The position numbers and the translations under genes are program-made. A stretch of DNA of 51,041 nt, taken from the sequence record SRR20825010_1521; one strand, given 5' to 3'. Each line of letters begins with the position of its first letter. Positions within the stretch are counted from its first letter, which is position 1. The notes beneath the pieces are model-generated. The model was not told the DNA's origin. It saw only the letters and a program-made list of their open reading frames with translations, and did not search any database. Positions 1-51,041 of the stretch are shown here, piece by piece.

Positions 1-1
1 A

Positions 2-1303
2 AAGAACAACTGGATGAGCGATGATTGGAAGAACCAAACAGAGAACATTGAGCCACTGTTGGATATGGTAATTGAGCATATCCCAACTTTTGAGGCCAAG
101 GAAGGAAATACACAGATGCTGATAACTTCATTGGATTATTCTTCCTTTACCGGAAGGATTGCCATTGGAAGGTTGCAAAGGGGAGCCTTAAAAGAAAATC
201 AGCAAGTTTCTTTGATAAAAAGAAATGGTACTATTGTTAAATCCAAAATTAAAGAGCTTTATACCTTTGAAGGAATGGGCCGATTAAAGGTTCCTGAGGT
301 AGCCACCGGAGACATTTGTGCTTTGGTAGGTATCGAAGGATTCGAAATTGGTGATACCGTTGCCGATATTGAAAATCCTGAGCAATTGAAAACTATTGCG
401 ATTGATGAGCCTACCATGAGTATGTTGTTCACCATCAATGATAGTCCATTTTTTGGTAAGGATGGTAAATTTGTAACTTCAAGACATATCAACGACCGTC
501 TAAAAAGGGAGTTGGAGAAGAATTTGGCCTTAAGGGTAAACGATACGGACAGTGCCGATAAGTTTTTGGTTTTTGGTCGTGGGGTACTGCATCTTTCTGT
601 TTTGATCGAAACCATGAGAAGGGAAGGTTATGAATTGCAAATTGGACAACCACAGGTAATCATCAAGGAGATTGATGAGGTTAAATGTGAGCCAATTGAG
701 CAATTGACCATAGATTTGCCGGAGGAGGTTTCTGGTAGGGCTGTGGAAATGGTATCTATCCGTAAAGGGGAAATGACCAGTATGGAAGCCAAAGGAAACA
801 GAATGGTTTGTGAATTCTTAATTCCTTCAAGGGGAATTATAGGTCTTAGAAACCAATTGTTAACGGCTACTGCGGGTGAGGCCATTATGGCGCACCGCTT
901 TTTGGAATACCAACCTATGAAAGGGGATATTCCTCAAAGACAAAATGGTTCTTTGGTATCTATGGAAACAGGAAAATCTATTCCTTACTCCATTGATAAA
1001 TTACAGGATAGAGGTAAGTTTTTTGTTGATCCGGGAGAGGATATTTACGAAGGCCAGGTAATTGGGGAAAACTCTAGAGGAGACGATATGACCATCAATA
1101 TTACCAAGACCAAAAAATTGTCGAACGTTCGTTCCTCAGGAGCCGATGACAAAGCCAAGATTGTTCCTGCCATTAAGTTCTCTTTGGAGGAAGCCTTGGA
1201 ATATATCCAGAAAGACGAGTATGTTGAGGTTACTCCTAAACATTTGCGTCTAAGAAAGATACATTTAACGGAAAATGATCGTAAGCGTAATAAAATAGCA
1301 TAA
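2..1303 (+). CDS. typA: Translational GTPase TypA/BipA (5' truncated by window edge)
   Basis: Frame is open from base 2. Motifs GRGVLHLSVLIETMRREGYE, YEGQVIGE and LEEALEYIQKDEYVEVTPKHLRLRK match the BipA C-terminal domains. Confidence 0.97.
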   Translation, partial: KNNWMSDDWKNQTENIEPLLDMVIEHIPTFEAKEGNTQMLITSLDYSSFTGRIAIGRLQRGALKENQQVSLIKRNGTIVKSKIKELYTFEGMGRLKVPEVATGDICALVGIEGFEIGDTVADIENPEQLKTIAIDEPTMSMLFTINDSPFFGKDGKFVTSRHINDRLKRELEKNLALRVNDTDSADKFLVFGRGVLHLSVLIETMRREGYELQIGQPQVIIKEIDEVKCEPIEQLTIDLPEEVSGRAVEMVSIRKGEMTSMEAKGNRMVCEFLIPSRGIIGLRNQLLTATAGEAIMAHRFLEYQPMKGDIPQRQNGSLVSMETGKSIPYSIDKLQDRGKFFVDPGEDIYEGQVIGENSRGDDMTINITKTKKLSNVRSSGADDKAKIVPAIKFSLEEALEYIQKDEYVEVTPKHLRLRKIHLTENDRKRNKIA

Positions 1304-1307
1304 ATAG

Positions 1308-1335
1308 AAAAGTCCCCTTAGAGGGACTTTTTTTT
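1308..1335 (+). terminator. Intrinsic terminator after typA
   Basis: AAAAGTCCC-cttaga-GGGACTTTT followed by a T tract. A second hairpin, GCCACCT/AGGTGGC plus T5, lies at 1355-1377. Confidence 0.85.
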
Positions 1336-1607
1336 GCTCTATACCATACTACGGGCCACCTTTTTAGGTGGCTTTTTGTTTACCTCACTTTTGCTAGCTC
1401 AATTTTAAGTGTCAAGGCTCGGTAAAATCGGTCAACAAAATTCTCATTTTAACCTTTTGGATTAAGAATTCATTAAAATTTTGGCTTAGATTTTCCTACT
1501 TTCTGAATAATTTGAACTAAGCCTATTTTTCTTCACTTTGGATATGAATTTTAGCTATTTTAAAGTTGAATTACGACTTAATTCGGCCTAATCCAAATTA
1601 ATAAAAT

Positions 1608-2396
1608 ATGCAACTAGAAGGAAAAAATGTACTCATCACTGGCGGTACTAGAGGAATCGGAAAATGTATGATAAAGGAATTGGTAAAAGGTGGTGTAAGC
1701 CATATTGCCGTAATAGCCCGTGACAAACAAAATTTAAAACAGTTATCAGAAGAATTCCAAGACGTTAAATTTATGCGCATTGCTGGCGATGTGGGAGACA
1801 TAGAAGTTTTACGGGAGGCTGCTGCACGTATTGAGGACAAATGGGGGCATTTGGATATCTTGATCAACAATGCCGGTATAGTATCTGCAGGCCCTTTGGA
1901 GGATATACAGGACGAAGACCTTTATGATCAGGTAGCGGTAAATATTACTGCTGTGCTTTTACTTACTAAATATTGCATACCGCTTTTAAAATCTTCCAAA
2001 GAAGCTGCTATTTTAAACATATCTTCTGGTTTGGGTCTGTTAGGTATGCCCTTTTATGCGGCCTATGGAAGCACTAAGGCTGCGGTACGCCAATTTTCAG
2101 ATTCCATGCGAAGGGAACTTGCTCCATTCAATATAAGTGTTACCTGCTCCTTTCCAACCGCAACGGACACGGATATGATGGAGAAATTTAAAGGAAGGGT
2201 GATGGATTCTCCGGAATTTGTGGCCCAACGATCCATTGAAGGATTACTGAATAAAGAATTGTATGTAATTTTTGGAGGTGAGGACCGACTTAAAGAAAAT
2301 GTCATGAATTTTGAAGCACCTGAAGAATTTGATAAAATGGTAGCACAGAATTATGAAGACCGAAAAAAAGCAAGTTTAGGCCATAAAGCCGTTTAA
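1608..2396 (+). CDS. SDR family NAD(P)-dependent oxidoreductase
   Basis: TGGTRGIG, NNAG and YGSTK motifs. Confidence 0.93.
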   Translation: MQLEGKNVLITGGTRGIGKCMIKELVKGGVSHIAVIARDKQNLKQLSEEFQDVKFMRIAGDVGDIEVLREAAARIEDKWGHLDILINNAGIVSAGPLEDIQDEDLYDQVAVNITAVLLLTKYCIPLLKSSKEAAILNISSGLGLLGMPFYAAYGSTKAAVRQFSDSMRRELAPFNISVTCSFPTATDTDMMEKFKGRVMDSPEFVAQRSIEGLLNKELYVIFGGEDRLKENVMNFEAPEEFDKMVAQNYEDRKKASLGHKAV

Positions 2397-2436
2397 TCCC
2401 AACGCTAGAACTAATAGTAAAATAGAATAATTCAAT

Positions 2437-3345
2437 ATGAAGTATACGCTTATCTATGCAGTAATAATAAGTAGCTCTTTGTTGTCCTGTAAGGAGACCG
2501 CCAAACCAAATCAGGAAGTTGCCGAGTCCCAATTGCTTCAAGACGCCAATCCTAGTTCAATTCCAAAATCTTGGGTAGATAATAGGGTTGAAAAGGCAAA
2601 AAAGAGACTTGATGGTTCCGAAGCGGGGAAAGTGGTTTGGAATGCCATGGAAGCAATGGGGGGCTTAAATAAATGGTATGGCAACGGCTATTTGTCCTTT
2701 AGGTTCAATTATCAACCATTGGATGGTTCAATGCCTCGGGATACCTACCAGACTATTGATACATGGAGCAATAAAGCAAGACACCGCAGTGTTACGGATA
2801 GTACCGCAATTTATGGATGGGATGGAAAAAATGCTTGGGTAAAGGCCAAGGACAGTACCACTTTTAAGTATAATCTGCGTTTTTGGGCCTTGACCCCTTT
2901 ATATCTTGCCGCACAACCTCTAGTGTTGGACGGGGAAGGTGTTAATTTGGAATTGTTGCCACAGACCAATTATAAGGGTATGCCACAAGATGTGGTAAAA
3001 GTTACTTTCGATTCAGGGACAGGTGATGCTCCAGACGACTATTATATATTGTATTTGGATGCTAAAACCCACCTTTTATCAGCATTGCGGTATATTGTTT
3101 CCTACCCCGGATATTTTCCCAATGGAGGGAATAATCCCGAGAAGTTTATGGAATTGGTAAGTCGTACAACCGTTAACGGCATAAGTTTTCCTTTAAAATT
3201 CAATACCTATTGGTCTACAGACGACGGCCAGCCAAAAGGAGAACCTATTACGACCATTGAATTGAGTGATATAGAGTTCCAAAGCGAATTGGAGGAGAAT
3301 TTCTTTGGGCAGCCTGAGGGAGCAAAACTTTTGGAGGGGCTGTGA
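2437..3345 (+). CDS. Lipoprotein of unknown function (DUF6503-like)
   Basis: Lipobox LLSC. VTF..GTGDAPDDYYILY motif of a flavobacterial family, recognised by eye. Confidence 0.7.
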   Translation: MKYTLIYAVIISSSLLSCKETAKPNQEVAESQLLQDANPSSIPKSWVDNRVEKAKKRLDGSEAGKVVWNAMEAMGGLNKWYGNGYLSFRFNYQPLDGSMPRDTYQTIDTWSNKARHRSVTDSTAIYGWDGKNAWVKAKDSTTFKYNLRFWALTPLYLAAQPLVLDGEGVNLELLPQTNYKGMPQDVVKVTFDSGTGDAPDDYYILYLDAKTHLLSALRYIVSYPGYFPNGGNNPEKFMELVSRTTVNGISFPLKFNTYWSTDDGQPKGEPITTIELSDIEFQSELEENFFGQPEGAKLLEGL

Positions 3346-3355
3346 TATTTATAAT

Positions 3356-3395
3356 AAAAAAAGGTGATTTTTCGATCTACGGCAATCACCTTTTT
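3356..3395. terminator. Bidirectional terminator between convergent genes
   Basis: Inverted repeat AAAAAGGTGATT / AATCACCTTTTT. Confidence 0.75.
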
Positions 3396-3481
3396 AATTT
3401 GCCATTAAGCTAATATTGCTACTTATTTTGGTGCTGCATTTTTTAGGATGAAATTAGCAATCCTATTATGGGCAACTATTG

Positions 3482-4234
3482 TTAATGAAGTACCCCTTTT
3501 TTATTATATGCTGCGGCTGCAGCGCCAATAATGCCGGCATGATTTTGCAATTCCGCGGGAATTACCGGGGTTTCAATACTGATATAGTCCTTAAACTCGT
3601 CCCAATCCTTGGAGGTGCCTCCGCCTAGTATAATTAGATCCGGAGATACGATCAACTCCACAAACTCCAAGAAAATGTTAAATCGTTTGCCCCATTTCTT
3701 ATAACTAAGTTCTTCTCTTTCCTTGGCAGAAGCAGCGGCCCAAAGTTCAATTTTATCATATTTTTTATAGGGAATCTGGCCCAATTCAAAATTTGGTATC
3801 AAATCCCCATTGTAAAAGGCACCACTGCCCAGGCCCGTTCCTATAGTGATCATGAGCACGAGGCCATCCTTGCCCCGGCCTACACCGAAATTCATAGATG
3901 CATATCCTGCGGCATCAGCGTCGTTTACCACAGTAACCGGTAATCCCGTTGCCTCACTGAACAATTCATCTACATTTACACCGGCCCATCTTTTATGAAG
4001 ATTTCCTGGAGTCTTACAAACGCCATTTTTTATAACAGTTGGAAATCCACAGCCTATAGGTCCGCTATAATCAAAATGTTTTACAATTTTGGCTACTACT
4101 TCGGCCATGGGTTTTGGTTTTCTCGACTTCGGTGTCGGTATCCTAAACCGCTCCGTTATCATTTCACCAGTTTCCATATTTACTAAAGCTCCTTTTATGC
4201 CCGAGCCACCGACATCTATTCCTAGGATTTCCAT
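3482..4234 (-). CDS. ppgK: Polyphosphate glucokinase (ROK family)
   Basis: GIDVGGSGIKGA, NDADAAG, TIGTGLGS, PNFELG and AGIIGAA motifs. Confidence 0.9.
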   Translation of the reverse strand: MEILGIDVGGSGIKGALVNMETGEMITERFRIPTPKSRKPKPMAEVVAKIVKHFDYSGPIGCGFPTVIKNGVCKTPGNLHKRWAGVNVDELFSEATGLPVTVVNDADAAGYASMNFGVGRGKDGLVLMITIGTGLGSGAFYNGDLIPNFELGQIPYKKYDKIELWAAASAKEREELSYKKWGKRFNIFLEFVELIVSPDLIILGGGTSKDWDEFKDYISIETPVIPAELQNHAGIIGAAAAAYNKKGVLH

Positions 4235-4545
4235 GTATTATATTGATGTATTTGTAAGCAAAGTAACAAAAAACTTTTGGGAGTTGTAGTATGCATACTT
4301 CAAGGACAGACTTTTGTAGTCCAGTTGAGCCTTACTTATATAAAAGTACTACAATTGCCCTATTGGTTATTCATAATTCTCTAGTTTCTATCAAATAGGC
4401 CCGTATTTCCCTTTTCCAACAAAGGCATAAGTGCCTTGACAATGTCTGTGTTTAATTGGGCAATATATAGTTTTTTAAAAACTGTTGGCATAACAGAACT
4501 TGTTCAATGGTTAAAATTACTTCAAATATTACGGCTGTGGATTTA

Positions 4546-5361
4546 TTAGATCAATAGGTCAGAGTCTTTAAGGAAATCGAAAATCAATTTATCAACTTCG
4601 GATGCGTTTTTCCTATCCTGATACTTCAGCCATACAATTTCCCCTTGTTCCGGGTCAATTGACATATCCCCAGAATATTCTGAAAAGTAACAGGTCTTTC
4701 TAACTAGAATTCCAGGCCCCTTGCCATCTACTCGTGCTTCAAAAACACCAATATATTCAAAGGATGAGATGTCCAGGGTTATTTTCCAGCCTTCCTTTAT
4801 TTCCTTGGTCAGCACCATTACATCCGATATATCCGGTTCCTTTTGTGCGCCCGGAAGCACATACTTGGCCTTTCCTATAGGTCTAGTGGCCAATAGCTTT
4901 TGGTCCACAATATGTACCCATACCAATTGATCCAAAATTTCTTTTGAAGGTTCTATGTAATAGTCAATTGAGTTTAAGGAGTGGTTCTTGTCCAAGAAAT
5001 CAAGAAGCTTATCTATGGCTATTCCAAACTTGGTGAGTGTTCCCAGTTTATTGTTTCTTCCCAGTGCACTGGAAATGGTCTCGTCCCGATTTCCAAATTT
5101 ATAGCCCCCTTTTTTGATCCACAGTACATTCAAAAGATGTTGCATGCCAACATTGCCCAATTGATCTATAGAGATGGCGATTTCTAGTAGATACTCTCCA
5201 AGTCCAACTACGCCCTTTTTGAATAGTCCATGAAAAATACCGTAAATAAAGCCCAATGGAAGGGTGAATATCAACAAAAAGATGGAGATGAAGAACAGGA
5301 GGATCCCGATAAGGGGATTCACCTTTTTGTCCACCTTATAGATCTGTTTTTTTAGAATCAT
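4546..5361 (-). CDS. Membrane protein (DQLGN..DETISS domain) fused to a degenerate Nudix-like domain
   Basis: Hydrophobic N-terminus with IDQLGNV...GNRDETISSALG. C-terminal half LPGAQKEPDISDVMVLTKEIKEG resembles a Nudix box. Confidence 0.7.
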   Translation of the reverse strand: MILKKQIYKVDKKVNPLIGILLFFISIFLLIFTLPLGFIYGIFHGLFKKGVVGLGEYLLEIAISIDQLGNVGMQHLLNVLWIKKGGYKFGNRDETISSALGRNNKLGTLTKFGIAIDKLLDFLDKNHSLNSIDYYIEPSKEILDQLVWVHIVDQKLLATRPIGKAKYVLPGAQKEPDISDVMVLTKEIKEGWKITLDISSFEYIGVFEARVDGKGPGILVRKTCYFSEYSGDMSIDPEQGEIVWLKYQDRKNASEVDKLIFDFLKDSDLLI

Positions 5362-5497
5362 GGGCTATGGTTGGTTGCTTAAAGATATAAATTAATTTTT
5401 GCCGGAGGGAAGGGTTTGGTTTTCGATGTTGGAAGTTGTAGAAAATAAATTATTCTCAATAATTAAATATCCAACAGCAATAAAATCAAATAAATGC

Positions 5498-5505
5498 TAT
5501 ATTTG
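5498..5505 (+). promoter_or_regulatory. Bacteroidota -7 promoter element
   Basis: TATATTTG matches TAnnTTTG, about 130 nt upstream of the ThuA-fusion gene. Confidence 0.5.
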
Positions 5506-5634
5506 GGAAATTCAAAATTTTGGGATGGTTTAAAAAACGAGTTATGTCCCAATGTTGTTTTACTTCCAAACATAGTTATGTATAATTTAAGTTTCTCCAT
5601 TAATACTAAATAATCTTCTTAATATCCTTTTTTG

Positions 5635-8600
5635 ATGAAAAATTACATTTCGCTTATTCTTGGTGTGTTTGTTATTTTCTTTTCTTCCTGCACTAGTAAT
5701 AAAAGGGAGGGTGAGCCACGAATTTTGGTTTTTTCCAAGACTATGGGCTATAAGCATGCTTCCATACCCATGGGCCTGCAAGCTATCCAAAAGTTGGGGG
5801 TGGAAAATAACTTTCTTGTGGATACCACTAAAAATGCCGAAGTCTTCCATGATGATGAATTAAAAAAGTATTCGGCTATAGTTTTTTTAAGTACTACGGG
5901 CAATATTTTGGACGCCAAACAGGAAGCTGCATTTGAAAGATATATTCAGGCCGGTGGAGGCTTTGTGGGTGTTCATGCAGCAACAGATACCGAATATGAT
6001 TGGGGCTGGTATGGAAAATTGGTCGGGGCTTATTTTGACAGCCACCCGGCAGGCACACCCGAGGCCGACTTTATTATAAAGGACAACACTTTTGGTGCTA
6101 CTAATATGTTTGCTGATTCTATCTGGCATCGTGCAGATGAACTCTATAATTTTAAGAAAATTAATCCCGAGGTTAAGGTTTTAATGACCGTAGATGAAAA
6201 GACCTACCAAGGGGGTAAAAATGGGGAACATCATCCAATGAGTTGGTATCACGAATACGATGGTGGCCGTGCCTTTTATACCGCTTTGGGCCATACAGAT
6301 GAAAGTTTTTCCGAAGAGTTATATTTAAAACATCTACTTGGGGGTATTAAGTATGCCATTGGGAAGAATGAAATCTTGGATTATACAAAGGTTACTACTC
6401 AGATTCCTCCAGATTCCGACCGCTTTACCAAAGTACCCTTAAAATTTGGGGAATTTTTTGAGCCAACGGAAATGGCCATTTTGCCGAATAATGATATTTT
6501 GATATCCCAAAGAAGGGGAGAGATCATGCTTTATAAAGATTCAACCCAAGAGTTGTCGCAAGTAGGATTACTGGATGTTTACCATAAAACATTGAATACC
6601 CCGGATGTAAATGCTGAAGAGGGGTTGATGGGGCTGCAAAAGGACCCCGATTTTGAAAAAAATCATTGGATTTATGTTTATTATAGTCCAACTGGTGATA
6701 AGTGGGTGAACCGTTTGTCCAGGTTTAAGTTTGAGAACGATGTTTTTGATATGGCTACTGAGCAAATTATTCTGGAAGTGGATAGTCAGCGCGAAATATG
6801 TTGCCATACAGCGGGTTCCATAGCTTTTGGTCCTGATAATATGTTGTATTTGTCAACAGGGGATAATAGTACTCCCTTTAACGAAAAAGGGGCGAAGTAT
6901 ACCAATAAGGGCTATGCGCCATTAAACGATTTACCGGGAAAGGAACAGTACGATGCCCGTAGATCCTCAGGGAATACCAATGACCTCAGAGGTAAGATAT
7001 TGCGTATAATAGTAAATGAGGACGGTAGTTATAGTATCCCGGAAGGCAATTTGTTCCCTAAAGGTACCCCTAAGACCAGGCCGGAAATATTTACTATGGG
7101 CCATCGAAATCCTTATAGAATTTCGGTAGATCCCAAAAAAGGATATGTGTATTGGGGAGATGTGGGTCCGGATGCCAGAATTGATAGTATGGAAACTAGA
7201 GGGCCAAGGGGATATGATGAGATGAATCAGGCAAGGGAGGCCGGAAATTTTGGTTGGCCACTGTTCGTTGCCGATAACAAACCATACCGCAGCTATGATT
7301 ATGCCACAGGGGAGAGTGGGGATGCTTTTGATCCTGATAAACCCATCAACAACTCTAAAAACAATACTGGGCTTAGGGAGCTTCCCAAGGCAATGCCGGC
7401 CTATGGTTTTTATCCGTATGTAGCATCCCAGGAATTTCCGCAGACCGGTACCGGTGGTAGGAATGCCATGGCCGGACCCGTTTATTATTCGGATCTTTAT
7501 AATGGTCCCAATGCCTTGCCTGCATATTACGATGGTAAAGTATTGGTCTATGATTGGATTCGGGGTTGGATGATGGCCGTAACCCTATTTCCCAATGGGG
7601 AATTCAATAAGATGGAACCTTTTGCCGATCAGATCAAAGTAAATAATTTGATAGATATAGAGGTAGGTCCTGATGGTAGGGTATATCTTTTGGAATACGG
7701 TAGCGGTTGGTTCTCAAAGAATGAGGATTCGGCCTTAAGTTATATTGAATACAATGGAGGCAATAGGCCTCCTGTTGTGGGCAATTTCACTGTAGATAAA
7801 ACCTCTGGAAAATTACCCTTGACCATTACGGCCAATGTTGAGGCCAGTGATAGGGAAGCGGATACGATGACCTATGTTTGGGATTTGGGGAATGGGGAAA
7901 CCAGGGAAACCACTAATCCGGAAATTACCTATACCTATGAGAATGAGGGGGACTATTTTATATCGGCTACCGTAGTGGATAACAAGGAAGCATCAGTTAA
8001 GAGCGAGGCTATTAATATTGTAGTAGGAAATTCCAGACCTGAGGTTGCCATCGATATTAGCGGAGGCATTACTACTTTTAAGCCCGGTATGGCTGTAGAT
8101 TATAAGGTCTCTGTAAAAGATCCTGATGGTTCGGGCATTGATGAAAATAACATATTTGTTTCCGTAGATTATTTGGAAGGCATGGATGAGGCCTCACTTT
8201 CTTTGGGGCACCAAGAGGTTTCGGCGGCCGTTACGGGCAAGGCACTCACATTGGCCCTGGATTGTAAAACCTGCCATAAGGAAAAGGAAAAATCTGTTGG
8301 TCCAATGTACCGCGACATCGCTGAAAAATATAAGAATGATAAAAAAGGACTTAGCTATCTGCAGGGAAAGATAATTTCAGGAGGTAGCGGAGTTTGGGGA
8401 GAAGTAACCATGCCGGCACATCCCAACTTGACCAAGGATGAATCCAGACAGATAGGGTTGTATATTCAATCACTGGCAAGTACTGCGGTCAAGAAGAAAT
8501 CCCTGCCCGCTGTGGGAACCATAATGCCAAATCCTGCAAAAGGGACTACGGTAATGGTAATAACGGCCAGCTATACGGATCAAGGTGGAAACAATGTGAA

Positions 8601-8670
8601 ACCATTAACAGGGTCCAAGTCTGTAGTGTTGCAAATGGATGGCGATCCGGATAATACCGGAACCAAGTAA
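5635..8670 (+). CDS. Lipoprotein: ThuA-like + glucose/sorbosone dehydrogenase (PQQ-type propeller) + PKD + cytochrome c
   Basis: Lipobox FSSC. ThuA motifs GGGFVGVHAA and GRAFYTALGH; GSDH motif GHRNPYR; PKD motif YVWDLGNG; heme motif CKTCH with distal MPAH. Confidence 0.88.
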   Translation: MKNYISLILGVFVIFFSSCTSNKREGEPRILVFSKTMGYKHASIPMGLQAIQKLGVENNFLVDTTKNAEVFHDDELKKYSAIVFLSTTGNILDAKQEAAFERYIQAGGGFVGVHAATDTEYDWGWYGKLVGAYFDSHPAGTPEADFIIKDNTFGATNMFADSIWHRADELYNFKKINPEVKVLMTVDEKTYQGGKNGEHHPMSWYHEYDGGRAFYTALGHTDESFSEELYLKHLLGGIKYAIGKNEILDYTKVTTQIPPDSDRFTKVPLKFGEFFEPTEMAILPNNDILISQRRGEIMLYKDSTQELSQVGLLDVYHKTLNTPDVNAEEGLMGLQKDPDFEKNHWIYVYYSPTGDKWVNRLSRFKFENDVFDMATEQIILEVDSQREICCHTAGSIAFGPDNMLYLSTGDNSTPFNEKGAKYTNKGYAPLNDLPGKEQYDARRSSGNTNDLRGKILRIIVNEDGSYSIPEGNLFPKGTPKTRPEIFTMGHRNPYRISVDPKKGYVYWGDVGPDARIDSMETRGPRGYDEMNQAREAGNFGWPLFVADNKPYRSYDYATGESGDAFDPDKPINNSKNNTGLRELPKAMPAYGFYPYVASQEFPQTGTGGRNAMAGPVYYSDLYNGPNALPAYYDGKVLVYDWIRGWMMAVTLFPNGEFNKMEPFADQIKVNNLIDIEVGPDGRVYLLEYGSGWFSKNEDSALSYIEYNGGNRPPVVGNFTVDKTSGKLPLTITANVEASDREADTMTYVWDLGNGETRETTNPEITYTYENEGDYFISATVVDNKEASVKSEAINIVVGNSRPEVAIDISGGITTFKPGMAVDYKVSVKDPDGSGIDENNIFVSVDYLEGMDEASLSLGHQEVSAAVTGKALTLALDCKTCHKEKEKSVGPMYRDIAEKYKNDKKGLSYLQGKIISGGSGVWGEVTMPAHPNLTKDESRQIGLYIQSLASTAVKKKSLPAVGTIMPNPAKGTTVMVITASYTDQGGNNVKPLTGSKSVVLQMDGDPDNTGTK

Positions 8671-8751
8671 TGCTGTTATTGGGTTGTTAGCTTTTTAAAG
8701 TTACAAGGAGTGTTGTTGACCTGGGGTTATTAATTATGAATGACTTTCAGG

Positions 8752-9513
8752 TCAATGATTCATCCAATTTTTAAACTCGGTGGCTTTTGCCTTGCTTACA
8801 ATTACTTTCTCTTCATGGGGCGGCATAACGCTAATAATTAGCTTCCCGTTAAAATATTGTTTTATCCCCGCAATGGAATCTCTTTGGACAATGAACTGTC
8901 GATTTAGCCTGTGAAAGTCGGAAGGGTCCAGTTCGTTTTCAACATCCTCTAATTTCTGTTCGATTATATGGGTTTGTCTGTCTTTTGTTACCGCCTTGAC
9001 TATTCCGTTTTCAATATATAAATAGGCGATTTTGTCAGTTTTCAATGGTATGAGTTCATCTCGATGATGCACCAAATACATGGATTTGTAGGTCTTTTTC
9101 TGATCCTGTAATAGGCTTAGGAGACCTTCAACTTGATTATTGATAAGCCCCTTGCCCTCTAACTGTCCTTTAAATTGTGCAAGGCTTACTTCCAACTCAT
9201 CTTCGTCTATCGGTTTTAATAAATAATCAATACTATTTAGTTTAAAAGCCTTTAAGGCATATTGGTCATAAGCAGTAGTAAATATAATTGGAGCATCTAT
9301 TTTAACGGCATCAAAAATTTCAAAAGAAAGTCCATCCGCTAAATGAATGTCCATAAAAACAAGGTCGGCTTCCTGATTTTTTGAAAAATAATCAATAGCA
9401 GTTTTTACCGAATCCAAAACAGCCAATACCTCAAGTTTATCCTGTAGGTTATTTAGCATATAGGCTAGATTTTCACTTGCCGCCAATTCATCTTCTACAA
9501 TTACTACTTTCAT
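8752..9513 (-). CDS. LytTR family response regulator
   Basis: Receiver motifs IVEDE, FMDIHLADG, FTTAYD, YLLKP. LytTR motif FHRLNRQFIV. Confidence 0.95.
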   Translation of the reverse strand: MKVVIVEDELAASENLAYMLNNLQDKLEVLAVLDSVKTAIDYFSKNQEADLVFMDIHLADGLSFEIFDAVKIDAPIIFTTAYDQYALKAFKLNSIDYLLKPIDEDELEVSLAQFKGQLEGKGLINNQVEGLLSLLQDQKKTYKSMYLVHHRDELIPLKTDKIAYLYIENGIVKAVTKDRQTHIIEQKLEDVENELDPSDFHRLNRQFIVQRDSIAGIKQYFNGKLIISVMPPHEEKVIVSKAKATEFKNWMNH

Positions 9514-10547
9514 TTCATTTTGTTCAAGGGTAGTTTTACTCTAAAAATATCACTTTGTTTGTCTATGATAATTTGTTGTTTGCGTATCATATAGTAACGT
9601 TTGTACAGGTTTAATAGTCCTGTCCCGGTACCTTCGGCCAGAGTAGTGCGGGTCCGTACTTTATTTTCTACGTAAATACAATCCTCTTGGGAATATATAT
9701 TGACTTTTAAAGGATGTGTTTCCGAAATTTCATTGTGTTTTACTGCATTTTCCGCCAATAATTGTAAGGCCAAAGGGGGAATTTTTCTGTCCAGATAAGT
9801 TTCGTCAATGGCTATTTCAATTTGAAAACGGTTCCTGTATCTTGTCTTTATCAAATAAGTATAACTGTCCAGGAATTTTAGTTCTTCCTTCAGTGGTACC
9901 AAATCCCTGTCCCCGCTCTGCAATATATAACGGTACATAAAAGATAGCTTTTTAACAAACATGGTAGCCTCCTTATTGTCTCGGATAAGGGAGTTTAGGG
10001 AGTTTAGGGAATTAAAGAGAAAATGGGGGTTTATTTGATTTTTAAGGGCTGAAAGTTCATTTTGAAGGTTCTGCTGTTTCAAATGTTCGTTTTCCAATAT
10101 ACTTTGGCGCTGAATGATTTGAAGCCTTAAAATTCTGGAAATAAAAATGATGATGATGAGGACAACGATGAATATAAATACTTGAAAGTCCTCCTCTCTA
10201 TTGGAAACATCCTTGTCTACCAAATAGGGGTATATGAAATCTAAAAGTAAAATTGTGGACACTAGGATTCCAATGTTACCAGAGAGTCTCAGTACCCAAA
10301 CAACTAAGCTTTTCCTTTTGGGAATACGATAAATCCAATTGGTATTGAATTGCAGCGTTGCCCAAGAAAAAAGGAAAAAAAACCAGAATTTTAAATCAAG
10401 ATCTACAAACAGTTCACTGGAAAAAATCTCTTTGTTAAAACCAGTTGTCCTGAAAAGGGATATGGTTAGCGGTAATGTCACCAAAACAGCAATGAGCAGG
10501 GCAATCTTTATAATTTCGAGCTGTTTTACCGGTTTTGTAGTGTCCAT
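9510..10547 (-). CDS. LytS/YehU-type sensor histidine kinase
   Basis: N-terminal TM helices; LKNQINPHFLFNSLN, ENAVKHN and GTGTGLLN motifs. Overlaps the regulator start by 4 nt. Confidence 0.93.
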   Translation of the reverse strand: MDTTKPVKQLEIIKIALLIAVLVTLPLTISLFRTTGFNKEIFSSELFVDLDLKFWFFFLFSWATLQFNTNWIYRIPKRKSLVVWVLRLSGNIGILVSTILLLDFIYPYLVDKDVSNREEDFQVFIFIVVLIIIIFISRILRLQIIQRQSILENEHLKQQNLQNELSALKNQINPHFLFNSLNSLNSLIRDNKEATMFVKKLSFMYRYILQSGDRDLVPLKEELKFLDSYTYLIKTRYRNRFQIEIAIDETYLDRKIPPLALQLLAENAVKHNEISETHPLKVNIYSQEDCIYVENKVRTRTTLAEGTGTGLLNLYKRYYMIRKQQIIIDKQSDIFRVKLPLNKMK

Positions 10548-10634
10548 ATCAATTTAGCTGTTTTAAATATACTTCATTACACCTCCTTATCATAGTTCTC
10601 TGGATGTATTTTGTAAGTCTCCAATTTTGGAGTG

Positions 10635-10665
10635 AAAAAAAGCCCTTGAAAAGAGTCAAGGGCTT
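10635..10665 (-). terminator. Intrinsic terminator after the repeat-protein gene
   Basis: AAGCCCTTGA/TCAAGGGCTT stem with an A7 tract (U tract on the minus strand). Confidence 0.8.
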
Positions 10666-10692
10666 GTAATTAATTAACTCAAGAAGTTATTG

Positions 10693-11175
10693 TTATTTGG
10701 CATAGGCATCAAACTCTTTAGGCAAGTAGTTCATAACTTCAAAGCCAAGGTTGATCTCTTCCTCTATTTCTTCTACAACAATGTCGTTTAGGTCCAGTTC
10801 CATACCCTCATATGCATTGAAGCCAATTGGAAGGTATTGAGCAGTATCAAAACCAAGGACAATTTCTTCTTCCAAGTCCTCAAATACAAGATTGTCAAGA
10901 TCCAATCCAATACCCTTATAGGCGTTAAAGCCAATTGGCAAGTAGGTAGCCGGATCAAAATTTAGTACGATTTCTTCTTCCTCATCTATAAGGTTAATGT
11001 CCTTTAGGCTTAAATTTCTTACTTCTTCATCCATACGCAATCCTTCTGCAAAGGGGTTGTGGGATTCTAAATAGCACTCAATATCTTCAGATTTTAAACA
11101 TTTGTCCTTTCCTGAAAATGAGAACAATGAAAGGGATACTAGTATGGTGCTAAATAATAAAGCTGCGTTTTTCAT
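10693..11175 (-). CDS. Secreted acidic protein with three 36-aa repeats
   Basis: Signal-peptide-like N-terminus. EEEIxLxF....YLPxxFxAY recurs with YLP at aa 78, 114 and 150. Confidence 0.8.
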   Translation of the reverse strand: MKNAALLFSTILVSLSLFSFSGKDKCLKSEDIECYLESHNPFAEGLRMDEEVRNLSLKDINLIDEEEEIVLNFDPATYLPIGFNAYKGIGLDLDNLVFEDLEEEIVLGFDTAQYLPIGFNAYEGMELDLNDIVVEEIEEEINLGFEVMNYLPKEFDAYAK

Positions 11176-11221
11176 ATTATTTATTTTTATAAATATTTTG
11201 ATTTAAATTTTATTTCTGGTA

Positions 11222-11310
11222 CAAATATAGTGGCCAATAAAGGGCGTTGCAGGTAGATATTAAGTGAAACGACTAAATTGGAAGGTGAAGTGTCTATGGG
11301 TAGGCCTGAA
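11222..11310 (-). promoter_or_regulatory. -7 element plus candidate LytTR direct-repeat boxes
   Basis: CAAATATA at 11222-11229 (TATATTTG on minus). TGAA cores at 11265, 11286 and 11307, exactly 21 bp apart. Confidence 0.5.
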
Positions 11311-11476
11311 AGGATACAGATTTGTTCCAATAGGGTTTAATACAGGCCTTTTGTTGGGTTTAAGGAATGTTTTACAGGCAGGTAGGGTAACCCGAACACT
11401 CGTAAATTTTTTAGTTTTGGACAGTTCCTAACTGGAAAAATATGTAGGTATCTACTAGATGATGTCTATTCTTTAA

Positions 11477-12160
11477 CTATACCGCACGCTGTATTACTTC
11501 AAACACCTTATTGCCATCGCATTTCAATGTTTTGGACGGATATTTAAGTATTAGGGCGTAGTCATGCGTGGCCATAAGAATGGTCCTTCCTGTTTTGTTG
11601 ATATCCTGAAGTACCTTCATCACTTCCACGCTGGTCTGGGGGTCGAGATTCCCCGTTGGTTCATCTGCCAGGATAAGATCCGGATCATTGAGCAGTGCCC
11701 GGGCAATGGCAATACGCTGCTGTTCCCCTCCGGAAAGTTCATGGGGAAATTTGAAGCCTTTAGTTTTCATGCCCACTTTATCCAGGACATCTTCAATCTT
11801 GGCGTTCATCTCGCTTTGGTCTTTCCAGCCGGTAGCTTTAAGTACAAAAAGGAGGTTGTTGTTTACGTTGCGATCTGGCAACAATTTAAAATCTTGAAAA
11901 ACCACTCCCAATTTTCTTCTTAAATATGGAATTTCCTTTTCCTTCAAGGTGGTAAGATCGAAATCTACAATATGGCCGCTTCCTTGTTTTAATGGAAGAT
12001 CGCCGTACAAAGTTTTCATAAAGCTGCTTTTCCCACTGCCCGTCTTTCCGATAAGGTATACGAATTCCCCTTTTTTAATTTCAAGGGAAATATCGTTCAA
12101 TACTAAATTTTCACCCTGAAATACCGCTACATCCGTCAACCTCAATATGCTTTCGCCCAT
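11477..12160 (-). CDS. ftsE: FtsE-like ABC ATP-binding protein
   Basis: Walker [42 protein letters not shown] and ATHD motifs. Confidence 0.8.
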
Positions 12161-12307
12161 AGTTTTTATTGTTGATATAAAAGTAATAAGTTCCTTTGGA
12201 ATTAAATCAAATCTTCTTTAAAAATCTTTTTCTTTATCATATACTTAGGGACAATATTTATCGTTATATAATTTAATTACGGTAATTCTTAACTACTAGA
12301 GAACACT

Positions 12308-15300
12308 ATGCTAAGAAAAAAAACCGCTGTAATACTGTGTTTTGTTGGGTCTTTATTTTACGTGAATGCCCAAGAATCCGAAATCTATACTTTTGACCAA
12401 AAGGACTATCAGGAAGCTTTGGCCTTGTATAACAATAAACAGTATCAAGCAGCCCAGACTATCTTTGAAAAGGTAAAAAACAATACCAGGGATGAAGAGA
12501 CCCAGGCCAACAGTGCTTATTATGCCGCTACTGCGGCAATTCGCCTAAATCAGTTGGGGGCCGATAGGTTAATGGAAGACTTTGTTGAAAAGTACCCAAC
12601 CTCTACCAAGCGTAATTCTGCCTATCTTGATGTTGCCGATTATTATTTTGCAACCGGAAAATATCCTTACGCCTTAAAATGGTATACCAAGGTAGACCAA
12701 AGTTCCATGTCCAGAAAGGACAAGGAACGCTTCAATTTTAACAATGGTTATGCCTTGTTCTCTTCCAACAAACCTAAAGAGGCCGAGCGTTATCTAAACC
12801 AGGTGACCACTTCCCCAACCTACGGCTCCCAGGCCAAGTATTACTTAGGGTATATTGCGTATCAGCAGGACGACTATGCACAGGCCAACCAGCGTTTCGA
12901 TCAGATTACCGACCAAGAGTTGTTGGAAGAAAAGTTGTCCTATTATCAGGCGGATATGAACTTTAAATTGGGCAAGTTCGAAGAGGCTATTGCCTTGGCG
13001 AAAAAACAATTGCCAAAATCTGATAGAAATGAAGTTTCGGAGCTCAATAAAATTATTGGGGAGAGTTATTTCAATCTTAAGCAATACGCCAATGCAATTC
13101 CTTATTTAACCGAATACAAGGGAAAAAGAGGTAAGTGGAGCAATACGGATTATTATCTGTTGGGCTATTCCTACTATATGCAGGGGGATTATGCCAATGG
13201 GATACAGCAATTCAACAAAATAATTGATGGCAACAACGATGTTTCCCAGAATGCCTACTATCATTTGGCGGAATGCTATTTAAAGCTTGACAAAAAACAG
13301 GAGGCATTGAACGCCTTTAGAAATGCTTCCCAAATGGATTTCAATCCGGAAATTCAGAAAGATGCCTATTTAAATTATGCCCGACTCAGTTATGAAATAG
13401 GGAATGCTTATGAGCCTGTACCCAAGGTGTTGACCAATTATTTGGAGAAATATCCCAATGATTCCAATAAAGCGGAGATGCAGGAGCTTTTGGTAGATTC
13501 TTACATTACTTCCAAGAATTTTGCCGGTGCCATGGAACTCTTGGAGAAAAACAAAAACTTTGCCAGTAAGGCCACTTACCAAAAGGTGGCGTTTTACCGT
13601 GGAGTGGAATTGTTCTTGGAGGGGAATTACGAGCAAGCATCGGCCGTGTTTAAAAAATCCTTGGACAATGCAGAAGACCAATATTTTAAGGCCAGGTCCA
13701 GCTACTGGAAAGCGGAATCGGATTATAATATGAATCATTTTGATGAGGCAGTGGCCGGATACCTTCAATTCAAATCAAATCCTAGTGCCAAGGCAACTCC
13801 GGAATTTAAAGACCTGAATTACAATCTGGCTTATACCTATTTCAAACTAAGAAATTATAATAATGCCATAACCTCGTTCTCCAGTTATGTGGAGACCGGT
13901 AGCGGCGATAGTGAAAAATTAAATGATGCCTATCTGCGCTTAGGGGATAGTTATTTTGTTAGTAGCAAGTATTGGCCTGCCATAGAAACGTATAATAAGG
14001 CAATAGCAAGAAATAGTGCCTCGAGCGATTATGCTGCCTACCAAAAGGCACTGAGCTATGGGTTTGTAGACAGGAGCGCTACCAAAATAGAGGAGCTTTC
14101 CAATTTTGTGTCCAGGTATCCCAACTCGTCGCTTAAGGACGACGCCATGTTTGAGCTCGCCAATTCCTATGTGAGGGCAAATAATACGGAAAGAGGGTTG
14201 CAACTGTACGATCAGCTCACCATGGATTATAAAGGCAGTTCTCTAGTGCCACAGGCTATGCTGCGTCAGGGATTGGTGCATTATAATGCCAACCGTAATG
14301 AACAGGCCTTGGCCAAATTCAAATCAGTGGTACGGGACCACCCAAACACTCAGGAAGCACTACAAGCCGTAACTACGGCCAAGCTTATTTATGTAGATCT
14401 GGGTAGGGTAAATGAATATGCCCAATGGGTAAAAGGTCTTGACTTTGTTGAGGTAACCGATACAGAACTGGACAATGCTACTTTTGAATCTGCGGACAAA
14501 CAATATATTGAAGGCAATCAGGATGCGGCCATAAAGGGTTATGAGGCCTATGTTAATCAATTTCCAAACGGATTAAATGCCTTAAAGGCTAATTTTAATT
14601 TGGCACAGTTGTACTTTGGCAAAGGTCAGAAGGACAGGGCATTGCCTTATTTTAAGAATGTGGCTGGCAAGGGAACCAACGAATATGCCGAGCAGGCACT
14701 TACAAGGGTGTGCGAGATCTATGTAGGCAAAAACGATTATGTTACGGCCATACCTTACTTGGAAGAATTGGAAACCAAGGCGGAAATTCAGCAGAATATC
14801 ACCTTTGCCCAATCCAATTTAATGAAAGGCTATTATGAGCGGTCAGACTACGGTAAGACCATTCAATATGCCACTAAGGTGTTGTCCAATTCCAATATAG
14901 ATAACCGTATAAAAAGTGATGCACAAATAATGATCGCCAGATCGGCCATTAAGACCAAGGATGAGAATAGGGCGGAAAAGGCGTATTCGGAAGTGCTTAA
15001 AATTGCGACTGGAGATTTAGCGGCCGAGGCGCTCTATTATGATGCTTATTTTAAAAATAAGGCCCAAAATTACGAGGCTTCCAACGCTTCTGTTCAAAAA
15101 TTGGCCAAGGATTATGCGGGGTATAAGGAGTGGAGCGCGAAAGGCTTGATCATTATGGCCAAGAATTTCTATGCCTTGGGAGATGCTTTCCAAGCTACTT
15201 ATATTTTGGATAGTGTTATTGCCAATTTCGGAGATTTTCCGGAAATAGTGGCCCAGGCCAAACAGGAGTCGTCCATTATTAAGGCAAAAGAAGCTCAAAG

Positions 15301-15331
15301 TAATTCCTCTATTAATCCAGAGGGTAATTAA
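12308..15331 (+). CDS. Large secreted tetratricopeptide-repeat protein
   Basis: Signal peptide and many TPR-like helical repeats (AYYHLAECY, AYLRLGDSYF, AMFELANSY). Confidence 0.9.
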   Translation: MLRKKTAVILCFVGSLFYVNAQESEIYTFDQKDYQEALALYNNKQYQAAQTIFEKVKNNTRDEETQANSAYYAATAAIRLNQLGADRLMEDFVEKYPTSTKRNSAYLDVADYYFATGKYPYALKWYTKVDQSSMSRKDKERFNFNNGYALFSSNKPKEAERYLNQVTTSPTYGSQAKYYLGYIAYQQDDYAQANQRFDQITDQELLEEKLSYYQADMNFKLGKFEEAIALAKKQLPKSDRNEVSELNKIIGESYFNLKQYANAIPYLTEYKGKRGKWSNTDYYLLGYSYYMQGDYANGIQQFNKIIDGNNDVSQNAYYHLAECYLKLDKKQEALNAFRNASQMDFNPEIQKDAYLNYARLSYEIGNAYEPVPKVLTNYLEKYPNDSNKAEMQELLVDSYITSKNFAGAMELLEKNKNFASKATYQKVAFYRGVELFLEGNYEQASAVFKKSLDNAEDQYFKARSSYWKAESDYNMNHFDEAVAGYLQFKSNPSAKATPEFKDLNYNLAYTYFKLRNYNNAITSFSSYVETGSGDSEKLNDAYLRLGDSYFVSSKYWPAIETYNKAIARNSASSDYAAYQKALSYGFVDRSATKIEELSNFVSRYPNSSLKDDAMFELANSYVRANNTERGLQLYDQLTMDYKGSSLVPQAMLRQGLVHYNANRNEQALAKFKSVVRDHPNTQEALQAVTTAKLIYVDLGRVNEYAQWVKGLDFVEVTDTELDNATFESADKQYIEGNQDAAIKGYEAYVNQFPNGLNALKANFNLAQLYFGKGQKDRALPYFKNVAGKGTNEYAEQALTRVCEIYVGKNDYVTAIPYLEELETKAEIQQNITFAQSNLMKGYYERSDYGKTIQYATKVLSNSNIDNRIKSDAQIMIARSAIKTKDENRAEKAYSEVLKIATGDLAAEALYYDAYFKNKAQNYEASNASVQKLAKDYAGYKEWSAKGLIIMAKNFYALGDAFQATYILDSVIANFGDFPEIVAQAKQESSIIKAKEAQSNSSINPEGN

Positions 15332-15356
15332 AATTTCCTTGCAAAAAGAACACAAT

Positions 15357-17111
15357 ATGCAGCACAAGCACATTAAAATATCCATATTTGCTATTCTAGG
15401 TTTTTTACAGATCGGATTGGCACAGGACGATAAAAAAGATTTGGGAACGGAAACGGTAACAGTGGTAAAGGCCTATGCACCTACCATTTCGGATGCGTTT
15501 AAGGTGAAGTCGGTACCTACTTTGAACGATTCCATTGTTTTGCAAAAAAAGCCTATCAATTACAGCATATTTTCCGTACCCGTTGCCTCTACCTTTACAC
15601 CTTCAAAGGGTAAGGCTTCCGGGGTGAAGAAACTACCTCCTGAAAAAATATACAACTCCTATGCATCAATAGGTCTGGGCAACTATAATAACGCCTTGGC
15701 CGATTTCTATACCAGTAGTGCATTGAACAGGGATGAACGATTGGATGTAAGTCTAAACCATCATTCCTCTAGGGGAGAAATAGACGGAACCGCTTTGGAT
15801 AATATATTTTATAATACCAAATTGGACGCCAATTATACCAAAAGGGACAGGGATATAAGTTGGGGAGCAAATATAGGGGCACAACATCAATTATATAATT
15901 GGTACGGAATCCCCAATGGATATTATACAGAGGAACTAGTGAACGACATAGATGAAAAACAGAACTATTTTAATGCATTTGCAGGTGGTTTTGTGGAAAT
16001 GGAGGATTCCTTCTTTAAAAGTGCCAATTTGTACTATAGACGGTTTTGGGATTCAACCAAATCAGGTGAAAATAGGGCAGTGCTAGAGCCTGCCTTCGAA
16101 TTTCCCTTAGGCGATGAGCTATTGACACTTAAGGCCAAGGTAGATTATTTGGGCGGTAAGTTTAAAAATGGCCAGGTGGCCAATGATTCCAATGTTCCGG
16201 GAATAGACTATTCGCATTTGCAGGTGGGCATAAATCCCAATATTAATATTTTAGGGGACGATCTATCGCTTAATCTTGGCGTAAACCTAGTGTATGGTAT
16301 GGATCTGGAAAACAGTGAGGGCAATTTCTATATTTATCCCACCATTACAGCTTCCTATCGTTTGTTGGATGAGGTAGCCATAGCTTACGGTGGTGTAGAA
16401 GGTGAGTTGAAGCAAAACTCGTTCTATGGATTTGTAGAAGAGAACCCCTATGTTTCCCCAACCTTGGATATGCAGCCTACAGATCGGCAATATGATGCCT
16501 ACATTGGCTTAAAAGGGCAATTATTGCCTAATCTTAGCTATAATATTAAGGGGTCTTATATGGCGGAAAATAGGAAACCACTATTTTTGCTAAACCCCGA
16601 AAATACTTCTAGGACAGATGAAAAAGGGTATTTCTATGGTAATAGCTTCCAGGTGTTTTATGATGACGTAAAGACTTTAGGAGTTTTTGGGGAATTAAAT
16701 GTAGATATAAACCGTAATTTTAGCCTAGGGATAAATGCCCAAGTATATGATTACGATACGGAAACCGATAATCCTGCCTGGAACCTGCCAGATCTAACGG
16801 CCTCCATGTTTATGGATTATCAAATAGGGGAGAAGTGGTTCATGGGTGCCAACCTCTTTTATGTGGGTGAACGAGATGATCTTTATACTATAGCATCCCC
16901 AGGAACATTGCCGGAAGACTTTGATATGACTCCGGTTACCTTGGATAGCTATTTTGATGCCAATGCACATATTGGATATCGCATAAATGAGCAATTGTCC
17001 GTTTTTGCAAAGGCAAATAATATAGCCAACCAGAATTATATGCGTTGGAACAATTATCAAGTACAGGGATTCCAAGTTTTGGCCGGAGCCACGTACAAAT
17101 TTGATCTGTAG
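15357..17111 (+). CDS. Outer-membrane beta-barrel protein (TonB-dependent-receptor-like)
   Basis: Signal peptide from ATG 15357, ETVTVV TonB-box-like segment, amphipathic strands, C-terminal GATYKFDL. Confidence 0.8.
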   Translation: MQHKHIKISIFAILGFLQIGLAQDDKKDLGTETVTVVKAYAPTISDAFKVKSVPTLNDSIVLQKKPINYSIFSVPVASTFTPSKGKASGVKKLPPEKIYNSYASIGLGNYNNALADFYTSSALNRDERLDVSLNHHSSRGEIDGTALDNIFYNTKLDANYTKRDRDISWGANIGAQHQLYNWYGIPNGYYTEELVNDIDEKQNYFNAFAGGFVEMEDSFFKSANLYYRRFWDSTKSGENRAVLEPAFEFPLGDELLTLKAKVDYLGGKFKNGQVANDSNVPGIDYSHLQVGINPNINILGDDLSLNLGVNLVYGMDLENSEGNFYIYPTITASYRLLDEVAIAYGGVEGELKQNSFYGFVEENPYVSPTLDMQPTDRQYDAYIGLKGQLLPNLSYNIKGSYMAENRKPLFLLNPENTSRTDEKGYFYGNSFQVFYDDVKTLGVFGELNVDINRNFSLGINAQVYDYDTETDNPAWNLPDLTASMFMDYQIGEKWFMGANLFYVGERDDLYTIASPGTLPEDFDMTPVTLDSYFDANAHIGYRINEQLSVFAKANNIANQNYMRWNNYQVQGFQVLAGATYKFDL

Positions 17112-17186
17112 TTAAAAGATAATTAGAATGAGCGGTTGGTCATGATCTGCCAAAAACCCCGTGGTATTTTATGGTCGCCGTAAATG

Positions 17187-17248
17187 TACCTTCTGCCTTT
17201 AGTCTTCTATTTTGGGAGGCCAAAAGGCAGTAAGGTATTTTTATTTTT
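17187..17248 (+). terminator. Long hairpin terminator after the TPR/barrel pair
   Basis: TACCTTCTGCCTTT ... AAAGGCAGTAAGGTA with an inner G-U-rich stem, followed by a T-rich run. Confidence 0.65.
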
Positions 17249-17529
17249 AGTAGTGCTTGTCATTTTTGGGTTATACATCCTTGGGATATTTGGTCACATT
17301 TTAACATGTAAATCTGCCATATAGCCAACTAGGATTAGACATATTTTATCAATACCATGCTGACCGCTTTTAAACTAAGTTCCATTTGGGAAATAGTATC
17401 TTTTAAAACTGTCCCATTCGTCACACTTAGGGGACATTTGGTCACAGAATAGGAAAAAAGATTCCTTTTTGTTGTAGGATAACTTTCTTTTGTTGTCTGG
17501 ATAAATATTAATTATAAAACTTTATAAGA

Positions 17530-17949
17530 ATGAGAAATTTTGCAAAATTGTTTTACGCTTGTATTTTTTTTGTTTCCGGCAGTATGTCGCTTTTGGCAGA
17601 GAACCCAACCAATAGTACTTTTTGTTCCATTAATCCAACCACAACACTTGAAAAAGTGTATAAATCCCCAATCGGAACATGGGAATATACCGTGGAGGAT
17701 GTTCCTTATGAATACAGTGCGGGTGTGTTGATCATTACCAAGGAAAAAGAGGAATATAAAGTAGTAGTTAAGGTAAATTATAATACTCTGACGGCTTCGG
17801 AAGTGAAGGTAAATGAGAATACATTAAACTTTTCGGTTTATATTGAGGGTGGAAAAGTACAAGTTTCCTTGCAAGTGAAGGATGACCTTATACAGGGCAC
17901 AGCCGATTCTAATGAAGGCTCCTTTTCATTGAAGGGAAAAAAGAAGTAG
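17530..17949 (+). CDS. Secreted hypothetical protein (small beta-barrel-like), paralog of 48411-48845
   Basis: Signal peptide and GTWEYTVEDVPYEYSAG motif. Confidence 0.75.
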   Translation: MRNFAKLFYACIFFVSGSMSLLAENPTNSTFCSINPTTTLEKVYKSPIGTWEYTVEDVPYEYSAGVLIITKEKEEYKVVVKVNYNTLTASEVKVNENTLNFSVYIEGGKVQVSLQVKDDLIQGTADSNEGSFSLKGKKK

Positions 17950-17998
17950 ACAATAGAAGTCTATAGATTGGACCATTGTATTTGACTGTAGGTATTAC

Positions 17999-18028
17999 AA
18001 ACATCCCTGAATATGGGGATGTTTTTTT
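17999..18028 (+). terminator. Intrinsic terminator
   Basis: AAACATCCC/GGGATGTTT followed by a T tract. Confidence 0.8.
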
Positions 18029-18108
18029 ATTTTTGATAAAATGTACTTAAACTTTTTGTCCGTTAGGCACTCCTTCTGCCAATAAGTTTTATATACAATT
18101 TTTTTAAT

Positions 18109-19194
18109 ATGAGGCAATTCACTATAGGTTGTAGATATTGGATAGGGATTTTGTCCATATTGTGCCTCGGAAGGGCCATGTCCCAAAACCTTGTGGAAAA
18201 TCCCAGTTTTGAGGCATTTTTGGAATGCCCGGATCATTTAGGGAACTTCGGGGAAGACCTTAAATATTGGTCCGTACCCACTCAGGGGACTACGGATTAT
18301 TTTAATTCCTGTAGTCTTAGCATGGGGGTGCCCGTTAATTTTATGGGAGAGCAAACGGCAAAATTTGGGGAAGCCTATTTGGGATTCTATATGTATGCCC
18401 CTGAGGATTACAGGGAGTATATTCAAGGTGAGCTCAAAGAGCCATTAAAGAAAGGGGTTGTCTATACCCTGTCCTTTTATATAAGCCTAGCTGAGAATTC
18501 AGATCATGTTGTCCGTGATTTTGATGTTCTCTTCTCAACAAAACCAATAGGGATTAAAATAAAAAAGGGTCTCACCAAATGGCAACTTTCCAAAATTGAA
18601 GATAATATTTTTACCGCAGTCGAGATTTTGGGCAACGACTTTATAACTGATGACAATGCATGGACCAAGATTTCCACTACCTTTCTCGCTACAGGTGGCG
18701 AGAAGTTTATTACAATTGGTAATTTTAAGAACAATGCCTCTACAAGGCGACAAAGATTGGTAAAGGAAAAAAATGTGAATGGGGCCTATTATTTCTTGGA
18801 TATGGTATATGTTGGGGAAGGAATGCAGACCTATACCTTGGACGAGCCCCATATTTTTGAGAATGTCCATTTTAATTTCGATGAGTTTCATTTAGGGGAA
18901 AAGGGAGAGCAAGAGATAATGCGCGTCTACAATTATCTGCAATCCGACAGTACTTTGAACATTGTAATCAATGGGTATACGGACAATTTGGGTACTTCAT
19001 CCTACAATATGGACCTTTCAGTTAAACGAGCCATGTCAGTAGCAAATAGGTTGATCCAATTGGGTTTGGCAGGTCAAAGAATTGCCTACAATGGGTTTGG
19101 AGCAGCGCAACCCCTTGTAAATAATGAGGATGAAGAAGGTAGGGCGCGGAATAGAAGGGTAGAGTTTATAATATCCAAAACCCTTGAAGAGTAA
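18109..19194 (+). CDS. OmpA-family protein (N-terminal QNLVENPSFE domain, C-terminal peptidoglycan-binding domain)
   Basis: C-terminal GYTDNLG..YNMDLSVKRA and GRARNRRVEF motifs. Confidence 0.9.
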   Translation: MRQFTIGCRYWIGILSILCLGRAMSQNLVENPSFEAFLECPDHLGNFGEDLKYWSVPTQGTTDYFNSCSLSMGVPVNFMGEQTAKFGEAYLGFYMYAPEDYREYIQGELKEPLKKGVVYTLSFYISLAENSDHVVRDFDVLFSTKPIGIKIKKGLTKWQLSKIEDNIFTAVEILGNDFITDDNAWTKISTTFLATGGEKFITIGNFKNNASTRRQRLVKEKNVNGAYYFLDMVYVGEGMQTYTLDEPHIFENVHFNFDEFHLGEKGEQEIMRVYNYLQSDSTLNIVINGYTDNLGTSSYNMDLSVKRAMSVANRLIQLGLAGQRIAYNGFGAAQPLVNNEDEEGRARNRRVEFIISKTLEE

Positions 19195-19277
19195 GCATTT
19201 AAAGGGGTTGTCGAGTTTTTTTTTGGTACTTGTTAAAATTGTTGGCTATAAATGATTGTGGTTCAAACTTTTGGAAC

Positions 19278-19285
19278 TATATTTG
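19278..19285 (+). promoter_or_regulatory. -7 promoter element of the cold-shock gene
   Basis: TATATTTG ending 33 nt before the ATG. Confidence 0.6.
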
Positions 19286-19318
19286 ATCCACAATAAGTAA
19301 TTAATTTAAATTTTAGTA

Positions 19319-19510
19319 ATGAGTAGAGGAACAGTAAAATTTTTCAACGATGCCAAAGGATTTGGGTTCATCACAGAAGAAGGTTCTAACAAAGAACATT
19401 TTGTACACATCTCTGGTTTAATCGACGAAATTCGCGAAGGCGATGAAGTTGAGTTTGAACTAAAAGAAGGAAAAAAAGGATTAAACGCAGTAAACGTTAA
19501 AGTTATTTAA
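19319..19510 (+). CDS. Cold-shock protein (CspA family)
   Basis: GTVKFFNDAKGFGFI and FVHISGL RNP motifs. Confidence 0.97.
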   Translation: MSRGTVKFFNDAKGFGFITEEGSNKEHFVHISGLIDEIREGDEVEFELKEGKKGLNAVNVKVI

Positions 19511-19538
19511 TATATACTTTTTTAATTTCCTAAGACCT

Positions 19539-19566
19539 AAGGCCTATCGTTTGATAGGCTTTTTTT
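19539..19566 (+). terminator. Intrinsic terminator after csp
   Basis: GGCCTATC-gttt-GATAGGCT followed by a T tract. Confidence 0.85.
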
Positions 19567-19568
19567 AT

Positions 19569-19722
19569 GTTCGTGAGACCCGTATTTCAAAAGCCGTAGG
19601 CGCATTGAAATACGATGGACGAACGAACCCCGCCTTTTGGCGGGGTTTGAGGTTCAATGCCCCTGCCTTGGGGTGGTTCAATGCCCCTACCTTGGGGCGG
19701 TTTAATACTCCGGCCTTCGGTT
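19569..19722. repeat. Cluster of palindromes and 24-bp tandem REP-like units
   Basis: Hairpins CGTATTTCAA/TTGAAATACG and AACCCCGCC/GGCGGGGTT. GGTTCAATGCCCCTRCCTTGGGGY occurs twice (19651-19698), followed by a degenerate third unit. Confidence 0.75.
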
Positions 19723-19964
19723 AAGTTGCTTGTAGAAGGCAGTTTTTGGTTTAGGTTTTAATGCCATTTTTTAAATTAATAAGTTGGAAATTGTTGCTCC
19801 ACAATGTGTTATGCGGCTTTATATTTTTAGACCTTGACTGGGCCTAGTTTTTATTCTTTATATTGGTCTATGGAAAGAATAATAGGCAATATTGGTTAGC
19901 GGACAAGTTCAGCTCTATATCGATGTTGTTGGTTTCCTTCCCAAACTTAAATGCTATTGTCCCT

Positions 19965-20681
19965 ATGTTCGAATATTTGGATAAAATAAAATTACTGATC
20001 AATAAAATGTCTGTTGATCAACATGAGCAATTGGTCAGTGCCGCTAAAATTGTGGCAGAAGTTATTAAGAACGATGGCATAATCCACACCATAGGTACTG
20101 GTCATTCCCAGATGATCGGCATGGAAATGTTTGGCAGGGCGTCCAATTTGGCCAATGTAAATGCCATCATGGACGATATGGTGCTTATGGCAAGCGGGGC
20201 AAGAAGATCGGCAGAAATGGAGCAGATTAGTGGTCTTGCCGAAATACTTTGGAGCAACTATAAATTTATTAAAGGGGATGTATTGATCGTTATTTCCAAT
20301 TCCGGAAGAAATGCCTTGCCCTTGGAGATGGCTATGAAGGCAAAGCAGGAAGGTTTAACTACGATAGCCATCACTTCCTTGGAACAGTCCACAAGGTATG
20401 CTTCCAGACACGCGAGCGGAAAGAAACTGTATCAGATTGCGGATTTGGTCATTGATAACTGTGTTCCCTCGGGGGATGGGGTTATCTCCATTAACGAACT
20501 GCTTATTGGACCTGCTTCCTCGGTGTTGGGAATGATCATTGTAAACATAATTTCGACCGAAGCCATCAAAATTAATTTGGACAGAGGTGTGGATGTCTCC
20601 GTTTTTCAAAGTCAGAACATAGATGAGGCGGACAATGAGGCGCTCTATCAAAAATATGAATCCCGGATAAAGCACCTATAG
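19965..20681 (+). CDS. SIS (sugar isomerase) domain protein
   Basis: IHTIGTGHS, VISNSGRN, IAITS and DLVIDN motifs. ATG 19965 preferred over the upstream TTG. Confidence 0.88.
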   Translation: MFEYLDKIKLLINKMSVDQHEQLVSAAKIVAEVIKNDGIIHTIGTGHSQMIGMEMFGRASNLANVNAIMDDMVLMASGARRSAEMEQISGLAEILWSNYKFIKGDVLIVISNSGRNALPLEMAMKAKQEGLTTIAITSLEQSTRYASRHASGKKLYQIADLVIDNCVPSGDGVISINELLIGPASSVLGMIIVNIISTEAIKINLDRGVDVSVFQSQNIDEADNEALYQKYESRIKHL

Positions 20682-20697
20682 CATCTTTTCGAACTCT

Positions 20698-21972
20698 TTA
20701 AAAGAAGTCCAAGAGGGCCACAATTCCATTATAAGAGATAATAATTGAAAAAAGAAAGGCAGCATATAATCCTATATTCAGGAAGATACTTGCTTTGTAT
20801 TTGCCCATCAGCTTTTTATTATTGATCAATAAAATAATCCCCAATATTACCAGAGGAAGTACAAATACATTAAATACTTGAGACAAAATCTGCATTTCTA
20901 TAGGATTGGCGCCAAAAACTGGCACAATTAGGGCAAACAGACAGGCGACGGCGGTAATTATTTTAAACTGTTTGGAAGTGGTGTCCAATTCCCCGGATTG
21001 GTAATCGGCCAATAGGATAGGAGCAATTAAAAGACAGGGAAAAATAGAGGACAGACCAGCACTTAAAGTTCCAAAGAAGAAAAGGGTCAAGGCGAATTTT
21101 CCAGCGACCGGTTCCAAGGTATTTACCATATCCAAAACTTTGGTTACCGGTTGACCTTGATGAAACAGGGCACCGCTGGCTACTGCCATAACCGACGCAC
21201 TAATAACAAATACCAGACAGGCGGCTATTATGGAATCCTTTTTTTGTTGCTTTAGGTTGTTGATGTTCCAGCCTTTGCCCTTAACGAATAGAGGTCGGGA
21301 TAAAAAGGTTGCAGCAGCCATGGTAGTACCTACAAAGGCGGCCACCATCATTTTACCTCCTTCCACTATGGGGATTGAGGGGATTAATCCTTTAGCGACT
21401 TCAATAGGTAGTGGGTAGACCATAAAAAGGGATATAAAAAAGGAAAGTCCCATAATGGTAACGAAAATCACCAATATCTTTTCAAAGAATGCATATTTTC
21501 CTACCAGGAGGAATCCATACATAACTATAATAACCACTATGGCAATTATCAAAACAGATTCATACTGGTGGCCCTGTAAATTGGGAAAATAGATAAGGAA
21601 TATCTCGAAGATAATGTTGGCAGAGATCCCTAATATGCCCATGAGGGAATTCCATTGACCAAACGAAATGCCAATGATTATCATTATGGCAATAAGCTTG
21701 CCCCATTTCAGATGCTTTTTAAAGGCAAATAGGGCGGTTTCTCCGGTAACCAGGGCGTAGTTGCCATAGGAGAACATTAAGATACCAGAGAATACGCAGC
21801 TCAGCAATAAAACCCATAGCAATTGCATACCATAGGTGCTTCCCGCAACGATCATGGAGGTTACACTCCCTGTTCCTATGGTATAGCCAATGGCAAAGAT
21901 ACCAGGTCCAAAGGCCAGTATTAGGGCCAATATTTTTTTTAGAAATGAATTCTTTTTGGTCGGGTTTTCCAT
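20698..21972 (-). CDS. NRAMP-family (MntH-like fold) transporter with atypical motifs
   Basis: About 11 TM segments; GPGI...GS.YGMQLLWVLLLS and FVGTT motifs. The DPGN motif is absent. Confidence 0.8.
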   Translation of the reverse strand: MENPTKKNSFLKKILALILAFGPGIFAIGYTIGTGSVTSMIVAGSTYGMQLLWVLLLSCVFSGILMFSYGNYALVTGETALFAFKKHLKWGKLIAIMIIIGISFGQWNSLMGILGISANIIFEIFLIYFPNLQGHQYESVLIIAIVVIIVMYGFLLVGKYAFFEKILVIFVTIMGLSFFISLFMVYPLPIEVAKGLIPSIPIVEGGKMMVAAFVGTTMAAATFLSRPLFVKGKGWNINNLKQQKKDSIIAACLVFVISASVMAVASGALFHQGQPVTKVLDMVNTLEPVAGKFALTLFFFGTLSAGLSSIFPCLLIAPILLADYQSGELDTTSKQFKIITAVACLFALIVPVFGANPIEMQILSQVFNVFVLPLVILGIILLINNKKLMGKYKASIFLNIGLYAAFLFSIIISYNGIVALLDFF

Positions 21973-21976
21973 CTAT

Positions 21977-22645
21977 TTAGTTTCTTAGCTTTATAATAGA
22001 CCCCAGTGTTGCGCGAACGGTGTTTTCAAGTCCATCGAAATCCCCATTGGTCAATATTTTTTTACTGATAAGTTGAGAACCCAGTCCTACACAGGTTACT
22101 CCGGCATCGAACCATGCTTTTAAGTTGGAAACTTCGGTTGTGACACCTCCAGTGGGCATAATACTTGTCCAAGGTTGTGGGCCTTTTATGGCCTTTACAA
22201 AGGAAGGGCCATAGGTAGATCCGGGAAATAATTTTACAATTTCGCAACCCCGTTCCTCGGCATTGTTAATTTCGGTGAGGGAACCACATCCGGGAGACCA
22301 AAGAACTTTTCTCCTATTACAGGCAATGGCAATATCTTCCCTTAGGGAGGGCGTTACTATGAAATTGGCACCCATCTGCATATATAAAGATGCTGCGGCT
22401 GCGTCGGTAATGGAACCTACCCCGAGAATCATGCCCGGAAGTTCTTTGACAGCGAATTTGTTGAGTGCAGAAAATACTTCGAAGGCGAAATTGCCCCTTG
22501 CCGTAAATTCCATCAATCTGGCACCACCGTCGTAGCAGGCCTTTAAAACCTTCTTGCCCAATGCAATGTCCGAATGGTAGAATAAAGGTACCATACCGGT
22601 TTCCTTCATTATAGCTGCTACTTCTATTCTTGTATATTGTGCCAT
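21977..22645 (-). CDS. eda: KDPG/KHG aldolase
   Basis: MEFTAR, LGVGSI, GANFIVTP, VKLFPG and MPTGGV motifs. Confidence 0.93.
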   Translation of the reverse strand: MAQYTRIEVAAIMKETGMVPLFYHSDIALGKKVLKACYDGGARLMEFTARGNFAFEVFSALNKFAVKELPGMILGVGSITDAAAASLYMQMGANFIVTPSLREDIAIACNRRKVLWSPGCGSLTEINNAEERGCEIVKLFPGSTYGPSFVKAIKGPQPWTSIMPTGGVTTEVSNLKAWFDAGVTCVGLGSQLISKKILTNGDFDGLENTVRATLGSIIKLRN

Positions 22646-22774
22646 ATAATTTTATTGATGTTGGGTAAGTAATCCAAGTTTTGTAATAAACTGTATTCTT
22701 TGGCGTAGAAAACCGAGTGTTTACACTGTTGGTCGTGCAGATTTTGGCTACGTATGCAATTTCTAAATACTAAT

Positions 22775-22815
22775 AAATCCGGGAATAGCTTATTAGTGCA
22801 TGAATTCCCGGATTT
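22775..22815. terminator. 12-bp inverted repeat between the SDR gene and eda (terminator or stabiliser)
   Basis: AAATCCGGGAAT / ATTCCCGGATTT. Confidence 0.6.
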
Positions 22816-22845
22816 TAATTACTTATTACCTTTTTGTTTGTTTTT

Positions 22846-23610
22846 TTAAATTCCTAAACCTTGTCCACCACCTATTTGGATAGTTTCGGCCGTAAGGAAA
22901 GCTGCATCCTTCCCAGCTAAAAATGAAATTACAGAGGCTACTTCCTCAGGTTGACCTAATCTTCCTAACAAAATATTGTTTTTCCAAGAGGCGAATACTT
23001 CTGGTTTGGTAGATTTGATTTCTGTATGGAAAGGGGTGTCAATGGTACCTGGAGATACTGCATTTACTCTAATCCCATATTCGGCAAGGTCTTTGGCCAG
23101 GGCCCTAGTAATGGCATGAACACCCGCTTTGGATGTTCCATAAATTCCTGCTCCAGGTCCTCCGGCATTCCAACCTGCAATGGAGGTATAGTTGATTATA
23201 GTAGGAAGATCTCCTTTTTTTAGATAAGGTATCGCAGCTCTAGAAGCGAAAAACACTGAATCCAGGTTTAATGCCATTACAAAACGGTAAAATTCTGTTG
23301 TCATTTCTTCAAATCTGGATCTTCCCCCAAGTCCACCTGCATTGTTTACAAGAACATCAATTTTTCCATATTTTTTCCCGATCTTATTAATGTTTGCAGT
23401 TACTTCGTCTTCCTTGGTAACATCAAATCCGTAATATTCGGCAGTGATGCCTTCAGCAGTGAGCTCTTTAATTCTTTTAGCTCCTCCTTCATCATCTATA
23501 CCGTTCAATACTACTGTATATCCGTCTTTACCCAATCTTTTAGCTACTTCGAAACCTATGCCTCCGGTAGCTCCTGTTATAACTGCTACTTTTCCCTTTG
23601 AATTACTCAT
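22846..23610 (-). CDS. SDR oxidoreductase, probable DEH(U) reductase
   Basis: TGATGGIG, NNAGGL, GGPGAGIYGTSKA and PGTIDTPFH motifs; alginate-locus context. Confidence 0.85.
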   Translation of the reverse strand: MSNSKGKVAVITGATGGIGFEVAKRLGKDGYTVVLNGIDDEGGAKRIKELTAEGITAEYYGFDVTKEDEVTANINKIGKKYGKIDVLVNNAGGLGGRSRFEEMTTEFYRFVMALNLDSVFFASRAAIPYLKKGDLPTIINYTSIAGWNAGGPGAGIYGTSKAGVHAITRALAKDLAEYGIRVNAVSPGTIDTPFHTEIKSTKPEVFASWKNNILLGRLGQPEEVASVISFLAGKDAAFLTAETIQIGGGQGLGI

Positions 23611-23640
23611 ATTTCAATTTTTATATTATTAAATTTTAAA

Positions 23641-24924
23641 TTATTCTACTGACTTTATATTCTTTGCGAAATAATAGATAGATCCTACTCCAAGTGGAAC
23701 AAAGATGGCTATGGCCACAAAAATGGGGGTATAGGAAACTTTCGCAATTACGGGTACTAAAAAGTTCATGATGATCACTGAAAACACCCCTACCATACCA
23801 CCTAGACCAGCTAAAGATCCTACAGATTTACCACTAAAAAAGTCGCTCGGAAGGGTTTGGATATTGCCAATGGCAAACTGAAATCCGAACAGCACTATAA
23901 ATACGATCGCAACGAATTTCTCTGGAGTGTCCGCAAATAATATTGTTGATATAAGACCTAGGACCATGATAAGACCTCCTATGAAAATGGTGGTTTTCCT
24001 ACCTTTGTTTATTGAGTTTGTTTTCGCAATAATAACTCCGGAAACGTAGCCACCTGCTATACTCCCAATGGCTGCACCTACATAAGGAACCCACGCAAAC
24101 ATTCCCACTTCTTTTACGTTAAAGCCGTACACGTCAAATAAGTATATTGGCATCCAGCCTACAAATAGCCACCAGATAGGTTCTAAGAAGAATCTACTTG
24201 CAACAATGGCCCAAGATTCTTTATAGGAAAGTATTTCCTTAAGGCTTAATCCTTTTTGATCGTCAGTGGCATTTTGATCGGCTATACTTTGCCCTTCGGA
24301 AATAAATTTTCGCTCTTCCTCTGTTATCCAAGGATGCTTTTTTGGTCCTGCTTTATTAATTAAAAGCCAAGGAATAATCCATAAAAGACCTATGGCCCCA
24401 ACTATTATAAACGTCACCTCCCAACCATAGGCTACAAAAAGAAGTGCTATTAGAGGTGGTGCTATAACCGACCCAATGGAGGCCCCGGCATTAAATAAGC
24501 CTTGGGCTATGGCCCGTTCTTTTATTGGAAACCATTCGGCATTACTTTTTACTGCACCTGGCCAGTTTCCCGCCTCCGATAATCCTAAGGTAGTTCGGAA
24601 AAATGCCAAGGATAAAAAACCTCTTACTGTGGAATGCAATAAGGTGGACAAGCTCCAAATACCTATACTTATAACGTATCCAATCCTAGTACCAACTTTA
24701 TCGAAGAGCTTGCCCGAGAATAATTGTCCCAGGGCATAGGCAACCATAAAAATGTTTAGGATATAACTATAGTGATCTTTTGTGAGGCCCAAAGAATGGG
24801 ATATGGAACCTTCAACATTTTCATTGCCCCACATAATGGACAAAGCACTTCTGTCTATATAATTAATAACAGTTGCCAAAAATATAAGACCGATAATGAA
24901 CCAACGTAATCCTTTAATTTTCAT
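23641..24924 (-). CDS. exuT: MFS hexuronate transporter (ExuT-like)
   Basis: LRWFIIGLIFLATVINYIDR and EAGNWPGAVKSNAEWFPIKERA motifs. Confidence 0.88.
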   Translation of the reverse strand: MKIKGLRWFIIGLIFLATVINYIDRSALSIMWGNENVEGSISHSLGLTKDHYSYILNIFMVAYALGQLFSGKLFDKVGTRIGYVISIGIWSLSTLLHSTVRGFLSLAFFRTTLGLSEAGNWPGAVKSNAEWFPIKERAIAQGLFNAGASIGSVIAPPLIALLFVAYGWEVTFIIVGAIGLLWIIPWLLINKAGPKKHPWITEEERKFISEGQSIADQNATDDQKGLSLKEILSYKESWAIVASRFFLEPIWWLFVGWMPIYLFDVYGFNVKEVGMFAWVPYVGAAIGSIAGGYVSGVIIAKTNSINKGRKTTIFIGGLIMVLGLISTILFADTPEKFVAIVFIVLFGFQFAIGNIQTLPSDFFSGKSVGSLAGLGGMVGVFSVIIMNFLVPVIAKVSYTPIFVAIAIFVPLGVGSIYYFAKNIKSVE

Positions 24925-25159
24925 AGTATTTTGCTTTGGTTTGATATTATTTTTGCTATGTCATTTATAGGATATAGCAAGTAAGCGGATAAATTATCCG
25001 TGCTCTTTTAATACTTGAATTAGGCTTGAAAATATTGGAAGTATTTAAATCGTAATTTAAATACTACGCAAATTACGGTGTAATTTCAAGTATTATTTCC
25101 CTTCAGATTATTTTTTAAAGGCGATAAAAGTGTGCGATTTTATCCCTTGGTGATTTTTG

Positions 25160-25867
25160 TTAATCTTTAATATTGTAACAATATTGATATAGCATTTTAA
25201 AATGTACTTTCATTTTTTCCTTGGCCAATTGGGGATCCTGATTCTTGATGGCTTCATAAATGTCCCTATGCTCTTGAATTCCAATAAAAGCGATATTCTT
25301 GTCACAAACGTGATATTTGGCAAAGTTGGTAATGATCTCTGGCGTAATTGTTAGCATAAATGTATTTATGGTACTATTCCCGCTTGCTTTTGCTATTGCC
25401 AAGTGAAACAAAAGATCTTCCTGTACTGCGTCTTCACCATTCATTACCTTCTTTGAATAAGCCTCCAAAGCCTCCTCTATTTCTTTCAATTCCTCTTTGG
25501 TTCTTCTCAGCGCTGCCAACCTTACGGTTTTCAATTCCAATAGAATTCTTGTCTCTACCAAGGATTTGAAATCGGGTTTTTCAAGCCTTAGAATATCCGT
25601 GATCATACCATTTAATGCCACAGAACCTATATCGGCTACAAAGGTACCGCTCTGCGGCTTTGACTTTAATAGTCCATAGAATTCCAAAGTCTGAATTGCT
25701 TCCCTTACATTGCTTCTACTTACTTCAAAACTTTCTGAAAGCTTCCTTTCCGAGGGTAATTTGTCCCCTGGCTCCAGGTTCTTGTAATTTATGTAATCCC
25801 TAATCTTGGATATAATTTCTTTCTGAAGTGCGTCGTTTTCGTTTTTCGGGAGAATTTCTGTTTTCAT
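25160..25867 (-). CDS. FadR/GntR family repressor (AusR-like alginate regulator)
   Basis: HTH motif LPSERKLSESFEVSRSNVREA and FCD motif DLLFHLAIAKASGN. ATG 25867 preferred. Confidence 0.92.
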   Translation of the reverse strand: MKTEILPKNENDALQKEIISKIRDYINYKNLEPGDKLPSERKLSESFEVSRSNVREAIQTLEFYGLLKSKPQSGTFVADIGSVALNGMITDILRLEKPDFKSLVETRILLELKTVRLAALRRTKEELKEIEEALEAYSKKVMNGEDAVQEDLLFHLAIAKASGNSTINTFMLTITPEIITNFAKYHVCDKNIAFIGIQEHRDIYEAIKNQDPQLAKEKMKVHFKMLYQYCYNIKD

Positions 25868-25890
25868 ACTAATCTTATTAGTTCTACAAC

Positions 25891-25919
25891 TGGTTAACCA
25901 GATTGGTTTGTCAAATTTA
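25891..25919 (-). promoter_or_regulatory. GntR operator (2 boxes) overlapping the -7 element of the regulator gene
   Basis: TGGTTAACCA at 25891, degenerate TGGTTTGTCA at 25904, CAAATTTA at 25912-25919. Confidence 0.8.
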
Positions 25920-25989
25920 GGCATAAAACGCAATCGAGAAAAATATTACTCACTTATAATTCCTGCCTTTTTGCATTTAAGTTACTTTT

Positions 25990-26029
25990 AAAAAAAGTTC
26001 ACTGGCCTGACATCAAGCCAGTAAACTTT
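25990..26029 (-). terminator. Terminator downstream of susD
   Basis: Minus strand AAGUUUACUGGCUUG/CAGGCCAGUGAACUU stem (with G-U pairs) followed by a U tract. Confidence 0.85.
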
Positions 26030-26205
26030 AAAACAAAACTAACTAAACTACTAGTCCTTTAAGAGTGCGGTCCCATGTGTTCATATCCATTTATATATTC
26101 CATGCTTATAGTTTTACCTCCTGCTCAGAGGACCGCAACCCTGCAAATTCTTTTTTGTCCCTAGTCTATAAATAATCAACGACCTTGTGATAATTTTATC
26201 AAGGT

Positions 26206-27540
26206 TTAGTAACCATCATTTTGGGTAATAACTCCGTCGCTCGCAAGAATTTCTGAGTTTGGTATTGGAAACACATAGTAATCACTGCTAATCGTTGCTC
26301 CCATTTCAGCATCTACTGTTCCTGTTCTAACCAAATCAAACCATCTATGTCCTTCAAGGGCCAACTCCACTCTTCTTTCGTCTGCAATTGCCTGTCTTAC
26401 ATCTGCTTGCGAGCTTACCGTTCCTGTTAAACTGTTTAAGCCTGCCCTACTTCTTATAGGATCCAATAGTGGAAGTACAGTGGTTGCAGCGGAGCCAGTT
26501 TCATTCAGAGCTTCTGCGTGCATTAGAATAACATCGGATAACCTGAGTTCGATATAGTCCTGATCAAGAGCTCCTGTATATTTCTTACTACCATTCTGAT
26601 TATCAGTGTCAATAGTTAGCGCCTTTCTTAAATCCGTACCTCCTCCAGCGGCACTACTGGCGTCAAAAGCGGCAGTTAGGCGCGGGTCTAAAGGTGTAAG
26701 GGATTTTGTATCGGCCCCGCTAAACCATCCTACAAAGGTGGTGGCCGATCCATAGGCGTTTGGAACTGAAGTTGATAATTGGGTTGCAAAAATAATTTCT
26801 GAATTACCGTCTACTACAACGTTGGCAAAGTCGCTTTCCAAACTAATCCCTGCAGCAGCAGCGCCGCTTACTACAGTTCCAAGCGTTGTTGCAGCTTCGG
26901 AAAAATTACCTCTGTATAGATATACTTTTCCCAGAAATGCCTGAGCCGCGATTCTAGATGCGCGTCCACTGGCCAATCCAGAATTATCCAAACCTGCTAT
27001 TGCGGCCTGAAAGTCTGGAATGATTATGTTATTGTAAACGTCTGCAGCCGGTTGTCTTGTTAAAATGGACAAATCGGATGGGCTGGGTGAAGGAGATAAA
27101 TTTACGGTGACATCACCAAAAACCATCACCAATTTAAAGTAGGACAAAGCTCTTAGGAATTTGGCCTCAGCTATCTCAGTGGGCTTCGTTGAATTTTCAA
27201 TGACGTTATTCGCACTTAAGATTGCCTTGTACAAATTGCTATAGAATGGCCGAAAGAATTGCTCTACCAAATCCAAGCCTGCTAAATCTGCATTGTAGGT
27301 GTCAAATGAGGTATATGGGCTTTCTAACATCAACATATTGTCGGCCCTAAAGTCGCCCATCACACCCATTGGTGTTGAACCACCGGTCTGATAGTAATAC
27401 GCTGCATTCAGAACGGGTCCAAATTCCTCCAAACCACTGGATTCAAGTAATAGAGGTGGCGTTTGATCCAAATCGTTATCACATGCTGTTAACAACAACA
27501 AGGAAACTAAAACTGTATAAATAGATTTCATTTTTTTCAT
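26206..27540 (-). CDS. susD: SusD/RagB family glycan-binding lipoprotein
   Basis: Lipobox LTAC; AEAKFLRALSYF, LRLSDVILMHAEA and ERRVELALEGHRWFDLVR motifs. Confidence 0.93.
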   Translation of the reverse strand: MKKMKSIYTVLVSLLLLTACDNDLDQTPPLLLESSGLEEFGPVLNAAYYYQTGGSTPMGVMGDFRADNMLMLESPYTSFDTYNADLAGLDLVEQFFRPFYSNLYKAILSANNVIENSTKPTEIAEAKFLRALSYFKLVMVFGDVTVNLSPSPSPSDLSILTRQPAADVYNNIIIPDFQAAIAGLDNSGLASGRASRIAAQAFLGKVYLYRGNFSEAATTLGTVVSGAAAAGISLESDFANVVVDGNSEIIFATQLSTSVPNAYGSATTFVGWFSGADTKSLTPLDPRLTAAFDASSAAGGGTDLRKALTIDTDNQNGSKKYTGALDQDYIELRLSDVILMHAEALNETGSAATTVLPLLDPIRSRAGLNSLTGTVSSQADVRQAIADERRVELALEGHRWFDLVRTGTVDAEMGATISSDYYVFPIPNSEILASDGVITQNDGY

Positions 27541-27550
27541 GTTTTCTTTA

Positions 27551-30500
27551 TTAAAAATTAACATTTAGACCCAAAGTGAAACTTCTTACAATAGGGCTTG
27601 CACCTTCTTGGTATCCGTATGTAGTTGGACCTGCATAACCTGTATTTTCTATCTCTACACCTTCAGGGTTGAATGAGGTATAATCATCTGCCATTATATA
27701 CAACAAATTGGTAGCTGCAAGATATATTCTCATAGAACTTAGGCCAATTTTGTCCGTTAAATCCGAATTAAGGGTGTATCCTAAGGTTAGGTTTCTTAAA
27801 GCTGTAAATGAGGCATCTTGTATCCCTGAACCATGTGCATTTCTGGTCTCTTGATAAAACTTGCCGCTAGCATCGGCAATACCGTCACTATTGGCATCAA
27901 AACTGGACTTTAATCTACCGCCAAATTGTGATTTCCAGTAAATAGGGTCTATATTGTAGAGTTCTGCTCCTTGAGATCCTTGGAATTGGAACGAGAAATC
28001 AAAATTCTTAATATTCATTGAACTTGAAAGTCCCCAGTAGAAATCGGGAGTGGCGGATCCTAACTTTACATAATCCCCTTCATAGGTAATTTCGCCGTCA
28101 CCGTTTTGGTCTACAACATAGTATTCTCCACTTCCAAATCCAACACCTCTGGAAGGATCTGACATATGTATTGTCTCAACCTCACCAGTTACTTCATAAC
28201 CCCACATTTCACCGATTTCACCTCCTACATAGTTTCTAAACTCAGGACCTCTACCGCTGGGTCCACCGTAAATTTGCCTGGGCAGTTCCGTCAAATCACC
28301 AAGATTGGTAATTTCTGAATTGGCAGTTGATAAATTGGCGTTGACATTCCAAGAGAAGTTGGGATTGGTAATTATCTTTGTACTAAGTTCAAATTCCAGA
28401 CCGGAACTGGTAACATCCCCGCGATTAAGTTTTATAGCAGGTGTCCCAAGAACCTCGGAAACACTTTGATTTATCAACATATCTTCAACATCAGACGTAT
28501 AATAATCTACACTTAATCTAATACGGTTACTAGCAAAACCTAAATCAACACCATAGTTGGTCTCTTTATTGGTCTGCCAAGTTAAATCTGGGTTGGCTAT
28601 ATCCTCTGGAATAAGAAATCCTGTCCCGAAAGCTGTTGGAGAGGTGCCCAAAATACTTAATGAGTTGTATGAGCCTAAGAAAGAAGCAGTTCCCAAAGAG
28701 CCGGTACTAAACCTAAGTTTAAATAGGCTAAACGCATCGGCATTTCCGAAAAAAGATTCATTGTGAATATTCCAACCTAAGGATAGTGCTGGGAATACTG
28801 CGTATTTTTCATTGGCTCCAAATCGTGAATCGCCATCCCTTCTAATTGATGCCGATAGTAGATAACGATCATCAAAGGCATAGGCAATTCTTCCAAAAAA
28901 ACCATTTCTGGACTGAGTCTCATCGATCTCGTTGGTAATCACATCTGCAGGATCGAAAAAATCATAATTCAATGGCAGACCATATGGTACGTTCGATCCA
29001 TTATTTACCATGCCCTTATAATAGGTGTTTACAAATTCCATACCGGCCACCGCAGAGATGTCATGCTTCTCAGCAATTACTTTTGCATAACTCAAGGTAG
29101 TTGTGCTTAGGACGGTAGATTTTTTAATATTGGATATGTCCAATTCTGTTTGATTGGAACGTTGTTGGCCATCCGATAATATTCCATGATATACATAGGT
29201 CTGGGTATCTTCAAGATCTGCTCCGAAAACGGTTTTTAAATTTAAACCCTCTATGATTTCATATTGTAAATAAGAACTCACGTTCCCAAAATACGTTTTT
29301 TTCCATCTTCTCGAATTGTCAAATTTAGCCGCTACACCAGCATCTCCTGTTCCTCCAATTCCATTTTGATTTCTACCGTATTGCCAATCGTGAACTACAT
29401 CGCCAGGTTGTAAATCATAAATGCTAGTAGGATCCAAACCTATACCTCTGTAATCTTGGTCAAATGACCTACCAATGTTATTTCCTGTAAATCCAGAATC
29501 GAATAAGGCCTGTCTATCTCGATCCAATTGTTGAACGAAATCTATTGAAGCTTGAGTATGGTATATAGGGCTAATACTATATGACCTCAAAAGATCCCTC
29601 ATTTCCCAAGGTACAATATCTTGGTGGCCATAATAACCATTCATACTCAATCCGGCCTTTAATTTGGAGCCCAAGTTGGCATCTAGGTTCATACGTCCGT
29701 TGTACCTTTCATAACCTTGCCCTTTTACTATACCATCCGTTTTCAAGTAACCAAGTGAAGCAAAGGCCTTTAAGTTTTCAGAACCACCGCTAACACTAAA
29801 ATCGTGATTGGTTGTGCTACCGTTTTTGAAAAGCCAATCTTCTATACTTACTACGTCGGGGGCATTAGCGTATGCATTTAGTCTGTAAGCCAATAGACCT
29901 GGGTCGGTTTCGGAAAGATCATAAGCACTAGTTTGCAATTCTTCGGCCCATTCTCCTGCTGTCTTAAGCATTTCGATGTCCTTTATATACTTGCTTGAGG
30001 TACTTGCATAAGAATTATAATTAAAACTAACTTTTCCTGCCTTTCCTTTTTTGGTGGTTACCAAAATAACACCATTGGCACCTAGAGAACCATAAATAGC
30101 AGCTGAAGCGGCATCTTTTAGCACCTCTAGACTTTCAATATCGTTGGGGTTAACTGTGGCCAAATTACCTGAAATTGGGTAGCCATCCACAACAATTAAC
30201 GGCCCAGAGTCGCCCGAAACAGATGAAGCTGCCCTGATTTGAATCTTAGGATCCGCACCAGGTTCTCCACTTTGATTTTGAATTCGTACCCCGGACAACT
30301 TACCTGCAAGGGCATCATCTACACGAGCCACTTGAACAGCAGCTACTTCATCTCCTCCTACTTTTGCGACCGCTCCGGTAAGATGTGATTTTTTTATAGT
30401 ACCATATCCAACTACCACTACCTCATCAAGTTGACTTGCATCTTCCTGTAGGGTGATATTCAATTGTTCTTGATTTGTAATGGGGACTGATTGGCTAACA

Positions 30501-30733
30501 AATCCCAAGGAGGAGAACTGTAGTACGTCGCCGTTTTTTACCGTAATTTGGTAATTTCCATCAAAGTCGGTAGCCGTACCGGTAGTAGTATTGGCTATAA
30601 TTACATTCACTCCAGGCACTGGTACCTGAGAAGCATCTGTTACCGTTCCGGTCAGAATACGGCCATCTTGGGCGAACAGTGCAATATTGAATAACAATAC
30701 TACTGTTAGAATTAAATTGATTTTGAATTTCAT
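27551..30733 (-). CDS. susC: SusC/RagA TonB-dependent transporter
   Basis: LDEVVVVGYG and DIESLEVLKDAASAAIYGS.GANGVILVTTKKG motifs; C-terminal GLNVNF. Confidence 0.97.
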   Translation of the reverse strand: MKFKINLILTVVLLFNIALFAQDGRILTGTVTDASQVPVPGVNVIIANTTTGTATDFDGNYQITVKNGDVLQFSSLGFVSQSVPITNQEQLNITLQEDASQLDEVVVVGYGTIKKSHLTGAVAKVGGDEVAAVQVARVDDALAGKLSGVRIQNQSGEPGADPKIQIRAASSVSGDSGPLIVVDGYPISGNLATVNPNDIESLEVLKDAASAAIYGSLGANGVILVTTKKGKAGKVSFNYNSYASTSSKYIKDIEMLKTAGEWAEELQTSAYDLSETDPGLLAYRLNAYANAPDVVSIEDWLFKNGSTTNHDFSVSGGSENLKAFASLGYLKTDGIVKGQGYERYNGRMNLDANLGSKLKAGLSMNGYYGHQDIVPWEMRDLLRSYSISPIYHTQASIDFVQQLDRDRQALFDSGFTGNNIGRSFDQDYRGIGLDPTSIYDLQPGDVVHDWQYGRNQNGIGGTGDAGVAAKFDNSRRWKKTYFGNVSSYLQYEIIEGLNLKTVFGADLEDTQTYVYHGILSDGQQRSNQTELDISNIKKSTVLSTTTLSYAKVIAEKHDISAVAGMEFVNTYYKGMVNNGSNVPYGLPLNYDFFDPADVITNEIDETQSRNGFFGRIAYAFDDRYLLSASIRRDGDSRFGANEKYAVFPALSLGWNIHNESFFGNADAFSLFKLRFSTGSLGTASFLGSYNSLSILGTSPTAFGTGFLIPEDIANPDLTWQTNKETNYGVDLGFASNRIRLSVDYYTSDVEDMLINQSVSEVLGTPAIKLNRGDVTSSGLEFELSTKIITNPNFSWNVNANLSTANSEITNLGDLTELPRQIYGGPSGRGPEFRNYVGGEIGEMWGYEVTGEVETIHMSDPSRGVGFGSGEYYVVDQNGDGEITYEGDYVKLGSATPDFYWGLSSSMNIKNFDFSFQFQGSQGAELYNIDPIYWKSQFGGRLKSSFDANSDGIADASGKFYQETRNAHGSGIQDASFTALRNLTLGYTLNSDLTDKIGLSSMRIYLAATNLLYIMADDYTSFNPEGVEIENTGYAGPTTYGYQEGASPIVRSFTLGLNVNF

Positions 30734-30868
30734 TAGTGATTTAATTAAGTTAGTAACAAGTGATTAATAATGGCTTTTTGCCATTGGTTTCTATAATGTG
30801 ATATTGTTCACATTTAATCCTTCATATTACTAAAACATGTGGCTGCACTAATATTGACTGAAATTGCT

Positions 30869-30978
30869 TATTTTTGCAGTAAATATGTATATAGTAATAT
30901 TTGCATGTTTGGTATTACTTCCCTTCAGAATGAAGTAATCTTTTACAAAAGGATGGGTGTGCGCCCGTCCTTTTTTTT
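30869..30978 (+). ncRNA. Candidate cis-antisense sRNA in the susC leader (coordinates include its -7 element)
   Basis: TATTTTTG at 30869-30876, hairpin ATTACTTC/GAAGTAAT, and terminator GGAUGGGU/GCCCGUCC plus U8 whose G-U pairs form only on the plus strand. Confidence 0.5.
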
Positions 30979-31045
30979 GTCAATTTCTAGGGTTTATTTT
31001 TAATCTTTTTTCTTTTAACATGGTTATTGCTGTTTTGAGTTATTT

Positions 31046-31087
31046 TGGTAAACCAAATTGGTTTACCAGTTTGGTTTACCAAATATA
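31046..31087 (-). promoter_or_regulatory. GntR operator (3 boxes) overlapping the -7 element of the susC promoter
   Basis: TGGTAAACCA at 31046, TGGTTTACCA at 31059 and 31072 (13-bp period), CAAATATA at 31080-31087. Confidence 0.88.
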
Positions 31088-31195
31088 TGTTATTAATTTG
31101 TTAATTAAAAATTTAATTACAAATTTTGTTTGTTAAATTTTTATTTCTGCTAATTTGAGGTTATAAAAATTAGCAAATTCGTATTTATTTGTATT

Positions 31196-31948
31196 TTATG
31201 AAAAGGCAAGTCCACCGTTAATATCAATGTTTGCCCCTGTAATAAAGGAAGTTTCGGAAGATGCCAAGCAGGCTACCGTATTTGCAATTTCCTCTGCAGA
31301 TCCTTCCCTACGAAGTGGGGTCATTCCCGCGACTTTCTCCCTAACCTCATCCGTGGTGAAGGTATCGTGAAAGGTAGTGGCGATCATACCGGGACAAAGG
31401 GCATTTACTCGAATATTTTTTGGGCCTACCTCTTTGGCCAGACCTCGAGTAAAAGTCATTATGGCTCCTTTGGAGGTTGCGTAAGCTATAGATCCTCCGC
31501 CCCCGCCATCCCTACCGGCCTGGGAGGCTATATTTACTATGGAAGCCCCAGATTTCATATGGGGCAGGACAGCTTGGGTTACCAAGAAGGTAGAATTGAG
31601 ATTTAATTTTATCACCCTGTCAAAAAAGGCTTCATCCATTTCAGCTATGGTCTTTCTGGCAACCAGGCCACCGGCGTTGTTTACCAAAATGTCTATAGCA
31701 TCTCCATAACTGCTAACCGCTTCCTTTACGAGTCTATCTACTTCAGATTTTTTGGTCACATCGGCCTTAACGATTATGGCTTCCCCGCCGTCCGATTTAA
31801 TTGCATTTAGAGTTTCTTTGGCGTTTGCTTCATTGCTAAAGTAATTAACTACGACCTTGGCACCTTCCTTGGCCAATTTAATGGAAATGGCTTTTCCAAT
31901 ATCTCTGGTTCCACCAGTTACAATGGCTATTTTTCCTTTTAAATTCAT
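31196..31948 (-). CDS. SDR oxidoreductase (second DEH(U) reductase-like enzyme)
   Basis: TGGTRDIG, NNAGGL, GGGGGSIAYATSKG and PGMIATTFH motifs. Confidence 0.85.
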   Translation of the reverse strand: MNLKGKIAIVTGGTRDIGKAISIKLAKEGAKVVVNYFSNEANAKETLNAIKSDGGEAIIVKADVTKKSEVDRLVKEAVSSYGDAIDILVNNAGGLVARKTIAEMDEAFFDRVIKLNLNSTFLVTQAVLPHMKSGASIVNIASQAGRDGGGGGSIAYATSKGAIMTFTRGLAKEVGPKNIRVNALCPGMIATTFHDTFTTDEVREKVAGMTPLRREGSAEEIANTVACLASSETSFITGANIDINGGLAFS

Positions 31949-31996
31949 ATATATTGTTTATGATACTAAGTCTTCCCCAAAAGGGATTTATTTCTA

Positions 31997-32374
31997 TTAT
32001 GATTGTTTATCTCCAAAATAAGATACTCCACCACCACTTAAGAAATCTTCCCGTACTGGACTAAATGTGTCAATTAGTATCCCTTCTTCCAAACAAACTG
32101 CACTATGCATTAGATTGGGTTCAATATAAACTCCATCTCCTGCTTCTACAATTTTCTTTTCTCCGTTAATTTCAAATTCAAATTTACCTGAAGCGCAATA
32201 GGTAGCTTGCGTGTGAAAATGTTGATGTGGGGAACCTAATGCTCCTTTCTCAAATTTCACTTTGACCATCATGATTTGGTTATCGTATCCCAAAAACTGT
32301 CTTGAAACTCCGCCTCCAAGTTTTTCCCATTTCATGTCTTTTGTGGTGATGTACTTTTCACTAAATCGTTTCAT
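31997..32374 (-). CDS. kdgF: Cupin KdgF (unsaturated uronate linearisation)
   Basis: PHQHFHTQ, H.AVCLEEG and DTFSPVREDFL motifs. Confidence 0.9.
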   Translation of the reverse strand: MKRFSEKYITTKDMKWEKLGGGVSRQFLGYDNQIMMVKVKFEKGALGSPHQHFHTQATYCASGKFEFEINGEKKIVEAGDGVYIEPNLMHSAVCLEEGILIDTFSPVREDFLSGGGVSYFGDKQS

Positions 32375-32445
32375 TTTTTTTTGATTTTAATTAGTCTTTA
32401 CTCTTTTTTAATAACGATCAACTCTTTTATATGAATCAAATCGAT

Positions 32446-34500
32446 TTACTTTGGGGGTGTGCCCTGACCAACGGTTGCTTCCCTAAACCATACTTCCGTA
32501 TAACATCCGTTTTCGTATTGTTTGGCGATATCACCTCCATAGGTTTCGGCACCTGAAAACCAAACCATGTTGGTTTCTGGACTTTTTCCATTGGTCTGGT
32601 TATATGCGCCCTGTTTAAAATAATTCAATTCTCCACTATAGGCAGTGGCACGTTCAACGTCGTCTTGCCCTATGGGGGCGAATAAATACTTCATCTGTTC
32701 TGGGAAGTCCGACTTTTTTACATATTCTGATGCAATCAGATTTTTGGTAAATGTTTTGGTTTCGTGATTTTCACTTTTGAAGGTTAGATACATGATTCCT
32801 TTATAAACATTTACTTCATAACTAAATTCTTCACCTAATTCAATGCCATTTTTAGGTTCAGCAGGAAAGTCGTTTTTGCCTTTCCCAATGACGGACATAT
32901 CGTTCCCCCATACGGCATAGGAATGTTCCCACCGGCCTGAATTATCATCACCTGCTGGATTGATTTCATAATTCCAAAAAACGGAACCCTTGTTGTGACC
33001 AGGAAACTTCTTGTAGAATATTTTTAGTGGTTCATTTTCATGTCCCTCACCGCTGTGAATTTGCCCGACAACAGTGGAATAAGAGGCAGCAACTCTGGCA
33101 TCGCCAGAAATGGAGACCTGCATTACCTTGCAGGTGCCTGTTAATTTGCCACCTTCTTCAGGGAGCCATTCTCTTTTTTCGTGTAGCTCGGTTCTTGTGT
33201 TACTGGAGTTTTTTGAGGTGACACCAGAATTGGGAGTTTTGTAGACTACCCAACGCCTTGTACCGTCTATTACGGTGTAGAAATAATCTTTGTGTTCGAA
33301 CTGTGTGATATCTTCCACCTCCTTACCGTCACCCAGCAATATTTTAAATTTATCCATAAATGGAATCACCTCATTGGGATAGACCGTTTTAGTACTTAGG
33401 CCATCATTTGCTTCGAAATAACCTGTATTTGAAATGGCATCATCGCTGATTGTAATATCCGCTGATTTAAACCATACCTCAGCGTAATTACCATCTGCAT
33501 ATTGTTTTTGTAAATCACCACCATGGGTTTCGGCACCAGAACACCAAACTTTATTGATTTTAGGGTCTTTTCCGTTGGTTTGGTTGTACGTGCCCAATTT
33601 AAAAAATAGGCCCTCGCCGGTATACGCTTCTTTGCGCTCGAGGCCATCCTGCCCAATGGGTACAAATAATTTCTTGGTTTGCTCTGGCATGTCCGAAAGA
33701 TTTGCATATTCTGAGGAAATAAGATTTTTAGTGAATTTTTTGGTTTCATGGCCTTCACTCGTGAATGTTAGATACATCATACCTTCCTTAATAACTACTT
33801 CATAAGTGAATTCTTCACCTAAAGCAATTCCGTCAACTGGTTCAGGTGGATAGGTGTTTTCATCAGTACCGACAACAGAAAAGTCAAAGCCCCATATAGG
33901 ATAGGAATAATCCCATCTTTTGGAATTATCATCACCTGCAGTATTTATTTCGTAATGCCAAAAGACAGAGCCTTTTTCATGCCCAGGAAATTTTTTATAG
34001 AAGATTTTAAGTGGTTCGTTTTCATGCCCATCTGCACTGTGAATCTGACCAACTACTACTGAATACGTTGAAGCAACGCTGGCATCGCCGGTAGTTGACA
34101 CGTTCATTACCTTTAGGGTAGCTTTCATAGTAGCTTCTGTCATTGGTGTCCACTTCTTTAATTGGGCCAATTCTGTTCTTGTGTTGTTCGAGGTACCATG
34201 GGTATTTCCTGCATTTGGAGTTTTGAATACTACCCAATCCCCTTGATTATCACTCGCAGTATAAAAGAAATTCTTGTGCTCATAGTCAATAGCTTGGCCT
34301 ACATTAGAGCCATCACCGAGGATCAAATTCCAATGTTGAAAAAATGGTATGATGTCGTTTGGAATACGACCTATAGCTGCGTTTTCAGTATCGTCTGTAG
34401 ATTTTTGTTTTTTGTTCTCGGCACAGCCAACAAATAGCAAAATGGTACTTATCATGAATAAATAATGTACGGAAGCCGAATGGAATACTTTAAAGTTCAT
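32446..34500 (-). CDS. Lipoprotein alginate lyase with two tandem PL7 domains
   Basis: Lipobox FVGC. Domain 1: RTELAQ / GQIH / FFKLGTYNQ. Domain 2: RTELHE / GQIH / YFKQGAYNQ. Confidence 0.92.
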   Translation of the reverse strand: MNFKVFHSASVHYLFMISTILLFVGCAENKKQKSTDDTENAAIGRIPNDIIPFFQHWNLILGDGSNVGQAIDYEHKNFFYTASDNQGDWVVFKTPNAGNTHGTSNNTRTELAQLKKWTPMTEATMKATLKVMNVSTTGDASVASTYSVVVGQIHSADGHENEPLKIFYKKFPGHEKGSVFWHYEINTAGDDNSKRWDYSYPIWGFDFSVVGTDENTYPPEPVDGIALGEEFTYEVVIKEGMMYLTFTSEGHETKKFTKNLISSEYANLSDMPEQTKKLFVPIGQDGLERKEAYTGEGLFFKLGTYNQTNGKDPKINKVWCSGAETHGGDLQKQYADGNYAEVWFKSADITISDDAISNTGYFEANDGLSTKTVYPNEVIPFMDKFKILLGDGKEVEDITQFEHKDYFYTVIDGTRRWVVYKTPNSGVTSKNSSNTRTELHEKREWLPEEGGKLTGTCKVMQVSISGDARVAASYSTVVGQIHSGEGHENEPLKIFYKKFPGHNKGSVFWNYEINPAGDDNSGRWEHSYAVWGNDMSVIGKGKNDFPAEPKNGIELGEEFSYEVNVYKGIMYLTFKSENHETKTFTKNLIASEYVKKSDFPEQMKYLFAPIGQDDVERATAYSGELNYFKQGAYNQTNGKSPETNMVWFSGAETYGGDIAKQYENGCYTEVWFREATVGQGTPPK

Positions 34501-34665
34501 ATTATATGGGTTATGTTAACTATAAAAACCGTTTAAAGTCAAGTTTTTTGACTGTTTGGATAATTTCTTCACTATGTAAACGAAACCTACCATCAAATGG
34601 TTTTACCTGCAATTTTACGATAGCGAAAGCCACGAAAAAACAAAGCTAAAGTACATTTGTAAAAT

Positions 34666-34694
34666 TGGTTTACCAGATTGGTTTACCAAAAATA
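34666..34694 (-). promoter_or_regulatory. GntR operator (2 boxes) overlapping the -7 element upstream of the PL7 gene
   Basis: TGGTTTACCA at 34666 and 34679, CAAAAATA at 34687-34694. Confidence 0.85.
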
Positions 34695-35136
34695 CACAAA
34701 TTTATGGTACAACCAAATATTTAACATTAAATAGACTTATTTTGTCCTTAATTAATAATATTCTATCCGTGAAATTAGTAATTCGGCAAATGTGAATTTT
34801 GCTCTGAGCGCAGATAGTATAGGGGGTAACCAAAAAAGAATTTGGGATTAAGAGGTTCTTTATTCCAAAATACCGCTAAATAAGAGACCTTATAAGGTCC
34901 AATCAAATCGAAAACCCCGGTATTACATCACTTGGATAAATTGTGGCTTTTGAATCTTGATTACTAGACTTCTTAGCTGTATTAAGACAGCTATTTAATA
35001 CTTTTATAAGAGCTGATACTAATATTTTTACAATTATGGCGGCCATTTTAATTGGTTTTAATTTTTGTTTAATTCTTGTCAAGTTGAAGCATAGGGTATA
35101 ACCTTTTCAAGGTGGTATATTGCTAGGGAGATTGGT

Positions 35137-37446
35137 TTAATACATTAAGTTCATTTCTAAATTCTCCTCAACCCTTATTTCTCCGGAATTGTTGATTTCA
35201 TTGTTCTTATGTGAATTGTTTTTCGCTCCCCAAAGTAAGGCCACCAGTTTTACCGGATTGTTGTTAAAGGTATTATTGAAAATATCAACATTTACAATGC
35301 CGTGGGAGTTGATCAGAATTCCATTTTTTTCTTCTGATCCACAATTCGTGAAGGTGCTATTTGTAACCAGAAGATTTCCGCCAATGGTGGATTCGTCGTA
35401 ACCCCCGCGATAGTAGTCGATTACATTACTTTTTACATTGTTGAACTTACAATTGTTTATCGTTAGATATTCAGTGTTATAATCTCCTAGATCATTAGTT
35501 TCTTCAGAAAGTTCCAAACCATTTTCGCAATTTGATATTGAAGTATTTTCAAAAGTGATACGTTCTGCAAAGGACTCCTTATACACTTTTAAAACATAAT
35601 TAAAATCACTGATATCGCAATCGGAAACCGTTAATCTAAAATGTGTAAACATATTTTCTTTTAAACTGGCAAATGTATATTGGGAATTATTTCCTTTTAA
35701 TGTTACATTTTTTAGGTTTAAAAAGCCTTTAGGTTGAAGTTGGAATAAGGGTGAATTCTCTGCTCCCGAATAATTTAGGGTAACTTTTGATTTATCGGAG
35801 GATTGAATAGTTAACTTTTTGTTGATTATCAAGGACTGCGGGATGTCATAATTTCCTGCTTCCAGCGAAATGATATCGCCATTTTCCGCCTCATTGATTT
35901 TAAATTGAAGATTTTCTGCTGTGGCAACAACTACTGTTTTAGGTTCTTTTTCTTCTGTTTCAGATGAATACCAACTTGGGCCATATTTGGATCTGTCCAA
36001 AATATTGGGGTCTTCAAAATCCGTATTTGTGAAAGCTCCTATAGAATTGTTTTCAGCTCTGGAATTGCTGACCAAATCTTTGGATATATTTTCAAATTCG
36101 AATCCTTGGTAGGGTTCAATATCTATCTTGGAGGAAGGGATAAGGATGTTTTCTCCAATTTCTTTAATGTCAAAATTTACAGCCTTCAATCCATCATAAG
36201 GTTTGATATCCACACCTTGATTATTTATTGCGTTCCTTTTAAAGGTCACTCCATCAGCCTTATCGTGTTCAACAATTGGCAAAGCATCACCCTTTTCATT
36301 ATAAATTACGTTGTTTGCAACAATGGTCCTTATTGGTCTGGCCGAGCGAATTTCAGAGGAAGGAAGAACATCTTGCTGACTTAAATTTTGACCAACTCCG
36401 AATTGCCAGGGGGAATCACAATTGATGTAGGTATTGTATGCCACCACAACATCTGTAACCTGATTGTATCTGTTTAGGGGTGATTTTGGAATTCCGTTCA
36501 TCACGGCCAAGGCACTTCTAAAATTCTTTCCTTTTATATTATAGAAGTAATTGTTGGTTACCCAATGTCCAGTATTGATAATTCTGATACCTCCTATGTT
36601 TTCGTTCTTACCATCGCCAATGAAGTAATTGCCATCAATAGTGCAGTAATTGCCATGTCTTGTTACCAAAGAACCTTCGCTTTTATAAAAGACATTATTT
36701 CTGAACTCATTGAAGTTAGTTTTGCTGGAAATAATTTCTACTTCACCGTTGCACTCTTCAAATAAGTTATTGGCAACCCTTGTATAACTTGGGGACATAG
36801 AAGAAAAGCTGTTGCCAATTTGAATGGTCTCGCCACTGGCACCTCCCTTAGGGGGTCTTGGCCCAAAATGGTTGTTAATGATTTGATGGTAATTATTTAT
36901 GCTCTCATTGCCTTCCAAGTCTACCCTTATAGTTGGTCCACGATTTGTTTTTCCAGCAATATAACTGTTGCTCAAAGTATTGTGTCTTCCCCAGAATTGA
37001 ACCCATAGATCAGTGTCATCTCGATGCATTTTGTTAAAATCCTCAATAACGCAATTGGTAATGGTGCAGTGATTTGCTATCGTATTCTCATCTATTTTAA
37101 ATTCCAATACAGCTTCACTGCGCGAATAACCATTTCTAAAGTGCAGACCATCCACCACTAAGTATTCCCCTCCAAATTTTAGATCGGATACGCCTTCAAT
37201 AAAAACTTTTCCAGGGGTTTCGGCCTTAATTGTAATTGGCTTGTCTTCCGTGCCTTCGCCTATAAATCTAATTTGGATATCCTTCCATATACCATTGGCC
37301 ATCACAATATTATCACCTGCCTGTACATTTTTTAGGGCTTCTTCCAATTCTTGGGGAGTGCCTACTGTTTTGGTATTAAGATTGGTCTTTTCCCCACAAG
37401 CGCCGATAATAAACAAAAAGCAAAGTAATGTTACTAGTCTTGTCAT
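35137..37446 (-). CDS. PL6 alginate lyase (chondroitinase-B-like beta-helix, two domains), lipoprotein
   Basis: Lipobox IGAC; AETPGKV, NHFGPRP, GEVEIISSK, LVTRHGN and YYRGGYDESTIGG motifs. Confidence 0.92.
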   Translation of the reverse strand: MTRLVTLLCFLFIIGACGEKTNLNTKTVGTPQELEEALKNVQAGDNIVMANGIWKDIQIRFIGEGTEDKPITIKAETPGKVFIEGVSDLKFGGEYLVVDGLHFRNGYSRSEAVLEFKIDENTIANHCTITNCVIEDFNKMHRDDTDLWVQFWGRHNTLSNSYIAGKTNRGPTIRVDLEGNESINNYHQIINNHFGPRPPKGGASGETIQIGNSFSSMSPSYTRVANNLFEECNGEVEIISSKTNFNEFRNNVFYKSEGSLVTRHGNYCTIDGNYFIGDGKNENIGGIRIINTGHWVTNNYFYNIKGKNFRSALAVMNGIPKSPLNRYNQVTDVVVAYNTYINCDSPWQFGVGQNLSQQDVLPSSEIRSARPIRTIVANNVIYNEKGDALPIVEHDKADGVTFKRNAINNQGVDIKPYDGLKAVNFDIKEIGENILIPSSKIDIEPYQGFEFENISKDLVSNSRAENNSIGAFTNTDFEDPNILDRSKYGPSWYSSETEEKEPKTVVVATAENLQFKINEAENGDIISLEAGNYDIPQSLIINKKLTIQSSDKSKVTLNYSGAENSPLFQLQPKGFLNLKNVTLKGNNSQYTFASLKENMFTHFRLTVSDCDISDFNYVLKVYKESFAERITFENTSISNCENGLELSEETNDLGDYNTEYLTINNCKFNNVKSNVIDYYRGGYDESTIGGNLLVTNSTFTNCGSEEKNGILINSHGIVNVDIFNNTFNNNPVKLVALLWGAKNNSHKNNEINNSGEIRVEENLEMNLMY

Positions 37447-37483
37447 AATTAATGAATTTTATGTAGCACTTATAATTAATAAT

Positions 37484-37522
37484 TGGTTAACCAGATTGGT
37501 TAACCAAAAATACGTATATTTG
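37484..37522. promoter_or_regulatory. GntR operator with back-to-back divergent promoters
   Basis: Perfect TGGTTAACCA at 37484 and 37497. Minus-strand -7 CAAAAATA at 37505-37512; plus-strand -7 TATATTTG at 37515-37522. Confidence 0.85.
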
Positions 37523-37581
37523 TTGGACTAGCAAATTTTTAACATAAAAACTGTGTAATAATCTATAATGCAACCTGTAAA

Positions 37582-38547
37582 ATGAAGAAAAGTACAATTT
37601 ATGAAAGAAGAGATTTTGTTAAACTTGCAGCAATGGCCGGTGCTGCCATACCATTGATGGGATTTAATGAATCCATTTTTAAACCTATTTCCAAATCGAG
37701 CGGGAATCTGGAAGTGCATTTATTTTCCAAACATCTTCAGTTCCTTAACTATAAGGATATGTCGGAAGCAGCTGCAGAAATGGGTTTTAACGGATTGGAT
37801 TTGACCGTAAGACCAGAGGGGCATGTATTGCCAGATCGCGTATCTGAGGATTTGCCCAAGGCGGTGGAAGCTATGAAGAAATATGGTCTAAACCCTAGAC
37901 TGATGACCACCAACGTAATTGATGTTGATAACGAGGAACATAGATCTGTACTGGAAACGGCCAGCAAAAGAGGGTTTTCCCATTATCGAACAGCGTGGCT
38001 TAGCTATCCCGAGAATAGGGAGATTGCTGAAAGTCAGGCAATCTATGGCCAACAGTTGAAAAATTTAGAGGTTCTAAATACGCAGTTGGGTCTTATTGGC
38101 TGCTATCAAAATCATGCCGGTAATCATGTAGGGGCGCCCATTTGGGATTTGCCACCTATTCTTCAGGCCACCAAAAACACAAATATTGGTTGCCAATATG
38201 ATATAAGACATGCCGTAGTGGAAGGGGGCAGTTGTTGGGAACTGGGATTGCGATTAATTAGACCTTTTATCAAATCCATCGTAATAAAAGATTTTAAATG
38301 GGGAACCGTTAATGGACAATGGAAGCCTATCAATACGCCGCTAGGGGAGGGGATGGTAGACTTTGACCGCTACTTTTCCCTACTTAAAAAATACAATATA
38401 CACGTGCCCGTATCCCTTCACTTGGAGTATGGGCTGGGTGGTGCAGAACACGGGGCGACAAAGATTAGCATAGACAAAAAAGAAGTCTTTGCACAAATGA
38501 AAAAGGATCTAAGCTTCCTCAAGGAAGCTTGGCAAAAAGCGGAATAA
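37582..38547 (+). CDS. Tat-exported sugar phosphate isomerase/epimerase (xylose-isomerase-like TIM barrel)
   Basis: ERRDFVK Tat motif; DLTVRP.GHV, YQNH, YDIRHA, KDF, PLGEGMVDF and HLEY motifs. Confidence 0.85.
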   Translation: MKKSTIYERRDFVKLAAMAGAAIPLMGFNESIFKPISKSSGNLEVHLFSKHLQFLNYKDMSEAAAEMGFNGLDLTVRPEGHVLPDRVSEDLPKAVEAMKKYGLNPRLMTTNVIDVDNEEHRSVLETASKRGFSHYRTAWLSYPENREIAESQAIYGQQLKNLEVLNTQLGLIGCYQNHAGNHVGAPIWDLPPILQATKNTNIGCQYDIRHAVVEGGSCWELGLRLIRPFIKSIVIKDFKWGTVNGQWKPINTPLGEGMVDFDRYFSLLKKYNIHVPVSLHLEYGLGGAEHGATKISIDKKEVFAQMKKDLSFLKEAWQKAE

Positions 38548-38572
38548 ATAGGGAAAACCAAAGTATAATAAT

Positions 38573-39286
38573 ATGGACCATACAGCAGCTTCTACTATAG
38601 AGAAATTAAAAAAAGTCAGTACCGCCACCATTGCTACCTGCCTTTTTAAAAAAGGATTGAAAAAACAATTTATTCAGGATGTTAAACCCCTAAAACTGGG
38701 CAAGCCTACTATGGTAGGGGAGGCCTATACCCTGCGTTATATACCGGCCCGTGAAGATTTGAATACCATTGAAGTTTTCAAGGACCCTAAACATTTGCAA
38801 AGGGTAGCGGTAGAGGAATGTCCAAAAGGAGCTATTTTGGTTATTGATAGCAGAAAGGATGCCCGAGCTGCTTCGGCAGGTTCCATTTTGGTTACGAGAT
38901 TAATGGTAAGAGGGGTGTCGGGAATTGTCACCGATGGAGGTTTCAGGGATTCTGCAGAAATCGCCGAGTTGAATATTCCCTCATACCACAATAGACCCTC
39001 GGCACCTACCAATCTCACCCTGCACCAGGCCATTGCCATTAACGAACCCATTGGATGTGGTGATGTGGCTGTCTTTCCAGGAGATATTTTGGTAGGGGAT
39101 GATGACGGGGTTATGGTAATTCCGGCAGGAATTGCGGATGAGGTGGCCGATGAATGTATGCAGATGACCTTATTCGAGGAATATGTGATGGAAAATGTTC
39201 AAAATGGGCGATCAATAATTGGGCTATACCCTTTGGTGGATAAAAAAATTGCTGAAGAGTTTGAAGTGTGGAAAGCCAAAAAATAA
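38573..39286 (+). CDS. RraA-family enzyme (candidate keto-deoxy-glucarate dehydratase/decarboxylase or HMG-type aldolase)
   Basis: STATIATCL, G.AYTLRYIPARED, GIVTDGGFRD and VFPGDILVGDDDGV motifs. Confidence 0.85.
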   Translation: MDHTAASTIEKLKKVSTATIATCLFKKGLKKQFIQDVKPLKLGKPTMVGEAYTLRYIPAREDLNTIEVFKDPKHLQRVAVEECPKGAILVIDSRKDARAASAGSILVTRLMVRGVSGIVTDGGFRDSAEIAELNIPSYHNRPSAPTNLTLHQAIAINEPIGCGDVAVFPGDILVGDDDGVMVIPAGIADEVADECMQMTLFEEYVMENVQNGRSIIGLYPLVDKKIAEEFEVWKAKK

Positions 39287-39651
39287 ATTCTCTTCGGCTA
39301 GACCATCTATCTTTTATTAGATTCTGGCAAACTGCTATTGATGCATTATTTGTTCAAGATTTAACCTTTTTTGAAGGGACTAAGAAATTGTTTTATCTTT
39401 CTATGACATTTGGGTTTTAAAATTCACTGCCATACTATGGAAACTTCTTGTATTGCAGTAGAGGAATTGAAGGTTTTTTCTTTTTATTTAGCGCCTATAT
39501 TTTATAATTTAGGAGGTTGAAGCAGCAGCAGATTTTTTACAGGCAATGCGCAGAAGAAATTTTCTGATTAAAGTGACAAAGTTTGGGGAATCGATTTTGA
39601 CAAACCAACATTTAATGCAAGGCGATATTCATCAAATCCGAACCCATAAAA

Positions 39652-40680
39652 ATGAAAAAAGCAATAGTTGTAACCATATCACTTTTAATCTTTTTTGTCA
39701 CTTTTAATGGCATTTCCCAGAGCCTGCCAGAAGGGATAAAAGTATCCAAGATATACTCCGATGAAAATTATAATGCCTTTACCTCTTTGATAAGGTTTAA
39801 AGGAGATTTTTATTGTGCTTTCCGTTCGGGGGAAAGGCATGTTTATGGAAAGGATGGCGTAATAAAAATTATAAGCTCTAAAGATGGCAAGGCCTGGAAA
39901 GATGTTGATCAAATAGCTCTCAAAGGTTTTGATTTAAGGGATCCCAAATTATCGGTTACTCCGGAAGGACTCATAATGGCCACTATGGGAGGGTCTATTT
40001 ATGAAGGCAAGACCTTGTTGGGAGGAATACCCCATGTAGCCTTCTCTAATCCCAAGGGGACCAAGTTCTCCCCGCCACAACCTATTAAATATGATGAAAA
40101 TATAAAATCGAAATTCGATTGGCTCTGGAGCTTAACCTGGAATGAGGGTACTGGTTATGGAGGTATGTATTCTAGAAAGGAAAATAACGAGGGTGAAAAT
40201 GAGACGACCATAAAATTGGTCAAAACCACCAACGGAGTCGATTATCAAATGGTTACCGATCTGGGCATTAATGGGAATCCCAATGAATCTACAATCCGTT
40301 TTTTGCCCAATGGCGACATGTTAATGTTAATAAGACGTGAACAGGGTAACAAAAGGGCTTATTTGGGTCAAAGTAGTCCTCCTTATACGGACTGGAGTTT
40401 TACCGAGTCGCCATACTTTATTGGAGGTCCCGACTTTGTATCGATAGGAGAGGGCCAATATATTGGTGGGGGAAGGATTAACAGGGAGTATACCGGACTG
40501 GTTTCCTTTGGTAAAAATGGAGATTTTAGGGAGGTATTGAAATTGCCATCAAATTCCGATAGCAGCTATCCAGGTTTTGTTTTTGAAAATGATACCCTGT
40601 ACATGAGCTACTATTCTTCCCATGAGACCGAAAAAACCTCTATTTATTTTGCCGAAATACCCTTGGTTGAACTTAAATGA
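39652..40680 (+). CDS. Secreted beta-propeller, sialidase-like glycoside hydrolase
   Basis: Signal peptide; NAFTSLI, Asp-box-like SKDGKAW, DLRDPKL and DSSYPG motifs. Confidence 0.7.
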   Translation: MKKAIVVTISLLIFFVTFNGISQSLPEGIKVSKIYSDENYNAFTSLIRFKGDFYCAFRSGERHVYGKDGVIKIISSKDGKAWKDVDQIALKGFDLRDPKLSVTPEGLIMATMGGSIYEGKTLLGGIPHVAFSNPKGTKFSPPQPIKYDENIKSKFDWLWSLTWNEGTGYGGMYSRKENNEGENETTIKLVKTTNGVDYQMVTDLGINGNPNESTIRFLPNGDMLMLIRREQGNKRAYLGQSSPPYTDWSFTESPYFIGGPDFVSIGEGQYIGGGRINREYTGLVSFGKNGDFREVLKLPSNSDSSYPGFVFENDTLYMSYYSSHETEKTSIYFAEIPLVELK

Positions 40681-40718
40681 ATGCGATAGCCTAAGTTCAA
40701 TTATTTAAAAGTCCAATA

Positions 40719-41870
40719 ATGAGTTTAAAATTTCTTTTTAGTACAATACTGCTCTGGGTGCTGCTGGGAATCGCCTTCTCCTGCAAGAGCAATAAAATAA
40801 CCAACAAATTATCGGTATCCAAAGAACCTAAAACCGTTTTGAGCCTGCAGCCTTCTGCAGACAACCCCCGAAACAGTGAGGGGGATTTTATCAGGCTAAA
40901 AAATGGAAATCTGTTATTTGTGTATACCCATTATACCCAGGGCACTGGGTCCGATCATGACCCGGCACATCTGGCAAGTAGATATTCTGAGGATAATGGA
41001 AATACATGGAGTATAAAGGATGAGGTGGTGCTGCCCAATGAAGGAGGAATGAATGTTATGTCGGTTTCCCTATTGCGACTGCATAATGGTTCCATAGCCT
41101 TATTTTACCTGAGGAAGAATAGTACAGTGGATTGTATTCCCATGATGAGAATATCCACGGATGAGGCAAAGAGTTGGGGTTCTCCAATTCCCTGTATCAC
41201 GGACAAGAAAGGGTATTTTGTTTTAAATAATGATAGGGTAGTTCAGCTTGAAGATGGGCGTTTAATGTTTGCAGTGGCGGAACACCCCACTACGCAAAAG
41301 GGTTTCAGTGCCAAGGGCAATTTATTTTCTTATTACTCCGATGATAATGGTGAAACATGGACTTCTAGCGAAATGGTGCCCAACAATACAGAAATTATTA
41401 CCCAGGAACCAGGTCTCATTGAAATGAATGACGGGCGTATCATGATGTATATTCGGGCAAGCGGTGGAGTACAGCAGCTGTCTTTTTCAAAAGATCGTGG
41501 GGCAAGCTGGAGTCACATTGAGGCAAGTTCTATTTATTCCCCTCTTTCGCCAGCTACCATAGAAAAAGTCCCCGGAACCGGGGATTGGGTCATGGTATGG
41601 AACAATAATGATGGTTCGGATCCAGCTATAAAAGCTAAAAGAACCCCTCTTACGATTGCTATTTCCAAGGACGAGGGGAAAACATGGGGAAACATTAAAA
41701 ATATTGCCACCGACCCAGATGGCTGGTATTGTTATACCGCCTTGTATTTTACAGATCCACAAGATCTTATTTTGGGGTATTGTGCAGGCAACAGAGTACA
41801 GGGAACAGGCCTGGCAATAACCAATATAACTACTCTAAATTTGGATTGGCTAGTTAAACCTGGCGGATAA
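40719..41870 (+). CDS. BNR/Asp-box sialidase-family lipoprotein (GH33-like)
   Basis: Lipobox AFSC; five Asp boxes (SEDNGNTW, STDEAKSW, SDDNGETW, SKDRGASW, SKDEGKTW); RTPL motif. Confidence 0.85.
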   Translation: MSLKFLFSTILLWVLLGIAFSCKSNKITNKLSVSKEPKTVLSLQPSADNPRNSEGDFIRLKNGNLLFVYTHYTQGTGSDHDPAHLASRYSEDNGNTWSIKDEVVLPNEGGMNVMSVSLLRLHNGSIALFYLRKNSTVDCIPMMRISTDEAKSWGSPIPCITDKKGYFVLNNDRVVQLEDGRLMFAVAEHPTTQKGFSAKGNLFSYYSDDNGETWTSSEMVPNNTEIITQEPGLIEMNDGRIMMYIRASGGVQQLSFSKDRGASWSHIEASSIYSPLSPATIEKVPGTGDWVMVWNNNDGSDPAIKAKRTPLTIAISKDEGKTWGNIKNIATDPDGWYCYTALYFTDPQDLILGYCAGNRVQGTGLAITNITTLNLDWLVKPGG

Positions 41871-41989
41871 AGAATTACATTTCTTGCCTTTAAACAGGTA
41901 TTTGATAAAGATTTATTGGAAATTAGGTACTTTGTATTCCAATTTCGTGTGTTTTAAAATATAATCATCAAAACCTTAAACCAAGACTT

Positions 41990-43750
41990 ATGAACCTAAT
42001 GTATAAACATTGTATTTTACTCTTTATGATTTTGGGGCTTACTTCTGGTGGCTATGCCCAGAAGAACCAACGTCCCAATGTAATCTTGGTGATTACGGAT
42101 GATCAAGGGTACGGGGATTTAGGGTTTACTGGGAACCCCCATGTAAAAACACCCGTTATTGATGCCTTGGCACGTGAAAGTGTTAGGTTCAACAATTTTT
42201 ACGTTTCTCCGGTTTGTGCACCAACCAGATCCAGTTTAATGACGGGGCGTTATTCTTTGCGAACGGGGATGAGGGACACTTACAACGGAGGGGCCATTAT
42301 GGCTTCCAACGAAGTTACCATAGCCGAGATGTTGAAGCAGGCAGATTATACGACGGGGGCATTTGGGAAATGGCATTTAGGGGATAATTATCCAAGTAGG
42401 CCCAGTGATCAAGGTTTTGACGAGTCTGTTATCCACCTTTCTGGAGGCATGGGGCAGGTAGGGGATATTACTACTTATTTTAAGGGGGATACAAGTTATT
42501 TTGATCCTGTACTTTGGCACAATAACCAACAGCAAGCCTATGAGGGGTATTGCTCTGATATTTTCACCGATCAGGCGATCAATTTTATTGATAAAAATAA
42601 GGAATCGCCCTTTTTCTGCTATTTGGCCTATAATGCCCCACATACCCCCTTGCAGGTGCCTGATTCCTATTATCAAAAGTATAGGGACATAGACCCTTCT
42701 GCAGGGTTTGGCAAGGACGGAAAGCCATTTTCAAAAATGAGCGAAAAGGATAAGGAAGATGCCAGAAAGGTATATGCCATGGTAAATAATATTGATGACA
42801 ATCTCGGCAAACTCTTCAAAAAATTGGATGCCTTAGGATTATCGGAAAACACCCTTGTAATTTTTATGACCGATAATGGCCCGCAACAGACCAGATATGT
42901 AAGTGGTATGAGGGGACTTAAGGGAGATGTTTACAATGGGGGTGTACGAGTCCCATTTTATTTAAAATATCCAGCACTTTCCAAGGGTGACAAAGATGTG
43001 GAAACCATGACGGCGCATTTGGATGTCCTGCCTACGCTATCGGCAATTTGCGATGTGGAAATGCCAAAAGATAGGATCATAGATGGCAAAAGTTTGGTTC
43101 CCTTAATACAGGGCAAAAAAGTGGACTGGGCAGATCGTTCCCTATTTTTTTATTGGTCGCGCCGCTATCCTGAATTGTATAATAACATGGCCATTCAGAA
43201 AGCAGGGTACAAATTGGTAGGAAAAACAGACTATAATGCCGCTATTGAAGATTTTGAATTGTTTCAACTTACCAAGGATCCATATGAGCAGCAAAATGTG
43301 CTAAAGGAGAACAAAGAATTGGCCATAGACCTTAAAAAGGAGTTGGATGAAATATACGGGGAGTTGATCATTTCTGAGAATCTTGTAAACCCTCCAAAAA
43401 TTTCGGTGGGCACCACCTACGAGAACCCGGTAATTTTGAATAGGAATGATGCCGGAGGGGAGCGCGGTATTTGGAATCAAGAGGAGATTTATGGTCATTG
43501 GGATACTGAAATTGAAGAGGGTTATTATGATATTACATTTAAGTTTGTTCAACCAGTAGTCGGTAATGGGAAAATGGTTTTGGAAGCCAATACGCTTGTA
43601 AGACAAATGGAAAATAAAAAGGGAGATACCGATATAATACAGATGGAGAAAGTTTATTTTCCAAAAATGTCGGGCAAGCTTTTACCATTTTATGCCGTAG
43701 ACAACAAGAATGTTTTTCCTTTTTGGATGGAAATGAAAAGAGTGGATTAG
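41990..43750 (+). CDS. Formylglycine-dependent (S1) arylsulfatase
   Basis: PNVILVITDDQGYGD, CAPTRSSLMTG, GKWHLG and TDNG motifs. Confidence 0.95.
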   Translation: MNLMYKHCILLFMILGLTSGGYAQKNQRPNVILVITDDQGYGDLGFTGNPHVKTPVIDALARESVRFNNFYVSPVCAPTRSSLMTGRYSLRTGMRDTYNGGAIMASNEVTIAEMLKQADYTTGAFGKWHLGDNYPSRPSDQGFDESVIHLSGGMGQVGDITTYFKGDTSYFDPVLWHNNQQQAYEGYCSDIFTDQAINFIDKNKESPFFCYLAYNAPHTPLQVPDSYYQKYRDIDPSAGFGKDGKPFSKMSEKDKEDARKVYAMVNNIDDNLGKLFKKLDALGLSENTLVIFMTDNGPQQTRYVSGMRGLKGDVYNGGVRVPFYLKYPALSKGDKDVETMTAHLDVLPTLSAICDVEMPKDRIIDGKSLVPLIQGKKVDWADRSLFFYWSRRYPELYNNMAIQKAGYKLVGKTDYNAAIEDFELFQLTKDPYEQQNVLKENKELAIDLKKELDEIYGELIISENLVNPPKISVGTTYENPVILNRNDAGGERGIWNQEEIYGHWDTEIEEGYYDITFKFVQPVVGNGKMVLEANTLVRQMENKKGDTDIIQMEKVYFPKMSGKLLPFYAVDNKNVFPFWMEMKRVD

Positions 43751-43883
43751 GATCCAATTCATTTGTTTCTTGTTCATTTTTAAGGAAATAGATAGGTTTT
43801 TCAGGGTCGGAATGTTTCCAAAATGGCACATTAAATAATTGTTGAGTGATACCATTATTAGCGTACATTCGCGCAAAATATTT

Positions 43884-44492
43884 ATGTCCATGGAAAGTAG
43901 GGTAAAAGCAGTTGAGGCGTTGTTCGCGGTATTGGATCGGGAGATAGCTACTTTTCAATCCGAGTCGGGTCTTGGTTGTATAGCAGGTTGCGGTAAATGT
44001 TGCACCCATCCGGACATAGATGCTTCCCCTTTAGAATTTCTGCCATGGGCTTTTAATCTTTTTTTAAATGGAAAGGCAGAAACTACCTTGGAGGAATTAA
44101 TGGTCAGCGATAATTCCATTTGCCATTTATATCGGCCATTGTCCGTTTTGGATAGCAATAGTGGTAGATGTGGTGATTATAAGTTCCGGGGACTAATATG
44201 TCGCTTATTTGGATATGGGGCAAGTAGGGACAAGTTGGGGCAACTGCGTTTGGCCACTTGTAAGATTATAAAGGAAAATCAGGCCGATCTTTATGAGAAT
44301 TCCAAGGTGGCTATGAAAAACGGACTATACGTGCCTATTTTTACAGACTACTATATGAATCTTAATCAAATAGATTTCAGGATGGGAAATAGTATTCTTC
44401 CTATCAATAAAGCAATGAAGGCGGCCATTGAGGAAGTGCTTCAGTATTATGCATACCGTCCCTTCCCGGAAGGGCATAAGGTTACTGCCTAG
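43884..44492 (+). CDS. YkgJ family cysteine-cluster protein
   Basis: CIAGCGKCC and C..Y..RGLICRLFG motifs. ATG 43884 preferred. Confidence 0.85.
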   Translation: MSMESRVKAVEALFAVLDREIATFQSESGLGCIAGCGKCCTHPDIDASPLEFLPWAFNLFLNGKAETTLEELMVSDNSICHLYRPLSVLDSNSGRCGDYKFRGLICRLFGYGASRDKLGQLRLATCKIIKENQADLYENSKVAMKNGLYVPIFTDYYMNLNQIDFRMGNSILPINKAMKAAIEEVLQYYAYRPFPEGHKVTA

Positions 44493-44729
44493 TAACTAGG
44501 GAGAACTTTCCAAGAAACTTGGTTATTGCTTTTTTAAATCAGTGTATTTTACCCTAAATTCTTGTAAATCCACATTGGATTCATTTTGTGTATTGTGTTT
44601 TTTGCCTAGTTTTGAAATTGGACTGTCCAGATATTTGTTTGGCAGGAGATAAAATGCATATTGTCTGAGAAATCAGTAGACATCTTCAAGCTAAAAAGTA
44701 GTTAGGGCTTAAAGGATAATTATAAAGTG

Positions 44730-45542
44730 ATGAGACAACTATTGACTACATTGTTTGTTTTTTGTACCGTTCTGAATGTATTGGCATCTCAGCTGGATAC
44801 CCTAAAAGTTGCGAGTAAGTCTATGGGTAAATCCATTGCCAATCTGGTAATTTTGCCGGATAGTTATACTGCACAAAAACAAGGATACCCGGTACTTTTT
44901 CTTTTACACGGAGCAGGAGGCGACCATACGGATTGGGTAACCAAGGTGGGATCCATAAGAGATTATGCCGACGCATATAACATGATTATAGTCTGTCCGG
45001 ATGGCAGTAAGACCAGTTGGTATTTTGATAGTCCAGTAGATCCGGACATGCGTTATGAGACCTATGTTGCCAAAGAGTTGGTTCAGGCGGTGGATAAGAA
45101 ATACAATACCCTGGCCAATAGGGAATCTAGGGCTATTACTGGCTTGAGTATGGGTGGACATGGGGCTTTTTATTTGGCTTTTAAGCACCAGGAGGTGTGG
45201 GGTGCTGCAGGAAGTATGAGCGGCGGTCTGGATATCCGACCCTTTCCGGAAAATTGGGACTTGTCCAAGCGACTGGGCGATTATGCGGAAAATAAAGGCC
45301 ACTGGGAAGATAACACGGTAATCAACATGGTTTATTTGTTGAAAAAGGACAATTTAAAGCTCATTTTTGATTGCGGAGTTAATGACTTCTTCTATGATGC
45401 CAATAAAAGAATGCACCAAAAATTGTTGGAAAGAAATATTCCGCACGATTATATAGAACGCCCAGGAAGCCACAATTGGGATTATTGGGCCAATGCCATT
45501 CAGTACCAACTATTGTTTTTTGATAGTTTTTTTAAATCCTAA
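44730..45542 (+). CDS. Secreted alpha/beta-hydrolase esterase (CE1/tributyrin-esterase-like)
   Basis: YPVLFLLHGAGG, GLSMGG nucleophile elbow, DCG..DFF and GSHNWDYW motifs. Confidence 0.88.
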   Translation: MRQLLTTLFVFCTVLNVLASQLDTLKVASKSMGKSIANLVILPDSYTAQKQGYPVLFLLHGAGGDHTDWVTKVGSIRDYADAYNMIIVCPDGSKTSWYFDSPVDPDMRYETYVAKELVQAVDKKYNTLANRESRAITGLSMGGHGAFYLAFKHQEVWGAAGSMSGGLDIRPFPENWDLSKRLGDYAENKGHWEDNTVINMVYLLKKDNLKLIFDCGVNDFFYDANKRMHQKLLERNIPHDYIERPGSHNWDYWANAIQYQLLFFDSFFKS

Positions 45543-45605
45543 AGTTGGGTTATGCTTCTTGTTGATCTGGCTCAGGAGATCAATTCGTATGTAATACTTT
45601 GATAA

Positions 45606-47243
45606 TTAGGCTTTTAAATCTATTTCTTTAAGGTTCTCTATTCTGTTGCGTACCAAGAAGGCATCTATGGTCTCGAAATGTTCTATGACGCGTTTGTCCT
45701 TAAATTCGAATACTTTTTGAGACAGTCCTTGCAGAAAATCCCGGTCGTGGGAGACCAATATTAAGGTGCCATCAAAGGCAAGCAGGGCCTCTTTAAGAAC
45801 ATCCTTGGATTTTAGGTCCAAATGGTTGGTAGGCTCATCCAGTATCAGAAGATTTACCGGTTCCAAAAGCAATTTCACCATTGCAAGACGGGTTTTTTCC
45901 CCTCCCGAAAGTACACTTACCTTTTTTTCCAGGTCATCACCACTGAACATAAACCTGCCTAAAATATTTTTGATCTGTGTGCGTACGTCCCCTTCGGCTA
46001 CTTCATCCACAGTCTGGAAGATAGTGAGTTCAGGATCTAACAAGGAAGCTTGATTTTGGGCAAAATAACCAACTTTTACATTGTGCCCCAAGCTGCATTT
46101 GCCCTCTACTTCAATTTCGCCTAAAATGGCCTTGATCATCGTTGATTTTCCTTCCCCGTTCCTTCCCACAAAAGAAACCTTTTCGCCACGGGAAATGGAG
46201 AGATTGGCATCTTTGAAAACCACATGGTCGCCATAACTTTTGGATAGCCCTTCAGCAGTAACCGGATAGTCGCCGGAGCGAATGGAAGGAGGGAACCTCA
46301 GTTTTAGGGCCGTGGTGTCTATTTCGTCAATTTCTATGATCTGAAGCTTTTCCAACATTCTTTCCCTGGAAGTTACCTGGTTGGTTTTGGAATAGGTGCC
46401 CTTAAACCGGTCAATAAAGGCTTGATTGTCTGCAATAAACTTTTGCTGTTCCTGATAAGCTTTTATTTGGTGGCTTCGCCTGTCTTCCCTTAACTGAAGG
46501 TAGTGGGTGTAGTTGGCCTTGTAATCATAGATCCTGCCCATGGTTACTTCTATGGTTCTGTTGGTAATATTATCTATAAAGGTTTTGTCATGGGAGATTA
46601 CGACAACTGCCTTGGCTTTGTTCAACAGGAAATCCTCCAGCCAAATAACTGATTCTATATCCACGTGGTTGGTGGGCTCATCCAAAAGGATTAGGTCCGG
46701 CTTTTGCAATAATATCTTGGCAAGTTCTATTCTCATTCGCCAACCACCACTGAATTCACTGCTAAGGCGATGAAAATCTTCGCGCTTAAACCCTAGTCCC
46801 CTAAGCGCCTTTTCTACCTCTGCCTCGTAATTTATTTCTTCAAGTGCATAGAATTTTTCACCCAGGTCCGAAACTTTTTCAATAATATTCATATAGGCGT
46901 CCGATTCATAATCGGTACGGGTTTCCAATTCCTTATTGAGGCGTTCAATTTCATCCCGCATGCTAAAGATTTCCTTAAAGGCTTTGGAGGCTTCCTCGAA
47001 AACGGTACAACTGTCATCGGTCAATAAATGCTGGGGCAAATAGGCAATTACGGCGTCCTTGGGATAGCGAATATGACCTCGGGTGGCTTTTTGCTCCCCT
47101 GCAATTATCTTCATCATGGTAGATTTTCCAGCCCCGTTTTTGCCCATTAGGGCAATCTTATCGTTCTCATTGATAACAAAGGAAACATCACTAAACAAGG
47201 TGTCACCACTAAATTCCACCGCTATTGCATCTACAGAAATCAT
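45606..47243 (-). CDS. ABC-F family ATP-binding protein
   Basis: Two NBDs (GKNGAGKST, GRNGEGKST), SGGWRMR/SGGEKTR, two LDEPTNH motifs, no TM domain. Confidence 0.95.
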   Translation of the reverse strand: MISVDAIAVEFSGDTLFSDVSFVINENDKIALMGKNGAGKSTMMKIIAGEQKATRGHIRYPKDAVIAYLPQHLLTDDSCTVFEEASKAFKEIFSMRDEIERLNKELETRTDYESDAYMNIIEKVSDLGEKFYALEEINYEAEVEKALRGLGFKREDFHRLSSEFSGGWRMRIELAKILLQKPDLILLDEPTNHVDIESVIWLEDFLLNKAKAVVVISHDKTFIDNITNRTIEVTMGRIYDYKANYTHYLQLREDRRSHQIKAYQEQQKFIADNQAFIDRFKGTYSKTNQVTSRERMLEKLQIIEIDEIDTTALKLRFPPSIRSGDYPVTAEGLSKSYGDHVVFKDANLSISRGEKVSFVGRNGEGKSTMIKAILGEIEVEGKCSLGHNVKVGYFAQNQASLLDPELTIFQTVDEVAEGDVRTQIKNILGRFMFSGDDLEKKVSVLSGGEKTRLAMVKLLLEPVNLLILDEPTNHLDLKSKDVLKEALLAFDGTLILVSHDRDFLQGLSQKVFEFKDKRVIEHFETIDAFLVRNRIENLKEIDLKA

Positions 47244-47517
47244 ATTCCAAATTTAAGTCTGCAAAACTATGAAAAAGCGGGATACCGATAGCATTTTATT
47301 GGAGTATTGAACCTAATGTTTTTTGTAGTTGCGATATGGAAGCTAATGTATAAGTCGGTTTAGCGACGAAACACCTTGTTTTGTTGGTTTTTTTTGGTAA
47401 AAAAATCTAGATCGCGAATTGCATATGATTTTGTAGTGAAGCGGTATGGATTAATATTCACATATTGTCTTTTTTTTCGGGACCTTTAATAAATGAACAT
47501 TTTATTTCTGATAACGA

Positions 47518-48225
47518 TTATGTTCTAGTCCTCTTACGGAGTTTCATGAGTCGGTCCTTGTAGTAGGCCTTCAATTCGTCCAAAAAGCTCATTGGGTTTT
47601 CGTACTCCGTCAATACTTTGTAAGTATGTCTATTTTTGGCCGCCGCCAGTTCCTCCCGCAGTTTTTTTAGCTCCATTTTTAAATATGTAAGGTCGGGATC
47701 TTTTAAGGGCTCTTGTTTTTCGTGCGGCTTAATCAAGGTGTTGCCACTAAAAATATGTGCGTGATAGGCCTTTAGGGCCGCCAAATCACCAGATCGGTAT
47801 ATTTCTATAAGTTGGGTCGTGATCTCCGTGGCCAAGTCCAATTTATCGGTTTGCATAGAAAATTTATCGGGATGTACATATAGCATGGCCTCTCGGTACA
47901 GTTGCTTCCTTTGTTGTCGTTCCCTTGAATTCTTTTCTGGAATCGGTTTTGGTTGGTCTGAGGTCAGGATTCCGGTCTGGTCATAGTTCTTTCCGCGCTT
48001 TTTTTGTGCCAGGCGTTTATCCTTTTTTGTCTTTTTTTGTTGCTTATAGAGCAGTGAAAGTTCTTGTTCCTCAATTAATTCATCTTCGATTTTGGTACGG
48101 AGAAGGTTTTCAAAAACGGATGTTTTTTGAATTGTTTCGTTGATTTCCAATTGCAGCCTATTAATCTCCGCCTGTAGGAGTTGAATTTGGGTAGGGAGTT
48201 CACTGGGAAGGTAATTTTCACTCAT
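47518..48225 (-). CDS. Coiled-coil protein with a J-domain-like HPD motif
   Basis: RKQLYREAMLYVHPDKF flanked by coiled-coil-like segments. Confidence 0.65.
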   Translation of the reverse strand: MSENYLPSELPTQIQLLQAEINRLQLEINETIQKTSVFENLLRTKIEDELIEEQELSLLYKQQKKTKKDKRLAQKKRGKNYDQTGILTSDQPKPIPEKNSRERQQRKQLYREAMLYVHPDKFSMQTDKLDLATEITTQLIEIYRSGDLAALKAYHAHIFSGNTLIKPHEKQEPLKDPDLTYLKMELKKLREELAAAKNRHTYKVLTEYENPMSFLDELKAYYKDRLMKLRKRTRT

Positions 48226-48410
48226 GGTTCCAGGGCAATGATAATCTTAATTTTAATGGCAATTTAAACAATAAAAACTGTCCAAACGGAGTTCTTATGG
48301 TGATGCGCTTTAAAAGGAAGAAACTGATAAGGTTTTAATTGCATTCCATTGCGCGTGAATTATTATAAATTTTATTGATTGTAAAACAATTCTGATTCAA
48401 AAAAAGAGAG

Positions 48411-48845
48411 ATGGGAAATTTTAAAGCTATTGTCAAGTTGGGATTTGTAGTATACACCTTGCTATTGGGGTTTTCTTCCTTTGCTTCCAAAAATGTAGAT
48501 CAATTAACCATTGGGGTAAATAAGACCCCCGCACTTTTTGGGGAGGAAAATTTTCTGGGAAATTGGAAGTATTCTGCAGAAAATGTGCCTTATGAGTATG
48601 CCAAGGGGATATTGTTTATATCTAAAAAAGAAGGTGTACTTACAGTTGTAGTTGCTTTACGAGGTAGGGAGAGCAAGGCACAGGACGTTAGGGTGGAAGA
48701 TAATACTTTGACATTTGACCTTAATTTGGAAGGCCAAATAGTATCCGTGAGTATAAATGCGGAAGGTGATAAGATAAGTGGAAAGGCAAGTTCTCAGGAC
48801 GGTGTTTTCCAATTAACAGGGGAAAGGCGTTTAGATCCTGAATAG
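48411..48845 (+). CDS. Secreted hypothetical protein, paralog of 17530-17949
   Basis: Signal peptide and GNWKYSAENVPYEYAKG motif. Confidence 0.75.
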   Translation: MGNFKAIVKLGFVVYTLLLGFSSFASKNVDQLTIGVNKTPALFGEENFLGNWKYSAENVPYEYAKGILFISKKEGVLTVVVALRGRESKAQDVRVEDNTLTFDLNLEGQIVSVSINAEGDKISGKASSQDGVFQLTGERRLDPE

Positions 48846-48893
48846 GAATTGATTTTTAATCTTTTTAGGGCTGCTTAGAGTCCCTTAAGTCAT

Positions 48894-48928
48894 AAAAAAA
48901 AACCGAAGTTTTTAACTTCGGTTTTTTT
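48894..48928. terminator. Bidirectional terminator
   Basis: A9-CCGAAGTT-ttt-AACTTCGG-T7 between convergent genes. Confidence 0.9.
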
Positions 48929-48949
48929 CTTTTTAAAAATTGTTTCCCC

Positions 48950-49489
48950 TTAAAAGGTAATTGGTAGGGAAACTCTGGTGTTTCCCCATCCTAAAACCAT
49001 ATGGGTACCATTGTCTACATCTTTATAAGCAATGGAAAAGGCATCCAAAGATTCGGACGCATTGCTCACACCGGCGGGTACACGTAATACATCGGCACTT
49101 TCCTGGTAGGAATAGGCCCCCCACTGGTTTAAATTTTTGTTCAGTATTATGGTCCATTCCTTATCACCTGGAATGGTAAATAGGGAATAAGTACCAGCGG
49201 CAACTGCTTTACCACCTACAGTAGCATCCTTATAAAAAATAATTTCAGCGGCCTCATTGGCTCCAGTTCTCCAAACCTTCCCTGCTGGGGCTAGTTCAGA
49301 AATTGAACGTCCTTTTAATTGTGGTCGACTATAAGTTACTCGAACCAATTTTTCCGAAACTTTATAATCAGTAGGGTAGGAGGCAATGTCCGCTGGACTC
49401 TTGTCCAATCCACTGAATTTCTGTGCCATAGCTTCAGAGCTAAAGGCCAAAGCAATAACCATAAGTGCAATCGTAAATAAATTTTTCAT
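48950..49489 (-). CDS. DUF2911 domain protein
   Basis: YSRPQLKGR, VWRTGANEA, GTYSLFTIP and QWGAYSY motifs. Confidence 0.88.
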   Translation of the reverse strand: MKNLFTIALMVIALAFSSEAMAQKFSGLDKSPADIASYPTDYKVSEKLVRVTYSRPQLKGRSISELAPAGKVWRTGANEAAEIIFYKDATVGGKAVAAGTYSLFTIPGDKEWTIILNKNLNQWGAYSYQESADVLRVPAGVSNASESLDAFSIAYKDVDNGTHMVLGWGNTRVSLPITF

Positions 49490-49730
49490 TTTTTTTAGTT
49501 TTAGTGATTGTCAAATTTAAGTAGTATTCCTATTAATTTGAATTAAAAGTCGGTAAATTTTGGTCACCTTACAAAATAGATGGTTGGTGTAAGCGATTTC
49601 CTTTAAATTATAACAATATATTAGTATTTGGACATTTATAGTTTTAAATTATAACTAATTTTAAGTTTTATATTTTATAATGTATATATTAGGTCGATAT
49701 TTGCTTTAAAATTGACATAAATATTATTGT

Positions 49731-51041
49731 ATGTGTGGAATTGTATGTGCCTTTGATGTAAAAGAGAGTACCGAGGTTTTAAGGCCTCAATTGCTGGAAA
49801 TGTCCAAGAAAATTAGACATAGAGGGCCAGATTGGAGTGGGATATTTGCCGATGATAAGGCTATTTTGGCTCATGAACGTTTGGCAATCGTTGATCCGGC
49901 ATCGGGAAAACAACCTTTGTTCAGTCCGGATAAGAAATTGGTTTTGGCCGCTAATGGTGAAATATATAACCATAGGGAATTGCGTAAGCAATTTGCAGGT
50001 ACCTATGATTTTCAGACCGAGTCTGACTGCGAGGTAATTTTGGCCCTATATCAGAAGAAAGGGGTGGACTTCTTGGACGAAATGAACGGTATTTTTGGTT
50101 TTGCCATCTATGACTCTGAAAAGGATGAGTATTTTATAGCAAGGGATCATATGGGGATTATTCCACTATATGTAGGTTGGGATATTAATGGTACTTTTTA
50201 TGTAGCCTCAGAGTTAAAAGCTTTGGAAGGGACCTGTACCAAGATACAGTTGTTTCCTCCAGGTCATTACTTGCATAGCAGCGATGGGGAATTTAAAAGA
50301 TGGTATTCCCGAGATTGGATGGAATACGATGCGGTAAAGGACAATGAGACTAGTATTCAAGCTGTTAAAGAGGCTTTGGAAGCGGCAGTTCATAGACAAT
50401 TAATGTCCGATGTACCCTATGGTGTATTGCTTTCGGGTGGATTGGACTCGTCGGTAACTTCTGCCATAGCAAAAAAATATGCCCAGAAGAGAATTGAGTC
50501 GGATGACACTACGGATGCCTGGTGGCCGCAATTGCATTCATTTTCAGTAGGATTGGAAGGTTCACCGGATTTGGCAGCGGCACAAAAAGTGGCAAAACAT
50601 ATCGGTACCGTGCACCACGAAATAAAATTCACCATTCAAGAAGGTTTGGATGCTATTAAAGATGTAGTATACAACCTGGAAACATATGATATAACTACGA
50701 TAAGGGCTTCTACCCCAATGTATTTAATGGCCAGGGTCATAAAATCTATGGGTATTAAAATGGTTTTGTCGGGCGAAGGAGCGGATGAATTATTTGGGGG
50801 TTATTTATACTTTCATAAGGCGCCAAATGCGAAGGAATTCCATGAGGAAACAGTTCGTAAATTGGATAAGCTTCACATGTACGATTGTCTAAGGGCCAAT
50901 AAATCCTTGGCTGCTTGGGGCATAGAGGGAAGGGTTCCATTTTTGGATAAGGAGTTTATGGACGTAGCCATGAGAATCAACCCTAAGGACAAGATGATCA
51001 ACGGGGAACGCATGGAGAAATGGGTGGTTCGTAAGGCTTTT
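49731..51041 (+). CDS. asnB: Asparagine synthase B, glutamine-hydrolysing (3' truncated by window edge)
   Basis: Manual translation gives MCGIVCAFD...RHRGPDWSG, HERLAIVD, NGEIYNH, LLSGGLDSS and SGEGADE. Absent from the ORF track because it has no stop in the window. Confidence 0.97.
   Translation, partial: MCGIVCAFDVKESTEVLRPQLLEMSKKIRHRGPDWSGIFADDKAILAHERLAIVDPASGKQPLFSPDKKLVLAANGEIYNHRELRKQFAGTYDFQTESDCEVILALYQKKGVDFLDEMNGIFGFAIYDSEKDEYFIARDHMGIIPLYVGWDINGTFYVASELKALEGTCTKIQLFPPGHYLHSSDGEFKRWYSRDWMEYDAVKDNETSIQAVKEALEAAVHRQLMSDVPYGVLLSGGLDSSVTSAIAKKYAQKRIESDDTTDAWWPQLHSFSVGLEGSPDLAAAQKVAKHIGTVHHEIKFTIQEGLDAIKDVVYNLETYDITTIRASTPMYLMARVIKSMGIKMVLSGEGADELFGGYLYFHKAPNAKEFHEETVRKLDKLHMYDCLRANKSLAAWGIEGRVPFLDKEFMDVAMRINPKDKMINGERMEKWVVRKAF

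Follow-up and report, generated by a model that had tools for sequence, protein, structure and literature searches.

As a constituent of brown algae, alginate is a major marine carbon source, the turnover of which proceeds mainly through the PULs of flavobacteria. To our knowledge, only one regulatory model exists for a flavobacterial alginate PUL, namely the AusR model. For PULs of the genus Bacteroides, a cis-antisense sRNA called DonS has reportedly been described by Cao and co-workers in 2016. In enterobacteria, ChiX silences a sugar-uptake gene until an induced transcript bearing a complementary chbBC intergenic "trap" consumes it, by which the passage of one sugar polymer across the outer membrane is coupled to that across the inner one. 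As for plasmids, CopA/CopT and RNAI/RNAII are cis-antisense pairs with kissing loops.

In the alginate system of Zobellia galactanivorans, induction reaches about the same level for the inner-membrane transporter and the cytoplasmic enzymes as for the remainder of the system, by a mechanism left unexplained in the accessible text of Dudek et al. (2020; PMC7641319); these genes sit behind the weakly regulated ausR and are described as having no operator or promoter of their own. The expression of ausR and exuT2 is presented there as uncoupled, likewise with no explanation in the accessible sections, and these sections describe the ausR-exuT2 intergenic region as lacking a promoter, a -7 box and an AusR site; for this region, conditional termination or decay is proposed and an RNA-binding protein or a metabolite is suggested as the acting factor (PMC7641319). 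In Bacteroides thetaiotaomicron, FopS and GibS base-pair with the 5' regions of PUL messengers and thereby repress them; according to the accessible part of the same source, the FopS family has 14 copies, is directed at the region of susC messengers where translation starts, is countered by RbpB and was deposited in Rfam 15 (PMC11697453).

The window, i.e., the whole stretch of DNA analysed here (SRR20825010_1521, 51,041 nt), contains the alginate utilisation system of an Arenibacter, with a layout like that of the AusR-controlled one of Zobellia. As far as the accessible text of Dudek et al. (2020; PMC7641319) goes, the gene order is the same in both, namely lyases, a kdgF-like cupin, an SDR, SusC/SusD, a GntR/FCD regulator, an MFS ExuT, an SDR and a KDPG aldolase. 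In the window, the AusR-like GntR/FCD regulator (25160-25933, minus strand; Pfam GntR and FCD) is 66-81% identical to orthologues from other genera. On the same strand are found the ExuT-like MFS transporter (23641-24924; Pfam MFS_1), which is the first gene downstream of the ausR-exuT leader, and the SusC-like TonB-dependent transporter (27551-30733; Pfam CarbopepD_reg_2 and Plug), which is preceded by a leader of about 340 nt running from 30734 to about 31075 (minus strand). The ausR-exuT intergenic leader itself (24925-25159, 235 nt, minus strand) carries a first site of interest (S1), further hairpins and a block at about 25023-25041, and its length and layout are kept across genera; a model of its first 70 nt (R2) scores 70.9 bits in the window. 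With the operator consensus taken from the accessible part of PMC7641319 (TKGTN2-3ACMA / TGGTWWACCA), exact AusR-type operators occur in the window as a triplet at 31046-31081 (no strand assigned), which overlaps the -7 box of the susC promoter (minus strand, 31087-31080), as pairs at 34666-34688 and 37484-37506, and singly at 25891-25900. The arrangement at the susC promoter matches that of Ptbdt, and both the operator type TGGTWWACCA, which falls within the FadR consensus, and its distribution, i.e., three operators at the susC promoter, two apiece at the lyase promoters and one before the regulator, are common to Zobellia and the window in the sections of PMC7641319 that could be accessed. 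The two systems are also alike, within the same sections, in an intergenic region of about 230 nt devoid of operator and of -7 box.

The original prediction started from an 18-mer of the ausR-exuT leader said to recur at 17 of 18 positions ahead of susC, and direct reading bears this out: 25090-25107 reads GTATTATTTCCCTTCAGA and 30912-30929, within the susC leader and hereafter site 2 (S2), reads GTATTACTTCCCTTCAGA. Both copies do lie in leaders of transporter genes, upstream of minus-strand reading frames, S1 being located 53 nt past the GntR/FCD stop codon and 166-183 nt before the start of the MFS gene at 24924, and S2 179-196 nt before the start of SusC at 30733. On the mRNA of the minus strand, S1 reads UCUGAAGGGAAAUAAUAC and is the proposed seed-pairing site for a candidate antisense sRNA. 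When up to three mismatches are allowed, the window contains three matches to the 18-mer (S1, S2 and one with three mismatches at 14170-14187) for an expectation of 0.12 over 100 shuffles, none of which reached three. In the nearest genome (G001, 5.6 Mb), the genome-wide count that had been put forward as a check returned only S1 and S2 at up to two mismatches; since the reversed-pattern control likewise gave two matches, loose matches to the 18-mer are not rare, and it is the exact pair 5.8 kb apart that is. A family-wide scan (201 genomes, up to two mismatches) was noisy, with 85 genomes matched and a reversed control comparable by eye, and was used only for picking exact matches and pairs about 5.7 kb apart.

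The likeness of the two sites extends further than originally seen, as a hairpin loop CGCACAC (gene strand) lies 22-27 nt upstream of the 18-mer at both of them. The similarity is bipartite, i.e., a hairpin with an xGCACy loop followed after 22-27 nt by a purine core and TAATAC. The 11-bp stem that had been drawn between 25085-25095, which takes in the final 6 nt of the 18-mer, and 25009-25019 (its 3' arm, minus strand) is a perfect inverted repeat as described, but relatives keep only slightly more of its pairs than the control does (8.8 vs 7.9 of 11), and it was set aside as a conserved feature. Other readings of the motif were also discarded. A mini-ORF visible in some Maribacter-like leaders (ATG AAG GGA ACT AAT ACT TAA) has CTG, TTG, TAG, AAG or GTG in place of its "start" elsewhere, and its frame is broken by a 1-nt deletion in one leader (L068). 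GGAGG taken as a Shine-Dalgarno sequence has no start codon at a usable distance downstream, and this core changes jointly at S1 and S2, to GAAGG or AGAGG. As for a sense-strand promoter at either motif, no conserved TAnnTTTG follows S1.

At the susC site, the candidate is a cis-antisense sRNA of about 98 nt (30881-30978, plus strand), encoded inside the PUL within the susC leader, the parts of which are, from the 5' end, a variable hairpin, the seed hairpin and the terminator. A -7 box of the TAnnTTTG type, TATTTTTG, precedes it (30869-30876, plus strand); the motif is conserved in susC leaders, 39 of the 47 unique ones having an exact copy 31-44 nt away from the hairpin, the position of such boxes being -12 to -5 in the accessible text of PMC9723704, and, as a point against the candidate, no clear -33 element was seen ahead of it in the susC leaders listed. 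The seed hairpin AUUACUUC-CCUUCAGAAU-GAAGUAAU (30914-30939, plus strand) exposes a loop which, together with the 5' arm, is the complement of S1, just as had been claimed for the minus-strand mRNA at that place; its 8-bp stem is invariant in 42 sequences, and the non-Watson-Crick pairs valid on one strand only favour the plus strand by 4 to 0. Further downstream, AAAAGGAUGGG-UGUGCG-CCCGUCCUUUU and its U run (30947-30978, plus strand), detected by a terminator scan, correspond to an intrinsic terminator, the hairpin (30947-30974) being followed by a T run on the plus strand as in Rho-independent terminators; its loop is complementary to the loop of S1. A U.G pair is present in this terminator in 33 of 42 sequences and a compensatory change between GC and AU in 18, and, of the wobble pairs that hold on a single strand, those of the antisense strand prevail by 4 to 1. 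Taken together, the conserved -7 box, the G.U pairs and the U-tract terminator, all on the plus strand, mark this stretch as a candidate cis-antisense sRNA. The corresponding model (R1) scores 116 bits at 30881-30978 (E 2.6e-26), which is its sole significant copy in the window, and, among the 28 family genomes bearing the candidate, 27 have just one copy of it. A search of the whole window against Rfam at gathering score returned no match, and at E up to 1 the region 24850-31250 returned only a spurious miRNA match on the operator palindromes.

On the other side, a hairpin is located directly after the ausR stop codon (25123-25146, minus strand), with a stem GGGAUAAAA/UUUUAUC and the loop UCGCACAC at 25130-25137. 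It is possibly the 3' hairpin of ausR and is proposed as the kissing partner of the terminator loop of the candidate sRNA. Across 42 unique stems, 41 G.U pairs hold on the mRNA strand vs nine that hold only on the other one, and compensatory changes are seen in the stem, a pattern that fits a structure belonging to the mRNA strand. The stems of S1 and S2 are unrelated (GATAAAA/TTTTATC vs GGACGGG/CCCATCC, with 42 variants of the former), and the bases between GGGAA and TAATAC at S1 vary freely; the loops are kept while the stems vary, as expected in sequence from kissing loops.

The conservation in orthologous loci, also suggested as a check by the original prediction, was found, as the two patches are kept in at least 14 genera, and they change in concert. 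Of 39 Flavobacteriaceae genomes, 38 have the same core dinucleotide ahead of AGGG (GA, GG or AG) at S1 and S2, and 38 have the same flanks x and y of the xGCACy loop. Changes were also counted over independent pairs, after hand correction of three loop states, on a locus tree which, as a caveat, is unlike a species tree and joins related genomes that are not independent: at core position -1, eight of eight pairs changed alike at both sites (sign test, p=0.008), as did three of three at core position -2, three of three for loop flank y and one to three for loop flank x, and no pair changed in opposite directions. In some lineages, S1 and S2 also have lineage-specific 3' extensions in common. 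Such joint switching of the GA, GG and AG core states and of the loop-flank states would represent an unusually clean case of co-variation between an sRNA and its target.

Cognate S1/S2 combinations outperform non-cognate ones both in local-alignment score (26.3 vs 20.8) and in cofold gain (-16.5 vs -11.9 kcal/mol), with neither value reached in any of 10000 permutations, and the cofold gain for the window (-19.4) compares with -3.6 +/- 2.0 for shuffled targets, none of 200 reaching it. In the cofold, the 18-mer of S1 pairs with the sRNA bases GGUAUUA.CUUCCCUUCAG; the internal A:C mismatch of this duplex counts against the pairing, as does the free variation between GGGAA and TAATAC at S1. RNAduplex energy, on the other hand, was unspecific when the full sRNA was run against 240-nt tiles of the window (-48.4 for the exuT leader vs -52 to -57 for other tiles), and was therefore replaced by cofold gain with controls. 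In 51 unique genome pairs, S1 and the loop core of S2 are both present in 40, both absent in eight and discordant in three, and five genomes still have the S2 stem but have lost its loop core along with S1. Over 151 genomes, one per genus, the sRNA model matches 28 and the S1 model 14, all of the latter among the 28 and none among the 123 others; in 13 of these 14, the match lies on the contig of the sRNA at a separate place, in opposite orientation and 1.2-10 kb away. A point against trans-pairing is that 14 of the 28 sampled genomes with the sRNA have no detectable S1, so that the sRNA must also serve a purpose in which S1 takes no part. A search for further targets by 12-mer in two genomes (G001 and G205) gave counts at control level, so that no other target is claimed.

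Pairing in trans predicts that S1 and S2 stay alike, that the structures at S2 belong to the plus strand and those at S1 to the mRNA, and that S1 is confined to genomes with the sRNA gene, all of which was found; the trans target originally proposed for the exuT leader is thus supported by comparison, through the co-variation of S1 and S2, the strand assignment of the structures and the presence of the exuT site only where there is an sRNA gene. On these comparative grounds, the candidate antisense sRNA probably pairs in trans with the ausR-exuT leader. This leader (minus strand) would carry a diverged copy of the susC-leader stretch in which only two patches were kept, namely the hairpin loop (25130-25137) and the 18-mer (25090-25107), both complementary to parts of the sRNA predicted to be exposed, i.e., the terminator loop for the first, and the loop and 5' arm of the middle hairpin for the second. 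The sRNA would act in cis on the susC leader and would also pair in trans with the exuT leader, a loop-loop contact coming first and the 18-nt seed after, by which the operator-less exuT-sdr-aldolase genes would come under the control of the susC promoter region.

The next best reading, albeit an unlikely one, is that a third party, either an RNA-binding protein or an sRNA encoded elsewhere, reads the bipartite element on both sense leaders, with the cis-antisense RNA idle at S1. The element is indeed in the same order and with similar spacing on both sense leaders, the second-best match of the S1 model in the window is the sense strand of S2 (24.3 bits, E=0.007), and the accessible text of PMC7641319 points to an RNA-binding protein or a metabolite acting on the intergenic region. 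RNA reads from a relative (G205; two runs of one sample, of uncalibrated library orientation) add an abrupt limit of the RNA at the hairpin of the motif and the U run that follows, with an RNA end exactly at the first base of the motif (five molecules in each run), which may be taken in favour of the third party and is also compatible, ambiguously, with trans-pairing: depending on orientation, the abundant RNA is either a longer antisense transcript starting upstream of the predicted -7 box, or a sense RNA with its 5' end at the motif. Against the candidate sRNA, no peak was seen over its predicted span in the susC leader of this genome, where reads of 100 nt could not represent an RNA of 63-97 nt. 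It is the strand pattern that counts against the third party, as a reader of sense RNA would want wobble pairs on the sense strand at both sites, whereas the hairpins of S2 have on that strand C.A oppositions that become G.U pairs on the antisense one, and only S1 has its wobbles on the sense strand. Besides, with repeated flips at four separate positions, a protein would have had to adapt each time, and no third RNA was found, the 12-mer occurring at chance frequency genome-wide.

It is quite improbable that S1 is a functionless leftover of an old susC-leader duplication, alike by chance, ancestry or gene conversion. S1 does resemble a decayed copy of S2 with surviving patches only, but these patches were kept in at least 14 genera while the intervening sequence, including both stems, diverged, their changes are coupled to those of S2, and the S2 loop core decays upon loss of S1. 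With 6-18 nt of matching sequence, unlike sequence in between and 5.8 kb of distance, the patches are poor substrates for gene conversion. Still less credence is given to a sibling antisense RNA, by which S1 would encode on the plus strand its own sRNA, a paralogue of the one at the susC site. S1 and S2 are clearly homologous, the second copy of TTATTTTTGC pointed out by the original prediction exists at 24947-24956, with TATTTTTG at 24948-24955 (plus strand), and a weak terminator-like hairpin lies at 24985-25001. Yet the sRNA model reaches only 10.4 bits (E=8) on the plus strand of S1, an antisense -7 box is present in just six of 54 leaders with no fixed place, and that of the window is already of the CAACAATA type in its closest relatives (L041 and L042); the wobble pairs of the S1 hairpin favour the mRNA strand by 41 to 9, and nothing would oblige two independent cis-antisense RNAs to remain similar, yet S1 and S2 co-vary. 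The shared protein-binding site, i.e., a DNA operator by which AusR or a second regulator would bind the 18-mer at two promoters of the locus, is hardly credible at all even though both copies lie upstream of transporter genes with a GntR regulator encoded in between, since (i) the 18-mer has no palindrome, (ii) the operator search of the window found none at either 18-mer, where the GntR/FadR-type (AusR) consensus is unmatched, (iii) TGGTWWACCA sits instead at 31046-31081 and elsewhere, its triple, its two doubles and its single occurring where the accessible text of PMC7641319 puts them in Zobellia, (iv) that text reports neither -7 box nor AusR site in the ausR-exuT2 region, (v) stem co-variation with G.U pairs indicates RNA rather than DNA, and (vi) a protein site could hardly account for the repeated co-variation.

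Returning to pairing of the antisense sRNA in trans, we infer that it would repress the exuT leader via cleavage or early termination after ausR, and that alginate, by lifting AusR repression, would trigger a burst of fully complementary susC leader RNA which would consume the sRNA and free the exuT leader, the sign of the regulation and this titration step being pure inference on our part. Trans-pairing would explain the uncoupling of ausR and exuT2 in Zobellia, as it is described in the accessible text of PMC7641319. A complete relay from transcription factor to RNA is tentatively conceivable, in which AusR would control the susC promoter only, the susC leader would sponge the sRNA and the drop in free sRNA would open the ausR-exuT leader, previously held via the kissing loop and the 18-nt seed. 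If true, one repressor would extend its control to a second transcription unit with ausR, the gene that encodes it, remaining at a basal level, and the relay would be the earliest sRNA circuit described for a PUL of marine flavobacteria as well as the mechanism of the ausR/exuT2 uncoupling left unexplained in 2020. In a full-text literature search, most subscription journals being outside its reach, no paper on this sRNA-exuT leader element was found. An antisense RNA candidate with a co-evolving second site in the ausR-exuT region constitutes a concrete hypothesis that can be tested by mutation, and, if it holds, sRNA control of PULs would extend from gut Bacteroides to marine Flavobacteriaceae.

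Respective to known systems, the S1/S2 element stands outside the AusR regulon logic described for Zobellia, the terms "sRNA" and "antisense" not being found in the accessible sections of PMC7641319. Like sRNAs of the DonS type, the candidate is encoded inside a PUL, antisense to the region ahead of a susC-like gene, and has its own -7 box, with no clear -33 box, and its own intrinsic terminator on the antisense strand; it differs from them by its occurrence in marine Flavobacteriaceae, in a GntR-regulated alginate locus, by matching no Rfam family and by the second site, in trans, proposed within the same locus. FopS and GibS, from what is accessible of PMC11697453, are alike in that pairing with the 5' regions of PUL messengers is proposed here too, whereas the candidate, compared with FopS, is single-copy, lies far upstream of both start codons and has no match in Rfam 15. 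By analogy, and under the titration model only, the circuit would resemble ChiX/chbBC, except that the consuming transcript would here be the cis-antisense partner of the sRNA itself; the organisms, the sequences and likely the protein helpers are unrelated. With CopA/CopT and RNAI/RNAII, the candidate pair has in common complementary loops, the conservation of these loops as the stems drift and a longer duplex predicted to form afterwards, the difference being that the loop contact is here predicted in trans, between diverged copies.

The two 18-mers on which the original prediction was built, namely S1 at 25090-25107 (-) in the ausR-exuT intergenic leader and S2 at 30912-30929 in the susC leader, are read directly in the window and differ by a single base. 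With up to three mismatches allowed, the window holds S1, S2 and one further three-mismatch match; shuffled windows gave a mean of 0.12 matches, and three matches occurred in 0 of 100 shuffles. The further match, at 14170-14187 (-), is at chance level. A genome-wide count in the nearest genome (G001, 5.6 Mb) returned, at <=2 mismatches, only the same two places, and since a reversed-pattern control likewise matched twice, what is unusual is the exact pair and not loose similarity. Alignment of both upstream regions revealed that the sites also share CGCACAC, which precedes the 18-mer by 22-27 nt on the gene strand and lies within a hairpin loop at S1 and at S2.

Every gene between 20.7 and 37.4 kb is on the minus strand. 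As assigned by Pfam, these comprise a PL6-type lyase (35137-37446), a PL7 alginate lyase (32446-34500), a cupin located between the latter and an SDR (31196-31948), SusC (27551-30733), SusD (26206-27564), an AusR-like GntR/FCD regulator (25160-25933) and an ExuT-like MFS transporter (23641-24924), followed by a second SDR, a KDPG aldolase and an Nramp transporter. This layout is that of the Zobellia alginate utilisation system, whose GntR repressor AusR was characterised in PMC7641319. Matches to the FadR-type AusR operator consensus TGGTWWACCA form a triple over the susC promoter (31046-31081), a double before each of two lyase genes (34666-34688 and 37484-37506) and a single near the regulator start (25891-25900), i.e., the pattern given for Zobellia (PMC7641319), so that the window would hold the full predicted core of an AusR regulon. 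The regulator is closest to those of Arenibacter species (93-98% identity). Its longest ORF is of 257 aa and orthologues align only from residue 23; the true start is thus probably near 25867, in which case the single operator would precede the gene instead of falling within it.

Conservation was examined in 79 loci surrounding AusR orthologues and drawn from many genera of Flavobacteriaceae. With the window added, these gave 76 intergenic regions between ausR and exuT and 57 regions upstream of susC, and both leaders proved to be kept across genera. The susC leader presents family-wide, in gene-strand order, the operators, a -7 box, about 90 nt, an A run, a hairpin GGACGGG-TGCACG-CCCATCC, TTTT, a hairpin ATTACTTC-loop-GAAGTAAT with the purine core of the motif at the end of its loop, and CAAAnnTA some 40 nt beyond. 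More kept blocks lie at ~30793-30838 (-), between the sRNA promoter and the start codon, including TTAGTAA.TTGAAGG and a hairpin AATGTGA...TCACATT. The ausR-exuT leader carries, ~15-25 nt past the stop codon, a hairpin whose stem covaries and whose loop reads TTGCACGC, and about 20 nt on (T)GAAGGGAA, 0-3 variable bases and TAATACTTAGA, then more hairpins. As a whole, this 235-nt leader (24925-25159, -) is kept in length and layout across genera, with several covarying hairpins beyond S1 and a block at ~25023-25041 reading TTCCAGAAATTTTTAGC in most genera; it matches no Rfam family and, taken by itself, has the look of a structured regulatory leader.

The two sites carry their structures on opposite strands. 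In the susC leader, CAAAnnTA read on the other strand gives the flavobacterial sigma-A -7 box TAnnTTTG, which is exact in 39 of 47 unique susC leaders and always 31-44 nt from the hairpin; with this box at -12 to -5, as placed in PMC9723704, a + strand RNA is predicted to start at ~30881. The A run of the leader is a U run on that strand, where a terminator scan returned 30947-30974 plus Ts. One pair of the terminator is U.G in 33 of 42 aligned sequences, i.e., a C.A mismatch if read on the gene strand, and another changes from GC to AU in 18; in unique stems, pairs valid only in antisense against those valid only in sense number 4:1 for the terminator and 4:0 for the middle hairpin. Given the strand-specific pairs, the -7 boxes, the terminator and the covariance model, S2 is read as encoding a putative antisense RNA and S1 as a predicted messenger structure. 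The original prediction had offered a sibling antisense RNA at S1 as an alternative, which is disfavoured: the sRNA covariance model has a single significant match in the window (116 bits) and scores 10.4 bits (E=8) on the + strand at S1, the S1 hairpin has, over 42 unique stems, 41 G.U pairs valid on the mRNA strand against 9 valid only on the other, and an antisense -7 box occurs anywhere in only 6 of 54 exuT leaders, at no fixed position. Close to the exuT start, a -7-like box TATTTTTG at 24948-24955 (+), changed in the nearest relatives (loci L041 and L042), and a weak terminator-like hairpin at 24985-25001 (+) could give a tiny antisense RNA in this strain. A shared GntR-binding site is ruled out, as the 18-mer coincides with no TGGTWWACCA operator, these being located elsewhere in the window.

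The two sites vary together. The variable bases are the two before AGGG (GA, GG or AG), here the core, and the flanks x (C/T) and y (A/G) of the GCAC loop; all four states were parsed in 39 genomes, the remainder lacking the element or, at a contig end, one of the two regions, and three loop states misread by the pattern were assigned by hand. The core state is the same at S1 and S2 in 38 of the 39 (exception, locus L075), as is the loop state (exception, L119). Within Arenibacter, the window and five relatives (L042, L043, L044, L046, L050) have CGCACA as the loop at both sites, and four other members have TGCACA at both. Paired changes were counted on a locus tree of AusR and ExuT, which does not resemble a species tree and whose kin are not independent: independent row pairs changed alike in 8/8 cases at core position -1 (p=0.008), ~3/3 at position -2 and 3/3 at loop y, with one like change at loop x (three counting unsupported branches), and no opposite-direction change was found among them at any of the four positions. 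Longer lineage-own extensions are also common to both sites, e.g., ATACTTAAAC (Aquimarina) and AAACTTATTA (a Mariniflexile). In local alignments of 38 unique genomes, S1 scored 26.3 against its own S2 and 20.8 against those of other genomes (0/10000 permutations reaching the cognate score; cognate top-ranked in 10/38). Likewise, the cofold gain in 37 genomes was -16.5 kcal/mol for the sRNA with its own leader against -11.9 with others (0/10000 permutations), and in the window -19.4 against -3.6 +/- 2.0 kcal/mol for shuffled targets (0/200 reaching it). In the predicted helix, the 18-mer pairs with the middle hairpin of the sRNA, along its 5' arm and loop.

Presence and loss are coupled as well. 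Of 51 unique genome pairs, 40 have both S1 and the S2 loop core and 8 have neither; the core stands without S1 in L066 and L097, and L080, missed by the search pattern, has its core with altered arms. In five loci (L078, L079, L095, L100, L111), the S2 stem is kept, the loop core decayed and S1 missing or truncated. Among 151 genomes, one per genus, the sRNA model matches 28 (single-copy in 27) and the S1 model 14, all within these 28 and none in the 123 others. In 13 of the 14, the match lies elsewhere on the contig that bears the sRNA, 1.2-10 kb from it and on the opposite strand; the remaining one (G002) is S2 itself, sense strand. Because the S1 model, scoring 70.9 bits at S1 in the window, also scores S2 on the sense strand (24.3 bits, E=0.007), the two sites are, by these models, recognisably homologous. 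Three arrangements depart from the common one: (i) at G140:C1:2460206-2461536, the sRNA and S1 elements are only 1.2 kb apart and the gene arrangement is thus different, (ii) G117:C22:15392-33776 holds two sRNA-model matches 18 kb apart on one contig, and (iii) at L040:2230-2300 (on one record with L083), in a Kriegella-like genome from a metagenome, a further S2-like element (…CTGAAGGGAAGAAATAC…ACATGCACATA…) precedes a second AusR-like gene by ~670 nt and has no susC alongside.

RNA was considered in the relative G205 (locus L136, S2 core at 11680 and S1 at 4063), where two raw runs (paired 100-nt reads) from a single sample, together with two older contig sets, were mapped on the susC leader. 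One read orientation is deep (~130-180) at 11513-11617 and zero by 11723, with five molecules per run beginning at 11682/11683, i.e., the first bases of the motif; the opposite orientation is low (4-9) throughout. A 168-nt contig of an older run spans only L136:11446-11613, namely the susC start region and proximal leader, which hints at a discrete short RNA of either strand. The span predicted for the sRNA (11635 to 11697 or 11731) shows no read peak, although an RNA this short cannot yield 100-nt reads. The motif hairpin is here directly followed by seven Ts on the + strand (11694-11700) and could thus terminate transcription itself, before the second terminator is reached. Most stranded kits give a first mate antisense to the RNA; should this apply to the uncalibrated orientation here, the abundant species would be an antisense transcript that ends at this U run, with none of it going beyond the second terminator. 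With a sense first mate, the 5' end of the susC messenger would lie at the motif. The former reading seems the more natural, as the gene strand shows no promoter motif before 11695. Under either orientation, an RNA boundary lies at the element, the sRNA still being a candidate only.

The genome comparison thus establishes a conserved putative antisense gene at S2 and a conserved predicted messenger element at S1, with two patches of complementarity kept by co-variation while the stems between them drift. Trans targeting of the exuT leader by the susC-site sRNA, as originally predicted, is supported by this comparative evidence, and we regard such pairing as rather probable. The terminator loop of the sRNA would contact the S1 loop, from which pairing would zip along the 18-mer; the latter is also part of a local long-range stem (25085-25095/25009-25019), weakly conserved. 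More tentatively, and with doubt outweighing confidence, the effect may be negative, by cleavage or early termination after ausR, and AusR derepression may release a flood of susC leader RNA that consumes the sRNA and relieves repression. In Zobellia, PMC7641319 reports ausR induced 32-fold and the genes behind it much more, ausR-only transcripts dominating without alginate, and neither promoter nor operator in the ausR-exuT intergenic region. If true, the mechanism would explain this induction gap, the ausR-only transcripts and the promoter- and operator-less intergenic region.

In the window, no Rfam family matches the candidate sRNA or its sites, and in the full-text literature searched, largely outside subscription journals, no sRNA is described for any alginate locus of marine flavobacteria. 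In gut Bacteroides, DonS is reportedly a cis-antisense sRNA repressing a PUL. FopS/GibS are described in PMC11697453 as trans-acting sRNAs repressing PULs in gut Bacteroides. The present candidate resembles DonS and FopS/GibS in being a PUL-linked sRNA; what appears new is a single-copy cis-antisense candidate with a co-evolving second site within one and the same locus.

Follow-up and report, generated by a model that had tools for sequence, protein, structure and literature searches.

The window, by which we mean the whole stretch of DNA analysed here (51,041 nucleotides from sequence record SRR20825010_1521), contains an alginate utilisation locus of the Flavobacteriaceae. Brown algae contain alginate as a major polysaccharide, and its turnover in the coastal carbon cycle depends centrally on flavobacterial loci for its use. 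The locus has a susC-like transporter gene, a gene for an orthologue of the regulator AusR and, 3' of an intergenic element, a group of genes that starts with an MFS transporter. A candidate small RNA (sRNA) gene lies on the opposite strand upstream of susC, 5.8 kb from the ausR-MFS intergenic region. The features are listed in Table 1.

Table 1. Features of the alginate locus discussed in the text; positions are those of the window.
Feature	Position	Strand	Sequence details or basis
MFS transporter, SDR, KDPG aldolase and Nramp genes, 3' of the intergenic element	20698-24924	-	Pfam
Purine tract	25097-25107	-	UCUGAAGGGAA, 11-nt perfect complement of the seed UUCCCUUCAGA
Intergenic mRNA hairpin	25120-25146	-	loop UCGCACAC
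CGCACA in the loop of the intergenic hairpin	25136-25131	-	complement of the sRNA terminator loop UGUGCG
GntR/FCD regulator gene, AusR orthologue	25160-25933	-	Pfam GntR, FCD
susC-like TonB-dependent transporter gene	27551-30733	-	ORF; Pfam CarbopepD_reg_2, Plug
-7 promoter box of the sRNA gene	30869-30876	+	TATTTTTG (TAnnTTTG); sequence
Predicted sRNA transcript, ~98 nt	30881-30978	+	covariance model, fold
Hairpin 1, 5'-terminal stem	30881-30910	+	AAAUAUGU 30881-30888 / GCAUGUUU 30903-30910
Hairpin 2, C/U-rich 10-nt loop	30914-30939	+	ATTACTTC 30914-30921 / GAAGTAAT 30932-30939
Seed of hairpin 2	30919-30929	+	UUCCCUUCAGA
Intrinsic terminator	30947-30978	+	stem GGATGGGT 30951-30958 / GCCCGTCC 30963-30970
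Terminator loop	30958-30963	+	UGUGCG; overlaps the loop-closing wobble pair U30958-G30963
Terminator U8 (T8)	30971-30978	+	
susC promoter	31046-31087	-	three AusR-type operators over the -7 box

Three TGGTWWACCA repeats of 10 nt each start at 31046, 31059 and 31072 in the susC promoter, and the last of them overlaps the minus-strand -7 box TATATTTG (31087-31080), which is the only TAnnTTTG on that strand in the susC-side intergenic region. The promoter region is invariant in our alignment A1. The predicted operators fit the consensus TKGTN2-3ACMA of AusR-controlled transporter promoters (Ptbdt) as given in the accessible part of PMC7641319, where a triple operator across the -7 box is also described for the Ptbdt of Zobellia. 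With the susC transcription start predicted solely from the -7 box, the 5' UTR that precedes the start codon at 30733 would be ~340 nt long and would hold the full complement of the sRNA; a start nearer to the ATG would abolish this cis overlap. The sRNA lies 100-245 nt 5' of the susC start codon, so that it could not directly block initiation.

On the plus strand, TAnnTTTG is found only at 30869 in the 462-nt intergenic region, the rate in the window being 0.63 per kb and strand. No clear -33 TTTG is visible, in agreement with the first-pass annotation. By automatic count, 44 of 55 homologues have a strict TAnnTTTG 40-52 nt 5' of hairpin 2, and inspection by eye gave such a box also in L052 and L053; the nine homologues without a strict box have, by eye, apparent one-mismatch variants. 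The ends of the predicted transcript were placed by the -7 box (5') and the U-tract (3'). As in intrinsic terminators, the terminal hairpin (12 pairs, 5 of them G-C) is followed by T8; the scan for such structures gave 5 sites where 0.5 were expected. T-runs of 5-14 nt occur in 53 of the 55 homologues, those in which the scan found one. The stem UUACUUC/GAAGUAA of hairpin 2 is almost invariant among the homologues. The first-pass annotation had proposed an sRNA of ~97 nt on this strand, antisense within the susC leader; its -7 box, hairpin, terminator, susC ATG and promoter/operator were all found in place when checked against the sequence. It was right on hairpin 2 and the terminator and missed a third hairpin at the 5' end (30881-30910).

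The fold of this region differs between strands. From 30880 to 30980 the plus strand folds at -31.1 kcal/mol (z -5.3, equalled by 0 of 200 shuffles) and the minus strand at -18.6 kcal/mol (z -2.7). In per-sequence folds of the 55 homologues the plus strand was the more stable in 54 for the full RNA, in 53 for hairpin 1 and in 47 for the terminator, the minus strand being at least equal in the remaining eight. Hairpin 1 shows compensatory double changes at 8 of 8 pairs; 93.4% of its cells are paired on the plus strand and 72.5% on the minus strand, and the excess of G-U/U-G cells (89) over A-C/C-A cells (4) indicates that it folds on the plus strand only. The helices upstream of susC covary as a whole, with double changes at 15 of 26 pairs, as is required of a structured ncRNA, and 93.7% of all helix cells are paired (88.0% in shuffles, 0 of 500 of which match; 37-53% in helices slid as a control); these counts come from an alignment fitted to the model and are biased towards it, and the independent per-sequence folds agree with them. 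In a MAFFT alignment hairpin 1 was left unaligned and was thus missed by RNAalifold; it was recovered by the per-sequence folds and the covariance model. The two wobble positions of the terminator are U-G on the plus strand and C-A on the minus strand. This strand argument, already made in the first-pass annotation for the window, extends to the whole family, one such pair being U-G in 43, U-A in 9 and C-G in 2 of 54 distinct sequences; another terminator pair is GC in 25 sequences and AU in 27.

These data bear on the possibility that the element acts on the minus strand only, either as an attenuator in the susC leader or by closing the upstream lyase-KdgF-SDR transcript as a bidirectional terminator or insulator, without any stable sRNA. 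An A-tract flanks the hairpin, so that the minus strand reads as hairpin plus UUUU, and the z of -2.7 and the eight homologues with an at least equally stable minus-strand terminator would suit such a role, as would the terminators that earlier work predicted in the Zobellia locus, according to a figure legend. However, there are 4-5 U on the minus strand against 6-14 on the plus strand (none in the outlier L062), and the position of the element, 3' of the susC operator/promoter, does not allow simple insulation of susC from upstream genes. The strand asymmetry of hairpin 1 and the conserved plus-strand promoter would also be left without explanation, and we consider this reading very improbable. 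Practically negligible is the chance that the plus-strand transcript encodes a small hydrophobic peptide, such as MYIVIFACLVLLPFRMK from 30885. Short ORFs do exist in the window, but in 53 homologues the longest ORF is spread over the three frames relative to the conserved motif (22, 20 and 11), length differences in loops and spacers are not multiples of three and no shared peptide was found; the coding interpretation was rejected.

The covariance model R1 scores 113.1 bits at 30878-30978, its sole match in the window at E<=0.01. Rfam 15 gave no family at threshold over 30000-32000 and 24850-26300; the best score in 30000-32000 was 25.8 bits, for an unrelated leader that needs 46.5. R1 matches 55 of 55 related loci (47.8-119 bits) and 29 of 47 further AusR (GntR) loci; the 18 without an R1 match to the sRNA include some on short contigs. 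By BLAST, the sRNA core is present in 44 of 401 genomes of the family at E<1e-4 and in 54 at E<=0.01. An AusR orthologue occurs in all 44 BLAST-positive genomes, and the 307 genomes without an AusR orthologue gave only short partial BLAST matches (E ~0.0025-0.01). Exact-pattern matches cover more than 120 species, including named Zobellia, Maribacter, Arenibacter and Algibacter. The position is also conserved: three sets place the sRNA opposite the SusC leader in 42 of 43 loci, in 14 of 15 and in 29 of 30 hits, and what remains lies opposite the ausR leader. Every locus examined has it antisense to susC or ausR, even at 35-39% SusC identity, and full second copies lie 5' of ausR in L044, L061 and L263. 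Taken together, the sequence at 30881-30978 (+) is very likely a real sRNA gene, and its predicted relatives constitute an undescribed sRNA family at the KdgF/SDR-susC junction of the Flavobacteriaceae alginate utilisation locus. No published description of this sRNA was found in the literature searched. The conserved box, the covarying 5' hairpin, the terminator and the fixed position lend strong comparative support to the cis-antisense assignment of the first-pass annotation, which had overlooked a putative second target, in trans.

Similar arrangements are known from gut bacteria. DonS-type cis-antisense sRNAs associated with PULs of Bacteroides were reportedly described by Cao et al. in 2016. 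The mucin-glycan loci of DonS have sigma/anti-sigma pairs, whereas the locus studied here is under a GntR/FadR repressor, and we know of no second conserved target of DonS with complementarity to two loops. The accessible text of PMC7366714 describes DonS-type sRNAs of Bacteroides as small RNAs of 78-128 nt (~98 nt predicted here) encoded inside a PUL on the strand opposite to the 5' region of a susC homologue, with their own Bacteroidota-type promoter and terminator. The same arrangement is predicted here from sequence, and the negative action on the locus expected there would be expected here too. In contrast to DonS, the sRNA reported here occurs in marine Flavobacteriia across dozens of genera and overlaps the 5' UTR only; no sequence relation between the two was detected by the Rfam 15 search.

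The putative trans target lies in the ausR-MFS intergenic region. A structured element is found there 14-65 nt past the ausR stop codon; the stem of its hairpin covaries between genera, and the mRNA strand is the more stable in 22 of 29 cases. No -7 box was found on the opposite strand at this hairpin (0 of 29). A second sRNA gene at this site was considered and rejected in favour of an mRNA structure on these two counts. The core of the purine tract, CUGAAGGGAA, is invariant in 8 of 8 members of the genus. In the window, a small local stem takes up part of the tract.

The seed of hairpin 2 would pair with this tract. A 13-nt seed search in the window found a site with one mismatch at 25093-25105; with up to three mismatches allowed there were 23 matches where 22.4 were expected, of which only that site is meaningful. 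Genome-wide, the 10-nt seed motif showed no excess over a reversed control in five genomes. The seed duplex of the window has an energy of -18.6 kcal/mol (z -5.5), and the purine-tract site is the best of 2625 sampled 40-nt segments (20 kb, both strands). For the comparison with other genomes, the sRNA was located by sequence pattern in 37 of 41 20-kb loci (L090, L093, L102 and L123 left out), and a set of 33 loci was used, which leaves out L091, L095 and L099, where the region is cut by the locus end, and L118, with no GntR in range. In 30 of these 33 loci the duplex reaches -10 kcal/mol or lower, with a mean of -18.2; its position is fixed, 58-83 nt from the start of the region, and the site ranks first within 20 kb in 24 of 33.

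In both pairings the two partners show compensatory change between genera. Intermolecular covariation is seen at seed positions 10 (U-A 8, C-G 23), 12 (A-U 14, U-A 9) and 13 (G-C 6, A-U 13); as loop and seed sequences are the same in most genomes, it rests on a handful of lineages, with perhaps 4-6 independent events, related genomes not being independent. The terminator loop of the sRNA and the loop of the intergenic hairpin form corresponding classes: CGUGCA/UGCACG (31 of 32, where apparent complementarity is inflated by the partly palindromic GUGCAC), UGUGCA/UGCACA (4 of 6), UGUGCG/CGCACA (2 of 2) and GUACAA/UUGUAC (1 of 1). Pairing of this loop requires that it be 6 nt long; the minimum-energy fold of the window gives 4 nt. 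The loop and seed modules are both present in 37 loci, both absent in 19 and discordant in 5 (mismatched genomes, 96 of 2278), these being raw counts in which automatic extraction missed L108, L112, L121 and L114, which have both modules. Where the loops of the sRNA deviate, the intergenic element is missing. From this evidence the pairing between sRNA and intergenic element is probably functional. Several sRNAs are kept without the element, which implies that a trans target would not be the sole function.

This retention, the universal cis-antisense position, the second copies 5' of ausR, which show that the module does duplicate, and a weak resemblance of the reverse complement of the intergenic element to the sRNA (27-bit R1 match) could all be accommodated if the sRNA were real and acted in cis on susC only. 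Its mode would be that proposed for DonS, either transcriptional interference or cleavage directed by the duplex, and the intergenic complementarity would be a relic without function, left by an ancient duplication of part of the leader. We think this unlikely. A relic would decay, but compensatory changes have kept loop and seed in exact complementarity, with unrelated stems and spacers between them, and the loop drifts only where the intergenic element is missing. Moreover, any change in the sRNA keeps cis complementarity, and a pure cis-antisense role therefore fails to explain the invariance of its sequence. A second, predicted trans target in the ausR-MFS intergenic region accounts better for the invariance of the loops.

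Concerted change without trans pairing would be expected if the susC leader and the ausR-MFS region were paralogous sense elements, each with a UGCACG-loop hairpin and GGAGGGAAG, that bind a common protein or ligand. On the mRNA strand the two elements do share both modules and their order; a ligand or RNA-binding protein has been suggested for the intergenic structure (PMC7641319, accessible part), and RRM-type proteins bind susC leaders of Bacteroides (PMC11697453, accessible part). However, in most genomes the leader-side stem contains C-A mismatches when read on the mRNA strand, and a protein would have had to change in step with the loops in several lineages. Such a model also offers no account of the long U-tract, of the promoter box conserved on the plus strand or of the 5' hairpin that forms on that strand only. 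These points make the sense-element explanation improbable. A DonS-like cis-antisense sRNA of ~98 nt with a second, trans target is, with moderate confidence, the best explanation overall; gene anatomy, strand, conservation, synteny, and bipartite complementarity with covariation give it comparative support.

Several sRNAs of other systems share parts of this design. In OxyS-fhlA and CopA-CopT, two loops of a structured RNA contact two target sites, one of them a hairpin loop, whereas here the pairing is predicted from covariation and the 6-nt loop also serves as the terminator loop. ChiX is a constitutive sRNA of E. coli and Salmonella that silences a glycan-uptake gene in the absence of substrate and is titrated by an induced mRNA of the pathway (chbBC); one of its partners in pairing lies between the genes of a polycistronic catabolic mRNA. 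ChiX belongs to another phylum, has another chaperone context and shows no homology, and the logic is here a proposal: the susC leader, by its full complementarity, would serve as the trap, and regulation would take place at the intergenic region. FopS and GibS of B. thetaiotaomicron are described in the accessible part of PMC11697453 as trans sRNAs with canonical promoters and intrinsic terminators, as predicted here by sequence, which repress PUL operons by pairing a short seed with the operon's first mRNA; a similar seed pairing is proposed here. According to the same text, FopS is multicopy and has a single-stranded 5' seed that pairs beside the susC start codon, whereas the seed here would be in a hairpin loop and would meet its trans target in an internal intergenic region; as a rule the gene has one copy, embedded in the locus. 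The FopS/GibS family model, for which those authors report an Rfam deposit, gave no match at E<=10 in 30000-32000.

A working model can be drawn from these features. The sRNA would consist of a 5' protective stem, the seed hairpin and the terminator. In cis, it would be fully complementary to the predicted 340-nt susC 5' UTR from about +95 to +192; in trans, its terminator loop would kiss the loop of the intergenic hairpin and its hairpin-2 seed would pair with the purine tract. Without alginate, a constitutive sRNA would clear leaky susC transcripts and favour termination or decay in the ausR-MFS intergenic region, which would leave the transporter, reductase and aldolase genes off and ausR on. 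On release of AusR, the susC promoter would drive strong transcription, convergent with that of the sRNA, and so lower sRNA synthesis, and the abundant, fully complementary susC leader would titrate the sRNA, so that the downstream operon opens. We infer that the RNA is probably expressed and that a sponge effect may exist; as to the sign of regulation, the sRNA probably represses, and induced susC transcription probably relieves the repression. The complete repressor-and-titration logic is offered tentatively.

A close counterpart of the locus is the AusR regulon of Zobellia galactanivorans, which has the same gene order, triple operators over the -7 box of the transporter promoter and a structured ausR-exuT2 intergenic region of ~230-240 nt (PMC7641319, accessible part). 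In the accessible part of that source, Zobellia grown without alginate has ausR-only transcripts of 770 and 950 nt and with alginate long transcripts; the conditional termination or decay in the ausR-exuT2 intergenic region and the uncoupling of ausR and exuT2 are left unexplained by Dudek et al. (2020), who invoke an unknown ON/OFF switch for this region, and the words "antisense", "sRNA" and "small RNA" do not appear there. It is conceivable, and we advance it with considerable reserve, that the sRNA is this alginate-dependent ON/OFF switch: it would relay a single AusR operator event via RNA to a second operon, being destroyed or titrated when susC fires, and would couple uptake at the outer membrane with catabolism in the cytoplasm across the Flavobacteriaceae.

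In the literature searched, the AusR repressor is the only PUL-encoded regulator described for marine bacteria, and no RNA-level control of these alginate loci is described. If the interpretation is right, a widely conserved sRNA family would for the first time be linked to a marine polysaccharide utilisation locus, and the DonS-type arrangement would reach well beyond gut Bacteroides. The sRNA might then be the switch so far missing in the coupling of alginate uptake with its breakdown and would provide a testable candidate for the unexplained uncoupling of ausR from exuT2-kdgA in Zobellia. The bipartite pairing, with its natural compensatory variants, would supply ready designs for mutagenesis. 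Within Zobellia itself, loop and 12-nt seed both match in Z. uliginosa, and in Z. barbeyronii the seed matches with an internal mismatch and the loop with a wobble.

The alginate locus of the window has the same layout as the alginate utilisation system of Zobellia galactanivorans, whose GntR protein is named AusR (PMC7641319), and all genes surrounding the sRNA lie on the minus strand. The Nramp-family metal transporter gene ends the MFS-dehydrogenase-aldolase string.

Coordinates of the alginate locus, the sRNA and its associated sites in the window
Feature	Position	Strand
PL6 lyase	35137-37446	-
PL7 lyase	32446-34500	-
Cupin, KdgF type	31997-32374	-
Short-chain dehydrogenase (SDR)	31196-31948	-
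Minus-strand -7 box	31087-31080	-
Spacer between SDR and susC genes (462 nt)	30734-31195	
Predicted sRNA (about 98 nt)	30881-30978	+
sRNA -7 box	30869	+
susC-like transporter	27551-30733	-
susD	26206-27564	-
GntR/FCD regulator	25160-25933	-
Seed-complement site	25093-25105	-
MFS transporter	23641-24924	-
Second dehydrogenase, KDPG aldolase	past the MFS gene	-
Nramp-family metal transporter gene	20698-21972	-

The first-pass annotation had placed a candidate antisense sRNA in the susC leader of this locus, and on inspection of the sequence every element it listed was found where it had been placed. Each strand of the spacer has a single TAnnTTTG box. The minus-strand box sits within the third of three TGGTWWACCA repeats, which matches the Zobellia transporter promoter, where a triple AusR operator overlaps the -7 box (PMC7641319). 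From the box position and this match a susC 5' UTR of about 340 nt is predicted, and it contains the complement of the candidate sRNA. The operator part of the spacer (query ~305-370) also matches other sites 3.6-7 kb from the sRNA in the same loci (relatives' genomes G003, G021, G024 and G011, among others), presumably AusR operators in front of lyase genes. A motif like (C/T)AATGAA(A/T)TT lies at 30853-30866, ~8-12 nt upstream of the sRNA -7 box, and recurs in many genera where a -33 TTTG is expected (alignment A2); it may belong to the promoter or be a site for a regulator. The susC leader also has a small hairpin at 30768-30786 (TAATGGC-TTTTT-GCCATTG), located between the sRNA promoter and the start codon of susC and kept within the genus with compensatory-looking variants (alignment A1).

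One main rival explanation is that the structure acts as an attenuator on the minus strand, which does fold (30880-30980, -18.6 kcal/mol, z -2.7). The plus strand forms three hairpins at -31.1 kcal/mol (z -5.3). Among 55 homologues, a strict plus-strand TAnnTTTG box stands 40-52 nt upstream of hairpin 2 in 44 by automatic count; two more have one as judged by eye, and the others resemble one-mismatch variants. The sequence of hairpin 1, at the 5' end, varies among genera while its pairing is kept, with double changes at 8/8 pairs in the model-fitted alignment A7. Over all 26 pairs, 93.7% of the cells are paired versus 88.0% in shuffles (0/500 shuffles equal it) and 37-53% in slid controls. Helix 1 has 89 G-U/U-G cells, which pair on the plus strand only, versus 4 A-C/C-A cells, which pair on the minus strand only. 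Alignment-free folds of each of the 55 sequences give the same picture: the mean energy of hairpin 1 is -8.5 kcal/mol (plus) against -2.4 (minus), and the plus strand is the more stable for hairpin 1 in 53/55, the terminator in 47/55 and the whole RNA in 54/55. The terminator wobble pair singled out in the annotation is U-G in 43, U-A in 9 and C-G in 2 sequences, and another terminator pair is G-C in 25 and A-U in 27. Our conclusion from these sequence comparisons is that the locus carries a plus-strand sRNA gene. The longest ORFs are spread over all three frames (22, 20 and 11); the sRNA is therefore not coding, and a coding RNA was dropped as a reading.

When the spacer was searched by BLAST in 61 relatives, 13 long homologous spacers were recovered, in which hairpin 2 and the terminator are nearly invariant and the flanks diverged. 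The 81-nt sRNA core matched 54/401 family genomes at E<=0.01, full-length at E <1e-4 in 44 of them, from about as many genera. An AusR orthologue is present in 94/401 genomes, including all 44; the 307 genomes lacking it yielded only short partial matches. In 56 of 58 loci (43 + 15) the sRNA is found between KdgF/SDR and SusC and runs antisense to SusC, and the core keeps ~80% identity although SusC identity drops to 39%. In the other two loci (L044 and L061) it is upstream of the GntR gene and antisense to it. The covariance model R1, built from 17 sequences, scores 47.8-119 bits in 55/55 non-redundant loci and detects the sRNA in 29/47 additional AusR loci missed by BLAST (25-85 bits); its 30 hits there are antisense in the SusC leader (29) or in the GntR leader (1). 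The remaining 18/47 loci, several of them short contigs, had no R1 match. A scan for the exact pattern, with one genome per species, found at least 120 loci; among the matches listed are Arenibacter, Maribacter, Algibacter, Flavivirga, Flagellimonas, Mariniflexile, Lutibacter, Aquimarina, Kordia and two Zobellia species, and Z. barbeyronii has the same order as the window (susC start, sRNA, triple operator). Promoter box, one-strand hairpin 1, covariation and synteny thus support the proposed antisense sRNA gene. Some genomes carry a second full copy, antisense in the GntR (ausR) leader, or two copies per locus: a copy lies ~400 nt upstream of the GntR gene in the homologous loci L044, L061 and L263, and L248 has two (L248:3811-3910 and L248:11732-11832). 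In the PausR promoter of Zobellia, Dudek et al. describe an unusually long distance of 125 nt between operator and -7 box, which might reflect insertion of an sRNA copy.

Action in cis only, with any intergenic site a relic, is another main rival, but cis-antisense pairing alone leaves the near-invariance of the hairpin-2 and terminator loops unexplained. A search of the window for complements of the seed gave one near-perfect site, in the GntR/MFS spacer, whose core CUGAAGGGAA is invariant in 8/8 genus members. When 20 kb around the sRNA was taken from 40 genomes, 33 loci remained, window included, after leaving out L090, L093, L102 and L123 (sRNA not located by pattern), L091, L095 and L099 (intergenic region cut by the locus end) and L118 (GntR not in range). 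After the GntR stop codon these 33 share a hairpin with variable stem and 8-nt loop UUGCACGC or variant, an A/U-rich spacer, then GGAGGGAAG or GAAGGGAA. Through its 18-nt seed region, each sRNA makes a duplex of 9-15 bp with the site of its own genome, always 58-83 nt into the region, at <= -10 kcal/mol in 30/33 loci (mean -18.2), and the site ranks best of ~2,600 sampled 40-nt windows (20 kb, both strands) in 24/33. The duplex covaries at seed position 10 (U-A in 8, C-G in 23 loci), as well as at 12 (A-U in 14, U-A in 9) and 13 (G-C in 6, A-U in 13); L250 pairs CUUCCCUCUC with GAGAGGGAAG, and L262 UUCCCUCUU with AAGAGGGAA.

A further main rival is a protein-binding element shared by the susC leader and the intergenic region. 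The sRNA terminator loop (6 nt) and the loop of the intergenic hairpin are exactly complementary, and both change in step: CGUGCA with UGCACG (31/32 loci), UGUGCA with UGCACA (4/6), UGUGCG with CGCACA (2/2, the window's class) and GUACAA with UUGUAC (1/1). As a control, sRNA loops matched intergenic regions from genomes of other loop classes in 96/2278 pairs. In 61 AusR loci with sRNA and captured intergenic region, loop complementarity and seed duplex are both present in 37, both absent in 19 and discordant in 5, 4 of which are automatic extraction errors. In loci lacking the intergenic element the sRNA loop has drifted (CGAGCA, CGCACA, UCAGCA, CGCGCA, CGGACA and others). The modules are co-linear for antiparallel pairing, and in Z. 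uliginosa both the loop (UGUGCG with CGCACA) and a 12-nt seed match; the Z. barbeyronii match is weaker. Covarying bipartite complementarity between the sRNA and the ausR-MFS intergenic RNA is thus supported by sequence. In 22/29 loci the mRNA strand gives the more stable intergenic hairpin (-9.9 vs -7.8 kcal/mol), and an opposite-strand -7 box was found in 0/29, so the hairpin is taken as an mRNA element; another sRNA gene was dropped on these grounds. The intergenic RNA of the window is strongly structured (z -4.66), and Rfam gave no known family for this region.

In Z. galactanivorans without alginate, an ausR probe shows 770- and 950-nt RNAs only, and with alginate extra species of 2.6, 5 and 9.5 kb; induction of the genes that follow ausR far exceeds that of ausR itself (PMC7641319). 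The authors found neither promoter nor operator in the 230-bp ausR-exuT2 spacer and proposed differential decay or conditional termination, requiring an unknown ON/OFF switch that might be a ligand or an RNA-binding protein (PMC7641319). That paper uses none of the terms antisense, sRNA or small RNA, our full-text literature search gave no account of an RNA of this kind in marine flavobacteria, and the Flavobacterium psychrophilum transcriptome paper goes no further than listing antisense RNAs as a starting point (PMC9723704).

The anatomy, strand, conservation and synteny of the sRNA gene are supported, and the antisense sRNA finding is, by these comparisons, real. Since its promoter has no nearby operator, the sRNA would be made from its own promoter, probably constitutively. 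It would pair with both the susC leader and the intergenic element and act negatively, and induced susC transcription would remove it through convergent transcription and titration; at the intergenic site it might instead activate. The proposed logic is similar to that of the ChiX/chb trap of enterobacteria, and the contact by two loops is like OxyS-fhlA. The sRNA is not a member of the FopS/GibS family, as its region had no Rfam match. Closest in kind are the PUL-associated cis-antisense sRNAs of the DonS family in Bacteroides (PMC7366714), which agree in size, position and anatomy; repression by the sRNA here is putative, and homology is not detectable.

Other structured elements were observed. 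Past the element complementary to the sRNA, the GntR-MFS intergenic RNA has more conserved helices at 24925-25096 (minus), namely a long stem, AAUACUU...AAGUAUU, and a hairpin, GCACGG...CCGC; other genera have a recurrent UUUCUUCA motif, 40-60 nt past the purine tract, that could pair with the tract. A weak R1 hit (27 bits) falls on the reverse complement of the GntR-MFS intergenic element in L283 (15719-15827, minus of that locus), which suggests that the element arose when the sRNA region was partly duplicated in inverted orientation. In the gap from susD to the GntR gene (~25985-26030, minus), a G+C-rich hairpin ACTGGC...GCCAGT followed by U7 resembles an intrinsic terminator after susD and has weak, sub-threshold Rfam matches to the Bacteroides sRNAs BTnc201 and BTnc049.
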